A stretch of 42,122 nucleotides of DNA. It comes from an uncultured Blastocatellaceae bacterium. Its GTDB lineage: Bacteria > Acidobacteriota > Blastocatellia > Pyrinomonadales > Pyrinomonadaceae. The position numbers and the translations under genes were made by a program. The stretch covers positions 7,241 through 49,362 of the forward strand of contig CAZEZJ010000001.1 in the NCBI GenBank assembly GCA_964516695.1. The letters run 5' to 3'. Of the stretch, positions 1 to 42,122 are shown in pieces. The notes beneath the pieces are model-generated. The model had not been told where the DNA came from. It saw only the letters and a program-made list of their open reading frames with translations, and ran no database searches. How positions within the stretch are numbered: position 1 is the stretch's first letter; each line of letters begins with the position of its first letter.

Positions 1-1416
1 TGTTTTAGTCCGAGCCATGAAGGTGTGGCTCTCTTCGACGAAGGCGTACAGCGGCCCACGACGACCGCCGGACACACGGGCAGCAACGCCATCGAATTCT
101 CTCAATCGGCGGATACGCTCTACGGTTATAACAACGAGTCAACCGAATTTGGCTTCCGTAAGATGAATGTGAGCGCCGCCGGTGTAGCGGTGACGAGCGT
201 GACGCAGAACTCCATCTATGGCTTCGGCGTGGACATCAAGGCCGACAACGGCCTGATTTACTCAAACACAGGTCTCGTCATTGACCCGCAGACGGGCGCA
301 CGCGTCGGCACGTTTAGCGGCCCCGGTTTCGGTTCTCTGGTCGCGCCGGATTCAGCGACGGGCCGCGTCTATTTCCTCACTCCCCAATCTTCGACTATGC
401 TTTTGCGCGCCTACGATATGCGTACCTATCTGCCCATTGATGCCGTTCGCATCACAGGCGTGAGCGGCACGCCGACCGGCCTCATTCGCTGGGGCGCGGT
501 CGGGCTGGCCTTCCGCACAGACACGGGCCGCGTCTATCTGGTTCGCACGCATCTCGTGCCCGCCGCCAATCAGCCGAGCGATTTTGACGGCGACGGCAAG
601 GCGGACGAAGCAATCTGGCGTCCCAGCGACGGCAACTGGCACATTCGTCAAAGCTCGGATAATTCTTCCAGAGTTCAGTACGACTGGGGCAGCGGCGCTC
701 TCGGAGACGTGGCCGTGCCGGGCGACTACGACGGCGACCGCAAGACTGACTTCGCCGTCTGGCGCAAGCCCGAAGGTAATTGGTACATTGTGCGCAGTTC
801 GACCAATACCGTGAGCGTGCAAAATTGGGGCGACAGCAGCGACGTGGCTGTGCCGGGCGATTATGACGGCGACCGCAAAGGTGATTTGGCCGTCTGGCGG
901 CCCTCGGACGGCAACTGGTATGTCCTGCAAAGCCTGACGAACACGGTCAGGATATACAACTGGGGAACTCTCGGAGACACGCCTGTGCCCGGAGACTACG
1001 ACCGCGACGGGCGCACGGATGCCGCCGTCTTCCGTTCAGGCGAGGGCAATTGGTACATCCTTCAGAGCGCGACTAACACGGCGCGGCTGGTCAGTTGGGG
1101 CGGCGGCGGAGACAAGCCTGTCGCAGCCGATTATGACGGCGATGGCCGGACGGACGTGGCCGTCTTCCGCGAAGCTGAAGGCAGTTGGTACATCCGCCGT
1201 AGTTCCAACAACACCGTCAGGGTGAAAAGCTGGGGCCTCGCCGGTGATGCGGCTGTTCCGGCGGACTACGACGGCGACGGGCAAGCTGACCTCGCCGTCT
1301 GGCGTCCCTCGGACGGCAATTGGTACATCCTCCAAAGCATTACCAACACCGTGCGCGTTCACGGCCTCGGCCTCTCCGGCGATGTCTGTGTTCCGTCCGC
1401 TTACCTGCCGCAGTAA
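1..1416 (+). CDS. FG-GAP/VCBS-like repeat protein, C-terminal part (5' end outside window)
   Basis: Frame 1 is open from nt 1, so the gene starts upstream. nt 580-1413 encode six tandem ~45-47 aa repeats D[YF]DGD[GR]xxDxAVWRPSxGNWYI...WG..GD.PVPG, which is the Ca-binding DxDGDG propeller-blade signature. The protein ends ...PSAYLPQ. Confidence 0.8.
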   Translation, partial: CFSPSHEGVALFDEGVQRPTTTAGHTGSNAIEFSQSADTLYGYNNESTEFGFRKMNVSAAGVAVTSVTQNSIYGFGVDIKADNGLIYSNTGLVIDPQTGARVGTFSGPGFGSLVAPDSATGRVYFLTPQSSTMLLRAYDMRTYLPIDAVRITGVSGTPTGLIRWGAVGLAFRTDTGRVYLVRTHLVPAANQPSDFDGDGKADEAIWRPSDGNWHIRQSSDNSSRVQYDWGSGALGDVAVPGDYDGDRKTDFAVWRKPEGNWYIVRSSTNTVSVQNWGDSSDVAVPGDYDGDRKGDLAVWRPSDGNWYVLQSLTNTVRIYNWGTLGDTPVPGDYDRDGRTDAAVFRSGEGNWYILQSATNTARLVSWGGGGDKPVAADYDGDGRTDVAVFREAEGSWYIRRSSNNTVRVKSWGLAGDAAVPADYDGDGQADLAVWRPSDGNWYILQSITNTVRVHGLGLSGDVCVPSAYLPQ

Positions 1417-1448
1417 GCGCGCGACAAAACGGAAGCGCGAAAGTTTTG

Positions 1449-1503
1449 GCAGATGAAGATAGCCGTCGCAGACACTATGACTGCGACGGCTATCTTCATC
1501 TGC
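1449..1503. terminator. Perfect 23-bp inverted repeat between convergent genes (putative bidirectional terminator)
   Basis: GCAGATGAAGATAGCCGTCGCAG (1449-1471), 9-nt loop, CTGCGACGGCTATCTTCATCTGC (1481-1503), followed by TTTA. It lies between the stop at 1416 (+) and the stop at 1525 (-). Confidence 0.6.
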
Positions 1504-1524
1504 TTTAACGCCGTGAGTTGCCAG

Positions 1525-3540
1525 CTAGCCTTTCGGAATTTCGATGCCGATGGCTTGGAGAAATCCGGTGGGCTTATCGCCGCCGATGAGCGCGAAGATA
1601 TAATCGTTTGGCAGCTTTATCTTCTCTTCTCTCGTGCGCGCGTCCATCAGCGCGACTTCGCCGTCCGCGATTGATTTGATGGCTTCGCCCAGACGCAACT
1701 TGATTTTGCCTTCGTCGATACACTGGTAGACCTGTAGCTTGTTGCCAAACTTCAAATCGTTCTTAAAGTCGCTGCGCACGACGAGCGTGACGTCGTTAAT
1801 CTCCGGCGGTGGACGAAAAACAATCTGCTCGCCGTCGCGCCGCGCGACCAAATCCACGGCGGCCTCAACGGCTGAGTTGCCGCCGCCGACGATGATGACG
1901 CGGCGACGTTTGAAGTCGTCAGGGTTGGAAAGCTTGTACATCACCTTGCTGCCCGTTTGCCCGTCGCGCGTAATCTGCATGTCTTCATTTTTGACGCCGA
2001 GCCGCATCGGCGTGCCGCGATTGCCGATAGCCAGCACGACGCGCCGCGCGCGATACGTCGCCTTCACCTTCTGCGGGCCTTTCTCCGTCTCAATCAAAAA
2101 ATAATCGCCGTCCTCGGCCTTCAAGACCTTCTGGCAACTCTCGCCTTCGTTGATGTGAACGTCGCCCGCCCTCATGTTGTTGAGCCACGTTTCCAGCATC
2201 TCCTCGCGTTGCTCTCCGGCGATTTTCTTGCGCATCTCGCCCATAATCTTTTCGCGCAAACCCTTGACCAACTGCGCGCGCGCGCTCTCATTGAGATTGC
2301 CGCGTAAGGGGGAAACGACCTGTTCCATCGTCTCGACGACCATCAGCTTGCGCTGCTCTATCGGCATCTCTAAAGACTGCGTTCCCGCTTTATCTTGCAA
2401 AGCCTCCGCCACGGGCAGAGCGCGTTTACCGTGTCCAGAGTCCGTCATCTGCCCGGAGAGTTCGTCCACGATGATTTCGCAGATGGCTGTCAACATCAGG
2501 TCGCGCTGTTCGGAAGCGAGTTTGTCCGCTTTCTTAAAAAGCGATTCGATAATCCGGCGCACGAGCGCGATGTCGCGCACCAGCGCATCCGAATCCGCCG
2601 CGCTTTGTTCGCTGAGGAGTTTGGCGAGCGCTTCTTCGACAAGCTGCTCGCGATGGTCGTATAGCCCTGGAACTTCTATTGCGCCGCGCCATTCCATCGT
2701 CTCCGGCTTGAGAAAAACGTACTTGCCCTTCGGATACGCATCAATCGTCGCCAGCACTTTGTCCTGCTCGATGGCGACGAACTTGAGATTGCATTTGCGC
2801 GCCATCAAAGCCGCTGACAATCCTGCGACGCCAATGCCGATGACGGCCACATCAAGCTCCGCCTTCGGCTCCGGCGCGACACCGTTATTCAGTTCTTGCG
2901 CGATGTGCTTGATGACATCCGCGCCTTCGTTAGCGGCGTTTTTGATGAGCGGCGTGCCCGACACATCGCCGATGATGTAGCAGCCCGCAACGTTCGTCAT
3001 AAACTTTTCGTTGCGCACGGGAACGGGACGCGGGCGTATCTTCTTGGTCGTGTTGACGACGATACACGCCTTCGGATTAACGGGACATTCAAGCTGGCAG
3101 GCCGTGTCTTCCAAACACTGGTCGGGAGCAACAGGCGTGGCGATGTTGTCCTTCATCGCCAACACGTCGTGCGGGCACGCATCAACGCAGGCATGACAGC
3201 CGATGCAGCGGTTCGGAAAAATAACGGGGTGCGGATAGTCCGGCCCATTCGGGTCTAAGAGTGCGAGTTCTTCAGGTGTAATCGGAATGGTCAGGTCAAC
3301 ATCGTCGTCAACAACTTTCGGCGGCGCGGCTGGCTTGGTCAACAAATAACGGGCCAGAGCCGCATCGCTCAAAGCGAAGCCGACGGCGACGATGATGAGA
3401 AATACACTGATGCCCGCCCACCCGTACCACGGCAGGCCGCCGAAGTAGCTCTTCAAAAACTCGCCCTCGCCGGACCACTGGTTAATCGCCAGCAGCAACA
3501 TCAGAAGCGCGAGAATAAGCAGCAATTGCGACTTCTTCAT
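1525..3540 (-). CDS. Membrane-anchored 4Fe-4S ferredoxin / FAD- and NAD(P)H-binding pyridine nucleotide-disulfide-type oxidoreductase
   Basis: Two N-terminal hydrophobic helices. CIGCHACVDACP (canonical CX2CX2CX3CP) plus an atypical CLEDTACQLECP. GxGxxG (VIGIGVAG) and GxGxxA (VGGGNSAVEAA) dinucleotide folds. An AGCYIIGDV flavin motif and a long charged helical insert are also present. Confidence 0.8.
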   Translation of the reverse strand: MKKSQLLLILALLMLLLAINQWSGEGEFLKSYFGGLPWYGWAGISVFLIIVAVGFALSDAALARYLLTKPAAPPKVVDDDVDLTIPITPEELALLDPNGPDYPHPVIFPNRCIGCHACVDACPHDVLAMKDNIATPVAPDQCLEDTACQLECPVNPKACIVVNTTKKIRPRPVPVRNEKFMTNVAGCYIIGDVSGTPLIKNAANEGADVIKHIAQELNNGVAPEPKAELDVAVIGIGVAGLSAALMARKCNLKFVAIEQDKVLATIDAYPKGKYVFLKPETMEWRGAIEVPGLYDHREQLVEEALAKLLSEQSAADSDALVRDIALVRRIIESLFKKADKLASEQRDLMLTAICEIIVDELSGQMTDSGHGKRALPVAEALQDKAGTQSLEMPIEQRKLMVVETMEQVVSPLRGNLNESARAQLVKGLREKIMGEMRKKIAGEQREEMLETWLNNMRAGDVHINEGESCQKVLKAEDGDYFLIETEKGPQKVKATYRARRVVLAIGNRGTPMRLGVKNEDMQITRDGQTGSKVMYKLSNPDDFKRRRVIIVGGGNSAVEAAVDLVARRDGEQIVFRPPPEINDVTLVVRSDFKNDLKFGNKLQVYQCIDEGKIKLRLGEAIKSIADGEVALMDARTREEKIKLPNDYIFALIGGDKPTGFLQAIGIEIPKG

Positions 3541-3548
3541 AACTCTTC

Positions 3549-3617
3549 AGGTTTCAAGGTTTCGAGTTTCAGGTTTCAAGTTCTGCTCCGTAACTTGAAA
3601 CCTGACACTTGAAACCT
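3549..3617 (-). repeat. Nested palindrome of GGTTTCAAG-type units in an intra-operon spacer
   Basis: Core perfect 12-bp stem AGGTTTCAAGTT (3571-3582) / AACTTGAAACCT (3592-3603) with a 9-nt loop. Extra copies of AGGTTTCAAG lie 5' and of CTTGAAACCT lie 3'. It fills the 80-nt gap between the cytochrome gene stop and the flavoprotein gene start. Confidence 0.7.
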
Positions 3618-3620
3618 AAT

Positions 3621-5120
3621 TTATTGCGCGATGAGCGCAGGCTCCGTGGTCTTCAAATCCTTGATGATGGGCAAGCCCGCGGGCGCGCCAAAGAGCTTGG
3701 GCGTCCAGTGTATGTCTTTGATGTGTTGGACGTGGCAAGAGGTGCAGCTTGGCCCGCTGGCCGAAGGCATTTTAGCATCGGCGCGCTCGAAGAAAAGATT
3801 TGTATGACACTTCGAGCAGGTCGTGCGCGGGCTTTCGCGGTCGAGGCGTGCGCCGATGTAGCCCGTGCGGTGGCAACTGCTGCAAGACATCACACGGTTT
3901 GTGTTGTCAACGTCTTCAATGCCGTGGACGTTGAAGGGCACGCGCACGCGGTACATATGAATGCCGTGAAACTGCACGTTGCGCCAGTTGCGTTGATTGT
4001 CCGGCGTGACGCGATTCTTCCTTAACAGTTCGACGACTTCGGGCCTCACGGCCAGTTCTTCCGCGTCCAGTCCCTTCCAAACCCACTCGCCGTTTTTCAC
4101 CGGATAGCCGAAGGTGCCGCCGTGCGGAGTATGCACGCTCTTGCCGTTGTAGAGTTTCTTGTTGTTGTCGTTGTGGCAGCGGGCGCAGGCATCGAGCGCG
4201 TAGTTCATCGGGCTGAAATTCTCGCCGCGATGCTCCGTGTGGCAACTCATGCAGCCGATTCCGGCGTCGCGATGAGGCTTGATGACCGTGGCCGTGAAAC
4301 CGTCGGTCGTATGACAAGAGGTGCAGTTGGCCTCGATGCTGTTCGCCATCGTGTGGCAGTTTGTGCATGAGCCGGCGTTCGGTTTAGTGGCAATCGCGGG
4401 GATGAGCGAAAAGGAGGTCGCGTTGTGCGGGTTCGAAATGGGCTGCGGCGCAAACGCGTTGGCGTGAGCGTACCAGGCCAGAACTGACAGCCCGCCGATG
4501 ACGAGAGCGCCCCAGACGAAAATCGAGAAGGTCCACGGGCGAACCAAATCGCGCGTCGGCGTCCAGTTAAAACGCGACTTGCCGACGTGCGGCGGGCGGC
4601 GCGGGTGCAAGGGGCTGGGGCGTCCGGCCTTCTCGCGCGTGCGCTTGCCCCAGAAGACCTTGAGCGCGTCGGCCACTTCCGACGACGCGCGCTTGGCCGC
4701 GGCGCGCTGCTGCATCGCCCGCATCTCGCTCGACTTTGCGCCGCTCGTCCGCGCTTCAACCTCTCCGACGTTCATCGCAAACTGGTGCGAGACTCTGATA
4801 TGCAAATCGTTGTGGCGATAGTCGAAGTAAAGAGAAAAGGGACCGATTTGCAGAACGTCGCCGTCAGCGAGCGCTTCCGCTTCGTCAGCTTCGATGAGCC
4901 GCCCGTTGAGCGTCGTCGAGCTTGAGCGGCTAAGATTGATGAGAAAGAAGCGTCCGGCGATGAAGTTGATTCCGGCATGGAGGCGCGAAACCGAAGGATG
5001 ATTAAGAGAGACTTCGCACTCCGGCAGACGGCCCACGCGCAAGCCCTCTGTGACCAGCGTGGTCGAGTCTTGCGCACGGTCCTCGCGCGTGATGACGATG
5101 GTGCCTCTCTGTACGTCCAT
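3621..5120 (-). CDS. FHA domain - single TM - heptaheme c-type cytochrome fusion protein
   Basis: N-terminal FHA signature (GR...VSRLHA...LSRSSSTTLNG). Hydrophobic helix WTFSIFVWGALVIGGLSVLAWYA at aa ~196-218. Seven CXXCH motifs: CTNCH, CTSCH, CMSCH, CARCH, CSSCH, CSKCH, CTSCH (aa 252-463, nt ~3711-4373). Confidence 0.85.
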   Translation of the reverse strand: MDVQRGTIVITREDRAQDSTTLVTEGLRVGRLPECEVSLNHPSVSRLHAGINFIAGRFFLINLSRSSSTTLNGRLIEADEAEALADGDVLQIGPFSLYFDYRHNDLHIRVSHQFAMNVGEVEARTSGAKSSEMRAMQQRAAAKRASSEVADALKVFWGKRTREKAGRPSPLHPRRPPHVGKSRFNWTPTRDLVRPWTFSIFVWGALVIGGLSVLAWYAHANAFAPQPISNPHNATSFSLIPAIATKPNAGSCTNCHTMANSIEANCTSCHTTDGFTATVIKPHRDAGIGCMSCHTEHRGENFSPMNYALDACARCHNDNNKKLYNGKSVHTPHGGTFGYPVKNGEWVWKGLDAEELAVRPEVVELLRKNRVTPDNQRNWRNVQFHGIHMYRVRVPFNVHGIEDVDNTNRVMSCSSCHRTGYIGARLDRESPRTTCSKCHTNLFFERADAKMPSASGPSCTSCHVQHIKDIHWTPKLFGAPAGLPIIKDLKTTEPALIAQ

Positions 5121-5130
5121 AACTTTTTGC

Positions 5131-5251
5131 GAGTGATAGGTGATGGGTAATAGGTGATAAGTAAAAGAAAGATGTTTTCTCCTATCAACTATTACCTATC
5201 ACCCATCACTCTTTTACTTATCATCTATCACTCATCGCTTTTCACTACTTG
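5131..5251. repeat. Heptamer-built imperfect palindrome (GTGATRR family), copy 1
   Basis: 5133-5167 = GTGATAG GTGATGG GTAATAG GTGATAA GTAAAAG. 5182-5251 = CTATCAA CTATTAC CTATCAC CCATCAC TCTTTTA CTTATCA TCTATCA CTCATCG CTTTTCA CTACTTG. The arms are complementary and fill the spacer between two same-strand genes. Confidence 0.8.
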
Positions 5252-7744
5252 CTAATGCGCCCTGAAGTAGACGACCTGAAAAATGTGCACGAGCATGAGC
5301 GCCAGCATTAAAGAGGTGGAGACGACGTGCGGCGCGAGCCAGAGCTTGAGCAGTTGGTGCAGGTAGATGAGCGCATCAACGCGCCGCAGCGTGGCGGTCG
5401 TCTCGATGGCTTCGATTAAGAGACGCCGCGCCGCGGGGTCTAGCAAGTCTCCCGCCGCACGCTCAAACGTGGTGCGGGCCTCGGCCCACAGCGCCGTCAA
5501 TTCCTCGCGCCGGATATACTGCCGCAGCAAATATCTGAACGAGAGAAAACGCTTGCGCACCTTGCGCGTGATGAGCTTGCGCAATTTGGTTTGGTCCGGC
5601 TCGGCAATGGTCGCAATCTCGTCGCTAATCTGCGAGAGCGTTTCGCGCAATTCCGCGCGCCGCTCTCTTAAGTCTTCGATGAGCAGCGGGTCGCCTTCGA
5701 TGCTGGTCATAATGCGCGGCACGACGACGTAACAAATGATGCCGAAGAGTCCGGTGACGATGACGAGGTCGAACGTGACCATCAGGAGCGAAGTCAGCAG
5801 CCCGCCGGAGGAGCGCCCGCCGTGCAGGAGCAAGACGATGCCGGCGATTAATCCCAGATAGACGTGCGACAGCATCCAGTAGCGCAAGGGGCCTGCGCGG
5901 CGGCGGTAAATCTGCTTGCGCGCCGGATAGACCATCACCCACGCGATGCCGAAGAGTCCAACGAAGCCCGTCAACCAGCGCACGGTCAGCCAACTGCTGC
6001 CGCCTAGAAGCGCGTCCATCGTGTACTTACGCGCGGCCCAGAAAGTTAAAACAGTCAGGGCAACGGTCGCCAAGATTCCGCCGATGTGCCACATCAAAGC
6101 AACGGGGTCGCGCTTGTGTATGTTGCGCCCGATGGCGTGCGTCTGGTCGCGGAAGATGAGACCGATAGCGTTTTTCGCCTCGCTGAAATATTCACGTGGG
6201 TTCACGCGCACGAGCGCGCCCGTCGGGCAATTCTCCTCGCAGGAGTAAGCATGACGGCGCGTGCCCACGGGATTGAGCGGCGTGTTGTTGCAGAGATTGC
6301 ATTTGACGGCGAGCAGGTTTTCCGTCTCCGTCACAGGCAGAGGCTTTCGCGGCTCTGCGAGCGTCACCCAGTCAACGAGACGTGCGGGCAGACTGATGTG
6401 CGGTAGAGAGGCTTTGCGCGGAATCATCGAAATCGCGTTGTAGGGACATTGCGTGGCGCAATCGCCGCAGCCGATGCAGGTCTTCGGGTTAATGTCTATC
6501 TGCCCGCCGGCGAAGCGTCCGATGGCTCCGGTCGGGCAGCCCGTCAGGCATTCAGGGTCTTGGCAGTGTAGGCAGACGGCGGGCATCAAGACATGCTGAA
6601 TGGAAGCGCGTTGCGGCTCGACGGGGCGCGAGATGTGTATGCCGCGCCTGAGCAGCCTCGACTGGCCGTGAATCTTATGACAGGCCAGCGAGCAATTGCC
6701 GCAACGGACGCACAAGTCCATGTCCATCACGAGCAGATTCATGCCGTCAACGACGCCCGTGGAAATCTCCTTTCCGGCGGCCATCACCACGCGCTTGTCG
6801 GCGGCGGGCTGCGGCGCGGCGGCGTCAGCCAAACCGGAGAAGGCGGCAAACTCCGCGAGCACGGCGGCGCGCAAATCAGGATTGGCTTGCAAGTAAGAGA
6901 CGGAAATCTCCAACACTTCGGTGCGCGCCATGACGGTCGCCGTGTAGAGCCAATCTTGCTGTTCGCGCAGGGCTTCGAGGCCGAGGCAATTGCCAGCGCC
7001 GAGAAAGTCAACGCCCATCTGCTCGCTCACACCCAAGACCATCTCCGACAGTTCAGGGTTGAAGGCCACGCCGCGCGTGCGCCTGACCCAACCGTTTTTG
7101 ATGAAGACGACGCGATTGATGGGGTCTTTCTCTTGAAAGAGCACGTGGTTTTTTCCGTAGACGGTAAAGCGCGCGGCGTTGCCAAGTTTCTTCAGCAGTT
7201 CAGGACTGAAGGCGTTGCCCGCCGCTTGTCTGACATCTTCGAGCGTGCGTTTTAATCCGTGGTCGCGGTAGGTCACGTCGAGCATGTGGCCGAACTTCGG
7301 AAGCTTGCGCAGCAGTCGAAACGCGGGCCGCTGGATTTCGAGCACCTTGGCCTCTGCTTCCGGCGAAGCAATGACGGATGCGTTGCGCGGCAAGCCCGCC
7401 AGCACGGCCATCTCGCCAAAACTCTTGCCTTGCGGAATCTCCGCGACCTTCGCGCTCTTGCCGCTCTCATCCTGAACGAAAACGTCCACCTTGCCTTCGA
7501 CCAGAATATAGAAGGCGTTGCCGCCCCAGTCGCCCTGATTGATGATTTTCTCGCCCGGCTCGTAAATCCAGTAAGTCGCATAGGGGCCGACCTTCTTGCC
7601 CGCGTAGTTGCGCCCGTAGACGATGACTTCCAAATCAAGCTCATACTTGAAATGGCCGTCTTGACGGTCAACCAATTCGGCAATCAGGTCAACGCTCTTG
7701 ATGGCTTCGAGGATGCTTGTGTGATTGGTGATTTCGCGAGGCAT
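5252..7744 (-). CDS. Tandem cyclic-nucleotide-binding domains + four-cluster ferredoxin (DmsB/NrfC-like Cys pattern) + 5-TM domain with two HX13H helices
   Basis: The first CAP-type domain has the cassette FGEMAVLAGLPRNASV; the second is degenerate (GLEAL...LYTATV). Cys groups: CVRCGNCSLAC, CLHCQDPECLTGCP, CIGCGDCATQCP, CNLC...CEENCP. C-terminal TM helices include SHVYLGLIAGIVLLLHG and PHVVSTSLMLALMLVHI. No signal peptide is present. Confidence 0.85.
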   Translation of the reverse strand: MPREITNHTSILEAIKSVDLIAELVDRQDGHFKYELDLEVIVYGRNYAGKKVGPYATYWIYEPGEKIINQGDWGGNAFYILVEGKVDVFVQDESGKSAKVAEIPQGKSFGEMAVLAGLPRNASVIASPEAEAKVLEIQRPAFRLLRKLPKFGHMLDVTYRDHGLKRTLEDVRQAAGNAFSPELLKKLGNAARFTVYGKNHVLFQEKDPINRVVFIKNGWVRRTRGVAFNPELSEMVLGVSEQMGVDFLGAGNCLGLEALREQQDWLYTATVMARTEVLEISVSYLQANPDLRAAVLAEFAAFSGLADAAAPQPAADKRVVMAAGKEISTGVVDGMNLLVMDMDLCVRCGNCSLACHKIHGQSRLLRRGIHISRPVEPQRASIQHVLMPAVCLHCQDPECLTGCPTGAIGRFAGGQIDINPKTCIGCGDCATQCPYNAISMIPRKASLPHISLPARLVDWVTLAEPRKPLPVTETENLLAVKCNLCNNTPLNPVGTRRHAYSCEENCPTGALVRVNPREYFSEAKNAIGLIFRDQTHAIGRNIHKRDPVALMWHIGGILATVALTVLTFWAARKYTMDALLGGSSWLTVRWLTGFVGLFGIAWVMVYPARKQIYRRRAGPLRYWMLSHVYLGLIAGIVLLLHGGRSSGGLLTSLLMVTFDLVIVTGLFGIICYVVVPRIMTSIEGDPLLIEDLRERRAELRETLSQISDEIATIAEPDQTKLRKLITRKVRKRFLSFRYLLRQYIRREELTALWAEARTTFERAAGDLLDPAARRLLIEAIETTATLRRVDALIYLHQLLKLWLAPHVVSTSLMLALMLVHIFQVVYFRAH

Positions 7745-8266
7745 AGAATGCTCAACTCATGGCCGAAAACGGCGCAAGCATCAACCCCATAGCTACCGCC
7801 TGGCACTCTTTCGGCTTCGGGGAAACTCAGCATCGCTGCTCTGAGGCTTTTATACCACTAATCAGGCAAAGGATGAACAGTAAAGCTGTTGGCGCTCTGA
7901 GGCCAGCGGCCGGCAATCAGTTGTTCGCTAGCGACGGCTAATTTATCTTCCGCCGCTCTCCTTTTCTGAGACACACAACCGGCGACCGCAGGCGCGCGAC
8001 ACACCGCTCGCCGCGCGGAACTAACCACTGACAGCTTTATCTCTTTTTGTGATACCATGCGCTCTGTTCGATTCACAAACAATGCTCTCAGAGTTGTCCG
8101 CTCGGGCGGTCTGTCGCGCCCTGTGTTTGCCGCCGCCCGATGATGACGACTCATCGAAGTCACGCACGTGCTTTTGCGCCTGGCTTTGCCCCCGCCGAGA
8201 GCGCCCGGAGGGGCGCGCCTTTAGCGGGCGTTTAATTTCCGACCTCCGCATCTGAGGAGCCAATTT

Positions 8267-11131
8267 ATGAGCAACAATCTGCTTGCATTGATGAAGCTGG
8301 GCCAATCCATCTGGTACGACAATATCCGGCGCGCGATGCTGGAAAGCGGCGACTTGCAGACGAAGATAACGGAAGACGATTTGCGCGGCGTCACGTCGAA
8401 CCCGACCATCTTTGAAAAGGCCATCACCGGCTCAACAGACTACGATGAGCAGTTTCGCTCGCTCGCTAGCTCGGGCAAGAGCGTGCAGGAGATTTACGAA
8501 GCGCTGGTGCTCGAAGACATCGGTGACGCCGCCGATATCCTCCGGCCCGTTTACGACAAGACTAACGCGCTCGACGGCTACATCAGCCTCGAAGTCAACC
8601 CGCGATTGGCCTACGATACACAGGGCACGATTGAGGAAGCCGAGAGACTGTTCAAGCAGTTGAATCGTCCGAACGTGATGATTAAGATTCCGGCCTCGCA
8701 AGAAGGCTTGCCCGCCATCGAGGAGAGCATCTATCGCGGCATCAACATCAACATCACGATGATTTTCGCCATCGCCAATTACGAGCAGGTGGCCGAAAGC
8801 TTCATCAGAGGACTCGAACGCCGCGCCGCCGAAGGCAAGCCGGTCGAGCGCATCGCATCGGTCGCCAGCTTTTTCGTTTCGCGCGTTGACACGAGCATTG
8901 ATAAAGAGTTGGAAGACCGCGCCGAGAAAGCGGCCACCCCCGAAGAGAAACAGCGTTTGGAAAGCTTGCTGGGCCGCGCGGCCATCGCCAACGCGAAGCT
9001 TGCTTACCAGAAATTCAAAGAGATTTTCCACGGCGAGAGATTCAAGGCGCTCAAAGCACAGGGCGCGCAAGTGCAGCGCTGCTTGTGGGCTTCGACGGGA
9101 ACGAAGAATCCGAAGTATTCGGACGTCCTGTATGTTGATAATCTGATTGGCCCGGAGACGGTCAACACCGTTCCGCCCGCGACCTACACAGCCGTTCGCG
9201 ACCACGGGCGCGTGGAGTTAACGCTCGAAGAGAATCTGGACGAAAGCCGCGCTCTCATCGCTCAACTTTCAGGATTAGGCATCGACCTGAAGGCCGTGAC
9301 CGACAAGCTACAGCAGGACGGGCTGACGGCTTTCGTCGGCTCGTTTGACACGCTCGTCGAATCCATCGAAGCCAAACGCGACGCCCTTCTCTCCGGCATT
9401 CAAGGGAGGCTCGTGTCCAGCTTGGGAAAGTACGCTGACGCGGTGAACGCCGCGCTCAAGGAGGCGGACAAGGGCGAGGTGATGCGCCGCATCTGGCGCA
9501 AAGACGCCTCGCTTTGGAAGACGGACGAAGCGCACCAGAAGATTATCAAAAACGCGCTCGGCTGGCTGAACGTGCCCGACGCGATGATTGGCGTCGAGGA
9601 TGATTTGATAGCCTTCGCTGACCGCATTCGCGAGGGTGGCCGTTTTCGTCACGTCATGCTCTGCGGGATGGGCGGCTCGTCGCTCTGCCCCGAGGTCTTT
9701 CGTCAAACCTTCGGCGCGCAAAGCAACTATCCCGAACTGCTCGTCCTCGATTCGACAGACCCGGACGTGCTCGAAAGTTTCTCCCGGCAGATTGACCTCA
9801 AAAGCTGTCTCTTTATCATCTCTTCAAAATCGGGCACGACGACCGAACCGCTCGCCTTCTACAAATATTGGTACGACCAGGTAAGTAAGGTGAGCGACAA
9901 CCCGGGCGAGAGCTTCGTCGCCATCACAGACCCCGGCACGAAGATGGAGCAGATGGCGACTGAAGACAAATTCAGGCGCATCTTTCTCAACCCGCCGGAC
10001 ATCGGCGGGCGCTACTCCGCGCTCTCTTACTTCGGCATTGTCCCGGCAGCGCTCGCTGGCCTCGACATCACGAAATTGCTCGACCGCGCGGAGCGCATCG
10101 TTCATTCTTGCGCATCGGTCGTCCCGGCAGCCGAAAATCCCGGCGCGCGTCTGGGCGCAATCCTCGCGGAGTGTGCGCGGGCCGGACGCGATAAGCTGAC
10201 CATCATCGCTGACCCGAAAATCAGCGCGCTCGGCCTCTGGATTGAACAACTCGTCGCGGAAAGCACCGGCAAGGAAGGCAAAGGAATCTTGCCCGTCTCG
10301 GGCGAGCCGCTCGGGGGCCCATCCGTTTACGGTGATGACCGCCTCTTCGTCTCTCTGGCGGTCGGTCGCATTGACGGCGAGACGGAAGTGAAGCTCAAAG
10401 CGCTCGCAGCCGCGGGCCACCCAATCGTTTATCGCACGCTGACGGATTTGTACGACTTGGGCGAAGAGTTTTTCCTGTGGGAGATTGCGACCGCGTTCGC
10501 CGGCTATCGTCTCGGCATCAATCCGTTTGACCAGCCCAACGTGCAGGAATCGAAGGACGCCACCAAAGAACTGCTCGACGCGTTTACACAAAGCGGCGCG
10601 TTGACAGAGCAGATGATGCTCGCGACCGACGGCACGTTGACCGTCTACGTTGACGAACCCGTGCGCGCTCTTCCGTCTTCTTCCGTGGGCGACGTTCTCG
10701 CAGCACATTTATCAAGGGCGGGCGCGGGCGACTACATCGCGTTGCTCAGCTACATAGAGGAAACACCCGAGCACGAAGCCCTGCTTCAGGCCATCCGCAC
10801 CAGCTTGCGCGACGCGACCCGTTGTGCGACAACCACGGGCTACGGCCCGCGCTTTCTGCATTCGACCGGACAACTGCATAAGGGCGGCTCCGACGCTGGC
10901 GTCTTTCTGCAAATCACCGCGCCAGACCACACAGACCTTCCTATTCCCGAAGCGGCTTACACCTTTAGCATTCTCAAGCAGGCGCAAGCGCTCGGTGATT
11001 TTCGTTCGCTCTCATCGAGAGGCCGCCGCGCCATTCGCGTTGACTTAGGTGCGGACGCGGTCGCAGGTCTCAGGCAGTTGCAACAACTAATCGGCGCAGC
11101 CATCCCGCGCTCCGAAGCACAGAAGCAGTAA
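8267..11131 (+). CDS. tal-pgi: Bifunctional transaldolase / glucose-6-phosphate isomerase
   Basis: 954 aa. The N-terminal ~370 aa look like transaldolase (LGQSIWYDNIRR..., TSNPTIF, MIKIPA). The C-terminal part looks like PGI (GMGGSSL, SKSGTT-E). A GAGGAG RBS lies 8 nt upstream of the ATG. Confidence 0.9.
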   Translation: MSNNLLALMKLGQSIWYDNIRRAMLESGDLQTKITEDDLRGVTSNPTIFEKAITGSTDYDEQFRSLASSGKSVQEIYEALVLEDIGDAADILRPVYDKTNALDGYISLEVNPRLAYDTQGTIEEAERLFKQLNRPNVMIKIPASQEGLPAIEESIYRGININITMIFAIANYEQVAESFIRGLERRAAEGKPVERIASVASFFVSRVDTSIDKELEDRAEKAATPEEKQRLESLLGRAAIANAKLAYQKFKEIFHGERFKALKAQGAQVQRCLWASTGTKNPKYSDVLYVDNLIGPETVNTVPPATYTAVRDHGRVELTLEENLDESRALIAQLSGLGIDLKAVTDKLQQDGLTAFVGSFDTLVESIEAKRDALLSGIQGRLVSSLGKYADAVNAALKEADKGEVMRRIWRKDASLWKTDEAHQKIIKNALGWLNVPDAMIGVEDDLIAFADRIREGGRFRHVMLCGMGGSSLCPEVFRQTFGAQSNYPELLVLDSTDPDVLESFSRQIDLKSCLFIISSKSGTTTEPLAFYKYWYDQVSKVSDNPGESFVAITDPGTKMEQMATEDKFRRIFLNPPDIGGRYSALSYFGIVPAALAGLDITKLLDRAERIVHSCASVVPAAENPGARLGAILAECARAGRDKLTIIADPKISALGLWIEQLVAESTGKEGKGILPVSGEPLGGPSVYGDDRLFVSLAVGRIDGETEVKLKALAAAGHPIVYRTLTDLYDLGEEFFLWEIATAFAGYRLGINPFDQPNVQESKDATKELLDAFTQSGALTEQMMLATDGTLTVYVDEPVRALPSSSVGDVLAAHLSRAGAGDYIALLSYIEETPEHEALLQAIRTSLRDATRCATTTGYGPRFLHSTGQLHKGGSDAGVFLQITAPDHTDLPIPEAAYTFSILKQAQALGDFRSLSSRGRRAIRVDLGADAVAGLRQLQQLIGAAIPRSEAQKQ

Positions 11132-11206
11132 AAGGAGGAATGATGAACGCGGAACGATGAACTATTCGAAGCTTGTCTTTGACTGCCGCGTTCATCGTTC
11201 CTCCTT
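11132..11206 (+). repeat. Long hairpin in the tal-pgi / zwf spacer
   Basis: AAGGAGGAATGATGAACGCGG (11132-11152) pairs 20/21 with CCGCGTTCATCGTTCCTCCTT (11186-11206). The 33-nt loop carries a central AAGCTT. Confidence 0.7.
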
Positions 11207-11229
11207 CATCATTTTTCCGAAGGAAAGTT

Positions 11230-12771
11230 ATGTCCTCGATTGTCATGGAAAACCCTCTGCGTGAGGGCATCAGGCTTGAACGAACGGCCGGGCCGTGTGC
11301 GGTCGTCATTTTCGGGGCGAGCGGCGATTTGACGAAACGCAAGCTCTTGCCCGCGCTCTACAGGCTGGTGCAGCAGCGTCTTGTCCCCGCCGAGTTTGCC
11401 ATTGTGGGCCTCGCGCGAACGGAGATGACGAGCGAAGAGTTTCGCGCGCGGATGCGGGAAGCGATTGAGGAGTTTTCGGCGGAGAAGAGCGTTGACGAAG
11501 AGGTCTGGAATTCGTTTGCGCAGAGCCTCTACTACATCACCGGCGACATCAACACGCCCGCCGATTACGTGAAGCTCACCGAACTGCTCGAACAGGTTGA
11601 CCGCGAGCGCGGCACGCAAGGCAACCGCCTCTTTTATTTGTCCGTCGCGCCGCGCTTCTACAGCGAAGCCGTCAAGCAGTTGGGCGAGGCCGGACTCGCC
11701 AAAGCTCAAGACGGAGCGTGGGTGCGCGTCATCATCGAAAAGCCGTTCGGCTCTGACTTGACGAGCGCACGCGCTCTCAATCAGGAGATTCACCAGCACC
11801 TACACGAGTCGCAAATCTATCGCATCGACCATTATCTCGGCAAAGAGACCGTGCAGAATTTGCTGGTCTTTCGTTTCGCCAACGGCATCTTCGAGCCGCT
11901 CTGGAATCGCCAGTACATAGACCACGTTCAACTGACGAACGCCGAGGCGGTCGGCGTTGAAGGACGCGGCGGCTACTACGAGACGGCGGGCGTCGTGCGC
12001 GACATGATTCAGAACCACGTCTTTCAGGTGCTTTCGCTAGTCGTGATGGAGCCGCCCGCGAGCCTCGATTCGGAAGCCGTGCGCGACGAAAAATATAAGG
12101 CGATGATGGCCGCGCGCCCGTTCACAACTGAGCGCGTGCGCGAGGAATGCGTGCGCGGGCAATACGGGCCGGGTTCGATTGCGGGTCAACCCGTGCCCGG
12201 CTACCGGCAGGAAGAGGGCGTCGCGCCTGACTCCGCGACCGAGACCTTCGCGATGCTCACCATGTACTTCGACAACTGGCGCTGGGCGGGCGTGCCCTTC
12301 TTCATCCGCTCCGGCAAGCGCCTGCCAAAGCGCGTCACAGAGATTGCGATTCAATTCAAGTCTGCCCCGCTACAGCTTTTCGGTGAAGCCGGAGAACACG
12401 TCGCGCCCAACCAACTCATCATCCGCATTCAGCCCGACGAGGGCATTACGCTTCGCTTCGCCGCCAAGATTCCAGGACAGACGACCAACATCCGCGAAGT
12501 CAACATGGACTTTCGCTACGGCGCATCCTTCGGCATCCAACTCGCGGAGGCTTACGAACGCCTCCTGCTAGATTGCATCCTTGGCGATTCCACGCTCTAC
12601 GCGCGCAAGGACATGACCGAACACGGCTGGGAACTCGTCATGCCTATCCTAGACGAATGGGCCGCGACGAAAAACGAGGTTGAGTTTCCCAACTACGAAG
12701 CCGGAACCTGGGGGCCACAAAGCTCTCACGAGATGCTCGAACGCACGGGCCGCCGCTGGCGCAGGCCGTAA
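11230..12771 (+). CDS. zwf: Glucose-6-phosphate 1-dehydrogenase
   Basis: Motifs VIFGASGDLTKRKL, RIDHYLGKE and EKPFG. The ATG at 11230 is preferred over the TTG at 11173, which lies inside the upstream hairpin. Confidence 0.92.
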   Translation: MSSIVMENPLREGIRLERTAGPCAVVIFGASGDLTKRKLLPALYRLVQQRLVPAEFAIVGLARTEMTSEEFRARMREAIEEFSAEKSVDEEVWNSFAQSLYYITGDINTPADYVKLTELLEQVDRERGTQGNRLFYLSVAPRFYSEAVKQLGEAGLAKAQDGAWVRVIIEKPFGSDLTSARALNQEIHQHLHESQIYRIDHYLGKETVQNLLVFRFANGIFEPLWNRQYIDHVQLTNAEAVGVEGRGGYYETAGVVRDMIQNHVFQVLSLVVMEPPASLDSEAVRDEKYKAMMAARPFTTERVREECVRGQYGPGSIAGQPVPGYRQEEGVAPDSATETFAMLTMYFDNWRWAGVPFFIRSGKRLPKRVTEIAIQFKSAPLQLFGEAGEHVAPNQLIIRIQPDEGITLRFAAKIPGQTTNIREVNMDFRYGASFGIQLAEAYERLLLDCILGDSTLYARKDMTEHGWELVMPILDEWAATKNEVEFPNYEAGTWGPQSSHEMLERTGRRWRRP

Positions 12772-12775
12772 AAAC

Positions 12776-12849
12776 GGTAATAGGTGATAAGTGATGGGTG
12801 ATAAGTAAAAGCTTTTCTCCTATTACCTATCACCCATCACCCATCACTG
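12776..12849. repeat. Heptamer-built imperfect palindrome (GTGATRR family), copy 2
   Basis: GGTAATA GGTGATA AGTGATG GGTGATA AGTAAAA GC TTTTCTC CTATTAC CTATCAC CCATCAC CCATCAC. The centre is AAAAGCTTTT (12807-12816). It fills the zwf/opcA spacer. Confidence 0.8.
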
Positions 12850-12861
12850 TTTTTGAGAGTT

Positions 12862-14028
12862 ATGGAAACACAGACGCACGAAAGCACGGTTTCGGTCTCG
12901 ACGCTGCGAGGGATTGATGTCGGCAGGATAGAGAAGGAACTGGCGATGATGTGGCAGCAGGCATCTGCCGTGGGACAGGGCGCGGATGACGCGGGCGTGG
13001 TGCGCGCGTGCGCGTTGAATCTGATTGTTTACACGACCGCGCAGGAAGACCGCGCGCAGATAAACGAGATGCTCGAAGCGATTAACGAGCGGCATCCGGG
13101 ACGCGCGCTGGTGCTGGTGGCCGACCGCGCTTCGAGCGCTTCGAGCCTTGAGGCTTACGTCTCCAGCCGTTGTCGCGCGCTGGGCGCGAGCAAGCGGCAG
13201 GTCTGCGGCGAGCAGGTGACGATTGAAGCGGCTGGGCCAATCGTTGAGATGGCAGCCAGCGCTATCGCCCCGCTGCTCGTGCCCGACGTGCCTGTCTTTC
13301 TCTGGTGGAAAGACATTCCGCATGATGACGATAAATTGTTTGACCGCATGGCCCGCATGTCGGACCGCGTGGTGATTGATTCGGCGGCCTTCGACCACCC
13401 GCGCGAAGACCTGCTGCGCTTGGCAGACATAGTGCGCTCGCTTGGGCGAGACACGCGCATCTCCGACCTCAACTGGGGACGCCTGACTTCATGGCGAACG
13501 CTGCTGGCGAGTTTCTGGGACGTGGCGGAATATCGCCCGCATCTTGAGCGCATTGAAAGCGTGAAGATAGAGTATGACCCGCCCGATGTCGCGCCAGGCG
13601 AGATAGCGCCGAAGGCTCTGCTCGCCGCGGGCTGGCTCGCCTCGCGGCTCAATTGGAAGTTGGAAGAGGACGGCGCAACGAGAGAGGGCGACACGTCGCG
13701 CTTCAGGTTTACGACAGCGGCGGCGCAACCGCTCGTTGTCGAAATGCGTGCGCTGCATGATGAACAAGGAGCGGACGGAATGCTGGCCTCTTTAACTCTG
13801 ACGGAAGCGACAAACCGCGCCAGCTTTTCCGTCGCTCTCAGCCGCGACGGACACAGGCTGGAAACAAAAGCCAGCATGGATGACACACACACGGTCGGGC
13901 GCGTGCTGGCCTATGAACAGAAAAGCGAGGGGCAGCGTCTTAGCCGCGAGCTTGGCTTGCTGGCGCGTGACCGTATCTATGAGCAAACGCTCTTTCTCGC
14001 CGCCGAATTGACCGCCGCCGTAAAATAG
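12862..14028 (+). CDS. opcA: OpcA-like glucose-6-phosphate dehydrogenase assembly/effector protein
   Basis: It sits immediately after zwf. The length (~390 aa) fits, and the VRACALNLIVY-type N-terminal motif is recalled from the OpcA family. The ATG at 12862 is preferred over the TTG at 12853. Confidence 0.7.
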   Translation: METQTHESTVSVSTLRGIDVGRIEKELAMMWQQASAVGQGADDAGVVRACALNLIVYTTAQEDRAQINEMLEAINERHPGRALVLVADRASSASSLEAYVSSRCRALGASKRQVCGEQVTIEAAGPIVEMAASAIAPLLVPDVPVFLWWKDIPHDDDKLFDRMARMSDRVVIDSAAFDHPREDLLRLADIVRSLGRDTRISDLNWGRLTSWRTLLASFWDVAEYRPHLERIESVKIEYDPPDVAPGEIAPKALLAAGWLASRLNWKLEEDGATREGDTSRFRFTTAAAQPLVVEMRALHDEQGADGMLASLTLTEATNRASFSVALSRDGHRLETKASMDDTHTVGRVLAYEQKSEGQRLSRELGLLARDRIYEQTLFLAAELTAAVK

Positions 14029-14071
14029 AGAGTATCAAAATGTTCTGCTCTTAAATCTCTGTAGCGACGTG

Positions 14072-15082
14072 ATGATAAAAAAAATGATTCTGGCCGGGGA
14101 TATTGGTGGAACGAAGACGAATGTGGCGCTGCTGGAAACAGACGGGCGCGAAGCGGGCGCGCTCGTCGCCCAGAAGACGTTTCCGAGCGCCGATTATGAT
14201 TCGCTGGAAAAGATGATTGAGGAATTTCTCGCCGCGGAGCGACGGCCCGCTTTGACGCACGCTTGCTTTGGTGTGGCCGGGCCGGTCGTTGACGGGCGCG
14301 TGGATGCGACGAATTTGAAGTGGGATGTGAGCGCCGATGCGCTAGTCAAAGTTTTGGGCATCTCTCGCGTCAGTATCATCAACGACCTTGAAGCGACGGC
14401 TTACGGCATCGAAGCGCTCACGCCCGCGCAGTTGCACACGCTCAATAAAGGAACGGGAGCACGCGACGGCAATCGTGCATTGATTGCCGCCGGAACGGGC
14501 CTCGGCATGGCCGGACTCGTCCGCCATGAAGGCCACTATTATCCTGTCCCCTCCGAAGGCGGGCATACGGATTTCGCTCCGCGCAACCATCTGGAAATGC
14601 AACTGCTCGATTACCTGTTGAAGAATGAAGAGTTCGGCGGGCACGTCTCTTACGAGCGCGTGCTTTCGGGGCCTGGCCTCTTCACTATCTATAGTTTTCT
14701 GCGCGACACGGGCTTCGCCGAAGAGCCTGCGTGGTTGGCCACAGAGATTGCCGGCGAAGGCGACAATTCGGCTGTCGTCTCGCGTGCGGCGCTGGCACAC
14801 GAATCCGAGTTGGCCGTCAAAGCCCTGGACATGTTCGTCCGCATCTACGGCGCGATGACAGGTAATCTCGCGCTGTTGATGATGGCGACAGGCGGCTGCT
14901 ATGTCGGCGGCGGCATCGCGCCGAAGATTATCGAAAAGCTCAAGGACGGCGCTTTCCTTGAGACCTATATCGCCAAAGGCAGATTCCAATCGCTGCTGGC
15001 CGCAATGCCCGTGCATGTTATTCTCGACGATAAGACGGCTCTCTACGGCGCGGCGCTCAAGGCGCTCGAAACGAGCGGGTGA
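14072..15082 (+). CDS. glk: Glucokinase
   Basis: N-terminal ILAGDIGGTKTN ATP-binding motif, ~335 aa, and a Glk-family layout. The start could be 14069, 14072 or 14084. Confidence 0.85.
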   Translation: MIKKMILAGDIGGTKTNVALLETDGREAGALVAQKTFPSADYDSLEKMIEEFLAAERRPALTHACFGVAGPVVDGRVDATNLKWDVSADALVKVLGISRVSIINDLEATAYGIEALTPAQLHTLNKGTGARDGNRALIAAGTGLGMAGLVRHEGHYYPVPSEGGHTDFAPRNHLEMQLLDYLLKNEEFGGHVSYERVLSGPGLFTIYSFLRDTGFAEEPAWLATEIAGEGDNSAVVSRAALAHESELAVKALDMFVRIYGAMTGNLALLMMATGGCYVGGGIAPKIIEKLKDGAFLETYIAKGRFQSLLAAMPVHVILDDKTALYGAALKALETSG

Positions 15083-15849
15083 GTTTTCAGGTGACAGAGA
15101 CAAAGCAGTTCCCAAAAGTTTCCATCTTTGAAGAAGCGGAAGAGGTGGCGCGCGCTGCCGCCGAACGCTTCGTCGCAGCGGCAGGCGAAGCGATTGAGGC
15201 GGAGGGTCGTTTCAGCTTGGCGCTCGCGGGAGGCTCAACTCCGCGGCGCACCTATCAACTGCTGGCGAGCGACGACTTCAAAGACCGCGTTGACTGGACC
15301 AAAACGCACGTCTTCTTTGGCGACGAACGATGCGTGCCGCCAACCGATGCCGACAGCAATTACCGGATGGCGGATGAAGCGCTGCTCTCGCGCGTCAGCA
15401 TTCCTGCGCGCAACGTTCACCGCATCAGGGGCGAGGGCGACGCGGTGGCAAACGCGCGGCTCTACGAGGATGAGCTTCAGACTTTCTTTGCCAATGAACG
15501 CTGGCCGCGCTTTTCGCTCGTCCTGCTCGGCATGGGCGACGACGCCCACACGGCCTCGCTCTTTCCCGGCACACAGGCGCTCGCGGAGCAAAGAGCGTGG
15601 GTGGCGGCCAACTGGGTCGAGAAGCTAAACGCCTACCGCATCACGCTCACGGCTCCGGCCATTAACCACGCCGCGCGAATTGTTTTCCTCGTGACGGGAG
15701 CGGGCAAGGCCGAGAGCTTACAATCAGTCTTGCTCGGCAGAGCGCCCGATTCCGGTTTAGAGTCTGAATTATTACCTTCGCAGTTGATTCGCCCCGTAGA
15801 CGGCGCGTTGGAATGGCTCGTTGATAGAGCGGCAGCAGCACGCCTCTAA
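15079..15849 (+). CDS. pgl: 6-phosphogluconolactonase
   Basis: Motifs LALAGGSTP, FFGDERCVP and LLGMGDDAHTASLFPG. The GTG start overlaps the glk stop (GTGA). Confidence 0.9.
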   Translation: MSFQVTETKQFPKVSIFEEAEEVARAAAERFVAAAGEAIEAEGRFSLALAGGSTPRRTYQLLASDDFKDRVDWTKTHVFFGDERCVPPTDADSNYRMADEALLSRVSIPARNVHRIRGEGDAVANARLYEDELQTFFANERWPRFSLVLLGMGDDAHTASLFPGTQALAEQRAWVAANWVEKLNAYRITLTAPAINHAARIVFLVTGAGKAESLQSVLLGRAPDSGLESELLPSQLIRPVDGALEWLVDRAAAARL

Positions 15850-15914
15850 AATTTAGAGCGATTGAATTTGGCTCTCGGTGGCTGGTAGCTGGCCTAAGCA
15901 GCTACGCGCTAGAG

Positions 15915-17444
15915 ATGAAACTTCAAAGCATCCCAGTTCGCAATGCCGCATATCTCTTGCTCTCTATTTTCTTGTTGACGGCTTGCAGTCGTAAGGAGAA
16001 ACCTCCGCGCGTCCTTGAGTCGGTGGAGAGCGTCAAGCCGCAGCCGGTTGCGCCGGTTGACCGCGATTTGAAGTCTATCAAAGAACGCGGCACGCTCGTC
16101 GTGCTCGCTCCTTATAATTCGACGACCTACTTTCTCTATCGCGGCGAACCGCTCGGCTATGAGTTTGAATTGCTCCGCGCCTTCGCTGAAGAACACGCAT
16201 TGGCGCTCGAAATGCAGGTGGTGACAGACCAGAAAACGCTCTTTCAAAAACTCAACACCGGCGAGGGCGACATAATTGCGGCCCGCCTCAACCCCAAGCC
16301 GGAGGATAGCGCGGAGGTCGCCTTTACCAACGCTCTCTATCGCACGGAGCCGTCGCTCGTACAGCAGAAAGCGCCGCCCGATAACGCTAACCTGACCGAA
16401 GCGGCCAAGACCGAAATCAAATCCGAGCCGACCGATTCCAAAACGGTAGGCGATGCCTTCGCCATCCACGCGCGCCTCATCGAGCGGCCCGCGCAATTGG
16501 CCGGAGAAAAGGTCACGCTCCCGCAAGGCTCCGCTTACAAAAAAACGCTCGTCGAATTGGCTGACGAAATTTCGGGTGACATCAGCGTGGTCGAAATCGG
16601 GGATAACGCAGACGACGAAGCGTTGGTCGCGAAGGTCGCCAAAGGCGATGTCGAATACACGGTGGTGCAAGACAATCTGGCGGAATTGAAGGAGGCGCAC
16701 TATACCAACATCAAAATCCGCCCTGTGGTCGGAGCGTCACACAAGGTCGCTTGGGCCGTCAGGAAAAACGCCGATGCGTTGCTCTCCGAGTTGAATCGTT
16801 GGATTGCGGAGAAAAAGAACGGCTCGCTGTTTGACCGACTGTATAAAAAATATTTCACTGACCGCAAGGCTTACAGGGAGCGCGTCGTGAGCGAGTATCT
16901 AACTTCGGCCACGGGCAAGCTCTCGCAGTTTGACCCGCTTTTGAAGCGCTACGCGCCGGAGCTAAATTGGGACTGGCGGCTGCTGGCGGCGCAAACTTTT
17001 CAGGAATCGCGCTTCAAGCCGGACGCGCGCTCTTGGGCGGGCGCGACCGGACTGCTGCAATTGATGCCGCGCACGGCGCGCGAGTACGGAGTGAAAAATT
17101 CAAACGACCCGGAAGACAACGTTCGCGGCGCGGTCAAGTTTCTTAACTGGCTCACGAAATACTGGGCCAAGATTCCCGACGAGGCCGAGCGCTTGAAGTT
17201 TATTCTCGCATCGTTTAATTGCGGCGCGGGCCACGTCGAGGATGCGCAGCGCTTGACCGTCAAATACGGCGGCAATCCCGAATCATGGAACGACGTGGCA
17301 TACTGGCTGCTGCAACTCTCGAAGTCGCAATACTCGACCGACCCCGTCGTCAAATACGGCTTCTGTCGCGGCATCGAGCCGGTCACGTACGTCAGCCTAA
17401 TTCTCGACCGTTTCAACCACTACAAGCAGTTCGTCGTCACTTAA
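15915..17444 (+). CDS. mltF: MltF-like lytic transglycosylase lipoprotein (solute-binding-like domain + SLT domain)
   Basis: Lipobox LLTAC. The N-terminal domain resembles a family-3 periplasmic binding protein. The C-terminal SLT signature is ESRF...GLLQLMP...Y. Confidence 0.75.
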   Translation: MKLQSIPVRNAAYLLLSIFLLTACSRKEKPPRVLESVESVKPQPVAPVDRDLKSIKERGTLVVLAPYNSTTYFLYRGEPLGYEFELLRAFAEEHALALEMQVVTDQKTLFQKLNTGEGDIIAARLNPKPEDSAEVAFTNALYRTEPSLVQQKAPPDNANLTEAAKTEIKSEPTDSKTVGDAFAIHARLIERPAQLAGEKVTLPQGSAYKKTLVELADEISGDISVVEIGDNADDEALVAKVAKGDVEYTVVQDNLAELKEAHYTNIKIRPVVGASHKVAWAVRKNADALLSELNRWIAEKKNGSLFDRLYKKYFTDRKAYRERVVSEYLTSATGKLSQFDPLLKRYAPELNWDWRLLAAQTFQESRFKPDARSWAGATGLLQLMPRTAREYGVKNSNDPEDNVRGAVKFLNWLTKYWAKIPDEAERLKFILASFNCGAGHVEDAQRLTVKYGGNPESWNDVAYWLLQLSKSQYSTDPVVKYGFCRGIEPVTYVSLILDRFNHYKQFVVT

Positions 17445-17479
17445 ACCACTAAGCCACGCGGCAACATTCAGCCTTCCTT

Positions 17480-17935
17480 ATGAAGACTCGAAAGATTGCC
17501 ATCGGCAGCGACCACGCCGGATACGAAGCCAAAGAACTAGCGAAGCGCGAACTCGACGCGCTCGGAATGCAGATTGTGGACAAGGGCGCGCATGGGCCAG
17601 AAAGCGTTGATTATCCAGATTTCGGCGCGGCGGTCGGGCGCGCGGTCGCCAGCGGCGAGGTCGAGCGCGGCGTTCTCATCTGCGGCTCGGGCATCGGCAT
17701 TTCGATGGCGGCCAACAAGGTCGCGGGCGTGCGCGCGGCGCTCTGCTGGAACGAAGAGACGGCGCGCCTGGCGCGCGAGCATAACGACGCCAACATCCTC
17801 TGCTTCGGCGCGCGCTTTATCGAACCCGCTCTGGCCGCGCGCATGGTGCGCGTCTTTATGGAGACAAAGTTTGAGGCCGGACGTCACGCCGGACGCGTCG
17901 AGAAATTATCCCAACTAGACAACTCGAAAGCATAA
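17480..17935 (+). CDS. rpiB: Ribose-5-phosphate isomerase B
   Basis: 151 aa with [12 protein letters not shown]..., [15 protein letters not shown] and [12 protein letters not shown]. Confidence 0.92.
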
Positions 17936-17961
17936 CTCCGAGCGCCCCAAGCCCCTTCACT

Positions 17962-20664
17962 ATGACTAAAGAGCAAGAGAGGCTGCACGAAGGCTTTACA
18001 GTGGTGGATGCGCCGTGGAAAAAGCCGCTCGTGCCTTGGCGCAAGTGGGGGCCGTATGTGTCTGAGCGCGCGTGGGGAACGGTGCGCGAGGACTACAGCG
18101 CCGACGGAGCGGCGTGGGATTATTTCCCGCACGACTTGGCGCGCTCGAAGGCTTATCGTTGGGGCGAGGACGGGCTGGCGGCGATTTGCGACCGTTATCA
18201 AGTGCTCATTTTCGCGCTCGCTTTGTGGAACGGGCGCGATGCGATTTTGAAGGAGCGGCTCTACGGGCTGGTGCCGGGTGAAGCCAATCACGGCGAAGAC
18301 GTTAAGGAGTACTACTTTTATCTGGATTCGACGCCGACCCATTCCTACATGAAGTATCTGTATAAGTATCCGCAAAGTGAGTTTCCTTATGTGCAATTGA
18401 TTGAGGAGAACAAGCGGCGGCGCGGAGTCAAGGGCAGTTCCGAGTATGAATTGATGGACACGGGCATCTTCGATGAAGACCGCTACTTTGATGTGTTCGT
18501 GGAATATGCGAAGGCCAGCCCGGAAGATATAGTGATTCGCATCGAGGCGTTTAATCGCGGGCCTGAGGAAGCCTTGCTCGACATCCTGCCGCAACTCTGG
18601 TTTCGCAATACCTGGGCTTGGGGAACAAAACCCCTGCCCGAGCCGCACATCAGCGTTGGTCCAACGGGCGCTGGCTTCAAATCGCTCGCAGCTTCCGACG
18701 CCACCTCCGACAAACTTTCAACCCTGCCGTTTGCATACGAACTGGGCCAACGCTTTCTCTACGGCGATGCTGACTGTCGCTTACTGCTTACAAACAACGA
18801 GACGAACGCGCCGCGCGTTTGGGGCGAGGGCGCACAGAGCCGTACAGCTTATGTGAAGGATGCCTTTCATCGTCACATCATCAATGGCGAGCCATGCGTT
18901 AATCCGCAAGCGGTGGGCACGAAAGCTTGCTTCCACTACGCGGGCCGCGTTGTTCCGGCGGGCGGCTCGACAATTGTTCGGCTGCGTTTGACGGATACGA
19001 TGTTGGCCCAGCCGCTCGCTGAAGTTGACGAAATCATAGAGACGCGTAGGCGCGAGGCCGACGAGTTTTACGATTCCATTCATCCGCCGCAGGCCACCGC
19101 GGACGAGCGGCTGATTCAAAGGCAGGCGCTCGCGGGGATGCTGTGGAGCAAGCAGATTTATCTTTACGATGTGCAGGTCTGGCTCGACGGCGACAATCCG
19201 CAGTGGCCGCCGCCAGCCAAGCGCCGCGCGGGGCGCAACGTGCGCTGGCAACATTTAAACTCGATGCGTGTCATCTCGATGCCGGACAAGTGGGAGTACC
19301 CTTGGTTTGCGGCGTGGGATTTGGCTTTCCATTGTGTGCCGCTGGCGCTCGTCGATGCAGAGTTTGCGAAGCATCAATTGTGGCTGCTGCTCTTCGAGCA
19401 GTTTCAGCATCCGAACGGGCAGATACCCGCTTACGAGTGGGAGTTTTCAGACCTCAATCCGCCCGTTCACGCGTGGGCCGTCTGGCGCGTCTATAACATG
19501 GACCGCATCCGCTCTGGGCGCGCCGACCGCGCCTTCCTCGAACAATGCTTTCACAAGCTGCTGCTTAATTTCACGTGGTGGGTCAACAAGGTGGACCACG
19601 AAGGCAACAACGTTTTTGAGGGCGGCTTTCTCGGCCTCGACAACATCACGGTGCTCGACCGCAGCCACGCGCTACCGAGCGGCGCGCAACTAGAACAATC
19701 GGACGCGACCGGCTGGATGGGCATGTTCTGTCTGAACCTGATGCGCATCGCGCTCGAACTGGCGAAAGAGAACAAAGCATACGAAGCGCTCGCCACGAAG
19801 TTTTTTCAGCACTACATCTACGTCGGCGCGGCGATGAAGCACATGGGCATCATCGACCATCAGCTCTATGATGAGAGCGACCAATTCTTTTATGACGTGC
19901 TTCGTCAGCCCGACGGCTCTATTCACAAGTTTCGCGTTCGCTCGCTCGTCGGGTTGATTCCGCTCTATGCCGTCGAGCGTTTGGAAGAAGATTGGATTGA
20001 GCCGTTCCCGGAGTTTCGTTCTAATCTCCATTGGTTTCTCAAGAACCGCCGCAGCCTGGTGGAAGAATGTGTGACTACCATCGAGCGTGAAGACGGCAAG
20101 AAGGTGCATGTTCTGTCAATCGTCAATCCAGAGCAGATGCGACACCTTTTGGAACGCACTTGGGACCCGGAGGAATTTCGCTCGCCCTATGGGCTGCGGA
20201 GCCTCTCGAAATATCACGAGCATCATCCGTTCGTCTTCGGCGGCAGCTCCGTGGCCTATGAGCCGGCGGAAAGCATCGAAATGCTCAAAGGCGGAAACTC
20301 AAACTGGCGTGGGCCAATCTGGTTTCCGACCACTTTTATGATGATTGAGGCGCTTCGCAAGCTCGGCACGGCCTACGGCCCGCTGTTCACCGTTGAAAGT
20401 CCCGTCGCGGGCGAAGGCAGCGTGACGCTCAAAGAGATGGCCGCGGGCTTTGCCAGCCGTTTGCTCTCCATCTTCGAGCGCAACGCGGCGGGCCAGCGTG
20501 CGGTCTATCACGGCATCCGAAAATTTCAGGACGACCCACACTGGCGCGACCTCCTACTCTTTTATGAGTACTTCCACGGCGACACGGGCCGCGGCCTCGG
20601 AGCCTCGCATCAAACCGGATGGACGGGCCTCATCGCTTCGCTGATTGATGAATGGCGACGATAA
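17962..20664 (+). CDS. Large (alpha/alpha)6-type glycoside hydrolase, GH63/MGH1-like (putative glucosidase)
   Basis: 900 aa with no signal peptide. The C-terminal ...[23 protein letters not shown]... motif and overall size match my recollection of GH63-like 'glucosidase' proteins. The family call has not been verified by a search. Confidence 0.55.
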
Positions 20665-20688
20665 ATGTAATGATGCAGCAAGAATAAT

Positions 20689-20760
20689 GAATGATGAGAG
20701 CGCGGCTGTTCAGCTTTTGACACGCACGCTTTCGTCATTCTTACTTTATATTATTTTTAA
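20689..20760 (+). terminator. Hairpin plus T-rich tail after the glycosidase gene
   Basis: GAATGATGAGAGCG (20689-20702) pairs 12/14 with CGCTTTCGTCATTC (20727-20740), then TTACTTTATATTATTTTT. Confidence 0.45.
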
Positions 20761-20775
20761 CCTAGGGAGAGCTTA

Positions 20776-21408
20776 ATGAAGTCAAGAGCATTGATTCGTT
20801 TGAGTAAATTCGGCCAGAGCGGGTTGGCGTTAGTGCTGGCGTCAGTCTTGCTGCTGTGGCCTGTGTCGGTGTCTGCCTGTGCGTGCTGCTCGGAGGAAGG
20901 CACTTGGGCCGAGTGGACTGAGCGTTTCGACGCATCGGAGTTGGAGGAACTCAGCCGTATCAGATTCGACGCGGTCGCTAACCTCTATGCGAACAACGAA
21001 GAAGAAGCGGGCGGCGGGACTATCGGCAATCTTTACGGCGAACTCGCGCTCTCGTTCTCGAAGCGTGGCCGCCAGTGGGACTTGAGACTCAAAGACCAAC
21101 AGGGGCACAGCGGCACACTGACGCTGACCGTTCCCAACACCCTCACCGAATTTCAAGTGGACATGCAAGACGGGCAGAAAAGCGCGGGCGGCGGGCCGCT
21201 GCTCTACAAGGAATGGCGCTTGACGGGCGCGATTACCGGCGGCGGAGTCTTCAAGCGCCTGAACTCGCGGCAACTGAAATACCGCCTCGTTCTTCAGGGT
21301 CGCGGCAATGCCTGCACGAGCGCCGAAATGTTTGATAGCTGGACGCTCCAAATCTTCGGCCCGCGCGTCTCCTACTCTTTCTACGGCAAATTCAAAAAAC
21401 TCGCTTAA
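20776..21408 (+). CDS. Hypothetical lipoprotein with an N-terminal Cys-Ala-Cys-Cys motif
   Basis: GGGAGAG RBS. The signal peptide ends in the lipobox-like VSAC, followed by ACCSEEG. No recognisable domain. Confidence 0.6.
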   Translation: MKSRALIRLSKFGQSGLALVLASVLLLWPVSVSACACCSEEGTWAEWTERFDASELEELSRIRFDAVANLYANNEEEAGGGTIGNLYGELALSFSKRGRQWDLRLKDQQGHSGTLTLTVPNTLTEFQVDMQDGQKSAGGGPLLYKEWRLTGAITGGGVFKRLNSRQLKYRLVLQGRGNACTSAEMFDSWTLQIFGPRVSYSFYGKFKKLA

Positions 21409-21454
21409 CGAATCACTGCCTTCCAGCGTGGCCGATGTGATACGCTTGGGTGCG

Positions 21455-23137
21455 ATGTCGGAGACGATGCAGAAGGTGGGGCGGCATGGCGCGCGCGGGC
21501 AAAAGCTGTGGTGGCTGATTACCGGACGACTCGCCATCGCCGTCGTGCTCGTGCTGCTGGCGGGCGCGCAGTGGTCGCGCGAGCAGTTGGGCAGCGCTGG
21601 GCGCGGCGCGCTGACGATTTTCGTCGTCGTCGTGTTTCTCTCGCTGGCTTACAGTGTGGCGCTGCGTTTCTTCGGACAACTGAGGGTCCAGGCGGGCGGG
21701 CAGTTGTTGATAGACGTGCTGCTGGTCACCTGGCTTGTCTGGGTGACGGGCGATATACACTCGCCCTACGCCGCCCTCTACATCATCATCATCTCTATCG
21801 CCAGCATTTTCTTAGGCCCGCGCGGCGCGCTCATCTCAGCGGTCGGCTGCGCGCTGGCCTTCACGCTGATTACCATCGCCATCACGGTCGGCGCAGTCGC
21901 GCCCTACACTGGCAATCTGGCCGAGGCCAGCACGATTGATGCGGTCCAGGCCATCGGTCTGAACGACATCGCGTTTCTCGTCGTCGGGCTGCTGTCGGCG
22001 CGTCTCGCTGAACGACAGTCGCGCTCCGATGTCGAGTTGATTGCGACCACGCAGACCTTGGCTAATCTGCGTGCGCTGCATGAGCGCATCGTCGAGTCAA
22101 TCCGCTCCGGCGTCGTCACGACAGACCTACGCGGCCGCATCTACACCTTCAACGCCGCGGCTGAGGAAATCACAGGCTACGAGGCCGAAGACATCCGTGG
22201 GCAGGAGGCTTCGATTCTCTTCGGAGAGCTTTCCCGGCGCATTGAGGATTCCATGCGCGCGGCGGAAGCGGGCGACACCAGCCCCCGCTTTGAATCCGAT
22301 TGCCTGACGCCCGAAGGACACATCCGCCGCCTCGGCTTCAGCATCTTTCCGCTCTCCACCGAATCCGGCGAACACACCGGGCTAGTTATCACTTTTCAGG
22401 ATTTAACGGAAGTGCGCGCTTTGGAAGAGACTTCGCGGCGGCAAGACCGTCTCGCGGCGGTCGGGCGCGTGGCGGCCTCCATCGCACACGAGATTAGAAA
22501 TCCGCTCGCGGCGATGCGCGGCTCGATTCAAGTCTTGCGCTCTGAGACGGCGAATGATTCTTCGCAAGCCGAGTTGATGGAGATTATCCTGCGCGAGTCT
22601 GACCGCCTCAACCGCATCATCACAGACTATCTGACTTATGCGCGCCAGCGTTCCAATACGCTCATGAGCGTTGACATCCGCGACCTCTTGCACGAGACCT
22701 TCACGCTCTTGCGCCATAGTCCTGAGATACGCGCGGACCACGTCCTCGAAGAGGATTTACCGGAAGAGCCAGCGTTGGCCCAGGCCGATGCGGCGCAACT
22801 GCGGCAAGTCTTCTGGAATCTGGCGCGCAATGCCTTGCAGGCGATGGACGGCGGCGGGACCTTGCGCGCCGAGTTGCGCCGCGCCAGCGCCGGACGCTTG
22901 CGCATCACCTTCAACGATACGGGACGCGGCATGACGCCCGAACAAGTCGAACGCCTCTTTGAGCCTTTCTCCTCGACCACGGGCGGCACGGGCCTCGGCC
23001 TCTCTATTGTTTATCAAATCATCCGCGACCACGGTGGTACAATCAACGTCCGCAGCCGCGAAGGACAGGGGACGACCATCGCCATCGAGCTACCGTCAGA
23101 AAGCAGGAGCCAGGTGTCGGAAGTCAAGAACCAGTAG
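21455..23137 (+). CDS. PilS-like sensor histidine kinase (6 TM + PAS + HisKA + HATPase_c)
   Basis: Six N-terminal hydrophobic helices. PAS-like segment (ITGYEAEDIRG). H-box SIAHEIRNPL. N/G boxes (NLARNALQA, DTGRGM, GTGLGLSIV). The start is 21455, or the GTG at 21428; the 21308 extension overlaps the upstream gene. Confidence 0.85.
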   Translation: MSETMQKVGRHGARGQKLWWLITGRLAIAVVLVLLAGAQWSREQLGSAGRGALTIFVVVVFLSLAYSVALRFFGQLRVQAGGQLLIDVLLVTWLVWVTGDIHSPYAALYIIIISIASIFLGPRGALISAVGCALAFTLITIAITVGAVAPYTGNLAEASTIDAVQAIGLNDIAFLVVGLLSARLAERQSRSDVELIATTQTLANLRALHERIVESIRSGVVTTDLRGRIYTFNAAAEEITGYEAEDIRGQEASILFGELSRRIEDSMRAAEAGDTSPRFESDCLTPEGHIRRLGFSIFPLSTESGEHTGLVITFQDLTEVRALEETSRRQDRLAAVGRVAASIAHEIRNPLAAMRGSIQVLRSETANDSSQAELMEIILRESDRLNRIITDYLTYARQRSNTLMSVDIRDLLHETFTLLRHSPEIRADHVLEEDLPEEPALAQADAAQLRQVFWNLARNALQAMDGGGTLRAELRRASAGRLRITFNDTGRGMTPEQVERLFEPFSSTTGGTGLGLSIVYQIIRDHGGTINVRSREGQGTTIAIELPSESRSQVSEVKNQ

Positions 23138-23203
23138 GGAGAGGCGAACGCCTGTTTGGCTAGCGCGTTTATTTCACGCAACTGTGGATGCATATAATTG
23201 AAG

Positions 23204-23578
23204 ATGGAAAGAGCGGCGGCGAAAACTTTTCAGGATTTGATTGTTTGGCAGAAGGCGCACCAGTTTGCGCTGGCGGTTTATCACTATAGTGATTATTTTC
23301 CACAAAAAGAGGTTTATAGCTTAACATCTCAACTCAGACGAGCAGCCGTTTCGATTCCGGCAAATATCGCGGAAGGCTTCAAGAACGAAACCAAGAGTGC
23401 TAAAGCTCGTTTGATAAGCACCGCGCAAGGCTCTCTCGCACAGTGTCGCTACTACTTGATACTGGCGAAAGACCTCGGTTATGGTGACAACCAACAACTG
23501 ATGCCGCAGCTTGAAGAAGTCAGCAAGCTGCTGGAAAAATACAGCGGGGCCATTCTGGCCGGCGCTCCCGACTCCTAA
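23204..23578 (+). CDS. Four-helix-bundle protein (23S rRNA intervening-sequence protein / Avd-like family)
   Basis: Characteristic FQDLIVWQKAHQFALAVY...LTSQLRRAAVSIPANIAEG...AQGSLAQCRYYL. Codon usage is visibly more A/T-rich than in either flanking gene. Confidence 0.8.
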   Translation: MERAAAKTFQDLIVWQKAHQFALAVYHYSDYFPQKEVYSLTSQLRRAAVSIPANIAEGFKNETKSAKARLISTAQGSLAQCRYYLILAKDLGYGDNQQLMPQLEEVSKLLEKYSGAILAGAPDS

Positions 23579-23610
23579 CTCTACTGGCTCCTGACTTTCG
23601 GCATTGAGGT

Positions 23611-25044
23611 ATGTCTAATCTACTGATTGTTGATGATGAGCAGGGAATGCGGCAGCTCTTGACGATTGTCTTTGAGCGCGCGGGCCACACTGTGCGCGCC
23701 GCCGAGAATGGACGCCGCGCGCTGGAATTGCTACGCGCGGAACCTGCCGAGTTGATTATCTCCGACGTGAAGATGCCGGACATGGGCGGCATCGAATTGT
23801 TGCGCGCGGCCCGGGAGTTGTTGCCGGAAGTAGCCGTCGTGATGATGACGGCGTTCGCAACTGTGGAGACCGCGCGCGAGGCTTTCAAGCTCGGCGCTGA
23901 TGATTTCATCCAGAAGCCATTTGACATTGAAGAGATGAAGATTCTCGTCTCCAAGATTCTCGAAAAGCTGGCTCTGAGGCAGGAAAACGAGCAACTTAAA
24001 ACGGAAGTCGAACTGCTCATCAAAGAGCAGCGCGAGCGCGGCAATCTGGGCAACATCATCGGGCGCTCCGAGAAGATGCAAGCTGTCTACCAGATGATTG
24101 AGACGGTCGCGGGAGTGCAGTCAACCATCCTCATCACGGGCGAATCCGGCACGGGCAAAGAGTTGGTCGCCCGCGCCATTCACGACCTCAGCCCGCGCGC
24201 CGAAAAGCCTTTCGTCTCGATTAACTGCGGCGCGTTCACTGAAACGCTGCTCGAAAGCGAACTCTTCGGCTATGTCAAAGGAGCCTTCACAGGCGCAAAC
24301 ACCAATCGCAAGGGACTCTTTGAAGCCGCGCACAGGGGCACTATCTTTCTAGACGAAATAGGCGAGATGTCTTCAGCGATGCAGGTGAAGCTCTTGCGCG
24401 TGCTGCAAGAGCGAAAGGTGCGTCCCGTCGGCGCGCATCAGGAGATAGAGATAGACACGCGCGTCATCGCCGCCACCAATCGCGATTTGGCCGCGATGGT
24501 CAAAGACAGTACTTTCCGCGAAGACCTCTTTTATCGCATCTCCGTCATCCCTATCGAACTGCCGCCCTTGCGCGAGAGAAGCGAGGATGTAAAGCAATTG
24601 ACGGAACACTTCGTCAATAAATTCTGCGCGCAGGCCGGGCGGGCGCTGAGCGTCGCGCCCAAAGCTTTGAATCTCTTGGAAGCTTATTCATGGCCGGGCA
24701 ACGTGCGCGAGCTTGAGCACACAATTGAGCGCGCCGTCGCGCTCGAACGCACAGACTCCATTCAGCCCGAACGCTTGCCCGAACAAATCACCAACTACAA
24801 TCCGGCGCGCGTCGCCTCCGTCTTCGACTTACCCGAAGCGGGACTCAACATCGCCGCGCACCTCGAACATCTTGAAAAGACGTACGTGCTGGAAGCGCTG
24901 CGCCGCACGGGCGGCAATCAAACGCGCGCCGCAGAACTTCTACATCTCTCCGTCCGCTCCTTGCGCCACCTGCTTGACAAGCACGGCATTCGCAACCTGA
25001 CCGCACAGCTACGCGACTCGGCAGCACGCGGCGCAGCCGAATAA
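23611..25044 (+). CDS. PilR-like sigma54-dependent response regulator (REC + AAA+ + Fis-type HTH)
   Basis: REC domain (IISDVKMPDMGG). Walker A GESGTGKE. GAFTGA motif. C-terminal HTH (GGNQTRAAELLHLSVRSLRHLL). Confidence 0.9.
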   Translation: MSNLLIVDDEQGMRQLLTIVFERAGHTVRAAENGRRALELLRAEPAELIISDVKMPDMGGIELLRAARELLPEVAVVMMTAFATVETAREAFKLGADDFIQKPFDIEEMKILVSKILEKLALRQENEQLKTEVELLIKEQRERGNLGNIIGRSEKMQAVYQMIETVAGVQSTILITGESGTGKELVARAIHDLSPRAEKPFVSINCGAFTETLLESELFGYVKGAFTGANTNRKGLFEAAHRGTIFLDEIGEMSSAMQVKLLRVLQERKVRPVGAHQEIEIDTRVIAATNRDLAAMVKDSTFREDLFYRISVIPIELPPLRERSEDVKQLTEHFVNKFCAQAGRALSVAPKALNLLEAYSWPGNVRELEHTIERAVALERTDSIQPERLPEQITNYNPARVASVFDLPEAGLNIAAHLEHLEKTYVLEALRRTGGNQTRAAELLHLSVRSLRHLLDKHGIRNLTAQLRDSAARGAAE

Positions 25045-25102
25045 GAACCCCAGTAGAAACGATGAGCGCCGAATAAAGCTCACGTCAGACATGAGAAGAG
25101 AA

Positions 25103-25149
25103 GAGGCCGGATGTCAGAGGCTCTTGATGAGCCTCTCACATCCGGCCTC
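25103..25149. terminator. 21-bp stem hairpin between convergent genes
   Basis: GAGGCCGGATGTCAGAGGCTC / GAGCCTCTCACATCCGGCCTC with one mismatch and a 5-nt loop. It lies between the stops at 25044 (+) and 25197 (-). Confidence 0.55.
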
Positions 25150-25196
25150 CCCTCGTTCGCGTTCATCGTTTGCTATTTAACGCCGCTCGTCGCTTC

Positions 25197-27506
25197 TCAG
25201 TTTGGCAGATAAGCAAACGGAACGGGCACGTCATTGCTGAGGCCGAGGCTTCGTAAACTTCCCAGCCCGGTGCTGCTCAAGATGATGTACCAGTTGCCAT
25301 CCGAAGGACGCCAAACGGCGATGTCCGTCCGCCCGTCGCCATCATAGTCTGCGGGAACGGTTCTATCGGTAGAGTCTCCCCAACCTTGAACTCTCGAAGA
25401 ATTATCGGAGCTATTGCGGATATACCAATTGCCTTCCGCCGGACGAAACACCGCAACGTCGTCTCGCCCGTCGCCGTCATAATCGCCTGCGACGGGTCTA
25501 TCTCCATTAGCGCCCCAGCCGCGAATGCTGGTCAGGTTGTTGGAGCTATAGCGTATGTACCAATTGCCTTCCGAGGGACGAAAGACGGCGACATCCGATT
25601 TTCCGTCGCCGTCATAATCGGCGGGCACGGGCTTATCGAGGCTTGCTCCCCACCCTTGCGCCGTATTGCCGCCGCCGCTTTTCAAGATGTACCAGTTGCC
25701 TTCCGACGGGCGATAGACGGCGAAGTCTGTCTTTCTGTCGCCATCGTAGTCTGCCGGAACGGGCTTATCCCCGCTGCCGCCCCATCCTTGAATCTGCACC
25801 GTATTGTCCGAGCTGCGGATGATGTACCAGTTGCCTTCGCTTGCGCGCCAGACCGCCGTATCCGTTTTGTTGTCGCCGTCGTAATCACCCGGCACGGCAA
25901 CGTCTCCCGCGGATTCCTGTCCCCAGTTGGGCACAACTCTGGAAGAATTGTCGGAGCTGTTGGTAATCTCCCAGTTGCCGTTGCTGGGTCGCCAGACGGC
26001 AACGTCCGCTCGGCTGTCTCCGTCAAAATCGGAAGGCTTGTTGACGACCGTGATGAAGTTTGCGCTCCTAAAGCCCATCAGATTCGTGTAGGTTCTGCTC
26101 GAAGGCTTGAAGGTGCGATTGGCTAGGACGGGCGTGACCGTGTAGCTACTGCCTAAGGTCAGATTACTAAACGTGTAATAGCCGCCGAGGTCTGTGGTCG
26201 TAGTTGCCGATTGCGCGCCGCTCAAGTTAACCGTTACGCCCGTCAACACCTGCCCGCTGGCATCGCGCAAGCGCCCGCTGATGGACAACGCGCCGTAGGT
26301 GTTACGCAGCACCACAGCTTTCTGTCCCGCCGGATTTGTCGTCACGATGTCCGGCATGTTGTCAAGATTAAAGTCGCCCACGGCTATTCCCTGCGGGCCG
26401 ACCGGATTAGCGTTTTCTTTAACGCTAAAATTAACTGTGTGGCAGAAGAGATAAAAGTCGCCCGCCCCACCGAGCAGCACCGAGACGTTATCCGAGACTT
26501 CGTTGGCAACGGCCACGTCGTCGCGGCCATCGCCGTTAAAATCGGCAACGGCAACAGAGTTCGGGGTGTTGTCAGCGCCGTAGTTGGTGTTATAGCTGAA
26601 ATATGAGCCTAACTCTCCAATCAAAACTCTGACATCGCCGGTTCCCGCGGCGGACGTGCGGCTGGCAACAACCAGGTCAATCTCCGTATCGTTATTCAAA
26701 TAGCCCGTGGTAATCGAGACGACACTGCCTCCGACATCATAAGGCGCGTCAATGAAAGTACCGAACCCGTTCGGACGTAGTGCTCTGGTAAAATGCCCGT
26801 TTCCGTTTCCGATGAAGATTGTAACGTAAGAGCCGCCGCCGACAGCCAAATCAGGAATGCCGTCAGCATTAAACTCGCTGACGACAATCGCCTCAATTCC
26901 TCCACCCAGAAGAAATGAGGTTATGGGAGCAGCGAAGCCGCCTTGCCCGTCGCCCAACAGCGCGGCGACGCCATCCGGGAACTGCGTTATCACCAAGTCT
27001 GCGTTGCCGTCACTATTAAGGTCACCGGCGGCGATGGTAGAAGCCCCGGGGAGCGAGGTAGGTTGCGGCGCGCCAAAGCCGCCCGCTTGGTCGGAGAGCA
27101 GAATGGAGAAGCCTGTGCTGGGGTTGACTGTCTTCGTGACAGCTATATCAACCCAGCCGTCATTGTTGAAATCCGCGACGGCAATAAAGTAGGGCAGGTG
27201 GCCCACAAAATGGTGTGTGGGCGCTCCCAGTCCGCCGTTGCCGTCACCTAATAAGACTGCAACAGTAGAGGCATCCGAATCACCCACGACGACATCGGGT
27301 TTTCCGTCGCGATTGATGTCGCTGACGACGACGCCGTAAGGGCGTGTTTGAAGAACACTGTAGTGCTGCGCGGTGGCAAAGCTCGGTATGTCGCACGTGT
27401 TAGGCGCTGATTGGCTCGCGCCGCCGGGCCAAGCGCTCAAGGCCAGCAAGCTGATTATCGTTAAGAGGGAAAGGCGCAATAGTAGTGAGCGTGGATTTTC
27501 TTTCAT
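25197..27506 (-). CDS. Secreted FG-GAP/VCBS repeat protein with a carboxypeptidase-regulatory-like middle domain and a six-repeat C-terminal module
   Basis: A GGAG RBS precedes the ATG at 27506. Signal peptide: MKENPRSLLLRLSLLTIISLLALSA. Multiple D.N.DG..D FG-GAP blades. The GRLRDASGQVLTGVTVNLSG segment is CarboxypepD_reg-like. Six DYDGDGxxDxAVWRPSEGNWYI repeats (nt 25200-26030) end in ...PFAYLPN. Confidence 0.85.
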   Translation of the reverse strand: MKENPRSLLLRLSLLTIISLLALSAWPGGASQSAPNTCDIPSFATAQHYSVLQTRPYGVVVSDINRDGKPDVVVGDSDASTVAVLLGDGNGGLGAPTHHFVGHLPYFIAVADFNNDGWVDIAVTKTVNPSTGFSILLSDQAGGFGAPQPTSLPGASTIAAGDLNSDGNADLVITQFPDGVAALLGDGQGGFAAPITSFLLGGGIEAIVVSEFNADGIPDLAVGGGSYVTIFIGNGNGHFTRALRPNGFGTFIDAPYDVGGSVVSITTGYLNNDTEIDLVVASRTSAAGTGDVRVLIGELGSYFSYNTNYGADNTPNSVAVADFNGDGRDDVAVANEVSDNVSVLLGGAGDFYLFCHTVNFSVKENANPVGPQGIAVGDFNLDNMPDIVTTNPAGQKAVVLRNTYGALSISGRLRDASGQVLTGVTVNLSGAQSATTTTDLGGYYTFSNLTLGSSYTVTPVLANRTFKPSSRTYTNLMGFRSANFITVVNKPSDFDGDSRADVAVWRPSNGNWEITNSSDNSSRVVPNWGQESAGDVAVPGDYDGDNKTDTAVWRASEGNWYIIRSSDNTVQIQGWGGSGDKPVPADYDGDRKTDFAVYRPSEGNWYILKSGGGNTAQGWGASLDKPVPADYDGDGKSDVAVFRPSEGNWYIRYSSNNLTSIRGWGANGDRPVAGDYDGDGRDDVAVFRPAEGNWYIRNSSDNSSRVQGWGDSTDRTVPADYDGDGRTDIAVWRPSDGNWYIILSSTGLGSLRSLGLSNDVPVPFAYLPN

Positions 27507-28075
27507 AGCAGGGTACTCCATCAGATTAAAGGGATGTGGGTGCGTGCGGCCCGCGCTCTGCATAGATAGTCGCTTGCTCGGGAGAAGCGATTCGCGAGGG
27601 CGGCGCACGCTTAGCGTGGACATACGGCTTTAGCGGCGCGTAAAGGGATGCTCCTTTTAGCCCTTGCAGGCTGGCAGGCGTATGTCCGTGAATTGCCGCT
27701 CGGATGACGCGCGGCTCTGCGGCCATTTCAAACTGAGATGAACGTCAAGGGATGCGAAGGGGAGAAAGATGAAAAGCTCTTGCTTGCTAAAGAGCGTGCC
27801 CCGGCATCATGGAGATATGCCGTCTCTTGTAACAACAGCAAAACGTAACAGCCTTTTTTGCGGGCATTAACGCTTCCGTATTACGGCGCGCCATTTTAGA
27901 CCTACTCGTTAACGTGTGACAAGGTTTTCCGGGCCGGTTAACTTCAAAGAGGCGACGAGCTTGAAAGCGGCTCTTCGTTTAGCGTTCGCGCCCGTTCGGA
28001 ACAAGGCCGGAGGGTGCTCGCCGCTCAGAAGTAAGCCAACGTGCGAAGGCCACAGGTCAGGCTGACCGTTCATCT

Positions 28076-28091
28076 TGGCATAATCATTGCA
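28076..28091 (+). promoter_or_regulatory. Sigma54 (-24/-12) promoter upstream of the first pilin gene
   Basis: TGGCATAATCATTGCA against the consensus TGGCAC-N5-TTGCW. The GG-N10-GC spacing is exact. It lies ~70 nt upstream of the ATG at 28161, and a PilR-like activator is encoded nearby. Confidence 0.7.
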
Positions 28092-28160
28092 AGATGAACG
28101 GCTGATGTCGGTCTTCGCCGGGTATCAATTTTGATGAGAGTCAGTTAATTAACAAAACTC

Positions 28161-28613
28161 ATGCGCTCAACACCCAAAGGTCAACGCGGCTTCTCGTTAA
28201 TAGAAGTTCTCATCGTCGTCACGATTATCAGTATCCTCGTGGCGATAGTGATTCCCTACCTGGCGCAGGCACAACAGTCTGCGCGCGGCGCTTCCGCCAT
28301 CAGTTCGCTGCGCATTATCTTGTCCAGCGAAGCATCCTACAGGGCCATCAATAGCGCTTACGGTGATATGACGGCCCTCACAAATGCTAATTTAATTAGC
28401 GATCCCGGCATCAGGGCCGGACGCAAGGACGATTACCTCTTTGCGATTACTGTGGGCGATGCCGTGCTTGGCGATGCCACGCAGTATTACAAGGCGACGG
28501 CAACACCCGCCACTTCACCCGCGCGTTGGCTGCACTACTTTGTGGATGCCAGCGGAGTGATGCGCTCAGAGCAGGGCGCGCCTGCGACCACCGATAGCAC
28601 CCCGCTTGATTGA
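28161..28613 (+). CDS. Type IV pilin-like protein (prepilin N-terminal cleavage/methylation motif)
   Basis: Leader MRSTPKGQRG|FSLIEVLIVVTIISILVAIVIPYL with Gly-1, Phe+1 and Glu+5. 150 aa. Confidence 0.85.
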   Translation: MRSTPKGQRGFSLIEVLIVVTIISILVAIVIPYLAQAQQSARGASAISSLRIILSSEASYRAINSAYGDMTALTNANLISDPGIRAGRKDDYLFAITVGDAVLGDATQYYKATATPATSPARWLHYFVDASGVMRSEQGAPATTDSTPLD

Positions 28614-28808
28614 AAATCGTTCCACCGTTTCTCTCCTCTGCTTTGCACCCGTTCCTCCGCAATATTGACGTAAAGCGTCACACGCGCACTGACAAATTTC
28701 GGCAGAGCGGCGCTCTGCTGCCTGTGCGCGTCAGGTCAAAGGCAAGCGACTAACGAGAGATTCCCGCATTTTCCGCCTGTTTTTCGCGTTTTCGACCTTT
28801 CCCAAGTT

Positions 28809-28824
28809 GCGGCACGCTGTTTGT
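28809..28824 (+). promoter_or_regulatory. Probable sigma54 promoter upstream of the second pilin gene
   Basis: CGGCACGCTGTTTGTT against TGGCACG-N4-TTGCW, with two mismatches (T>C at the 5' end, and GC>GT at -12). It lies ~115 nt upstream of the ATG at 28941. Confidence 0.45.
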
Positions 28825-28940
28825 TAAAGAGACTCGTGACACATCGCGCACAGCGCGGCCAAGCGACCTGAGACGAAGCCGATGGCGCGAACAAACTTCT
28901 AACACTGAATTCACCCCTGCTTAAGGAGCACCTGAAAGAC

Positions 28941-29483
28941 ATGCAACAGAAAAAAGGCCAGTCTGGCTTCTCTCTCATCGAACTTTTGATCGTCGTCGCG
29001 ATTATCGGCATCATCGCCGCCATCGCTATCCCCAACCTCCTTGCTTCGCGCCGCGCCGCCAACGAAGGTTCGGCTCAGCAGTCACTGCGCACCATCCACT
29101 CCAGCGAAGCCACGTATCAGGCGACTGCCGGTAACGGCAACTACGGCACGTTGGCCCAGCTTGGTCCAGATGCGACCCGCCCGGGCGGCGTCGCCGGCGG
29201 ACAGAACTTGATTGACGGCGTGCTCTCGAACGCGACCGCCGCTGCCAGCGCCAAGAGCGGTTACATCTACAGTGTGACGCCTGTGGCGGCTGTGGCTGGC
29301 GTTTCTCTGGCACAGTTTCACGCGACGGCCAACCCCGGCGTCCCCGCGGCTGGCATTATGCAGACCGGCACGCGCCGCTTCGGTATCGCTGAAGATGGCG
29401 TCGTTCGTGGCGGCACCGACAACCTCGGCACGGCTTATACCCGCGTCCTCTTAGACACGACGGCTTCAGCCATCGGCAACTAA
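28941..29483 (+). CDS. pilA: Type IV pilin, likely the major pilin
   Basis: AAGGAG RBS. Leader MQQKKGQSG|FSLIELLIVVAIIGIIAAIAIPNLLASRRAANE. 180 aa. A strong terminator follows. Confidence 0.8.
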   Translation: MQQKKGQSGFSLIELLIVVAIIGIIAAIAIPNLLASRRAANEGSAQQSLRTIHSSEATYQATAGNGNYGTLAQLGPDATRPGGVAGGQNLIDGVLSNATAAASAKSGYIYSVTPVAAVAGVSLAQFHATANPGVPAAGIMQTGTRRFGIAEDGVVRGGTDNLGTAYTRVLLDTTASAIGN

Positions 29484-29512
29484 GAACTTCTGACTTGAGG
29501 CTGAGACCTTTT

Positions 29513-29557
29513 GCGGGGGCCGGAGTTTTCCACTCCGCCCCCGCATTTCTTATCTTC
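29513..29557 (+). terminator. Rho-independent terminator after the pilin gene
   Basis: GCGGGGGCCGGAGT / ACTCCGCCCCCGC (13 bp, one bulged C) with loop TTTCC, then ATTTCTTATCTTC. Confidence 0.75.
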
Positions 29558-29615
29558 AGTCGCCGCACGCGACAGCAAGCTTGCTCTTAAACTGTTTACC
29601 TCGCAGAGACGCCAG

Positions 29616-31622
29616 ATGAACCCGCTATCCTCAATCAAGAAAGCCGCGCGCGAACCGCTCTCCATCATCGGCTCGCTCTGGGCCATCGCGCTGCTCGCTC
29701 CCTTCGCGCCCGGCATCCCCAAGCCCGCGCTCAGCGGTTTACCCTATCGTCAGGAATTAGTCATCGCCACTCTCTTCTCCCTCACGCTCCTTTTCCTCGC
29801 ACGCCTCGCTTGGCAGAGACGCGACTCGTTCGTCAGCTTCAGACAGCACGAACTGAGCCTGCTGCTTCCCCTTGGTCTCTTCGTTTTATGGAGCGCCGCC
29901 TCTACCCTTTGGGCGAGCGCGGCCTATCCGGCGCTTCATCACACATTCGTCTGGGCGGCCTACCTCCTTTTCTTCGTTTTGTTGCGCCGCGTCGCAGAGC
30001 GTCCAAGGTTGCTGCGCGCATCGTTGCTGACGCTCGCGGCGGTCATCTCAATCTTAAGCGTCTCCTGCATGATTGAGTTCTGGGGCGCGCCAAACGCGAG
30101 CGGCGTTCGCACGGTCTCGCTCTTCCGCTACTTCAATGGCTTCGGTGAAATGCTGGCCGTCGTCATTCCTCTCTTCGCGGCGCTCTCGCTCAAACTCAGG
30201 CCGACGCGCGCAGCCTTGCTCTGCGGAGCGACCGCCGTCGTCGCGTGGCTGGCGATGTTGCAAGCATTAGAACGCGCGCCCATCATCGGCGCAGGCGTCG
30301 CCCTCATCGCCCTCGCTTTCATCTCTCTCGTCCGGCGCTCGTTTAGGCCCCGCAGTCTGCGCCGCGCCTGCCTGCTGCTCGCGGCCTTCGCGCTTGCGAC
30401 GGCGCTGCAAGTTCTTCCTTCTCCACTCACACAAGGACGCTCTAGCACCGTCGCGCGCCTGCAATCGACTTCCATCTCGGAGCCGAACACGCAGGTTCGC
30501 TTCCTCTTCTGGGGCATTGGCTTGGAGATGCTGCGCCAGCACCCCGTCACGGGCGTCGGCGCAAACAACTACGACGCGGCTTATCCGCAAGCGCGCGCGC
30601 AATTCTCCGTTCGTCATGCCTCATCGCCGCTCGTGGCGATGCACGAAGAAATGATTGTCGAGCGTGCGCATAATGAGTATGTACAAATACTGGCGGAGCT
30701 GGGCATCGTCGGCTTCGCGCTCTTTCTGGCTTTCTGCGTCGCGCTCATAATTGCCGCGTGGCGTGCGCTTCGATATTCGCGGAGCGCGCTGGCGCCCGGC
30801 GCGTGCTGTAGCCTGATTGCGTTTGCGCTGAGTTCCGGCGCTAGTTCGGCATCTTTTCGCTGGATGGGAGGCGGCCTGATTTTCTTCTTCGCCGCCGCGC
30901 TGGTCTCACGCTTCGGCGCGCGTCAAACGCAAACGCACCAGCGCACCTTTAAGTTAATTCTCGTTCCGGCGCGTCTCGCCACCGCCGTTGCGCTCGCCCT
31001 CGCGCTCTTGATGCTGGGCGGTAGAGGTGCACAGGCCGCCAGCACCCTTTTGCATGGCGCGGCGCAGCGCTGGGCCAACAGCCCCGCTCAAGCCGAACAG
31101 TTTTTCCGTGGGGCGCTGGCCCTGAATCCCTTTGACGCCGCCGCACACTTTGATTACGGCCTCTGGCTCTACTACGAAAAGCGAGCGCGTGAAGCCGTGC
31201 CGCACCTGCGTTATGCGACCGAGCGCGGCATCAACGCTTCCGTTTGTTACGCTTATCTGGTGGCTGCCGAGGCTGGCTCCGGTGACACGGCGGCGGCGGC
31301 AGCAACGCTCGCTCACGCCGTCAACGTGTATCCGCGCTCGGTCTTCCTGCGCGTGCGCCATAGCGTTGCGCTCAAACGCGCGGGCCGCGCTGAAGAAGCC
31401 GCCGCAGAGTTTGACGCCGCGCTCTCGCTTGACGCGCGGACGGCGCGCGGCTGGCTAGAATTAATGAACGTCGGCGTGGACGAAGCCAAAATCACCGCTC
31501 ACAATGATAAAAGCGTGGCGATGCCTGGCGAGTTGTATCCTGAAAACTGCATCTTCGCCGTCATCGACGAGTTTGAGCTTTCCCGCTTAGGGCTTGCGGC
31601 GAGGGCCGAGAAAGTTCGGTAA
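29616..31622 (+). CDS. O-antigen ligase (Wzy_C) family polytopic membrane protein fused to C-terminal TPR repeats; candidate pilin O-oligosaccharyltransferase
   Basis: ~10 hydrophobic helices. Wzy_C-type motif ERAHNEYVQILAELGIVGFALFLAF. The C-terminal ~200 aa are TPR-like. The ATG at 29616 is chosen because the TTG at 29511 lies inside the terminator. Confidence 0.75.
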   Translation: MNPLSSIKKAAREPLSIIGSLWAIALLAPFAPGIPKPALSGLPYRQELVIATLFSLTLLFLARLAWQRRDSFVSFRQHELSLLLPLGLFVLWSAASTLWASAAYPALHHTFVWAAYLLFFVLLRRVAERPRLLRASLLTLAAVISILSVSCMIEFWGAPNASGVRTVSLFRYFNGFGEMLAVVIPLFAALSLKLRPTRAALLCGATAVVAWLAMLQALERAPIIGAGVALIALAFISLVRRSFRPRSLRRACLLLAAFALATALQVLPSPLTQGRSSTVARLQSTSISEPNTQVRFLFWGIGLEMLRQHPVTGVGANNYDAAYPQARAQFSVRHASSPLVAMHEEMIVERAHNEYVQILAELGIVGFALFLAFCVALIIAAWRALRYSRSALAPGACCSLIAFALSSGASSASFRWMGGGLIFFFAAALVSRFGARQTQTHQRTFKLILVPARLATAVALALALLMLGGRGAQAASTLLHGAAQRWANSPAQAEQFFRGALALNPFDAAAHFDYGLWLYYEKRAREAVPHLRYATERGINASVCYAYLVAAEAGSGDTAAAAATLAHAVNVYPRSVFLRVRHSVALKRAGRAEEAAAEFDAALSLDARTARGWLELMNVGVDEAKITAHNDKSVAMPGELYPENCIFAVIDEFELSRLGLAARAEKVR

Positions 31623-31674
31623 AGCTTTCGTTCGCAGTCGTTGCGGAAATATCGTTTGCGAAAAAGAATCCGCC

Positions 31675-32592
31675 ATGAGTACTATCTGCACGTCTTCTGA
31701 GATTGAAACGACACGAGGAACATCAGAGATGACGAACGGCGTGGCACCGTCAGCCGCGACCGCCAGCGCGGAGCAGGCAGCAGATTTGCAATCGGCTTCC
31801 GTGCGGCGCACAACCGGCTGGCGACGCATTGCCACCATCGCCCGCAACGCTTTTCGTGAAGCGGTGCGCGACCGCGTGCTCTACAATCTGGTGCTGTTCG
31901 TGCTGCTGCTGACGGTGGGCGCAATCTTTCTCGGTGAACTGTCGGCGGCGCAGGAATCCAAGATTATTATTGACCTCGGCTTAAGCGCCATCCTCATCTT
32001 CGGGGCTTTCATCAGCATCTTCGTCGGCGTCGGGTTGGTTTACAAAGAGATTGAGCGCCGAACGATTTACGCGATTTTCGCGAAGCCCGTGGGCCGTGGC
32101 GAGTTTCTGGTCGGCAAGTATTTGGGTCTGTGCCTCACCTTGCTGGTCAACGTGCTGGTGATGGGCGCGGGCGTCTCCATTGCGCTGCTCTACGTCGGTG
32201 GCGGCCTCTCTCTGGCCTTGAGCATTTGGCCCGCGGTGCTTTTGATTTACGTCGAGTTGATGATTCTAACGGCGGTCGCGCTGCTCTTCTCTTCGTTCTC
32301 TTCGCCCGCGCTCTCCGCGCTCTTGACCTTCTTCGTCTTCATCATCGGCCACTTCAGCGCTGACCTCAAAACTTTCGCGGCCTCTATGGGAACACAGAGC
32401 GCACGCTGGCTCTTCACCGCTCTCTTTTACCTGCTGCCCAATCTCGCCAACTACAGCTACATCACTCCGGCGGCGCACGGAAAGCCGCCATCGCTCGCGA
32501 TGCTGGCGGCAGCTCTCGTCTACGCTCTGCTGTACATCACTGTCTTGCTGGCGGCGGCCACGCTCATCTTCAATCGCCGCAATTTCAAATGA
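31675..32592 (+). CDS. ABC-2 type transporter permease
   Basis: N-terminal ARNAFREAVRDRVLYNL motif, six hydrophobic helices, and YAIFAKPVGRGEFLVGKYLG. The start at 31675 avoids overlap with the previous gene. Confidence 0.75.
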   Translation: MSTICTSSEIETTRGTSEMTNGVAPSAATASAEQAADLQSASVRRTTGWRRIATIARNAFREAVRDRVLYNLVLFVLLLTVGAIFLGELSAAQESKIIIDLGLSAILIFGAFISIFVGVGLVYKEIERRTIYAIFAKPVGRGEFLVGKYLGLCLTLLVNVLVMGAGVSIALLYVGGGLSLALSIWPAVLLIYVELMILTAVALLFSSFSSPALSALLTFFVFIIGHFSADLKTFAASMGTQSARWLFTALFYLLPNLANYSYITPAAHGKPPSLAMLAAALVYALLYITVLLAAATLIFNRRNFK

Positions 32593-33551
32593 GCACTGAA
32601 GAGACAAACACACATGAGACGGTGCGCAGAGAGGCACGAAGGCAGAGCGTGCTGCTCTTTGTCGTCATACTGCTTGGCCTCGGAGCAGTCGTCGCGGTCA
32701 GTCGTTGGATTGAACAGCATCGCCCGCCTGTTGATGTTGCCTTAGAGGAAGAGAAGCTCTACGTCACGGGCGCTGCCGCCAAGCGGATGAGCCTGAACTT
32801 CAACGGCCTCATCGCCGATTGGTACTGGATGCGCGCGCTGCAATACGTCGGGCGCAAGATAATCAATCATCCGGGCGACGTTCAGCTTGACGATTTACAA
32901 GCGCTCGATTTGAAGTTGGTCTACCCGCTGCTCGACACGGCGACCACGCTCGACCCGCAGTTTACAGCCGCCTACGAATACGGCGGCGTCGTGCTTCCGG
33001 CCATTAACGACGAAGACGCTATCAGGCTCTTGAGAAAAGGGCTGGACCACAATCCGTCACACTGGCGCTTCCATCAGTATCTAGGTTACATCTACTGGAA
33101 GCGCGGTGATTTTAAGACGGCGAGCGCCGTCTATGCCGAAGGAGCGCGCATTCCCGGCGTGCCGCCTTGGATGCAGCAGATGAGCGCCCGCATGGAAGCA
33201 GAGGGCGGCAGCCGCGCGATGGCCCGCGAGATGTACGGGCGCATGATGAATGAATCTGACGACGAACAGGTCAAAGAGATGGCCGCGCGGCGCATCCTTC
33301 AGGTCTACTCGTTCGACCAGCGCGATGCGATTCGCCGCGTGCTCGATGAGTTCAAACAGCGCACGGGTCGTTGCGCTTCCGGTTGGCGGGAGGTTGCGCC
33401 GCAACTGAGCGCCGCGCGCCTCCCCGACGGCTCTCGTCTCCAACAGGATTCCTCCGGCGCGCCGCTTGACCCGTCCGGTACTGCTTACCGTCTAGTTAAC
33501 AATGGCTGTGATGTAGACCTGGACCCAGGCTCGAAAGTACCTTACAAGTAA
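32589..33551 (+). CDS. Membrane-anchored TPR-like protein
   Basis: The ATGA overlaps the permease stop. One N-terminal TM (VLLFVVILLGLGAVVAV). Helical-repeat region (HWRFHQYLGYIYWKRGDFKTASAVYAEG). Confidence 0.6.
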   Translation: MSTEETNTHETVRREARRQSVLLFVVILLGLGAVVAVSRWIEQHRPPVDVALEEEKLYVTGAAAKRMSLNFNGLIADWYWMRALQYVGRKIINHPGDVQLDDLQALDLKLVYPLLDTATTLDPQFTAAYEYGGVVLPAINDEDAIRLLRKGLDHNPSHWRFHQYLGYIYWKRGDFKTASAVYAEGARIPGVPPWMQQMSARMEAEGGSRAMAREMYGRMMNESDDEQVKEMAARRILQVYSFDQRDAIRRVLDEFKQRTGRCASGWREVAPQLSAARLPDGSRLQQDSSGAPLDPSGTAYRLVNNGCDVDLDPGSKVPYK

Positions 33552-33565
33552 TGCAGGAGTCATTC

Positions 33566-34504
33566 ATGTCGGCTGTTGTCGAAATCGAAAATCTGACGAA
33601 GGATTATGAGGTTGGGTTCTTGCGCAAGCGCAAAGTGCGAGCGCTTGATGGCTTGTCGCTCTCGGTTGAGGGCGGCGAAATCTTCGGTTTTCTCGGCGCA
33701 AACGGCGCGGGCAAGACGACGACGTTAAAACTCCTGATGCGTCTTATTTATCCGACCGCAGGACGAGCGCGCATTATGGGGCGCGACATCAACGATGTCG
33801 GGATGCACGCGCGCATCGGCTACCTGCCCGAAAATCCTTACTTCTACGACTACCTGACGGCGCGCGAGCTATTGGAATACTTCGCGGAACTCTTCGGCTA
33901 TGGCAAAAGCGAAAGAAGACGCCGCGCGGTTGAGCTTCTCTCTCAAGTTCATTTGGACGAGAAGAGTTGGGATAAGCAGTTGCGCAAATTCTCGAAGGGC
34001 ATGTTGCAGCGCGTCGGGCTGGCGCAGGCCATCGTCAACGACCCTGAAATCGTCTTTCTTGATGAACCGATGAGCGGGCTTGACCCGGTCGGACGCCGCG
34101 AGGTGCGCGACCTGATAGCGGGTCTTCGCGCGCGCGGCAAAACCGTCTTCATGTGTTCGCACATTCTCTCGGACATCGAAGTGCTCTGCGACCGCGTGGC
34201 GATTATGCGGCGCGGGCGGTTGGCGGAAACGGGCCGCCTCGAAGATTTGCGCGAGCGTGCGGGCGAGAGCGGGCGCGTCGAAATTCTCGCCGCCGGCACA
34301 AACGCCGAAAGCATCCTTCAGGCGATGCCGATTCTCGAAGACTGTCACATCACGCCGACCACCGTTGGCGCGCGCATCGAAGTCGCGGACGAACGCGACG
34401 TAGACGCCGCGCTCGCCGCACTCAGGCAAGCAGGAGGCCGCTTGGTCTCCGTGCAACCTGTCAGGCAATCACTCGAAGAGTTGTTCGTCCGCGAAACAAC
34501 GTGA
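33566..34504 (+). CDS. ABC transporter ATP-binding protein
   Basis: AGGAG lies 7 nt before the ATG at 33566. Walker [10 protein letters not shown], signature FSKGMLQR, Walker B IVFLDEP. The alternative ATG at 33551 overlaps the previous stop. Confidence 0.9.
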
Positions 34505-34551
34505 GGGCAGAAAGGCGTTTAAAGTTGAGCAGGGGAAAAGGCGCAAGGGTC

Positions 34552-35250
34552 GTGGGCCGGAAAGCAATCGTGCTGCTAGCTTGTTTTTTGTCTGTCACCT
34601 TTGATTCTTTGGCCCTCTCAAACTTGGCCCACCAAGTTTACGCCGCGAACGCTCTTTCGCGTCAGGATGAAGTTGACCGTTTGATTAATCTGCTGGAAGC
34701 GCGTTACGGGCGGATGCGTGGATTGGCGGCTGAGTTTGAGCAAGTCTACCGCGCCAACGGCACGCGCGAACGGCGCGAGCGTGGACGCCTGTTCCTGCAA
34801 CGCCCGCGACGTATGCGCTGGGAATACGACCCGAAGCCCGGCAAGCTGTTCATCGTCAACCATCGTCAGGTTTGGTTCTACGTCGCCGCTGACCGCGAGG
34901 CCGTGCAGGCTGACGCCGCTTCGGTTTCCGACGAGCGCTTCCCCTTTCTTTTCCTGCTCGGCCAGACGAATTTGCGCCGCCAGTTTCGCTCCATCACGCT
35001 CGTCAATCAAGAAGGTTGGCCCACAGGGACGCGAGAGCTTCGACTCCTGCCGCGCAGTCGTGCCGGAGGATTGCGCGAGATTTTTCTTGAAATCTTCACG
35101 GACGGAAGAATCTCGAAAGTGCGGCTGGTAGACGACGCGGGCGCAACCTCGGAAGTAAGCCTGACGAACGTGCGGGAAAACTTCGTTGCGCCGCCGGAAG
35201 CCTTCGAGTTTCGCCCGCCGCCGGGCGTGACCGTGAGAAGACAAAAATAA
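34552..35250 (+). CDS. LolA-like (outer-membrane lipoprotein carrier family) periplasmic protein
   Basis: Signal peptide VGRKAIVLLACFLSV...VYA. GRLFLQRPRRMRWEYDPKPGKLFIVNHRQVWFYV matches the LolA fold signature. The start is uncertain (GTG 34501, TTG 34525 or GTG 34552). The upstream part of ORF 34153 overlaps the ATPase gene and is not coding. Confidence 0.65.
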   Translation: MGRKAIVLLACFLSVTFDSLALSNLAHQVYAANALSRQDEVDRLINLLEARYGRMRGLAAEFEQVYRANGTRERRERGRLFLQRPRRMRWEYDPKPGKLFIVNHRQVWFYVAADREAVQADAASVSDERFPFLFLLGQTNLRRQFRSITLVNQEGWPTGTRELRLLPRSRAGGLREIFLEIFTDGRISKVRLVDDAGATSEVSLTNVRENFVAPPEAFEFRPPPGVTVRRQK

Positions 35251-35392
35251 GAGCGGCAAGCCCCTCGCAAAGCCTGCCGCCTGCTTTATCCCTTCCTTCA
35301 CAAAAGGAGGAACACTCCCACGCGCCGCGCACTATATCACCACTCTAATTCACCGCCAAGAGATTTCTCTTCTCTACAATAAAGCATCCCTT

Positions 35393-35917
35393 TCACTTGA
35401 ACTTCACGCCCGTCACTTCCATCTGAATATTGGCGCGAACGTCCGTCTTGCTGAAGCCTTCGATGACGATGGCGACGGGCAGCGTCTTGTTGGGTTCGAG
35501 TTCCGTGACGTTTTTCCCGGGATTGGGTAAAACGATGACGAAGCGTTCTTTGATGGGCTTGCCTTCGAGGTCAACGACTGCGGCGCGCATCTCTAGGCCG
35601 TTGATGGTCCGCCCCGTAAAATTGCGGACCGTGGTGGTCAAAGTCATCACGATGTCACCGACGACGCGCCCTCCCTCTGTGGCTTCAGGCTCGTCAACGC
35701 CGATGCGCTGCTTGACCTGTTCGAATTCGGGCGCGCCCGCGCGCAATGCTCCCTCAAGGCGCTGCTGCGGCGGGCCTGTATAAGGAGCAGGGGCGGGCCG
35801 CGTCTTGATGTAGGCGAAGAGACCCGCAATCAAGAGCAGGCCGATGATGGCGGAAATGATAAAAGGCGTGTTGCGCGAGCGTTCGCGCTTGTTGATGTTG
35901 TTTTCGGTGGTTGACAT
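35393..35917 (-). CDS. Hypothetical membrane-anchored protein
   Basis: ATG at 35917. One TM (PFIISAIIGLLLIAGLFAYI) followed by a ~130 aa beta-rich domain. No recognisable motif. Confidence 0.5.
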   Translation of the reverse strand: MSTTENNINKRERSRNTPFIISAIIGLLLIAGLFAYIKTRPAPAPYTGPPQQRLEGALRAGAPEFEQVKQRIGVDEPEATEGGRVVGDIVMTLTTTVRNFTGRTINGLEMRAAVVDLEGKPIKERFVIVLPNPGKNVTELEPNKTLPVAIVIEGFSKTDVRANIQMEVTGVKFK

Positions 35918-36072
35918 GATGCGTCTCTTTCGTTGCCCGCCCAAGCTCTTTTACGCTTCGTCAATTAAGCACGCGTGACGGTCTGCGAGGCGCGTGCTGC
36001 GTAAAAGTTTTAGACACTTAACGAAGCCGGAATGTTCCACACCGATTGTACTTCAATCCGGCCTATTTTCCA

Positions 36073-38451
36073 TTAACCCGTCGTGCGCGAATGATGAAGC
36101 TCGCCGCTCTCTCTGGGAGCGGGCACGCTCTTTCCGACAAGCGAGCCGGTGCCCGTGCGCTGGCGCACCGTTCGCGGCCAGACGATGCGAAAGCGGCTGC
36201 CCTCCTGCGGCTCGCTCTTGACTGTAATCTCGCCTTCGAGCAGTTCGACGATTTTGCGTGTGATGGCGAGGCCAAGACCCGTCCCGCCGTAGGAGCGCGT
36301 GAGACGGTCATCGACCTGCCGAAACTCGTCGAAGATATACGAGATGGCATCAGTCGAAATGCCGATGCCTGTGTCGGAGACTTCCAAGTACCAGTGGTCT
36401 TGATTGAGCGGGCCAGCCGTGATTGTCACTCTTCCGGCGGTCGTAAACTTGACGGCGTTGCCGAGCAGATTCGAGAGCACTTGTTGCAGCTTGTGGCGGT
36501 CTGTCAAAACCTGTCCCAGTTCCTTTGAAACTTCGGCGCGCAATTCGATGCCCTTGCCTCGTGTCTCAGGCTCGTAGTCCTCCGCCATCTCGCGCACCAA
36601 GGCGGCAATGTCAACCTTTTCCAGTTGCAGCGCGGAGCGGCCCGCTTCGAGACGCGAGTAGTCGAGCAGGTCGTTGACGAGTTCGAGCAAGGAGCGGGCG
36701 TTGCGCTCCATGCGCGTGACGGCCTCGGCCTGCAATGGCGCGAGCGGCAGTTGGCGGTCGCGTATCAGCAATTGGCTCAAGCCGATGATGACATTCAAGG
36801 GCGTGCGCAGTTCGTGCGTCATGTTGGAGACGAAGGCGGTCTTCAGGCGGTCGTGCTCGCGCAGACGGTCATAGGCCGCCACCAATTGCTCATGCTGCAA
36901 GACTTCTTCGGTCGTGTCGCGAAGGACGGCGACCGCGCCTTCCTGTCGCCCGTCGTCGCTTAGGAGCGGCGTTGCCGAAACAGCGACGCGACGCTGCTCG
37001 CCATTGGTGTGCACAATCTGCAACTGCACGTTGGAAATCGTCTCGCGGGCTTCGAGCGCGCGCCATAGAGGCGTCTCTTCAGGGGCGAGCAGGCGACCGT
37101 CCGCGTCTCTGAGCGCGATGTCGGAGATGAGCGCTTCGGCTCCGTCACGAAAATCGTTGGGGTTGCGACCGATGATGACGGCCGCCGCAGGATTAATCTT
37201 GTAGCGGTGCTGGCGGTCAATAATCACCACGCCTTCGTTCATCTGGTTAATGACGCTTTCCAGCTCTGCGGCGCGCGTGCGCTCGGCGGCAAACGCGGAG
37301 GTCGCCAGCTTTTCCGCGCGCACGCGCTTAGAGACTTCAGATAAAACGAAGATGAGGTCGCCGCGAACGGCGCTGCGCTCGGTCGTCGGCCAGATGGTCA
37401 CATCCCAGAAGCCCGTGTTTTCCGTGTCGCCCGCTTCCTTGTTGCGCGCGACGAGGTTTAAGGGCAGCCCGTAGGTGACGAAGGGCTTGCGCGTGCGCCG
37501 CACGTCTTCAATCACATCCGAGAGAACGGCCACACCAGCCGCCGCTTCGTAGAGACCGCGCCCCGCAAGCTGCTCCGCCTCGCGTCCAACAAAACGCGCG
37601 AAAGTTTGATTAGCTCGCTGCACAATCAAATGCGCGTCGAGCACCACCACGCCGAGCGGCAAGCCGTCGAGCACCTCTTCGATAAACGCGCCCTGCGTTT
37701 GCACTTCCTTAAACTTGGCCTGCAAGTGTGAAGCCATCACGTTGAAGTTCTCGGCCAACGCCCCGACTTCATCGTCCGTTTCGACCGCGGCGCGTTCTTG
37801 CAGTTCTCCTTTACCGAGCACGCTGGCCGAGAGAGCGAGCTTGCGAAGCGGTTTGGTGAAGCGCCCGACGGCCCAATAGCCGAGCAGCACGGAGGTGAGC
37901 AGGACAGCGGCCCACGTCGCCGCCAGCAGCCAAACGGAGCGGCCCGCATTCGTATGTTCCGCCAGCGGCACGCCGACGGCGACCGCCCAGCCAAACGGCT
38001 CTACGCGTTGCGCGCTCGTCATACGCTGAACGCCATCGCTCCACTCGATGCTTCGCGCGGGAGATGAAAAATTGAGTAAGACGGGAATTGGCCCAGGCGT
38101 GATGGAGCCTTTCAGCGCGCGGCCCTGCGGGTCGAAGACGGCGATAGCTGTCTCGTTGTCTGCGGCGGCGTGTTGACGCAGCCGCGCTGTGAGCGTCAGC
38201 GCCTCTGCGGGCGCAATCATGTCGCCGCGCGTCGCATAGGCCGGATGATTTTCCAGCCATGAAGTGAGCGTGCCGGCGGCGGCGAGACTTTCAATGCGCG
38301 CGACGGCAGCCGCCTGTTCGTTCAAATCCCGGCGATAGCTGTTGAGTTGGAGCAGACTGATGACAAGCAAGGGCAAAGAGAGCAGCGCCAGCATCAACAG
38401 GAGCTTGGCGCGCACGCTGCGCAGGAATGGAGTGGCCCGGCCATGCTTCAT
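36073..38451 (-). CDS. Sensor histidine kinase (periplasmic loop, HAMP, PAS x2-3, HisKA, HATPase_c)
   Basis: Two TM helices. HAMP region (PLRKLALSASVLGKGEL). H-box MTHELRTPLN. N/G boxes (NLLGNAVKF, DTGIGI, GTGLGLAI). The ATGA overlaps the upstream gene. Confidence 0.88.
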   Translation of the reverse strand: MKHGRATPFLRSVRAKLLLMLALLSLPLLVISLLQLNSYRRDLNEQAAAVARIESLAAAGTLTSWLENHPAYATRGDMIAPAEALTLTARLRQHAAADNETAIAVFDPQGRALKGSITPGPIPVLLNFSSPARSIEWSDGVQRMTSAQRVEPFGWAVAVGVPLAEHTNAGRSVWLLAATWAAVLLTSVLLGYWAVGRFTKPLRKLALSASVLGKGELQERAAVETDDEVGALAENFNVMASHLQAKFKEVQTQGAFIEEVLDGLPLGVVVLDAHLIVQRANQTFARFVGREAEQLAGRGLYEAAAGVAVLSDVIEDVRRTRKPFVTYGLPLNLVARNKEAGDTENTGFWDVTIWPTTERSAVRGDLIFVLSEVSKRVRAEKLATSAFAAERTRAAELESVINQMNEGVVIIDRQHRYKINPAAAVIIGRNPNDFRDGAEALISDIALRDADGRLLAPEETPLWRALEARETISNVQLQIVHTNGEQRRVAVSATPLLSDDGRQEGAVAVLRDTTEEVLQHEQLVAAYDRLREHDRLKTAFVSNMTHELRTPLNVIIGLSQLLIRDRQLPLAPLQAEAVTRMERNARSLLELVNDLLDYSRLEAGRSALQLEKVDIAALVREMAEDYEPETRGKGIELRAEVSKELGQVLTDRHKLQQVLSNLLGNAVKFTTAGRVTITAGPLNQDHWYLEVSDTGIGISTDAISYIFDEFRQVDDRLTRSYGGTGLGLAITRKIVELLEGEITVKSEPQEGSRFRIVWPRTVRQRTGTGSLVGKSVPAPRESGELHHSRTTG

Positions 38452-38969
38452 GATCGTTCATCATGTTCCGGGAAGTCAGTCCGGCGGCGGCGCGGTGGCG
38501 GCCACACCGAAGTGCGCGTCTCGACTGGCGGGCGCAAGCTAGCAGCATAAACGACAATCACCTGCGCAATCATTTCGTCAACGAAACGATTGACGCGCCG
38601 CAACGCATCACGCAGCTCTGAAAGACTTCCCGGCCTGGCGCTCAAACCTTCGCGCCAGAGAAAATCCGTTATCACTTGACGAAACAGCATCAACTCCCGT
38701 GCCACTTCGTCCATCAGCAAGCCTTGATAAAAACGGACTTGCGAATGAGCGCGCAGGCGTCTGGTCGCCTCAATAATCTCGGCGTCCGTGCAGCCGTCAT
38801 CGAGCAGGCGGGCCAGCTCTTCCAGAAACTCCGGCAGATGGCCCACAAGCTGCCCGTAAGAGAGGCGTGTGGGCAATTCGGCGCGGCGCTCCGCATAGAC
38901 CTCATCCACCCAAGCGCGGATGATGGGGCCTTCATATTCACGCAGCAGCATTGCGAATCGTTCGGACAT
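38448..38969 (-). CDS. RsbRD_N-like (non-heme globin-type sensor) domain protein
   Basis: The pattern ...IIRAWVDEVY...HLPEFLEELARLL...RAHSQVRFYQGLLMDEVARELMLFRQVI resembles the N-terminal domain of RsbR-type co-antagonists. Called from memory of the family. Confidence 0.5.
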   Translation of the reverse strand: MSERFAMLLREYEGPIIRAWVDEVYAERRAELPTRLSYGQLVGHLPEFLEELARLLDDGCTDAEIIEATRRLRAHSQVRFYQGLLMDEVARELMLFRQVITDFLWREGLSARPGSLSELRDALRRVNRFVDEMIAQVIVVYAASLRPPVETRTSVWPPPRRRRTDFPEHDERS

Positions 38970-38999
38970 GAGAGGAAACCCGAAGCCGCGCTGAGCCGC

Positions 39000-39422
39000 T
39001 CAGGTTTTCGGCAGCAGGCGATTCAGAAGCGCCTCCAGTTGGTCAAAATCGATGGGCTTGGTGACGTAGTCATTACAGCCCGCGGCCAGCGCATCGGCGT
39101 GAAAATCCGCCGTATCGTGGGCCGAAACGGCAACAATCGGGATATGGCTCAGTTCCTTGACTTGCCGAATCCGGCGCGTGGCTGCCAGGCCGTCGAGCAG
39201 CGGCAGGCTCAAGTCCATCAAAATCAGGCTCGGATGCTCACGGCGGGCAATTTCGACCGCCTCCTCGCCGTTAATCGCCTCCAACACGTGATAACCGCTC
39301 ATTTCCAGCAAACGCCTCATCATAAAACGGTTATCCTCAAAATCCTCGACTACCATGACGGTCTGCGGCTGGTTGCCGTTGTGACTCTGCTCGACCCTAT
39401 CAACCATTACAGACATCTCCAA
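39000..39422 (-). CDS. Single-domain response regulator (CheY-like receiver)
   Basis: VMVVEDFEDNR..., LILMDLSLPLLDG, and VAVSAH...KP. Confidence 0.88.
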   Translation of the reverse strand: MEMSVMVDRVEQSHNGNQPQTVMVVEDFEDNRFMMRRLLEMSGYHVLEAINGEEAVEIARREHPSLILMDLSLPLLDGLAATRRIRQVKELSHIPIVAVSAHDTADFHADALAAGCNDYVTKPIDFDQLEALLNRLLPKT

Positions 39423-39487
39423 ACGTCGCTCTGTCCAAGAGCAGTGACGTCCGATTATAAATACTGATTCAACCCTAAGGCCGCTGC

Positions 39488-40321
39488 ATGGCTAGCATAC
39501 GCTGGCTTTTTTTGCTAAGATGCCGCATCGAAACGCAACACAACAAAGCACAGCTTTTGGGTTCTATCCATACACGCTGTCTAAACAGGATGCTCGACCG
39601 CGAAGCGTGGAAGACACCTCTAGGAAAAGGCTATGCAAGCCATATGAAGCCGTTATTATCGGAGTTACAGGACACACAAGCGCTCCAAGAACTGGGGCGC
39701 GCGTCCGTCCAAATCGTCCACGACCTAAAAAACCAGCTAAACGGTCTCAAACTCTATGCCACGTTCTTACGTAAACGGATGGAAAAGACCGAACGGCCAC
39801 CGGACGAGCAAGAGACCGTCAATAAATTAATCGCCGGGCTGGAGCGAGCGGCGGCTGACATGTCTACGCTGGTGCGCTTCGGACGCCCCTTGGAACTGCG
39901 CCGCCAGCCGCACGTTGATTTGGCAAAGATCGTCTCCAATCTCCCGCCCAGCGATGACACGAGCCAAGCCGTCAAGCTCGAAGCCGCGCCCGGCCCGTTT
40001 GAGGGCGAATTTGACATCGCCGCCCTGACCGAGGCCCTCAAGACCATCACGGCGGGCGCGCTTGGGCTGCGCCGTCCAGACAGCGACGGACCCCTACAGA
40101 TTCATCTCGGCCCGGACACCAGCGCCGGGCAAACAAGCGCAATCATCGAATGGCGCGGCGTTTCATCTAACGGGACTGATCCTTTTCATTCTTTTGCCGG
40201 AAGCGACGCGCTACGAATGTCTCTGGCCGCGAAGGTCATCGCCGCACACGGCGGAGAGACTAGCCAGCAGGCGGACACCATCCGAGTTCGTCTGCCCCTT
40301 CAAGGCGACATAAAGAAGTGA
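39488..40321 (+). CDS. Soluble histidine-kinase-like protein with an intact H-box but a degenerate ATPase domain
   Basis: A HisKA-like segment (ELGRASVQIVHDLKNQLNGLKLYATFLRK). I could not find clear N, G1 or G2 boxes in the C-terminal half. The start is uncertain (39488, 39590 or 39644). Confidence 0.55.
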   Translation: MASIRWLFLLRCRIETQHNKAQLLGSIHTRCLNRMLDREAWKTPLGKGYASHMKPLLSELQDTQALQELGRASVQIVHDLKNQLNGLKLYATFLRKRMEKTERPPDEQETVNKLIAGLERAAADMSTLVRFGRPLELRRQPHVDLAKIVSNLPPSDDTSQAVKLEAAPGPFEGEFDIAALTEALKTITAGALGLRRPDSDGPLQIHLGPDTSAGQTSAIIEWRGVSSNGTDPFHSFAGSDALRMSLAAKVIAAHGGETSQQADTIRVRLPLQGDIKK

Positions 40322-40404
40322 TGAATGACGAGTAATGAGTGATGAGTGAAAAGACAAAAGCTTTTACTTATTACTCATCGCTCATCGCTCATCGCTCATC
40401 ACTG
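40318..40404. repeat. Heptamer-built imperfect palindrome (GTGATRR family), copy 3
   Basis: GTGATGA ATGACGA GTAATGA GTGATGA GTGAAAA ... AAAAGCTTTT (40356-40365) ... TTATTAC TCATCGC TCATCGC TCATCGC TCATCAC. The first unit contains the TGA stop of the upstream gene. Confidence 0.8.
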
Positions 40405-40427
40405 TTTTTATAAGGAGTAGAGCACAG

Positions 40428-41816
40428 GTGGAGAATAAAGAAGCACGCATTTTGGTGATTGATGACGAACCGATGATGGCCGATTCCTTGAAGCAGAATC
40501 TGGCCGAAGAAGGCTACACGGTGGATACTGCGGCGACGGGAGCGGAAGCCATCGAGTTGTTCGACCGCGGCGGGCATCATCTCGCCATCTGCGACCTCCA
40601 ACTGCCGGACATGGACGGCTTGAGCGTCCTGCGCCACATGAAGGACACGCATCCCTCGACGGAGATTATCGTCGTCACAGGCTACGGCACAGTCGCCCGC
40701 GCCGTGGAAGCGACGAAGGCGGGCGCGTTCTACTTCGTGGAAAAACCTTTCGACTTCGACCAACTGCAACCGCTCGTCGAAAAGGCGCTTGAGCATCGAG
40801 AGTTAACGGCCCGCGTCGAGAGCATGGGCCGCCAGCTTTCCACGCGCGCCGAATACTTCAACATCATCGGCGCATCCCGTCAGATGCAAACCATTTACGA
40901 GACCATCGAATCCGTCGCCAAGTCTGACGCCAACGTTCTCATCGTCGGGGAATCCGGCACGGGCAAAGAACTCATCGCCAACGCCATCCACTACAATTCG
41001 CTGCGCTCGAAAAAACCCTTCATCAAGGTCAACTGCGCCGCGCTCCCCAAAGAATTAATTGAATCCGAACTTTTCGGCCACACGAAGGGCGCGTTCACGG
41101 GCGCTCACGCCGACAAAGAAGGATTGGTGCAACACGCGGCGGGCGGCTCCCTGCTGCTCGACGAGATTGCGGAGATGCCCGTCGAATTGCAACCGAAGCT
41201 CCTTCGTGTGCTGCAAGAGAGAAGCTATCGCAAGATAGGTTCGGAAAAGACCTACGCCGTCGATTTTCGTCTCATCACTTCGACGAACCGCCCGCCCGCC
41301 GACGCCATCCGCGACGGCGTGTTGCGCGACGACCTCTTTTATCGCATCTCGACCATCACGATTCACGTTCCGCCGCTGCGCGAGCGCACGGACGACATAC
41401 AACTGCTGACAGACCATTTTCTCGGCACCTACGCGAAAAAATACGAGCGTCCCATCACGGGCGTCTCGCAGGCCGCTTATCAACGCCTCTTCTCGCACGC
41501 TTGGCCCGGCAATGTGCGCGAATTGCAGAACGTCATCGAGCGCGCCGTGCTGCTCGCCAAAGGTAACAAGATTGAGCCGCTCGACTTGCCTTTCGATAAT
41601 GGCTCGCTGCCCGAAGGCGGCGCGCAATCGGCTGGCTGGGACGTGCCACCCAACATGACGCTCGAAGACATCGAAAAACTCGTCATCGAAAAAACGCTGC
41701 AAAGAACGGGCGGCAATAAACAGGCTGCGGCCAACATGCTCGGCATCTATCGCCCGCGTCTCTATAGCAAAATCAGAAAATACAACATAGATGTCGCGAC
41801 GCTGGCTTCGACCTAA
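40428..41816 (+). CDS. Sigma54-dependent response regulator (NtrC family)
   Basis: An AAGGAG RBS precedes the GTG at 40428. REC domain (AICDLQLPDMDG). Walker A GESGTGKE. GAFTGA motif. C-terminal HTH (GGNKQAAANMLGIYRPRLY). Confidence 0.9.
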   Translation: MENKEARILVIDDEPMMADSLKQNLAEEGYTVDTAATGAEAIELFDRGGHHLAICDLQLPDMDGLSVLRHMKDTHPSTEIIVVTGYGTVARAVEATKAGAFYFVEKPFDFDQLQPLVEKALEHRELTARVESMGRQLSTRAEYFNIIGASRQMQTIYETIESVAKSDANVLIVGESGTGKELIANAIHYNSLRSKKPFIKVNCAALPKELIESELFGHTKGAFTGAHADKEGLVQHAAGGSLLLDEIAEMPVELQPKLLRVLQERSYRKIGSEKTYAVDFRLITSTNRPPADAIRDGVLRDDLFYRISTITIHVPPLRERTDDIQLLTDHFLGTYAKKYERPITGVSQAAYQRLFSHAWPGNVRELQNVIERAVLLAKGNKIEPLDLPFDNGSLPEGGAQSAGWDVPPNMTLEDIEKLVIEKTLQRTGGNKQAAANMLGIYRPRLYSKIRKYNIDVATLAST

Positions 41817-41871
41817 CGGGCGTCGTGAAAAATTCTGAGACAAGCTAAACGCTTCATCTTTCGCTCAAAGT

Positions 41872-41921
41872 AATGCCGGATAATTTCGCTGGCTTCCGCT
41901 AGCGCGGAATTATCCGGCATT
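41872..41921 (+). terminator. 18-bp stem hairpin downstream of the NtrC-family gene
   Basis: AATGCCGGATAATTTCGC / GCGGAATTATCCGGCATT (17/18) with a 14-nt loop. The downstream sequence is moderately T-rich. Confidence 0.45.
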
Positions 41922-42026
41922 CGCGTGTGCTTTGCGTTTCGCTGTTGAAGAATTTGCTCGTGCTGTGGCGTGTGCGAATTGAGCGTTGTATAGTAGGCGG
42001 TATCAAACAGCATCGGAGTTGAAAGA

Positions 42027-42122
42027 ATGATGGAGAAAGCTACTTTTGGAGCGGGCTGCTTTTGGGGCGTCGAAGCGGCCTTTCGTCAAGTTGAAGGTGT
42101 CACGGCGACGGCGGTCGGCTAC
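42027..42122 (+). CDS. msrA: Peptide methionine sulfoxide reductase MsrA, N-terminal 32 codons (continues beyond the window)
   Basis: [25 protein letters not shown]... contains the diagnostic GCFWG active-site motif. GGAG RBS at 42015-42018. Confidence 0.85.

Follow-up and report, generated by a model that had tools for sequence, protein, structure and literature searches.

Three adjacent genes of a Pyrinomonadaceae bacterium that read as a transmembrane electron wire with signalling input domains

The window analysed here is a 42,122-nt stretch of DNA from an uncultured Blastocatellaceae bacterium, an acidobacterium from soil. Three genes (A, B and C) occupy the region listed in Table 1, and their ORFs on the minus strand match exactly the positions given in an earlier note, which had been made from the sequence alone. 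In that note, the three genes were read as a transmembrane electron wire with signalling inputs; this reading is supported, and none of the checks run refuted it. Profile HMM searches with Pfam and NCBIfam recover every domain that had been proposed for the three proteins. Judging from the sequences, each protein is built from ordinary superfamily members with intact functional residues, and the combination of these domains and their membrane context is without description for any characterised protein.

Table 1. Features of the A-B-C locus and its flanks (positions in the window).
Feature	Position	Strand	Description
Gene A	5252..7744	-	830 aa: cNMP-binding x2, 4x[4Fe-4S] ferredoxin, 5-TM putative di-heme b domain
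CNB-A	7316..7564	-	aa 61-143; PF00027, 90.4 bits vs 27.5 cut-off
CNB-A phosphate-binding cassette	7373..7420	-	aa 109-124; FGEMAVLAGLPRNASV, canonical
CNB-B	6845..7204	-	about aa 181-300; second PF00027 stretch, degenerate cNMP-like
Four-cluster [4Fe-4S] ferredoxin of A	6215..6733	-	aa 338-510, cytoplasmic; Fer4_11 and Fer4_7 above cut-offs
Membrane domain of A	5255..6118	-	aa 543-830: TM1-TM4, cytoplasmic helical insert (about 689-765), TM5
A/B intercistronic spacer	5121..5251	-	long imperfect hairpin of GTGATRG-type repeats; dG -44.3, z -7.6
Gene B	3621..5120	-	499 aa: FHA, linker, one TM helix, periplasmic heptaheme c-type cytochrome
FHA domain of B	4842..5039	-	aa 28-93; PF00498, E 4e-14, 53.2 bits vs 20.7 cut-off
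Single TM helix of B	4476..4532	-	aa 197-215
Periplasmic heme domain of B	3723..4427	-	aa 232-466: seven CXXCH, seven conserved distal His
B/C intercistronic spacer	3541..3620	-	hairpin of GGTTTCAAG-type repeats; dG -33.9, z -6.1
Gene C	1525..3540	-	671 aa: two TM helices, 2x[4Fe-4S] ferredoxin, TrxR-like FAD/NAD(P)H flavoprotein
Membrane anchor of C	3355..3525	-	TM1 (aa 6-24), short periplasmic loop, TM2 (aa 44-62)
Ferredoxin domain of C	3061..3234	-	aa 103-160, eight conserved Cys; Fer4 and Fer4_7
Flavoprotein of C	1528..3018	-	aa 175-671; two Rossmann motifs
Lineage-specific helical insertion in C flavoprotein	2221..2664	-	148 aa, aa 293-440
Hairpin after gene C	1449..1503	-	26-bp, near-perfect; dG -55.8, z -7.7; without canonical U-tract
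Divergent intergenic region, gene A to Tal-PGI/zwf operon	7745..8266	.	522 nt

Two stretches of gene A match the Pfam family cNMP_binding (PF00027, E 7e-26), in agreement with the tandem cyclic-nucleotide-binding domains described previously. The first, CNB-A, is of the CAP/PKA type, with a score above gathering and both the Gly-Glu and the Arg-x-Ala of the cassette, in which the proposed F109-G-E-M-A-V-L...P-R120-N-A-S is seen. The F/G/E...R.A residues of this cassette are invariant in close relatives and kept in at least 90% of 93 sequences from both clades, and the best PDB sequence matches of CNB-A are the CNB domains of PKG and PKA-R. The second stretch, CNB-B, reads LGAGNCLGLEAL and is without the Gly-Glu and the Arg of the cassette (FGE/R).

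The cytoplasmic CNB domains precede a ferredoxin with 16 cluster cysteines in four motifs (345/348/351/355, 391/394/399/403, 423/426/429/433 and 482/485/502/506), and no N-terminal Sec or Tat signal is found in gene A, as had been stated. The 16 cysteines are invariant in the close and distant clades; together with the four membrane histidines and the cNMP phosphate-binding residues, they form a set that is invariant, or nearly so, to about 25% identity. The ferredoxin belongs to Fer4_11 (PF13247, 29.3 bits against a cut-off of 26.2, with four Cys groups), is ArrB/DsrO/NrfC/HybA-like at the domain level in NCBIfam, and matches HycB4, PsrB and NrfC in the PDB. Assignment as a respiratory NrfC, DsrO, HmcB, ArrB or TtrB subunit was rejected because the NCBIfam equivalog scores are far under the cut-offs (60.7 against 450 for ArrB). 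An NrfD-like membrane partner gene is absent from the module according to the ORFs and Pfam.

The membrane domain fused to this ferredoxin has about five TM helices by hydropathy and carries the two HX13H motifs that had been claimed, at 627-641 and 806-820, with His627/His641 on TM3 and His806/His820 on TM5. All four histidines are invariant in 93 sequences. The loop between TM2 and TM3 (ARKQIYRRRAG) is positively charged and therefore is placed on the cytoplasmic side, which in turn places H627/H806 on one face of the membrane and H641/H820 on the opposite face. The positive-inside rule and the helix boundaries of the AF2 model (pLDDT 84.7) indicate that TM3 and TM5 share an orientation, with the histidines spaced i/i+14 on each helix, and the domain thus has four conserved His on two TM helices, with one pair near each face. 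The His pairs in the cytochrome b of bc1 and in NOX are likewise spaced i/i+14.

No Pfam family matches the membrane domain of the window's A at E <= 0.1, and no significant PDB-sequence or PDB-fold match is found. The best Foldseek hits against the PDB are to helical sensor domains (E 0.11, TM <= 0.34), a search that the 80-residue insert may hamper, and STEAP2 ranks 28th with an E of 2.2. Across 14 members of the A family, DUF4405 (PF14358) is weakly matched in eight (best E 7.5e-6), the cytochrome b561 family PF01292 (Ni_hydr_CYTB) in four (E >= 8.7e-4) and PF01794 (Ferric_reduct) in one (E 2.5); none of the three scores above gathering for this domain. The DUF4405 matches are confined to the His helices and reach 12-20 bits, against a cut-off of 26.7, in five members scanned singly. 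For DUF4405, heme b binding has been demonstrated by experiment and a role in transmembrane electron transfer has been proposed (PMC11334425). Because the membrane domain of A has no significant family or fold match, its putative di-heme b nature is argued from the four invariant histidines, the topology and the sub-threshold HMM matches.

Gene B begins with the FHA domain that had been placed at the cytoplasmic end of the cytochrome. This domain scores above gathering, and its phospho-Thr pocket retains the conserved Arg, Ser, His and Asn; at least 90% of orthologues share these residues (G-R, S-x-x-H and N-G), and the PDB matches are GarA and OdhI. A conserved juxtamembrane motif, GKxRFNWxPTRDLxRPW, precedes the only TM helix, and the seven CXXCH motifs that had been assigned to the periplasm follow it at 252, 266, 290, 312, 413, 435 and 459; exactly seven occur in 73 of 74 orthologues. 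Additionally, exactly seven further periplasmic histidines are conserved (232, 283, 297, 333, 385, 388 and 466), and the two sets together provide ligands enough for seven bis-His hemes. All seven heme motifs and H232/283/297/385/388/466 align with fused Myxococcota proteins. The single TM helix and the existence of FHA-TM-heme-TM-Fer4 fusions place the heme domain outside. Cytochrom_c3_2, Cytochrome_C7 and Paired_CXXCH_1 score above their Pfam cut-offs, and the CXXCH motifs, distal ligands and exported domain assign B to the multiheme cytochromes c of the c3/c7/paired-CXXCH type. The predicted model of the heme domain is unusable, with a pLDDT of 56. B was rejected as a quinol dehydrogenase of the NapC/NirT/NrfH/CymA type (NrfH, E 0.02 and 15 bits against 134; DmsE family, 30 against 192), on the basis of libraries that contain no model for ImcH.

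The protein encoded by gene C had been described as an NAD(P)H/FAD flavoprotein with a ferredoxin, and both parts are recovered. The cluster cysteines 112/115/118/122 and 142/148/152/159 of the Fer4 dicluster (aa 103-160) are conserved. The flavoprotein is a TrxR-like enzyme with two dinucleotide-binding folds, scoring above gathering for Pyr_redox_3 (E 2e-27, 96.6 bits against 30) and Pyr_redox_2 (71 against 26.1) and carrying the Rossmann motifs GIGVAG (at about aa 234) and GGGNSA (at about aa 547). Its PDB matches are YpdA/Bdr and the TrxR-type ferredoxin-NADP reductases (7a76, 3ab1, 2zbw), and its nearest solved relatives are TrxR-like NADPH enzymes, ferredoxin-NADP reductases among them. 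An identity as the bacillithiol-disulfide reductase YpdA/Bdr (TIGR04018) was rejected: the score is 109 bits against a cut-off of 339.9, and C is also fused to a ferredoxin and an anchor. Two features of C are absent from the earlier note. One is the pair of N-terminal TM helices, joined by a periplasmic loop with a conserved FGGLPWxGW; where B and C are fused, the place of this anchor is taken by one TM helix that links the heme domain to the ferredoxin. The other is the 148-aa insertion, which most C orthologues lack (516-520 aa, compared with 661-672 aa). The putative cofactor ligands show the highest conservation of all residues in the comparison of the two clades, and their positions give a consistent topology.

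The palindromic spacers between the three genes are structured, as had been noted, but are not specific to the module. Hairpins of this kind also stand between unrelated genes elsewhere in the window (11134-11218 and 12784-12848), which indicates a genome-wide element rather than a feature of A-B-C, and the A/B spacer position of orthologous loci holds a similar element of different sequence. The hairpin after gene C is likely the 3' end of the transcript; a consensus scan does not call a terminator there. The promoter or promoters of the module presumably lie in the divergent intergenic region upstream of gene A, where no sigma-70-like match and no Rfam family are found. As had been claimed, no cyclase or Ser/Thr kinase is present among the larger ORFs of the window. 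No CXXCH-bearing ORF other than B occurs in the window, and neither acceptor cytochromes nor a cyclase or kinase is found near the module in the window or its nearest relatives.

Conservation of gene order was assessed in 80 Pyrinomonadaceae/Blastocatellia genomes, with counts taken over informative loci. B follows A in 77 of 77 loci and C follows B in 69 of 69, while the genes flanking A-B-C vary. In distant relatives (about 25-35% identity; Myxococcota/Kofleriaceae and Magnetococcus), the partners are adjacent or fused. B and C form one protein in Myxococcota-type relatives, with the order FHAn-TM-6/7 hemes-TM-Fer4-flavoprotein in all five distant loci inspected; Magnetococcus sp. YQC-9 and P0248 carry C and A as one protein; and the heme domain of B is fused to the TM domain of A in P0172. 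In the locus L085, A is genuinely divided in two, with the cNMP and FeS parts in one protein and the TM part in another of 298 aa. However, C is a neighbour in only 8 of 26 loci of an intermediate clade, where a trio of multiheme cytochromes follows B instead. The term three-gene module therefore holds strictly for only part of the family, of which A and B are the invariant core.

The neighbourhoods of the homologous loci contain further redox and regulatory genes. Extra multiheme cytochromes lie nearby in 28 of 39 long acidobacterial loci and in 16 of the 18 intermediate-clade loci without C, and the Myxococcota loci encode a 15-heme lipoprotein, a beta-barrel-like protein and a 15-17-heme cytochrome. 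Additionally, an ECF sigma/anti-sigma pair is located upstream of the module in 43-47 of 80 loci, and Pkinase or PP2C genes occur near it in several.

A comparison with known systems reveals partial likenesses to several of them. CAP/PKA-type CNB domains, FHA domains, NrfC/PsrB/HycB ferredoxins and TrxR-like FNR/YpdA flavoproteins all exist as stand-alone families, from which A-B-C differs in combining them. TmcABCD, HmcABCDEF and DsrMKJOP are transmembrane redox complexes of sulfate reducers, which resemble A-B-C in that one operon encodes a multiheme cytochrome c on the periplasmic side, a cytochrome b in the membrane and an FeS protein in the cytoplasm, linking periplasmic and cytoplasmic redox chemistry. 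The FeS domain of A matches DsrO and HmcB, and B matches TmcA, at the domain level only and with scores far under the family cut-offs (54 against 200, 37 against 420 and 24.5 against 114 bits, respectively). In the sulfate-reducer complexes, the cytochrome b is of the NarI/HdrE type, the cytoplasmic FeS subunit is HdrD-like with CCG motifs, and the NrfC-like subunits are periplasmic and Tat-exported. Unlike A-B-C, they have no flavoprotein, cNMP-binding or FHA domain.

The NOX/FRE, MsrQ, PepSY-like and DUF4405 proteins share with the proposed wire the path from NAD(P)H through FAD and two b-hemes on two His pairs to an outside acceptor, and NOX has the same i/i+14 spacing on the like-oriented helices TM3 and TM5. 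In NOX5 and DUOX, signalling domains regulate an electrogenic, depolarising electron export, which parallels A-B-C. However, the membrane domain of A has no significant sequence or fold match to NOX or DUF4405, six FeS clusters would lie between flavin and heme, the subunits are separate, and the output would be a heptaheme cytochrome rather than O2 or Fe(III) directly. The Geobacter proteins CbcL (a di-heme b membrane domain with a multiheme c domain) and ImcH (seven c-hemes), which provide the inner-membrane entry to periplasmic and extracellular electron transfer, had been named as the nearest analogues. This likeness is loose, and neither the Tmc/Hmc-type complexes nor the di-heme wires of the NOX/DUF4405 type are any more distant. 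The heme-c domain fused to the di-His membrane domain in P0172 recalls CbcL, but CbcL and ImcH are quinol oxidases without cytoplasmic FeS modules, flavin modules or sensory domains.

All homologues bear generic names, including the more than 2,300 of gene A, and the literature on FHA-multiheme cytochromes consists of two descriptive mentions, both from Gallionellaceae, which agrees with the claim that A-B-C matches no characterised complex. The 'NHC' cluster of Ferrigenium straubiae encodes a multiheme cytochrome that lies in the periplasm and is joined through one TM helix to an FHA domain in the cytosol, next to a 5-TM protein without an InterPro match and a cytosolic [4Fe-4S] protein (bioRxiv 10.64898/2026.01.22.701106). 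A 'Forkhead-associated protein' cytochrome cluster is described for the Gallionellaceae, with FHA-cytochromes listed in 27 of 103 genomes (PMC10734462). Compared by published architecture alone, the parts list of these clusters equals B plus a split A; they differ in having nine or ten hemes, and no cNMP-binding domain or flavoprotein is reported. The authors lean towards an involvement in Fe(II) oxidation or quinone reduction.

In light of these results, A, B and C may assemble into a single redox complex of the inner membrane, with about 16 cofactors, that carries electrons from the cytoplasm to the periplasm with no need of the quinone pool, a reading to which we give slightly better than an even chance. 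If the three proteins bind their predicted cofactors, NAD(P)H, the presumed donor, would reduce FAD on C, from which electrons would pass through the two [4Fe-4S] clusters of C and the four of A to a heme b near the cytoplasmic face, held by His627/His806. A second heme b near the periplasmic face, held by His641/His820, would pass them into the seven bis-His c-hemes of B, and the flow would presumably be outward to a periplasmic or extracellular acceptor. The neighbouring multiheme cytochromes of many relatives and the porin-cytochrome-like set of the Myxococcota are candidates for the acceptor side. Electron flow or the assembly of the complex may be switched by the N-terminal CNB-A of A and the FHA domain on the cytoplasmic side of B, which would respond to cAMP/cGMP and to signals from Ser/Thr kinases; this gating is suggested solely by the presence of the domains and their intact binding residues. 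The domain identities, the conservation of all putative ligands, the consistent topology, the conserved gene order and the gene fusions are direct observations, and the last two speak for a functional link between A, B and C. In the intermediate clade, about two thirds of the loci have no C next door, so NAD(P)H via C cannot be the universal donor unless C is encoded elsewhere.

The lack of C near 18 of 26 loci in that clade would be tolerable if quinol were the donor, and the 5-TM di-heme domain of A could hold a quinone/quinol site. The complex would then resemble CbcL or ImcH in passing electrons from quinol to a periplasmic cytochrome, or else act as an NAD(P)H:quinone oxidoreductase from which the cytochrome branches off to the side; the FeS/flavoprotein arm in the cytoplasm would have a regulatory function or handle a second redox couple. 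Most characterised di-heme b partners of multiheme cytochromes or four-cluster ferredoxins in the membrane (NarI, FdnI, HydC/CbcL, DsrM and TmcC) do react with quinones, four polar residues in or near the membrane of A are invariant (R609, T651, E683 and D691), and the weak PF01292 matches point the same way. However, no quinone-binding family is matched at significance, and simple quinol dehydrogenases such as NrfH and CymA have no need of transmembrane His pairs. Additionally, the cytoplasmic ferredoxin of A is permanently fused to the membrane domain, and the NAD(P)H flavoprotein is fused or adjacent in three phyla, which speaks for the cytoplasmic side as the point of electron entry or exit. 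Coupling to quinone is therefore considered unlikely, but is the rival to which we give the most weight.

The signalling domains in two of the three subunits, the kinase or PP2C genes near some loci and the frequent upstream ECF sigma/anti-sigma pair would also suit a redox-sensing complex, in which the hemes and FeS clusters report the extracytoplasmic or cytoplasmic redox state and the FHA and cNMP domains couple it to Ser/Thr-kinase and cyclic-nucleotide networks; heme-containing periplasmic sensor domains do exist in Geobacter. This is improbable, because FHA and CNB are reader (input) domains, no kinase, cyclase, GGDEF, HTH or MCP output domain is present in A, B, C or the fused variants, and sixteen cofactors in series between an NAD(P)H site and the periplasm go far beyond the needs of sensing. 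The large multiheme cytochromes and porin-like protein often found next door fit throughput instead. Conversely, the wire could run inward, with donors such as Fe(II) in the periplasm or outside the cell feeding electrons into B and A and, through C, to cytoplasmic ferredoxin or NAD(P)+; multiheme wires are reversible in principle. The FHA-cytochromes of the Gallionellaceae (27 of 103 genomes; PMC10734462) and the possibly related FHA-nonaheme cytochrome, 5-TM and 4Fe-4S proteins expressed in the Fe(II)-oxidiser Ferrigenium straubiae, compared by architecture only, speak for such uptake. It is nevertheless highly improbable: electrons would have to leave the positive side of the membrane for the negative one and climb from high-potential donors to NAD(P)+, which is doubly uphill, A, B and C include no ion-translocating module, and the window organism is from a heterotroph lineage. 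The lineage also provides a point against the outward wire, as Pyrinomonadaceae are known as aerobic heterotrophs and would have no evident use for an extracellular electron sink.

The putative complex encoded by A, B and C is uncharacterised yet widespread. Outward flow through the proposed wire would be downhill in redox potential and aided by the membrane potential and thus would drain reducing power and depolarise the cell, which may explain why control would be built into the complex itself.

The three minus-strand open reading frames A, B and C lie exactly at the coordinates that the earlier note had claimed for them, and each domain proposed there is borne out by Pfam and NCBIfam searches. 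The product of gene A contains two cNMP_binding stretches (E 7e-26) and, at residues 338-510, a four-cluster ferredoxin of the NrfC/DsrO/ArrB/HycB kind; motif mapping finds 16 cysteines in four cluster groups. Gene B encodes an FHA domain (E 4e-14) together with cytochrome signatures of the c3/c7/paired-CXXCH type, with seven CXXCH motifs and one transmembrane (TM) helix located by motif mapping. Gene C encodes a Fer4 dicluster ferredoxin at residues 103-160, to which motif mapping assigns eight cysteines, and a Pyr_redox_3/Pyr_redox_2 flavoprotein. Two features of C are absent from the earlier note: two N-terminal TM helices anchor the protein in the membrane, and the flavoprotein has a helical charged insertion that only a minority of the orthologues share (661-672 aa), most being shorter and without it (516-520 aa). 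PDB sequence searches match only the soluble domains of the three proteins, namely the cyclic-nucleotide-binding (CNB) domains of PKG and PKA-R and HycB/PsrB/NrfC for A, the FHA domains of GarA and OdhI for B, and YpdA/Bdr, TrxR-type ferredoxin-NADP reductases and PsaC-like ferredoxins for C. The structure model of the B heme domain has a pLDDT of 56, which is too low for a fold search.

Location of the module genes, of segments within their products and of associated features (L, homologous locus; P, single homologous protein)
Feature	Location	Strand	Basis or detail
Gene A, 830 aa	window 7744-5252	-	ORF
Gene B, 499 aa	window 5120-3621	-	ORF
Gene C, 671 aa	window 3540-1525	-	ORF
Helical charged insertion in the FAD/NAD(P)H flavoprotein of C, 148 aa	aa 293-440; window 2221-2664	-	orthologue comparison
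Helices TM1; TM2; TM3; TM4 of A	aa 547-575; 582-612; 620-642; 649-683		AlphaFold2
Cytoplasmic helical insert of A	aa ~689-765		AlphaFold2
Long helix of A holding TM5	aa 770-829		AlphaFold2
Intercistronic hairpins, long and near-perfect	window 1449-1503, 3557-3617, 5132-5246, 11134-11218, 12784-12848		
Like hairpins in other loci	L001 10494-10584, 12085-12173; L002 10494-10583, 12147-12236; L005 10464-10581		
Cytochrome trio	L112 10982-13929	-	~200 aa with 4 CXXCH; ~300 aa with 9; ~360 aa with 8-9
Cytochrome trio	L004 15946-16938		
Similar trio	L108, L120, L129, L130, L133, L136-L139, L153, L155, L157, L159, L163		
Myxococcota-type upstream set	L081 2336-7948	-	
Myxococcota-type upstream set	L083 2713-8001	+	
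Myxococcota-type upstream set	L084 2726-7996	+	
ECF sigma/anti-sigma/PDZ set, example	L017 2681-7625	-	
Pkinase/PP2C near the module	L082 12543-13676; P0292 locus; L085 1-4697; L086 1128-1880		
Oxidative pentose-phosphate operon	window 8267-15849	+	fused transaldolase-phosphoglucose isomerase (Tal-PGI, 954 aa), zwf, opcA, glucokinase, 6-phosphogluconolactonase
FG-GAP/VCBS-repeat protein	window 25-1416	+	
FG-GAP/VCBS-repeat protein	window 25197-27623	-	
Frameshifted A homologue region	L086 5770-8206		long-read metagenome contig

In 15 close A sequences, all 16 cysteines, the histidines H627, H641, H806 and H820, and residues F109, G110, E111, R120, N121 and A122 of the phosphate-binding cassette are invariant. 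The 16 cysteines, the four TM histidines, and the Gly and Arg of the cassette are still invariant among 16 distant sequences with pairwise identities of 23-45%. An alignment of 93 sequences keeps the cassette pattern F-G-E...R.A in at least 90% and, in the membrane domain, leaves the four histidines invariant together with G593, R609, W623, G631, T651, G665, P676, E683 and D691 and no other positions. The second CNB domain of A has no such cassette and probably does not bind nucleotides. In B, exactly seven CXXCH motifs are present in 73 of 74 orthologues, and exactly seven additional periplasmic histidines are conserved, which is the count expected if the seven hemes are bis-His ligated; the FHA residues G-R, S-x-x-H and N-G are also conserved.

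Motif mapping places the two HX13H motifs of A (627-641 and 806-820) within predicted TM helices. The AlphaFold2 model of residues 520-830, which drew on 93 diverse sequences, is confident (pLDDT 84.7, pTM 0.77), and its helices agree with the hydropathy prediction. The orientation of the domain follows from the cytoplasmic position of the FeS domain and from the strong positive charge of the TM2-TM3 loop (ARKQIYRRRAG). TM3 and TM5 accordingly cross the membrane in the outward direction, so that H627 and H806 lie close to the cytoplasmic surface and H641 and H820 close to the periplasmic one. In both helices, the histidines are spaced i/i+14, as in cytochrome b of bc1 and in NOX. A Foldseek comparison of the model with the PDB reveals no solved relative (best E 0.11, TM ≤ 0.34, helical sensor domains), the PDB sequence search gives no match to residues 530-830, and a profile search of PDB sequences with the membrane domain returns just coiled-coil noise on the cytoplasmic insert. 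When 14 diverse members are scanned individually, eight match DUF4405 (best E 7.5e-6), four match prokaryotic cytochrome b561 and one matches Ferric_reduct; in five members scanned one by one, the matches are below gathering and cover only the His-bearing helices. DUF4405 was recently shown to bind heme b; it is proposed to be related to MsrQ and PepSY-like cytochromes and to carry electrons across the membrane (PMC11334425). We conclude that the membrane domain of A cannot be assigned to any existing family and probably acts like a di-heme transmembrane wire, with the histidines as putative heme ligands.

The earlier note had treated A, B and C as one three-gene module, and this view holds in the 80 best genome loci, where, counting loci with enough DNA, A is followed by B on its own strand in all 77 and B by C in all 69. 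In a distant clade, gene fusions give stronger evidence of one unit than gene order does. All five inspected loci of this clade have A beside a single protein of 1,171-1,430 aa, which is B fused to C: three of these proteins, read residue by residue, consist of two to four FHA domains, a TM helix, six or seven CXXCH motifs, a TM helix, a Fer4 dicluster and Pyr_redox, the remaining two have the same domain order by Pfam, and all seven heme motifs and six further histidines align between B and the B-C fusions. A fused variant from Magnetococcus sp. YQC-9 joins C to A in 1,110 aa (Pyr_redox, two cNMP domains, four FeS clusters and the di-His TM domain) and is followed by an FHA-like, TM and eight-heme cytochrome sequence. 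The 970-aa protein P0248 is a second C-A fusion with Pyr_redox, two cNMP domains and four FeS clusters, in which no TM domain is detected. The 1277-aa protein P0172 joins a B-type seven-heme domain to an A-type di-His membrane domain, with an N-terminal region of no assigned domain and neither FHA nor FeS; as a single Logan contig, it is given little weight. In locus L085, A is split cleanly into a 521-aa cNMP and FeS protein and a 298-aa TM protein that retains both HX13H helices. The three independent fusion permutations define the set of subunits more clearly than is usual in an uncharacterised system, which makes biochemical reconstitution realistic.

A seemingly fully split A in locus L086 is an artefact: the sequence coding for the FeS part runs on between the called genes in a different frame, and frameshifts on this contig break both the A homologue and several adjacent genes; gene calls in the protein collection can thus imitate domain splits.

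The module does not hold in this form throughout. In an intermediate acidobacterial clade, obtained by a metagenome scan with the distant profile and having A proteins 44-59% identical to that of the window, 37 of 39 loci have B after A, whereas only 8 of 26 have a C-type flavoprotein within 7 kb, and C is accordingly not retained as a universal third subunit. A and B are the invariant core, and C is the donor module of most, not all, lineages, or is encoded elsewhere in those genomes.

The source organism is a Pyrinomonadaceae/Blastocatellia acidobacterium, and the best A homologues (85-96% identity) come from MAGs of the same group. More than 2,336 A homologues are found at E ≤ 1e-10 among the scored candidates, at least 516 species-level genomes with A are detected by just two peptide patterns, and the exhaustive search yields 216 clusters (50% identity) at E ≤ 1e-30. 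The full-length architecture is retained down to 28-33% identity. Distant full-length members are annotated as Myxococcota, Kofleriaceae or 'Deltaproteobacteria'. Window-seeded searches and the genome scan have only Pyrinomonadaceae or other Acidobacteriota among the matches listed; the wider phyla were reached via the representative search, a profile of distant members and look-ups of individual distant members. The homologues bear only generic names, such as 'cyclic nucleotide-binding domain-containing protein' or 'Fe-S-cluster-containing dehydrogenase component/CRP-like cAMP-binding protein' for A and 'FHA domain-containing protein' for B.

The palindromic spacers described previously are real and highly stable hairpins, with ΔG values of -44.3 kcal/mol (z -7.6) between A and B, -33.9 kcal/mol (z -6.1) between B and C, and -55.8 kcal/mol (z -7.7) after C, but they are not specific to the module. 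Short units (GTGATRG, GGTTTCAAG, GAACGAT and GGAGTCT) are repeated in tandem along their arms, and similar hairpins lie between Tal-PGI and zwf and after zwf in the window. Loci L001, L002 and L005 have hairpins at the same A-B and B-C positions with repeat units unrelated to those found there in the window, and the A-B unit of L001 is identical to the window's unit between Tal-PGI and zwf. A role as module-specific regulators is rejected, because the hairpins separate unrelated genes of the window and orthologous loci swap the repeat units. They are read as a putative REP-like family of intercistronic palindromes typical of Pyrinomonadaceae-type genomes, resembling the REP/MITE-like elements of Pyrinomonadaceae operons, and are possibly mRNA-processing or stability elements. 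Rfam returns only sub-threshold miRNA-precursor look-alikes on the spacers, and the Rfam, promoter and terminator scans give no convincing riboswitch, promoter or terminator signal.

The window encodes no additional cytochrome and, among its larger ORFs, no cyclase or kinase, in agreement with the earlier claim that no cyclase or Ser/Thr kinase is present. In related loci, additional periplasmic cytochromes are frequent companions of the module. A convergent cytochrome trio (4, 9 and 9 CXXCH) follows B in 16 of 18 intermediate-clade loci without C, and the same trio follows C in many close-clade loci, with extra multiheme ORFs in 28 of 39 long loci; neither the window nor its nearest relatives, L001-L003, have the trio. 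The three cytochromes are candidates for the periplasmic acceptor of B. Myxococcota-type loci have, ahead of the module and in this order, a 15-heme lipoprotein, a heme-less signal-peptide protein of 529-581 aa, a 15-17-heme cytochrome and a 6-7-heme cytochrome. The 529-581-aa protein has no Pfam or NCBIfam match and looks like a β-barrel on account of its signal peptide, C-terminal F/W and alternating hydrophobicity, and the layout resembles porin-cytochrome extracellular electron conduits. The trio and the Myxococcota set (15-heme, 529-581-aa and 15-17-heme proteins) are the best clues to the acceptor side.

In 38-47 of the 80 loci, divergent genes upstream of A encode an ECF sigma factor, a zf-HC2 anti-sigma factor and a large PDZ-domain protein; this set may exert transcriptional control of the module. 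The window lacks this set and has instead a complete oxidative pentose-phosphate operon divergent from A, so that an operon of the main NADPH-generating route adjoins a putative NAD(P)H-consuming electron exporter. The module flanks vary among the 80 loci, and the adjacency may be coincidental, since Tal-PGI lies upstream in only ~10 of them. Two FG-GAP/VCBS-repeat proteins are also encoded in the window; the first, directly downstream of the module and convergent with it, has approximately six tandem ~45-aa 'GDYDGDGKxDxAVWRPSxGxWYI' repeats, and no counterpart is found beside the module in related loci except for a weak one in L076. Additionally, several distant loci have Pkinase or PP2C genes only a few genes away from the module, which is consistent with a local phospho-signalling partner for the FHA domains.

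The simplest model that uses every part of A, B and C is a series chain. NAD(P)H would reduce the FAD of C, from which electrons would pass through the two [4Fe-4S] clusters of C and the four of A to the inner and then the outer heme b, and onward via the seven c-hemes of B to the acceptor. The compartments are fixed by the fusions, in which the FHA, ferredoxin and flavoprotein domains lie on one side and the heme-c domain, bracketed by TM helices, on the other. On the grounds of established bioenergetics, outward flow would be favoured by both the redox potential and the membrane potential. The same argument makes inward electron uptake thermodynamically unfavourable and highly improbable, as such flow would be doubly uphill and no coupling module is in sight. 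A purely sensory role is also unlikely, because no variant has an output domain. A quinone-coupled complex, with a possible quinone site in the membrane domain of A, is unlikely, though less so than these two, given that C is unlinked in one clade.

We tentatively suggest that the module may represent a new class of quinone-independent inner-membrane exporter, which would carry electrons from cytoplasmic NAD(P)H to periplasmic or extracellular multiheme cytochromes and would be switched by a cyclic nucleotide on the ferredoxin subunit and by phospho-threonine on the cytochrome subunit. Such an exporter would spend reducing power and depolarise the membrane, which would explain the built-in control elements. 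The intact ligand-binding residues of the cNMP and FHA domains suggest that these domains would gate it, and the Pkinase/PP2C genes beside the module in several loci point the same way. The exporter would be a prokaryotic multi-subunit functional analogue of the regulated NADPH oxidases and ferric reductases. With the corrections made here, the interpretation of the module is supported to the limit of comparative genomics.

A full-text literature search found no paper joining a cNMP-binding domain with a 4Fe-4S dicluster protein, and FHA-multiheme cytochromes are mentioned twice in the searched literature. A Gallionellaceae pangenome table lists a 'Forkhead-associated protein' with 10 CXXCH in 27 of 103 genomes (PMC10734462). 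In Ferrigenium straubiae, a 'novel nonaheme cytochrome' with FHA adjoins a 5-TM protein without an InterPro match and a cytosolic 4Fe-4S protein, and its authors describe FHA as previously unreported with multiheme cytochromes (bioRxiv 10.64898/2026.01.22.701106). By its published parts list, this cluster is probably a split A plus B. The cNMP domain, flavoprotein and fusions of the present module are mentioned in neither source. The module is an uncharacterised variant among transmembrane electron-transfer complexes, built around an unclassified membrane domain, and its signalling inputs are so far without parallel.

The exit of electrons from the cytoplasmic membrane to periplasmic or extracellular acceptors is known for few model organisms, by way of CymA, ImcH, CbcL/CbcBA and the Gram-positive Ndh2/EetAB. 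To our knowledge, all of these routes go via the quinone pool, and post-translational control by second messengers is not known for any of them. The module family would supply a candidate, open to testing, for a wire leading directly from NAD(P)H to the periplasm, together with an unannotated membrane cytochrome-like domain that has no solved relative. If the exporter reading is true, the module would be the first complex of respiratory or EET type whose redox subunits themselves take second-messenger and Ser/Thr-kinase inputs. The module is carried by at least several hundred species, among them members of the soil Acidobacteriota and the Myxococcota. In its redox subunits, a cNMP sensor and an FHA reader are naturally built in, which would tie carbon and energy signalling to electron disposal, and the family would serve as a marker of hidden electron-transfer capacity in soil lineages that are abundant yet poorly cultured (Pyrinomonadaceae/Blastocatellia and Kofleriaceae).

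Follow-up and report, generated by a model that had tools for sequence, protein, structure and literature searches.

Does the product of a single gene physically couple Ser/Thr-kinase signalling in the cytoplasm to a multiheme electron carrier across the membrane? This question is raised by a 499-codon frame in a stretch of 42,122 nucleotides from an uncultured Blastocatellaceae bacterium (the window). According to the evidence presented below, this FHA-cytochrome is, at roughly even odds (probability about 0.5), the periplasmic output subunit of a three-gene conduit that would carry electrons from NAD(P)H to the periplasm under FHA and cNMP-binding regulatory heads. The analysis supports it with the domain architecture, conserved cofactor ligands, strict gene linkage, and gene fusions. 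The corresponding features are collected in Table 1.

Table 1. Features of the FHA-cytochrome locus (positions in the window)
Feature	Position	Strand	Basis or remark
FHA-TM-heptaheme cytochrome c gene	3621..5120	minus	499 aa
FHA domain, aa 1-112, predicted cytoplasmic	4785..5120	minus	Pfam, AF2, Foldseek, residue conservation
Juxtamembrane motif, aa 153-197	4530..4664	minus	alignment conservation; low pLDDT in AF2
Single transmembrane (TM) helix, aa 196-218, predicted signal anchor	4467..4535	minus	hydropathy, AF2, positive-inside charges
Heptaheme domain, aa 225-472, predicted periplasmic	3705..4448	minus	CXXCH motifs, His conservation, Pfam
Upstream partner, 830 aa, cNMP-FeS-TM	5252..7744	minus	domain, motif, TM analysis
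Downstream partner, 671 aa, Fer4-FAD flavoprotein	1525..3540	minus	domain, motif, TM analysis
Hairpin between gene 1 and gene 2	5131..5246	minus	ends 10 nt before ATG
Hairpin between gene 2 and gene 3	3557..3617	minus	palindrome

The FHA-cytochrome gene is a single unbroken frame with an ATG start. The continuity claimed in the original prediction is thus confirmed, though on the minus strand, and the plus-strand translation of the same interval contains stops. The ATG is supported by 62 aligned homologues, in which M1 is invariant and T7, I10, R12, D14, and R15 are conserved at ≥90%, which argues against a true start downstream of the FHA part. The fusion itself is neither a chance event nor an assembly artefact, since the best 120 database relatives are all full length, each having FHA and cytochrome c Pfam matches, and since it recurs in 17 genome and 80 metagenome loci. 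The architecture forms a large family, whose named members are all Acidobacteriota (Pyrinomonadaceae, other Blastocatellia, and one Chloracidobacterium MAG); the genome scan recovered close relatives only. Pfam, AF2, hydropathy, and motif positions also agree with the proposed order of FHA domain, basic linker, single TM helix, and seven CXXCH motifs.

As for the FHA domain, Pfam (PF00498) places it at aa 28-93 with E=4.2e-14 and 53.2 bits versus a cut-off of 20.7, and the isolated N-terminal part reaches 54.8 bits. AF2 models a beta-sandwich over aa 6-112 (pLDDT about 70-89), and according to its strands and Foldseek this is the eleven-strand beta-sandwich of the FHA fold. Foldseek assigns a probability of 1.00 to the FHA domains of Ki67, GarA, OdhI, Rv0020c, and DgcB, and the FHA domain of Rv1747 is also among the neighbours of the head. 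The conserved residues are G30-R31, S45-R46-x-H48, S66, S/N67, and N72-G73-R74. Positions contacting phospho-threonine (pThr) were mapped by a HMMER alignment to GarA and by the spacing in Rad53; the Rad53 FHA1 equivalents R70, S85, N86/R, H88, T106, and N107 put R46 at the N86 position and Ser67 at N107. By this mapping, 5 of the 6 contact positions are kept, with R31, S45, R46, H48, and S66 invariant or nearly so. Position 67, that of the loop Asn, is occupied by Ser here and in most close relatives (77%; Ser in 93/121 members, Asn in 28/121). The canonical S-N-G-T loop is retained in a fused homologue (P0140). Conservation of the pThr-binding Arg, Ser, and Asn had been expected: Arg and Ser are indeed kept, as is His, but the loop Asn is mostly replaced. 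The predicted pThr reading by the FHA head survives the refutation test set beforehand for the start codon and, apart from the loop Asn, that for the contact residues.

Between the FHA domain and the membrane lies a linker that is basic, as claimed (18 K/R versus 6 D/E over aa 121-195), but not a passive spacer, because no other part of the FHA-cytochrome is as conserved as its segment aa 153-197, whose consensus is LKVFWxKRTREKAGRxSPLHPxxPPxxGKxRFNWxPTRDLVRPW. T189, the only invariant cytoplasmic Thr of the protein, is followed by L at +3. Judging from its conservation, this juxtamembrane segment may serve for docking or regulation. The sole hydrophobic segment (aa 195-218) is modelled by AF2 as a helix over aa 196-219 with pLDDT about 90. 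The 15 residues ahead of the helix include 4 K/R and there are none after it, and the orientation is therefore N-in/C-out. In the fused homologues described below, a second TM returns the chain to the cytoplasmic Fer4-FAD part. Thus, the topology argument of the original prediction, with the FHA domain in the cytoplasm and the hemes in the periplasm, is borne out by the positive-inside charges as a prediction, and the heme domain is placed on the periplasmic side.

The CXXCH motifs at aa 252, 266, 290, 312, 413, 435, and 459 are invariant in the 62 homologues (7/7), as are exactly seven further periplasmic His residues (H232, H283, H297, H333, H385, H388, and H466), which points to seven bis-His hemes. 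The pattern fits a domain of seven electron-transfer hemes that would have no open catalytic site. Cytochrom_c3_2, Cytochrome_C7, and Paired_CXXCH_1 all exceed their Pfam cut-offs here. In the AF2 model of the full protein the heme domain has pLDDT<50, and Foldseek of this model returned FHA matches only; the best cytochrome matches in a profile search against the PDB are short MtrA/OcwA-like heme packs.

The product of the upstream gene carries two cNMP-binding domains (aa about 40-300), followed by four [4Fe-4S] motifs (aa 345-506) and, at the C-terminus, a 5-TM domain (aa 545-830). None of the 16 Fe-S Cys varies, not even in the remotest homologues, and the Fe-S domain is closest to the electron-wire subunits HycB, ArrB, and NrfC. 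H627 and H641 in TM3, like H806 and H820 in TM5, are unchanged across 121 close and 6 distant homologues. The two helices are parallel, both running in-to-out, with the H-x13-H pairs at matching depths; a spacing of this sort typifies the di-heme b arrangement of cytochrome b and NOX. From the His pattern alone, the 5-TM domain is a putative di-heme b protein. It has no Pfam match at E<=10, Ferric_reduct included, and its AF2 model (pLDDT 72) has no Foldseek match in the PDB with E<0.3.

The downstream partner combines two N-terminal TM helices, a 2x[4Fe-4S] ferredoxin domain, and a flavoprotein part resembling TrxR, YpdA, and TR-type FNR. This part has Pyr_redox_3 and Pyr_redox_2 matches above cut-offs, a GGGNSAVE NAD(P)H motif, and YpdA/Bdr and TR-type FNR as its best PDB relatives. 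The YpdA equivalog scores 109 versus a cut-off of 339.9. According to its list of Cys residues, the flavin domain has no redox-active CxxC, so the protein is not a TrxR. Its charged insert (aa about 290-445), singled out beforehand as a possible FHA target, cannot be a general one: it is lineage-specific, absent from most relatives, and replaced with a zinc ribbon in one fused homologue. About 70 Blastocatellia clusters carry FHA, TM, seven hemes, TM, Fer4, and flavoprotein in one polypeptide (P0140 and P0171 among them), and forms with 2-5 FHA domains also occur. A periplasmic GGLPWY motif ahead of the flavoprotein TM is common to the split and fused forms.

In 17/17 genome loci the genes stand in the order cNMP-FeS-TM, FHA-cytochrome, Fer4-FAD, and relatives of only 31-39% identity share it. 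Among the informative metagenome loci, the gene for the 830-aa protein lies upstream of the FHA-cytochrome in 63/63 and the flavoprotein gene downstream in 53/53. Some loci have no adjacent flavoprotein gene, and one fused form has no adjacent cNMP-FeS-TM gene. In one locus the gene immediately upstream encodes an adenylate/guanylate cyclase.

Several other elements were considered and rejected. The 74-aa upstream ORF of the closest relative is not a fourth component, being not conserved and frame-broken in the window. The divergent neighbour in the window is an NADPH-producing oxidative pentose-phosphate operon; as a conserved partner it was discarded, since it is adjacent in close relatives only (9/80 metagenome loci). 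The hairpins in the two intercistronic spacers are not operon-specific regulators but genome-wide REP-like elements, as palindromes of this kind recur in four further intergenic spacers of the window; no T-run follows either hairpin, and Rfam gives no match.

In the mechanism that we propose, we infer heme b binding, the direction of electrons, their donor and acceptor, and pThr binding together with its target. The flavoprotein, anchored by its TM hairpin, would oxidise NAD(P)H or another cytoplasmic reductant at the TrxR-like FAD domain and pass electrons to its two [4Fe-4S] clusters, from which the 830-aa subunit would carry them along four cytoplasmic [4Fe-4S] clusters. They would then cross the bilayer on two stacked b-hemes held by H627/H806 and H641/H820, and the seven bis-His c-hemes of the FHA-cytochrome would relay them into the periplasm, where redox enzymes, metals, or acceptors outside the cell could take them up; flow in the opposite direction is also conceivable. 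Such a route would need no quinone. The FHA head and the juxtamembrane motif would be placed beside the Fe-S and flavin subunits in the cytoplasm, with FHA most likely binding pThr either within the T189-x-x-L motif of the same protein or on one of the partner subunits, which would let a Hanks-type kinase control assembly or the flow of electrons; the two cNMP-binding domains would add cyclic-nucleotide control. The complete version of this scheme, a quinone-independent NOX-like 'electron valve' leading from NAD(P)H via FAD, ~6 [4Fe-4S] clusters, and two b-hemes to seven c-hemes, gated post-translationally both by cyclic nucleotides and by pThr, is offered tentatively, as a possibility that falls clearly short of even odds.

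Four other readings have to be weighed against the conduit. The FHA-cytochrome might be a quinol dehydrogenase of the CymA/NrfH/ImcH kind, fed by menaquinol and delivering electrons to periplasmic or extracellular acceptors, with FHA tuning its activity and the neighbouring genes being accessory or unrelated. These proteins are likewise multiheme cytochromes anchored in the inner membrane and facing the periplasm, and Geobacter ImcH has seven CXXCH motifs. The NapC/NirT-like layout of one N-terminal helix and periplasmic multihemes, the ImcH heme count, and the invariant His232 and prolines between the helix and heme 1, near the membrane, speak for this reading, which is also the one favoured for the FHA-nonaheme protein of Ferrigenium (bioRxiv 10.64898/2026.01.22.701106). 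However, the ImcH likeness noted in the original prediction extends to heme count and membrane anchoring alone: Cytochrom_NNT (NapC/NirT, PF03264) has no match in the heme domain at E<=10, NrfH is found with E=0.41 by the family profile against the PDB, and the MtrA/OcwA-like packs match best. All seven hemes appear bis-His, whereas heme 1 of NrfH-type quinol sites is non-bis-His. CymA, NrfH, and ImcH also have neither the FHA head nor the conserved juxtamembrane motif, and near-absolute linkage or fusion with cytoplasmic Fe-S and flavin proteins is unexpected for a free-standing quinol oxidase. The analogy is thus unsupported, and the conserved partners point instead to a route fed by Fe-S and flavin and mediated by a di-heme b; these obligatory partners suggest a quinone-independent feed, unlike that of CymA, NrfH, and ImcH. 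Overall, the quinol-dehydrogenase reading is unlikely. Slightly harder still to credit is the same complex running inward, from periplasmic or extracellular donors such as Fe(II) or reduced humics through the c-hemes to cytoplasmic ferredoxin or NAD(P)+. Nothing in the sequence fixes the direction of flow, and the analogous FHA-multiheme cluster belongs to Fe(II)-oxidising Gallionellaceae. The operon, however, has no energy-coupling (ion-translocating) subunit; with typical periplasmic donors, NAD(P)+ reduction is thermodynamically uphill, and the Blastocatellia in culture live as aerobic organoheterotrophs.

Regarding the FHA head, it might act as a phosphorylation-independent scaffold of the YscD/PrgH kind that docks the cytochrome on the Fe-S and flavin subunits or oligomerises, with no kinase input. 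In line with this, Pfam Yop-YscD_cpl also matches the head (E=1.7e-7, under its cut-off), the loop Asn is Ser in most close relatives, and the variants with 2-5 tandem FHA domains look scaffold-like. No Ser/Thr kinase, phosphatase, or PP2C was found in the whole window, and none is conserved near the loci: kinases lie <=8 kb away in 4/17 genome loci and 9/80 metagenome loci at variable positions, and a Ser/Thr kinase as a conserved partner was therefore rejected. On the other hand, Arg31, Ser45, and Ser66, which contact the phosphate, and His48 are invariant or nearly so, whereas phospho-independent FHA-like domains usually lose such residues. The nearest relatives in sequence and structure (GarA, OdhI, Ki67, DgcB, and Rv1747) are all pThr binders. 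In addition, kinases directly adjoin the gene in two loci, L020 and L079; in L079 a single kinase is immediately downstream, and next to a fused form there are two Ser/Thr kinases. We therefore regard a phosphorylation-independent scaffold as rather unlikely, and coupling of the FHA-cytochrome to Ser/Thr-kinase signalling as plausible. A redox sensor, in which the periplasmic hemes report the redox state and FHA recruits or releases phospho-proteins, is highly improbable. It would account for three regulatory-type domains (FHA and two cNMP-binding) on two subunits, and two-component systems are frequent neighbours of the FHA-cytochrome loci. However, ~6 Fe-S clusters, FAD, two putative b-hemes, and seven c-hemes exceed the hardware of known heme sensors, and no subunit has a kinase, GGDEF, or HTH output domain.

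Among the closest known systems is the cluster of an FHA membrane nonaheme/decaheme cytochrome ('NHC') in Ferrigenium straubiae and other Gallionellaceae, whose gene adjoins those of a motif-less 5-TM protein and a cytosolic [4Fe-4S] protein, with the function left unassigned (bioRxiv 10.64898/2026.01.22.701106); a 'Forkhead-associated protein, 10 CXXCH, 27 genomes' is listed in PMC10734462. Both proteins share a cytoplasmic FHA head, one TM helix, and periplasmic multihemes. They differ, however, in heme number (nine or ten versus seven here), in the 5-TM and Fe-S proteins, which are separate in Gallionellaceae but fused here and joined by two cNMP-binding domains, and in the flavoprotein, which is present here and not reported as a partner there. 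Gallionellaceae are Pseudomonadota and Fe(II) oxidisers, and the Blastocatellia carriers thus differ in phylum and lifestyle. Literature searches on FHA plus multiheme proteins gave no functional study, just these two Gallionellaceae papers; since the 2026 preprint already noted the Ferrigenium protein, the fusion is catalogued yet uncharacterised.

Tmc, Hmc, and DsrMKJOP of sulfate reducers also combine periplasmic multiheme c, membrane b, and cytoplasmic Fe-S proteins to connect the periplasm with redox reactions in the cytoplasm. The TmcA, DsrO, and HmcB models give weak, partial matches here, and their NCBIfam scores are far below the cut-offs (24.5 versus 114 for TmcA, 54.4 versus 200 for DsrO, and 37.1 versus 420 for HmcB). 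In contrast to those complexes, the present module has neither an HdrD/CCG nor a NarI-type subunit, its cytoplasmic Fe-S wire is fused to a novel 5-TM domain, and it includes a flavoprotein as well as FHA and cNMP regulatory domains. In inferred chemistry, the proposed conduit resembles the NADPH oxidase, ferric-reductase, and Fre-MsrQ systems, where electrons pass from NAD(P)H via flavin and two b-hemes to the outside; in b-hemes of the NADPH oxidase type, the ligands are two pairs of His, spaced by 13-14 residues, on two helices. Unlike in NOX and Fre-MsrQ, Fe-S wires and a heptaheme c output would replace the direct O2 or MsrP acceptor. As for the regulatory head, its closest FHA relatives in sequence and structure are GarA/OdhI, the Rv1747 ABC exporter, and Bdellovibrio DgcB. 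Rv1747 sits in the membrane, its FHA heads being in the cytoplasm and controlled by a Hanks kinase; DgcB, GarA, and OdhI are switched by binding their own phosphorylated tail, which parallels the T189-x-x-L idea. None of the four, however, has redox cofactors or such an extracytoplasmic domain.

Multiheme electron export underlies metal cycling, extracellular respiration, and bioelectrochemistry, and to our knowledge the known regulation of electron-exporting multiheme cytochromes is almost entirely transcriptional. With its built-in pThr reader and cNMP sensors, the complex would demonstrate protein-level switching of electron export. If true, it would be the first example in which Hanks-kinase/FHA signalling acts directly on an electron-transfer chain outside the cytoplasm, and the gated valve would be widespread in soil Blastocatellia, with an analogue in Fe(II)-oxidising Gallionellaceae, whose FHA-multiheme cluster the same logic may explain. 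The 5-TM domain with its two H-x13-H pairs may represent a new family of membrane b-type cytochromes. For soil Acidobacteriota (Pyrinomonadaceae and other Blastocatellia), which are abundant yet little understood in their physiology, the locus would provide a defined and testable redox module.

The FHA-cytochrome, the 499-aa product of the middle gene of three on the same strand, belongs to a conserved family and is not an artefact. According to a homologue search that covered 5.8 billion proteins and returned 1836 matches, the best 120 of these are full length (488-526 aa) and all have FHA and cytochrome c Pfam domains. Those named among them are each an 'FHA domain-containing protein' of Pyrinomonadaceae, Blastocatellia, or unclassified Acidobacteriota, and the nearest relative, from a Pyrinomonadaceae MAG, has 93% identity. 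The continuous reading frame of the original prediction is borne out, on the minus strand. As for a true start further downstream, which would detach the FHA part, it is not supported: a 62-sequence alignment shows conservation of M1 and of the residues at the N-terminus, and the start codon is therefore right.

Features of the three-gene module and of the rest of the window
Feature	Window position	Residues	Strand	Details
FHA-cytochrome ORF	3621-5120		minus	499 codons, ATG start, no interruption; plus-strand frame has stops
FHA domain		28-93		Pfam E=4.2e-14, 53.2 bits vs cut-off 20.7
TM segment		195-218		single; hydropathy
CXXCH motifs		252, 266, 290, 312, 413, 435, 459		seven, no more
Upstream gene (830 aa)	5252-7744		minus	two cNMP-binding domains, four [4Fe-4S] motifs, C-terminal 5-TM domain
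5-TM domain of 830-aa protein	5255-6112	545-830	minus	invariant H627/H641 on TM3, H806/H820 on TM5
Downstream gene (671 aa)	1525-3540		minus	two N-terminal TM helices, 2x[4Fe-4S] ferredoxin domain, TrxR-like flavoprotein
Oxidative pentose-phosphate/glucose operon	8267-17935		plus	complete; divergent from the three-gene module
Hairpins inside operon	5131-5246, 3557-3617			intergenic, long, strong
Other hairpins	1449-1503, 11132-11218, 12784-12848, 25098-25154			intergenic, long, strong
PAS histidine kinase + sigma-54-dependent response regulator	21308-25044, 36073-41816			two sets
Type IV pilin-like genes	28161-29483			two
Wzy_C/O-antigen-ligase-like gene	29511-31622			
FG-GAP/VCBS-repeat protein	25-1416		plus	large
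FG-GAP/VCBS-repeat protein	25197-27623		minus	large

The linker at aa 121-195 is strongly basic (18 K/R vs 6 D/E), and the 15 residues just before the TM helix hold 4 K/R, compared with 0 after it. By the positive-inside rule, the FHA domain and linker are thus predicted to be cytoplasmic and the heme domain periplasmic, in agreement with the topology proposed earlier. An AF2 model built from 62 homologues is confident for the FHA beta-sandwich (aa 6-112) and the TM helix, and failed for the heme domain. Foldseek matches to this model are exclusively bona fide pThr-binding FHA domains (Ki67, GarA/OdhI, Rv0020c, DgcB, and Rv1747).

Judging from its contact residues, mapped by HMMER alignment to GarA and by Rad53 FHA1 spacing, the FHA domain is likely to bind phospho-threonine. 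The mapping equates R31, S45, R46, H48, S66, and S67 with Rad53 R70, S85, N86, H88, T106, and N107, respectively; GarA-type bacterial FHA domains have Arg at the N86 position. Across 121 family members, no substitution is seen at G30, R31, or S66; S45 is kept in 119, and R46 and H48 each in 120. Loss of the pThr-binding Arg, Ser, and Asn had been named as evidence against binding; the Arg and Ser are kept, and the Asn only in part, position 67 being Ser in 93/121 and Asn in 28/121. The fused homologue P0140 has a canonical S-N-G-T loop. The most conserved stretch of the FHA-cytochrome, aa 153-197 (LKVFWxKRTREKAGRxSPLHPxxPPxxGKxRFNWxPTRDLVRPW), has low AF2 confidence despite its top conservation, as is typical of segments that take up their fold on a partner. 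T189 lies in it, the one cytoplasmic Thr that never varies in this protein, followed by an equally invariant Leu at +3, and one may speculate that this segment is a candidate self-ligand of the FHA domain in the manner of GarA, OdhI, and DgcB.

The proposed coupling to Ser/Thr kinases is plausible. The window holds no Ser/Thr kinase, and kinases occur near only 9/80 metagenome loci at no fixed position, which counts against a kinase partnership. On the other side, one locus has, beside a fused FHA-cytochrome-flavoprotein gene, a pair of Ser/Thr kinase paralogues that contain FGE-sulfatase domains (L020, 11545-16219), and in another (L079, 2713-3282) the place of the flavoprotein gene, directly after the FHA-cytochrome gene, is taken by a kinase gene; such adjacency is rare, and the kinase link it offers is suggestive.

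In the 62-sequence alignment, the 14 Cys and 7 His that make up the CXXCH motifs never vary, and neither do exactly seven further periplasmic His (H232, H283, H297, H333, H385, H388, and H466). Seven electron-transfer hemes with bis-His ligation would need this number, which would leave no obvious open catalytic heme. Regarding the suggested analogy to ImcH, only heme count and membrane anchoring coincide: NapC/NirT-type homology was sought with Pfam, whose model gave no match to the heme domain even at E<=10, and by profile-to-PDB search, where short heme packs of the MtrA/OcwA-like kind rank highest, NrfH has E=0.41, and no close solved relative was found.

The three-gene order is retained in 17/17 genome loci, one of them with two tandem copies, and among 80 soil-metagenome loci every informative case shows the upstream gene (63/63) and, likewise, the downstream gene (53/53). 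The pair of cNMP-FeS-TM and FHA-cytochrome genes is still together in relatives at only 31-39% identity. In one Acidobacteriota genome (L006, 8001-17422), the second of two complete tandem modules shares 47-55% identity with the window proteins. Of 1.84 billion representatives scanned exhaustively with HMMER, 62 matched below 1e-30, some of them 930-1380 aa long. P0140 and P0171 are FHA-TM-7heme-TM-Fer4-flavoprotein single chains, and P0225, P0231, and P0242 have 2-5 FHA domains ahead of the TM-7heme-TM-Fer4-flavoprotein arrangement; fused forms make up about 70 clusters, the named ones being Blastocatellia. Their second TM helix, after the heme domain, is preceded by GGLPWY, as is TM2 of the split flavoprotein, which confirms homology and out-to-in topology. 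These fusions are Rosetta-stone evidence for the FHA-cytochrome and flavoprotein acting together. We put the probability that the three proteins work as a single functional unit at roughly 0.85.

As for the partners, the 671-aa flavoprotein lacks CxxC and has motifs for FAD and for NAD(P)H (GGGNSAVE); among solved structures, YpdA/Bdr and TR-type ferredoxin-NADP reductase are nearest to it. Its flavoprotein domain contains an insert (aa about 290-445) of about 130 aa, rich in charged residues and shared by the closest relatives only, and P0140 has a double zinc ribbon at the same site, which is therefore an insertion hotspot. In the 830-aa protein, the phosphate-binding cassette of the first cNMP domain (FGE...PRNA) is near-canonical, the second cNMP domain is degenerate, and the four CxxCxxCxxxC-type motifs are nearest to the electron-wire subunits HycB, ArrB, and NrfC.

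Conserved heme ligands are absent from the helix of the FHA-cytochrome and from those of the flavoprotein. In the 5-TM domain, the members of each His pair are 14 residues apart (H-x13-H), and TM3 and TM5 both run from cytoplasm to periplasm, which puts H627 at the same depth in the membrane as H806, and H641 at the same depth as H820. Even the most divergent homologues keep all four His and every one of the 16 Fe-S Cys. An H-x13-H pair on each of two helices is the hallmark of di-heme-b transmembrane carriers (cytochrome b, NOX ferric-reductase domains), and the domain is probably a new di-heme-b membrane domain. Since it has no Pfam match and no structural neighbour in PDB, it may, if heme-binding, stand for a family of membrane b-type cytochromes not described so far. 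TM4 and TM5 are separated by a conserved helical insert of about 100 aa on the cytoplasmic side.

An integrated mechanism, to which we give about even odds, would have the flavoprotein FAD oxidise NAD(P)H, with electrons passing through the two Fe-S clusters of the flavoprotein and then four of the 830-aa subunit, whose two b-hemes would carry them over the membrane to the seven periplasmic c-hemes as the last stage. The FHA head, juxtamembrane motif, and two cNMP domains would all regulate assembly or flux from the cytoplasmic face. As weak support, at the locus of one distant relative (P0129), whose cytochrome is without a recorded FHA Pfam hit, an adenylate/guanylate cyclase-AAA-TPR gene (1003-4368) lies directly upstream of the cNMP-FeS-TM gene. 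The pentose-phosphate operon (954-aa transaldolase-PGI fusion, zwf (G6PD), opcA, glk, pgl, SLT/SBP protein, and rpiB) adjoins the module only in close relatives (L001, L015; 9/80 metagenome loci) and hints weakly at an NADPH source beside the putative NAD(P)H-oxidising complex.

Regarding the rest of the window, the arms of the intergenic hairpins consist of short repeated motifs (GTGATRGG, GTTTCAAG, GATGAAC), and the two inside the operon have RNA folding z-scores of -6.2 and -5.5. Relatives have hairpins of different sequence in the same spacers; none of the six window hairpins is followed by a T-run or matches Rfam, and they look like genome-wide REP-like palindromes. The kinase/regulator sets, one with a PilS-like 6-TM domain in its histidine kinase, together with the pilin-like and Wzy_C genes suggest a pilus regulation and glycosylation region. 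The FG-GAP/VCBS-repeat proteins are probably secreted or on the surface.

Among described systems, the Tmc/Hmc/Dsr transmembrane complexes are closest by function; the module misses all their family thresholds widely. In architecture, the nearest match is a Ferrigenium straubiae FHA-nonaheme cytochrome whose gene has neighbours encoding a [4Fe-4S] protein and a 5-TM protein; the authors who described it stated in 2026 that FHA domains with multiheme cytochromes were unreported before (bioRxiv 10.64898/2026.01.22.701106). A 2023 Gallionellaceae pangenome table lists, without comment, a 'Forkhead-associated protein' with 10 CXXCH in 27 genomes (PMC10734462), and our literature search on FHA and multiheme cytochromes found no functional study. 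Overall, the observation behind the original prediction is confirmed and its interpretation supported in part: we read the FHA-cytochrome module as a multiheme electron-transfer complex of the membrane that has regulatory modules for pThr and cNMP built in.

Follow-up and report, generated by a model that had tools for sequence, protein, structure and literature searches.

Heptamer-armed palindromes at gene junctions of a Pyrinomonadaceae genome and their probable kinship with PF05635 gene cassettes

Our analysis of a 42,122-nucleotide (nt) stretch of DNA (here referred to as the window) connects three palindromes in gene spacers with a class of heptamer-armed repeats that is widespread in the source genome (G000), a Pyrinomonadaceae MAG of 5.46 Mb (681 contigs, 57.7% G+C, 93% complete). 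On balance, we favor the reading that the palindromes with GTGATRR units (family F1) are gene-less derivatives of cassettes that carry a PF05635 gene and resemble the intervening sequences (IVSs) of 23S rRNA, that they are tolerated between the stop codon of one gene and the start of the next, and that they are likely substrates of RNase III. Heptanucleotide repeats (STRR, GGGAATC, and TAACTGA) have been catalogued for decades without a mechanism, and the small open reading frame (ORF) in 23S rRNA IVSs has been without a function since the 1990s. The finding of six PF05635 genes in G000 within hairpins formed by the arms of the gene-less repeats ties both puzzles together and provides an origin that can be tested.

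The three F1 copies in the window, which lie where a preliminary description of the sequence had placed three GTGATRR palindromes, are as follows:

F1 copy 1, subtype A: 5133..5245, no strand assigned, in the spacer of the minus-strand genes 5252..7744 and 3621..5120
F1 copy 2, subtype A: 12777..12847, no strand assigned, with the R arm at 12777-12811 and the Y arm at 12812-12847
F1 copy 3, subtype B (GTGATGA units): 40318..40402, no strand assigned, with the R arm at 40318-40352, the center at 40353-40360, and the Y arm at 40361-40402

The R arm of copy 1 (5133-5167) consists of the heptamers GTGATAG, GTGATGG, GTAATAG, GTGATAA, and GTAAAAG and is followed by a 7-nt center (5168-5174), a Y arm (5175-5209), and an additional partial Y arm (5210-5245). 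Copy 2 lies between zwf (stop codon at 12769-12771) and opcA (start at 12853); the encoded OpcA most closely resembles its counterparts from Pyrinomonadaceae MAGs (Acidobacteriota). The preliminary description of a purine arm of about five tandem heptamers was borne out, as the purine arms of all three copies comprise four to five GTGATRR-type heptamers, the last of which is GTAAAAG, as described, or else GTGAAAA. The exact center said to be common to two copies, AAAAGCTTTT, was recovered in copies 2 and 3 and is absent from copy 1. Each arm, read 5′ to 3′ as the purine strand, indeed contains TGA, TAA, or TAG in all three frames; such stops arise automatically, since any stop-containing 7-nt unit repeated at least three times will give them. 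The first heptamer of copy 3 does supply the TGA (40319-40321) that ends the ORF 39488..40321. The neighbors of copy 1 are on the same strand, as had been stated, with the correction that this is the minus strand for both genes. The proposed fold-back of the arms into hairpins agrees with RNA structure predictions, which yielded −44.3, −32.5, and −42.8 kcal/mol for copies 1 to 3, well below shuffled controls (z-scores of −7.6, −7.2, and −8.2, respectively). With at most one mismatch allowed, the pattern GTRATRRGTRATRRGTRA matched the window 14 times compared with 0 times in 100 shuffles, and a search against Rfam gave no family match within the window. One arm of copy 3 carries TCATCGC three times in adjoining units.

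A genome-wide search, set beforehand as the refuting test (only three copies), revealed F1 to be a large family with at least 129 complete palindromes. These are noncoding, dispersed fold-back elements of 80 to 115 bp, the arms of which comprise four to five tandem GTGATRR heptamers. The tolerant search used for G000 returned 129 pairs of an R arm and a Y arm together with 29 solo R arms and 25 solo Y arms; in most of these "solo" cases, the partner had decayed rather than being absent, and the order of a Y arm followed by an R arm was never seen among F1 elements of this genome. Approximately 76 copies belong to subtype A (GTGATAG/GG/AA) and approximately 47 to subtype B (GTGATGA), and a GTGACGA variant also exists. 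The centers are asymmetric (for example, GTAAAAGAAAGAKGCTTTCTC), are shared within subtypes, and are present in both orientations. An arm contains 3 to 6 units, the order of which is position specific and common to all copies. This unit order and the center are common to >170 copies, with the flanks shared as well at >100 loci, and the end logo reads T-A-A-A-A-R-M-A before the first unit (GTGAT...) and, as its complement, T-K-Y-T-T-T-T-A past the last.

The heptamer build extends well beyond F1. Tandem Repeats Finder identified period 7 as the commonest by far in G000, with 1,034 arrays versus approximately 350 each for periods 6 and 8, and among 897 merged arrays, 230 had an inverted partner within 170 nt, while a direct partner was found in 0. 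At least five sequence-unrelated families of heptamer-armed palindromes (F1 to F5) occur in G000, amounting to at least 230 copies overall, together with a few singletons:

F1, unit GTGATRR, 129 copies
F2, unit GGTAAAA/GGCAAAA, 46 copies
F3, unit GAACGAT/GAACGCG, 15 copies
F4, unit GATTTTA/GATTTGC, with a structured center of about 60 nt, 31 copies
F5, unit GTTTCAR, at least 4 copies
F6 (AGTCCAA), F7 (GGCAGTA), and F8 (GTTTTCA), further unit types from junction comparisons with the congener G001

Two members of these other families were found in the window:

F5 palindrome, (GTTTCAR)n ... (YTGAAAC)n: 3546..3617, no strand assigned, between the minus-strand genes 3621..5120 and 1525..3540
F3 palindrome, (GAACGAT/GAACGCG)n ... 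(ATCGTTC)n: 11132..11206, no strand assigned, between the gene ending at 11131 and zwf

A perfect stem of 21 bp is predicted for this F3 copy. The strict 7-nt periodicity, which had been regarded as unusual, proved not to be so: the same build is common to several families of G000 and to the class Blastocatellia and has been published for Xanthomonas and cyanobacteria (PMC4692102).

The elements occupy a particular place among genes, which in G000 were predicted by our own crude codon-usage caller (4,365 genes, 85% coverage). The flanking genes are on the same strand for 178 (86%) of 208 placeable palindromes, convergent for 23, and divergent for 7, and the elements as a rule start within about 5 nt of the upstream stop codon. 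The depletion from divergent regions is 4- to 7-fold (P = 2.6 × 10−6 by junction count and P = 1 × 10−16 by intergenic length), and about 6.5% of the same-strand junctions of G000 hold an element. The upstream stop codon is a median of −1 to +3 nt away from F1, F2, F4, and F5 elements and 11.5 nt away from the 15 copies of F3. At the other end, the 3′ edge of F1, F4, and F5 lies approximately 8 nt short of the next predicted start, and many copies have a stem base that runs straight into TTTATG or a ribosome-binding site of the GGAG type. F2 is found fairly often at convergent junctions (12 of 41), and the next start lies farther away from it. This placement is most simply explained by tolerance, because both neighbors are spared when an insert folds on itself, has stops in every frame, and extends as far as a ribosome-binding site or start. 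The ORFs that end at the F1 edge are distributed over the three frames at 64:14:13, in favor of the frame of the terminal TAA/first TGA (chi-square test, P = 7 × 10−13), and we count this bias against our preferred reading.

Orthologous junctions were compared mainly between G000 and 400 kb of G001, which shares 82% nucleotide identity with it. In this comparison among few and mutually related genomes, for which the automatic palindrome classifier was noisy and doubtful junctions were judged by eye, a heptamer palindrome was present at the orthologous junction for 16 of 16 G000 elements and 9 of 10 G001 elements. The resident family or subtype was often swapped, with F1 facing F3, F2 facing F6, and F7 facing F8. 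At three orthologous sites, one genome carried subtype A and the other subtype B, and at one site every unit of both arms had changed to GTGACGA. One orthologous F4 pair was, as judged by eye, about 92% identical, which is above the surrounding coding DNA. At the zwf/opcA junction, G000 and G006 carry subtype A, G001 and G003 subtype B, and G002 the GTGACGA variant; this junction is filled in these five related genomes and empty (5 to 8 nt) in two more distant Acidobacteriota. At the junction orthologous to 3546..3617, F5 is also present in G001 and G003 and in decayed form in G002, and F3 at the junction orthologous to 11132..11206 recurs in G001 and G003; in G006 that junction is a 35-nt unaligned stretch in which no element was seen.

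The preliminary description had proposed asking whether elements are inserted or absent at such junctions, and both states were found. An F6 element lies 2 nt past the TGA stop codon in G001, where the matching G000 spacer measures 15 nt, and at the window junction 14028/14069, F3 is present in G001 only. G001 and G003 lack F4 elements found in G000 or retain just two units of them, and it is common for a copy to have decayed, for only half of it to be left, or for the orthologous site to be empty. The distribution is patchy on a larger scale as well. Of 24 genomes sampled from the family, 10 had F1, the pattern of which gave 151, 198, 24, and 21 matches in four congeneric species and 471 matches in a different genus; F2 gave 64, 52, 0, and 5 matches in the same four congeners. 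Copy number ranges at least 6-fold among species of one genus. Blastocatellia samples without F1 and F2 are also rich in period-7 arrays, such as GGATTTT and GAGCAGT in G005 and AGGGTTC and AGTAGTC in G027. One G005 palindrome comprises 37 + 39 units, and the order of its variants is not mirrored between the arms, which argues against a recent fold-back copy; fold-back copying was accordingly rejected as the origin of the arms.

As read from these alignments, elements have come, gone, and been exchanged in the course of evolution, and some junctions have been used repeatedly, because the resident family often differs at conserved junctions and clean pairs of empty and filled sites exist. Of the three roles suggested in the preliminary description, a miniature mobile repeat is the one we favor in view of the spread of copies, the 6-fold change in their number, and the empty and filled junctions; the part of that suggestion that goes further, mobility itself as the cause of the turnover, is what we infer from these patterns. 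It should be noted that the long-lived occupancy of junctions, seen in different species and genera, could alternatively reflect a functional need for a hairpin at these sites, and we count it against our preferred reading.

The link to PF05635 is provided by elements of the same architecture that contain a gene. One of them lies in the window:

Gene-bearing cassette: 23103..23603, plus strand, with a PF05635 (23S_rRNA_IVP) ORF at 23198..23578 between degenerate inverted (AGGAGTC)-type arms at about 23103-23139 and 23570-23603

The cassette is wedged in between the ORFs 21308..23137 and 23611..25044. Its own ORF is a clear member of PF05635 (E value of 2.4 × 10−33), matches the solved Xanthomonas S23p structure 2GSC, and has positional orthologues in G001, G002, and G003, the arms being clear in the G001 copy. 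The preliminary description made no mention of a link to PF05635 cassettes; the window contains this gene in addition to the two palindromes of other families. The PF05635 product is a four-helix-bundle "23S rRNA intervening-sequence protein." As a point against our preferred reading, PF05635 is not known to have a catalytic activity or to move DNA. The family is related to Avd of diversity-generating retroelements (PMC10053308).

Inverted heptamer arms surround every one of the six PF05635 genes of G000. Five of them are flanked by arms of the types F1-C (42-nt inverted repeat), F1-B, F2 (33/33 nt), F3 (30 nt), and F4 (49 nt), and the sixth, that of the window, by the degenerate (AGGAGTC)n-type arms. 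In G001 to G004, inverted heptamer arms of at least nine unit types flank at least 12 of the 15 PF05635 genes. The encoded proteins are divergent (15 to 44% identity), and their clades follow the arm family; this match could be due to co-inheritance, since the cassettes are positional orthologues within the genus. PF05635 was present in 37 of 41 sampled Blastocatellia genomes at 1 to 22 copies. Carriers showed 19 to 53 period-7 arrays per 100 kb in five genomes, with G026 (one copy) marginal at 9, and the sister lineage without PF05635, the sole such family, is also without the repeats, period-7 arrays not being in excess in its two sampled genomes (0 and 5.4 per 100 kb). A scan of distant inverted arms in G000 revealed no recognized cargo gene besides PF05635. 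Two more inserts between such arms (C11 and C414) contain only short unannotated ORFs. None of the six G000 loci matched rRNA in Rfam, and all lie between protein-coding ORFs. The genome also encodes RNase III. Two results count against an origin of the gene-less copies from cassettes: no PF05635 gene was detectable in G006 (95% complete) despite its having the most F1-A copies, and no PF05635 gene with F1-A or F5 arms was found in G000.

Signs of selection at the RNA level were looked for in the hairpins themselves. Sense and antisense hairpins had similar mean stabilities (−44.5 versus −46.1 kcal/mol, with 50 and 57 elements favoring each, respectively), and there is therefore no preference for G-U over A-C on the transcribed strand. 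At variable positions, the two arms of an element were alike in 71.3% of cases, compared with a null value of 70.3 ± 1.2% for arms combined across elements of one subtype. The orientation of the asymmetric centers relative to transcription was unbiased (11:9 for F4, 9:6 for F2, and 31:44 for F1). With no signal in strand, orientation, or arm-specific covariation, these comparisons give no sign of RNA-level selection and lend no support to the terminator, stability, or processing roles raised in the preliminary description. As for footprints of insertion, no target-site duplication was found, which counts against our preferred reading, and none was obvious at the clean empty/filled F6 pair (G001 versus G000). 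A TA duplication within TAA/TAG stop codons, suggested by the zwf/opcA reconstruction and by the frame bias, was considered and rejected, as only 17 of 129 copies had a symmetric TA; the base past the right-hand TA was T in 10, G in 4, and A in 3 of them and hence not a purine as this model would have it. The seeming TAA on both flanks largely comes from a stop codon at one edge and, at the opposite edge, from T+ATG read as its reverse complement. In individual copies, the two flanks usually do not complement each other, and the palindrome is rarely extended into them.

We propose that F1 represents the cargo-less, MITE-like form of a hairpin-bounded cassette that has a PF05635 gene in its loop. 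Such elements would be gained, lost, and replaced at the DNA level by a route other than RAYT, and their persistence would be nearly confined to same-strand junctions, exactly from the stop codon to the next ribosome-binding site or start, where the harm they cause would be small. In the operon transcript, the arms would be expected to zip into a 30- to 40-bp stem, the base of which would juxtapose the upstream stop and the downstream start; with stop and start side by side, translational coupling could therefore survive the insertion. A duplex of 30 to 40 bp is the kind that RNase III excises from 23S rRNA IVSs, and by this analogy RNase III would be the expected processor of the elements. 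The descent of the gene-less copies from cassettes, the preservation of translational coupling, and any role of the PF05635 protein are likewise what we infer from architecture and placement. A bolder extension, which we put forward only tentatively and consider unlikely, is that PF05635 proteins, which form a pentameric ring (2GSC), are sequence-specific readers of heptamer arrays, each lineage with its own arm family and about five units per arm for the five subunits, and that together with host enzymes they mobilize the cassettes or control RNA processing. If this idea were true, a single undescribed class of elements would have given rise to the operon hairpins, the 23S rRNA IVSs, and the heptamers of Xanthomonas and cyanobacteria.

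Tandem 7-nt arrays have precedents. Heptanucleotide STRR repeats, intergenic tandem 7-nt arrays of filamentous cyanobacteria, were reportedly described by Mazel et al. in 1990. Inverted heptamer arrays are already published for Xanthomonas (PMC4692102) and, as STRR, for cyanobacteria. The GGGAATC arrays of Xanthomonas form stem-loop-capable convergent pairs at 70 to 75 loci per genome (Rehm et al. 2015, PMC4692102); 83% of them lie in the same gene context between two species, and they were read as G-quadruplex repeats, with 0 mentions of PF05635 or intervening sequences in that paper (PMC4692102). The build, the intergenic site, and the conservation of context match those of the G000 elements. 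The differences are that F1 units are not G-rich (no G3 tracts), that several unrelated unit families coexist, and that the resident family is often replaced. Since GTGATRR is not G-rich, no G-quadruplex is expected for F1. G-rich families do occur in relatives, an example being GGGGTTG in G002. The TAACTGA arrays of Beggiatoaceae, cyanobacteria, and Bacteroidetes are direct intergenic heptamers with stops in three frames (MacGregor 2015, PMC4679880). They likewise reach at most a few units into the ends of upstream ORFs, occupy tight operon spacers often without a recognizable ribosome-binding site, and have a patchy phylogeny. However, they are direct and oriented toward the downstream start, with one inverted pair in 170 sets, whereas the G000 arrays are always inverted and unbiased.

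The 23S rRNA IVSs of Coxiella, Leptospira, and Xanthomonas consist of a terminal complementary stem and an S23p ORF, are excised by RNase III, occur sporadically, and have been suspected of mobility (PMC4990558). The six G000 cassettes likewise have a long stem that encloses a PF05635 gene of about 120 amino acids. In contrast to the IVSs, these cassettes lie between protein-coding genes and not in helix 25 or 45, and their stems are built of heptamers; furthermore, the three spacer copies in the window carry no gene, and cleavage by RNase III, shown for rRNA, is here a matter of analogy. Among the open-access literature, we found no paper that joins the IVS protein with heptamer repeats.

The alternative that deserves the closest attention, although we judge it unlikely, is that selection maintains the hairpins as cis-acting RNA elements that set the ratios of neighboring genes in operons through processing, stability, or coupling, perhaps read by a cognate PF05635 protein, so that family turnover would amount to the replacement of one working hairpin by another. 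Such a function would account for junctions that remain occupied at 82% identity and in other genera despite a change of family, for the placement between the stop codon and the ribosome-binding site or start, and for the strong depletion from promoter regions; it would also fit the existence of a separate PF05635 lineage for each arm family and of orthologous copies that exceed coding DNA in similarity (the F4 pair, about 92% by eye). It is at odds, however, with the equal stability of sense and antisense hairpins, with centers that point either way relative to transcription, with the lack of pairing-preserving covariation beyond the family consensus, and with the frequency of decayed, half, and empty orthologous sites. 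That the elements act as leaky or bidirectional intrinsic terminators or as hairpins protecting 3′ ends (A-tract, stem, T-tract) appears distinctly improbable. Their 86% share within same-strand gene strings, including zwf-opcA with its ancestral spacer of 5 to 8 nt, speaks against it, as do stems of 30 to 40 bp with an A/U-rich base, compared with the short G+C-rich stems of known terminators. The flank consensus, T-A-A-A-A-R-M-A before and T-K-Y-T-T-T-T-A after the element, would suit a terminator, but the flanks of individual copies mostly do not pair; the relative frequency of F2 between convergent genes (12 of 41) also points in this direction. A consensus scan for terminators did not flag the elements, which its limits (at most 20 pairs and a loop of 3 to 8) may exclude.

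Local replication slippage of heptanucleotide simple-sequence repeats, without copying between loci, is even harder to reconcile with more than 100 loci that have an identical center, flanks, and position-specific unit order, with partner arrays that are inverted in 230 cases and direct in 0, and with the bracketing of PF05635 genes by these very arms, and we give it very little credence. Heptamers are the commonest long class of simple-sequence repeats in many bacteria (cited in PMC4679880), the arms vary from 3 to 6 units, rare variants recur in adjoining units (TCATCGC three times in copy 3), and the 37 + 39-unit G005 palindrome lacks mirrored variants; slippage is thus a plausible source of variation in arm length, though not of the spread of the family. 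The least probable of these explanations is that the elements are REP/REPIN sequences mobilized by RAYT, an IS200/IS605-type Y1 transposase. The resemblance to REP/BIME elements noted in the preliminary description stands as an analogy (hairpin-forming and extragenic) and ends there, as neither a RAYT gene nor a GTAG/CGTC head was found. High-copy extragenic imperfect palindromes between co-transcribed genes are indeed known from enterobacteria and pseudomonads (PMC3116915), but PF01797 (Y1_Tnp) had 0 matches in G000 (93% complete) versus 6 of 14 control genomes in the same search, the ends of the 80- to 115-bp elements lack the GTAG or CGTC tag that, at one end of a 20- to 40-bp palindrome, defines the REP family (PMC3733652), and REPs have no internal 7-nt periodicity. 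The G000 elements are like REP/BIME, REPIN, and MITE sequences in being short, high copy, hairpin forming, nonautonomous, and mostly located between co-transcribed genes or at gene 3′ ends. They differ from these in that RAYT, a known transposase partner, and a target-site duplication are all absent, in the 7-nt periodicity of the arms, and in a tighter placement relative to stops and starts. The hallmarks of MITEs, namely, terminal inverted repeats, small size, no coding capacity, and many copies, are present. Longer elements with the same arms exist; their cargo is PF05635, which is not a known recombinase.

With a hairpin of 30 to 40 bp at about 6.5% of the same-strand junctions of this soil bacterium, effects are to be expected on operon expression, on MAG assembly, and on gene calling, for which the repeats supply stop codons and spurious starts. 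GTGATGA arrays were also observed in 14 IMG/VR viral contigs with G+C contents from 36% to 70%, and the unit is therefore not specific to this lineage. Three family-specific likenesses were noticed post hoc: AGGTGAT, present in the type-A arm, is complementary to the 3′ tail of 16S rRNA; GTGATGA is identical to the archaeal C-box; and UAG-N4-UAG is similar to a HutP site.

Besides the F1 elements built from GTGATRR heptamers, two neighbouring gene junctions of the window are filled by palindromes of other families, and farther downstream a PF05635 gene (23S_rRNA_IVP, "23S rRNA intervening-sequence protein") was found.

3546-3617, F5 palindrome of GTTTCAR units
11132-11206, F3 palindrome of GAACGAT/GAACGCG units
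23198-23578, PF05635 gene, between the ORFs at 21308..23137 and 23611..25044

With these F5 and F3 elements, three different families therefore punctuate the three-gene redox cluster and the zwf region. Within the type-A arms of F1 (5133-5160 and 12777-12804), the motif AGGTGAT is repeated. Since this motif is complementary to AUCACCU in the conserved 3′ tail of 16S rRNA, the pyrimidine arm of the type-A elements appears, as judged from sequence, to mimic the anti-Shine-Dalgarno region. The match to the 16S tail was absent from the type B arms (GTGATGA).

The PF05635 gene of the window is flanked by degenerate inverted heptamer arms of the (AGGAGTC) type and has positional orthologues in three further species of the genus. 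A PF05635 gene is also bracketed by one of the G-rich palindromes of a congener (G002), and another Pyrinomonadaceae genome (G008) carries 22 such genes, compared with 1-6 typical among relatives. Outside the window, the following elements were located.

L103 (G002) and junction C9 12298-12625, G-rich palindromes of GGGGTTG/GGGGTTA heptamers in G002
Source genome, C414 2724-3085, 300-nt insert bracketed by F1-B arms
Source genome, C11 9139-9405, 175-nt insert bracketed by F1-B arms
Relative G005, L041 18189-18762, giant palindrome of GAGCAGT-type units

The G002 palindromes could form G-quadruplexes, a possibility that they share with Xanthomonas repeats. Neither F1-B-armed insert contains a PF05635 gene; the one in C414 encloses a further inverted repeat of its own (GGTAGTGGTTCAGTTTGG...), along with an ORF of 83 codons. 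The arms of the giant palindrome are balanced in length (37 and 39 units), but their unit variants do not follow a mirrored order. Finally, 14 IMG/VR contigs of viral or proviral type (L136-L149), ranging from 36% to 70% G+C, contain exact GTGATGA arrays of 28 nt, with a palindromic arrangement in two of these contigs (L139 and L149).

Follow-up and report, generated by a model that had tools for sequence, protein, structure and literature searches.

The window analysed here, a stretch of 42,122 nucleotides from an uncultured Blastocatellaceae bacterium (GCA_964516695.1, CAZEZJ010000001.1:7241-49362), encodes on its minus strand an 830-residue protein, gene A, in which cyclic nucleotide-binding and Fe-S domains are joined to a C-terminal membrane domain that carries two pairs of transmembrane histidines. 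A sequence-only reading of this DNA took the pairs as the signature of two stacked b-haems. The question raised by the locus, namely what such a membrane domain does at the end of a signal-binding Fe-S protein, can be answered with a probability of roughly three in four: the domain is a di-haem cytochrome b that passes electrons from [4Fe-4S] clusters on the inside to the c-haems of the gene B product on the outside.

The soluble part of the gene A product contains a Pfam cNMP_binding match (7.3e-26) and matches to Fer4 families (Table 1). The second of its two cNMP-binding domains (residues ~185-300) is more degenerate than the first, in which FGEMAVLAGLPRNAS, read off the translation and judged against the corresponding element of CAP and PKA, looks like an intact phosphate-binding cassette. 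The cysteines of the Fe-S domain fall at 345/348/351/355, 391/394/399/403, 423/426/429/433 and 482/485/502/506. NCBIfam matches of the ArrB/DsrO/NrfC kind cover residues 338-444, and the NCBIfam matches of the domain, to ArrB, DsrO, NrfC, DmsB and HybA, are all sub-threshold. On sequence grounds we take the domain for a wire of four [4Fe-4S] clusters like those of the DmsB/NrfC/DsrO/FdnH type.

Table 1. Features of gene A and of the genes beside it, in window coordinates.
Feature	Coordinates	Strand	Description	Basis
Gene A	5252..7744	-	Two cNMP-binding domains, predicted four-cluster [4Fe-4S] domain, 5-TM membrane domain with two HX13H helices	Pfam, NCBIfam
First cNMP-binding domain	7316..7564	-	Residues 61-143	PF00027, two stretches, best 61-143
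Fe-S domain	6185..6733	-	Residues ~338-520	16 Cys in four groups
TM1	6029..6106	-	Residues 547-572, hydrophobic anchor; no conserved positions	
TM2	5921..5989	-	Residues 586-608; Gly593 conserved	
TM3	5816..5881	-	Residues 622-643, W623-x3-H627-x3-G631-x9-H641-x-G643; first putative bis-His helix	
TM4	5705..5803	-	Residues 648-680, G665-x2-G668-x3-Y672-x3-P676; ligand-free, many conserved glycines	
Cytoplasmic helical insert, TM4-TM5	5354..5704	-	Residues 681-797	
TM5	5270..5353	-	Residues 798-825, W802-L-x2-H806-x13-H820; second putative bis-His helix	
Gene B	3621..5120	-	499 aa: FHA domain in the cytoplasm, a single TM helix (196-218), seven CxxCH haem-c sites in a periplasmic domain	
Gene C	1525..3540	-	671 aa: two N-terminal TM helices, 4Fe-4S ferredoxin domain, FAD/NAD(P)-binding oxidoreductase	

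Five hydrophobic segments make up the membrane domain, and past the last of them the protein continues for another 5-10 residues. Reading of the minus strand and indexing of residues place the histidine codons exactly where they had been claimed, at 5864-5866 (His627), 5822-5824 (His641), 5327-5329 (His806) and 5285-5287 (His820). Both pairs sit on hydrophobic helices, TM3 and TM5, and in both peptides, SHVYLGLIAGIVLLLHG and PHVVSTSLMLALMLVHI, 13 residues separate the histidines (HX13H). The sequence-only reading was also right that the two helices are parted by a further TM helix, TM4, and a soluble helical segment of ~110 residues: the segment is a charged stretch of 117 residues that is helical in the AlphaFold2 model (pLDDT ~90-95). 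This insert starts with a semi-conserved E683...E690-D691 motif, varies in length in a few relatives, and holds no Cys or His conserved across the family alignment. TM2 is likewise devoid of a conserved His, and the basic cytoplasmic loop that follows it holds Tyr606 and Arg609, the latter present in 42 of 44 sequences. When the 290-residue domain, with its eight His, is shuffled, two or more HX13H pairs arise with P = 0.012. Taken singly, then, the sequence is suggestive, and chance can be set aside because the pairs are conserved in relatives.

Conservation among homologues had been proposed from the outset as a test of the histidines, and in an alignment of 44 sequences, with identity down to 20%, they account for four of the six invariant columns. 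The other two are W623 and G665, while W802 (42/44) and G668 (41/44) are near-invariant. The same invariance of the four His is found in alignments A2, A3 and A4, and both motifs are kept in 297 of 307 family proteins, the remaining 10 being matched over part of the domain only. In every case the spacing is exactly 13, and the motif as a whole, W-x3-H-x13-H, is duplicated symmetrically on TM3 and TM5. Clustered at 90% identity, the family amounts to 7,000 clusters or more.

The orientation of the helices can be deduced from their surroundings. The cNMP and Fe-S domains at the N-terminus have to lie in the cytoplasm, and the loop from TM2 to TM3 is basic, with six K/R and no D/E, obeying the positive-inside rule; TM3 and TM5 are therefore parallel, so that histidines of the two helices pair with each other at two membrane depths. 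The inner-side residues, His627 and His806, lie 5-8 residues from the cytoplasmic helix ends, and the outer-side residues, His641 and His820, lie 2-5 residues from the outer ends. Helix geometry puts histidines 14 residues apart on the same helix face (-40 degrees) with a separation of 21 A. Judged from these positions, the four conserved His appear to be arranged for two bis-His sites at two depths, as in a di-haem cytochrome b.

Profile searches for a known family returned traces of other haem-b families. No model in Pfam or NCBIfam covers the membrane domain, and its sole Pfam signals are to other bis-His haem-b families, all below gathering thresholds. PF01292, the prokaryotic cytochrome b561 family, scores 13.5 bits (E 0.064) against the window domain, below its 30.1-bit gathering threshold. 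Among sphingomonad relatives it matches 10 of 10, again sub-threshold (20.5-30.0 bits), in two colinear pieces at profile positions ~13-165, and sub-threshold matches occur in 7 of 27 diverse members. Among members of alignment A2, DUF4405 is found in 12/27 and Ferric_reduct in 3/27. PF01794, the ferric reductase domain, for which the gathering threshold is 28 bits, does not match the window protein; its best score in the family is sub-threshold (P0181, 18.1 bits, E 0.0028), and some members bear the UniRef name 'Ferric reductase like transmembrane component'. Comparison of the family profile with single E. coli sequences of MsrQ, FdnI and CybB by hhalign was not significant (probability <=1.4%). 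In the MsrQ alignment (0.6%) the W-x3-H-x12-H helix fell on family TM3, and in the FdnI alignment, also not significant, H155/H169 fell on family TM5. Three relatives with a short insert (P0188, P0192 and P0244) were considered as bridges to classical families and set aside, being still fused to cNMP and/or Fe-S domains; none has an above-threshold match to a cytochrome b family in Pfam.

Searches of the PDB, by sequence and by fold, gave no significant match. A sequence search of the PDB with the single domain and with the family profile found none, the only matches (E >=0.1) being helical-repeat and coiled-coil proteins aligned to the insert. AlphaFold2 models were built with a pLDDT of 78.5 and then, from a more diverse 58-sequence alignment, 87.8. 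Foldseek found no cytochrome in the PDB with either model, and its best matches (E ~0.15-0.18) were the sensor bundles of TorS and McpS and the TM domains of ABC exporters. The Foldseek result is uninformative on haem binding, because the long TM4 and TM5 together with the insert are read as dominating the match. The membrane-domain family of gene A is large and widespread, and is without a Pfam or NCBIfam model, a solved structure or biochemistry.

Additional evidence on function comes from the neighbouring genes. Gene B has Pfam matches to FHA (4.2e-14) and to cytochrome c3/c7 families, its haem sites having been counted as CxxCH motifs, and the oxidoreductase of gene C is of the pyridine-nucleotide-disulfide type (YpdA/TrxR-like). 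Among 80 related loci, gathered with a closer alignment and all from Blastocatellia, the gene for the FHA-TM-heptahaem cytochrome c comes next in 76-78 and the gene C flavoprotein is syntenic in 70. For context across phyla, contig look-ups and a plasmid tblastn search show the same parts (flavoprotein, cNMP-binding domains, Fe-S, membrane domain, FHA and multihaem cytochrome c) recurring with varied fusion boundaries in Acidobacteriota, Sphingobium, Nitrospinota and Ca. Xenobia. Where the membrane protein stands alone, its gene comes immediately behind that of a cNMP+Fer4 protein and is followed by one for an FHA+Fer4+Pyr_redox protein. In Sphingobium a fused Pyr_redox+cNMP+4x[4Fe-4S] protein is followed by the membrane protein and then by an FHA-TM-decahaem cytochrome, and the Nitrospinota order is a Fer4+FMN flavoprotein, a cNMP+Fer4 protein, the membrane protein and a cytochrome c. 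A stand-alone homologue from Sphingobium herbicidovorans is WP_037469326.1. One relative, P0138, has a seven-CxxCH cytochrome fused to the membrane domain itself. There is no porin gene among the immediate neighbours of the window module; an MtrB/PioB porin gene appears only in two distant loci (L082 and L083).

What the analysis shows is the motif and how strongly it is conserved, the orientation of the helices and the recurring company of the same parts; haem binding and the path, direction, donor and regulation of electron flow are inferred. The two b-haems first suggested by the sequence-only reading draw strong but inferential support from the invariant His, their matched depths, the Fe-S clusters inside and the multihaem cytochrome c outside. 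The core of the domain would be a four-helix bundle of TM2 to TM5, in which an inner haem, near the cytoplasmic face, would be held by His627 of TM3 and His806 of TM5, and an outer haem, ~21 A away, by His641 and His820. The conserved glycines of TM2 and TM4 would give the porphyrins space, and the conserved Trp one turn below each inner His would line the inner pocket. Together, the four-cluster [4Fe-4S] domain and the di-haem domain would form a wire through the cytoplasmic membrane, along which electrons would pass from NAD(P)H to FAD and a [4Fe-4S] cluster in gene C, to the four [4Fe-4S] clusters of gene A, to the inner and then the outer haem b, and finally to gene B with its seven periplasmic c-haems. 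Electrons are likely to move outward, a direction that is downhill in redox potential and follows the membrane potential. Cyclic nucleotides, through the two cNMP-binding domains, and Ser/Thr phosphorylation, through the FHA domain, would act as signals that gate the flow or tune it. Several observations weigh against this reading: the Pfam scores are below threshold, the profile comparisons with MsrQ, FdnI and CybB were not significant, and Foldseek found no cytochrome even with a confident model. The insert, lying under the bundle, could also keep the last Fe-S cluster from coming close to the inner haem.

The same domain might instead be a di-haem cytochrome b that serves mainly the quinone pool in the style of FdnI, NarI or CybB, reaching cytochrome c indirectly. 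A site beside one of the haems would then either pass electrons from the Fe-S clusters to (mena)quinone or oxidise quinol. The nearest sequence family, PF01292, consists of quinone-reactive cytochromes b, FdnI, HyaC and CybB all reacting with quinone, and a four-cluster Fe-S subunit leading to a di-haem b is the design of both Fdn-N and Nar. A service to quinone nevertheless seems unlikely, given that every context examined, in whichever phylum, has a membrane-anchored multihaem cytochrome c next to the domain or fused with it, which would be unexpected for a simple quinone reductase. The alignment reveals no conserved polar residues beyond the haem motifs that hint at a quinone site; this counts as weak evidence, such sites being difficult to spot.

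Other alternatives dispense with one or both haems. The ferric-reductase-domain superfamily includes single-haem members, and a single haem could be supposed here too, as in MsrQ/YedZ or STEAP, with the other His pair binding a different cofactor or being structural. That would leave unexplained why all four His are equally invariant and why W-x3-H-x13-H is present on both helices, and one haem could not bridge the membrane from Fe-S to haem c, so a single-haem domain is regarded as very improbable. The chance is slighter still that the histidines serve without a bound haem, as a metal-ion site, a proton relay or a transit route for haem in cytochrome c maturation. CcsBA and CcmF do use TM His in haem trafficking, and cytochrome c genes are always nearby, but the tight, conserved coupling and fusions to Fe-S, flavin and cNMP modules point to redox chemistry, and four His at two depths on one helix face are the canonical bis-His di-haem geometry. 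Of the specific forms considered, a role as haem exporter or cytochrome c synthase was rejected on the grounds that the protein has no WWD domain, has five TM helices only and is coupled to redox modules, and a non-haem metal site was rejected for its too few ligands, placed deep in the membrane and at two levels.

A di-haem b between internal Fe-S clusters and external c-haems would have consequences beyond this locus. Known bacterial routes of electron exit (CymA, ImcH, CbcL and similar) begin at the quinone pool; one that starts from cytoplasmic NAD(P)H and leads by way of Fe-S clusters and two b-haems directly to periplasmic cytochromes would differ from them in design. Being downhill and with the membrane potential, the NAD(P)H route would dissipate energy, and second messengers and kinases appear to control it. 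A broader proposal, tentative and at somewhat less than even odds, is that gene A is the fused-form founding member of an unrecognised and very large di-haem b family, which would form the inner-membrane core of a signal-gated electron export that bypasses quinone. In this export a swappable flavoprotein would oxidise NAD(P)H, electrons would go by Fe-S clusters and both b-haems straight to multihaem cytochromes of the periplasm, and cyclic nucleotide binding and FHA/phospho-threonine signalling would be the switches. If true, bacteria would possess in this system a modular equivalent of NADPH oxidase, and it could be the inner-membrane step still missing from extracellular electron transfer in Acidobacteriota, sphingomonads and Nitrospinota as well as in the marine 'ptd' organisms considered below. 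Soil Acidobacteriota, which dominate in soils yet are poorly understood as a phylum, have the family in abundance, and since it is also present in cultured, tractable Sphingobium species the idea is open to testing. A model built on W-x3-H-x13-H (TM3), G-x2-G (TM4) and W-x3-H-x13-H (TM5) would annotate thousands of 'hypothetical' proteins.

How far the domain departs from known systems depends on the feature compared. The sequence-only reading had it resembling none of the known families, which fails for the ligand pattern, since 2+2 ligands on alternate parallel helices are those of cytochrome b and NOX/FRE, and stands for the long cytoplasmic insert, the lack of a family model or of a significant match to any structure, and the way the domain is fused with cNMP and Fe-S domains. 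PF01292 is nearest in sequence, although sub-threshold, and shares HX13H on its last TM helix (H806-x13-H820, invariant in the gene A family). Its ligands, which we take from the E. coli CybB and FdnI sequences to be distributed 1+1+2 on helices 1, 2 and 4, differ from the 2+2 on TM3 and TM5 of gene A; it has four TM helices, whereas the gene A family has five, the extra one N-terminal, and it lacks the ~110-aa cytoplasmic insert ahead of the last helix. Fdn-N likewise has a four-cluster Fe-S subunit, which delivers electrons to a four-helix bundle with two b-haems. The Fe-S partner is periplasmic in PF01292 systems and is cytoplasmic and fused in gene A, and the far-side partner is quinone in the former and would be cytochrome c in the latter.

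The PF01794 group (NOX, FRE, MsrQ/YedZ and STEAP) resembles gene A in having its N-terminus inside and bis-His ligands on TM3 and TM5, with spacings of 13 and 12-13, and the job of NOX, moving electrons from a cytoplasmic flavin to the outside through two stacked haems, would be that of gene A as well. The group has six TM helices and a short TM4-TM5 loop, compared with five and a loop of 117 aa in gene A. Its donor is a C-terminal FAD/NADPH domain rather than an N-terminal Fe-S domain, and its acceptor is O2 or Fe(III) rather than the cytochrome c proposed for gene A. Cytochrome b and b6 of the bc1 and b6f complexes carry HX13H (HX14H in b6) on helices B and D, and glycines are conserved on those helices that hold no ligand. 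Gene A would share with them the four-helix bundle, the alternation of two ligand helices, these glycines and a haem separation of ~21 A; its ligand helices run from in to out, the opposite membrane orientation, and it is without the quinone-site helices and the Rieske or c1 partners. Pfam Cytochrom_B has no match in gene A or in the family members searched. The Tmc and Hmc complexes of sulfate reducers combine a multihaem cytochrome c in the periplasm with a cytochrome b in the membrane and an Fe-S protein in the cytoplasm, and their electron flow is considered to be inward, with periplasmic H2 or formate as the source. Genes A, B and C would be alike in that layout, with unrelated subunits (TmcC and HmcE being NarI/HdrE-like), and they bring cNMP and FHA domains and a flavoprotein, which are not known from Tmc and Hmc.

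A parallel in parts is the ptdABCDEFG operon of marine bacteria, as described in passages of a preprint (bioRxiv 10.1101/2023.11.21.568154). These assign PtdC as an FAD/NAD(P) oxidoreductase, PtdE as a cNMP-binding 4Fe-4S protein and PtdF, directly after PtdE, as a 'ferric reductase-like' protein of the cytoplasmic membrane, alongside a pentahaem PtdA, a porin PtdB, a decahaem PtdG and a tetrahaem protein (bioRxiv 10.1101/2023.11.21.568154). The function of ptd is termed 'completely unknown', histidines are not discussed in the passages on it, and PtdF accessions such as MBT5131323 and QTD51416 are given in Table S7 (bioRxiv 10.1101/2023.11.21.568154). These PtdF accessions do not overlap with the cluster members of 10 relatives. 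Going by those passages, genes A, B and C match the ptd parts list (PtdC, PtdE, PtdF and multihaem cytochromes), the likeness being one of parts, and stand-alone relatives of the membrane domain show the very PtdE-PtdF adjacency described there. As the operon is depicted, PtdE and PtdF are separate, whereas their counterparts are fused in gene A, where an FHA domain is also part of the module; the window module has one heptahaem cytochrome in place of the penta-, tetra- and decahaem proteins, has no porin gene beside it and does not have the PtdA+PtdB+PtdG set; and the hosts named are marine bacteria, as against soil Blastocatellia here. A model of the family would supply the uncharacterised ptd operon with a mechanistic core.

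The membrane domain of gene A carries two histidine pairs, His627/His641 and His806/His820, with exactly 13 residues inside each pair (HX13H). A hydropathy scan places five helices in the domain, at residues 547-572, 586-608, 622-643, 648-680 and 798-825 (TM1 to TM5), and a charged segment of 117 residues between TM4 and TM5 is modelled by AlphaFold2 as confident helices. The sequence-only reading had claimed the four codon positions, the 13-residue spacing on two transmembrane helices, and a transmembrane helix plus a soluble helical segment between them; strand read and residue indexing reproduced every codon, the spacing is exact for both pairs, and the intervening elements correspond to TM4 and the 117-residue segment. 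In a shuffle test on the composition of the domain, two or more HX13H pairs arose with P = 0.012, a value that is suggestive, not decisive, for a single sequence.

Features in the window and in related loci (L081-L093; locus coordinates where a locus is named)
Feature	Position	Strand	Description
Gene A	5252..7744	-	830 aa
His627 codon	5864-5866	-	strand read and residue indexing
His641 codon	5822-5824	-	strand read and residue indexing
His806 codon	5327-5329	-	strand read and residue indexing
His820 codon	5285-5287	-	strand read and residue indexing
First cNMP domain	7316-7564	-	
Second cNMP domain	about 6845-7190	-	
Gene B	3621..5120	-	next gene after gene A; FHA domain, one TM helix, seven CxxCH sites
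Gene C	1525..3540	-	after gene B; two TM helices, ferredoxin domain, FAD/NAD(P)-binding oxidoreductase
Oxidative pentose-phosphate cluster	8267-15849	+	Tal-Pgi fusion, G6PD, OpcA, glucokinase, 6-phosphogluconolactonase
Regulatory and FG-GAP genes	21308-25044, 25-1416; 25197-27623	+, +; -	PilS-like PAS histidine kinase, sigma-54 response regulator, two FG-GAP repeat proteins
L081-L084			cNMP+Fer4 protein, stand-alone membrane protein, FHAx2+Fer4+Pyr_redox protein
Porin gene (PF11854)	L082 10159-12178; L083 9207-11226		MtrB/PioB-type, outer membrane
L085, Sphingobium herbicidovorans pMSHV			825-aa Pyr_redox+2xcNMP+16-Cys Fe-S protein, 296-aa membrane protein, FHA-TM-decahaem cytochrome
Metallophosphoesterase genes (PF00149)	L085 3507-4250; 11624-12472		
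L093, Nitrospinota MAG			Fer4+Glu_synthase-type flavoprotein, cNMP+Fer4, membrane protein, cytochrome c
Input enzyme	L093 166-1557		Fer4+Glu_synthase-type (FMN)
L091			two cytochrome c genes, cNMP+Fer4, membrane protein
L089, Ca. Xenobia			membrane protein, 726-aa multihaem cytochrome

A membrane-domain search returned 598 close relatives. Soil metagenomes and Pyrinomonadaceae account for most of them, none has a Pfam domain in its membrane part, and the four histidines are invariant in 29 of the set, each sharing 56% identity or more with the query. A profile search (library clustered at 50%) found 2062 relatives, including fused forms from other lineages and stand-alone proteins of ~265-312 aa, and a second, seeded with the stand-alone forms, returned no fewer than 7283 proteins. 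Both motifs occur in 43/43 diverse full-coverage members. Conservation in homologues had been proposed as a check on the four histidines, and all four stand among the six invariant columns (W623, H627, H641, G665, H806 and H820) of a 44-sequence alignment reaching down to 20% identity to gene A; 42 of the 44 sequences keep W802, and the count is the same for R609 and for G593. The family signature comprises G593 in TM2, Y606 and R609 in the loop after it, W-x3-H-x3-G-x9-H-x-G in TM3, G-x2-G-x3-Y-x3-P in TM4 and W-L-x2-H-x13-H in TM5, whereas TM1 shows no conservation. Of 307 fetched family proteins with a length of 255 aa or more, 294 carry both motifs 157-184 residues apart and three carry both with a shorter insert; in the other 10 the profile match covered only part of the domain. 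The HX13H helices of family proteins P0188, P0192 and P0244 lie 103-121 residues apart, as opposed to 157-184 in the rest, and the cytoplasmic insert is therefore shorter in some lineages.

The N-terminal cNMP and Fe-S domains of gene A have to lie in the cytoplasm, and the loop joining TM2 to TM3 has six K/R but no D/E, which orients TM3 and TM5 alike, from inside to outside. Counted from the inner ends of their helices, His627 is at 5 residues and His806 at 8; counted from the outer ends, His641 is at 2 and His820 at 5. Because 14 residues along a helix correspond to 21 A and -40 degrees, each pair occupies one helix face at two depths, the textbook bis-His di-haem arrangement known from cytochrome b and NOX. 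Judged from conservation, topology and context, the di-haem-b reading is well supported, and the domain is predicted to bind haem.

In gene A, Pfam places a pair of cNMP-binding domains and 4Fe-4S domains of ferredoxin type within the N-terminal 520 residues and nothing in the membrane part. NCBIfam matches at residues 338-444 are to subunits carrying Fe-S clusters in molybdoenzyme-type complexes (ArrB, DsrO, NrfC, DmsB, HybA), all well below cutoffs. The 16 Cys fall into four groups, as in a [4Fe-4S] wire with four clusters. As read from translation only, the phosphate-binding cassette of the first cNMP domain looks canonical, FGEMAVLAGLPRNAS, and the equivalent stretch of the second, LGAGNCLGLEAL..., lacks the Arg, so the second domain may not bind nucleotide.

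Genes A, B and C are separated by 131 and 80 nt, with no terminator-like site in either gap. Of 80 Blastocatellia/Pyrinomonadaceae loci, 78 have gene A followed by the FHA part of gene B, 76 by its cytochrome part and 70 by gene C; most misses fall at contig ends. The divergent pentose-phosphate cluster is NADPH-generating and could hint at NADPH as donor, although the upstream Tal-Pgi is near the module in only 8/80 related loci. The regulatory and FG-GAP genes of the window have no apparent link to the HX13H helices.

Distant relatives, ~20-25% identical, retain the parts with different boundaries. The stand-alone membrane protein gene of L082 has a stop/start overlap, and three cytochrome c genes lie upstream in L081. 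The porin genes of L082 and L083, ~6 kb from the module, fit a porin-cytochrome extracellular electron-transfer route. The 296-aa protein of L085 contains W-x3-H-x13-H twice. Two metallophosphoesterase genes flank that module; class III cyclic-nucleotide phosphodiesterases belong to this superfamily, so the ligand of the cNMP domains might be under the control of their products. In L093 the FMN-type input enzyme takes the place of the Pyr_redox flavoprotein, and the input flavoprotein appears swappable. The Fe-S protein, membrane domain and cytochrome c are the constant core of the module. The metagenomic protein P0138 (1277 aa) combines a large uncharacterised N-terminal region, a seven-CxxCH cytochrome c domain and the membrane domain, and is a Rosetta-stone link joining genes A and B.

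The motif, its conservation, the topology and the recurring association of the parts are observed; from them we infer haem binding and an electron path with its direction, donor and regulation. The flavoprotein of gene C would oxidise NAD(P)H, and its ferredoxin domain would hand electrons to the four clusters of gene A, from which they would pass to the inner b-haem, the outer b-haem and, in the periplasm, the heptahaem domain of gene B. Redox potential and membrane potential would both favour outward flow, so that reducing power would be dissipated and no energy conserved, and the cNMP and FHA domains in every version suggest control by second messengers and Ser/Thr phosphorylation. The main rival retains the two haems but assigns the partner role to quinone, on the model of FdnI, NarI or CybB; the cytochrome c, constantly present and sometimes fused, counts against quinone as the sole role.

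No Pfam or NCBIfam model matches the membrane domain at threshold, and the recurring sub-threshold Pfam matches, to DUF4405 (12/27 members), PF01292 (7/27) and Ferric_reduct (3/27), are all to bis-His haem-b membrane families. Sphingomonad members score 20-30 bits against the 30.1-bit PF01292 cutoff, in two colinear pieces with the insert between them, ahead of the last helix. With hhalign, comparison to single E. coli MsrQ, FdnI and CybB sequences gave nothing significant, the bis-His helices alone aligning, and neither sequence search nor Foldseek found a cytochrome in the PDB, although one of the models reached pLDDT 87.8. In sequence the domain lies near PF01292 as a distant outlier; in ligand pattern and topology (2+2 on alternate parallel helices) it resembles cytochrome b and the ferric reductase domain of NOX/FRE, and it fails membership tests for both PF01292 and NOX/FRE. 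The description that fits best is a probable di-haem cytochrome b whose cytoplasmic insert is distinctive, here fused to cNMP and Fe-S modules, within a conserved, uncharacterised, apparently signal-regulated electron-export module. The one literature counterpart found is a marine operon, ptdABCDEFG, whose function is 'completely unknown' according to the authors of the preprint that names it (bioRxiv 10.1101/2023.11.21.568154). As described there, its parts list and the adjacency of PtdE (cNMP-binding 4Fe-4S protein) and PtdF ('ferric reductase-like' membrane protein) agree with the module found here, and PtdF is thus very probably a member of the gene A membrane-domain family.
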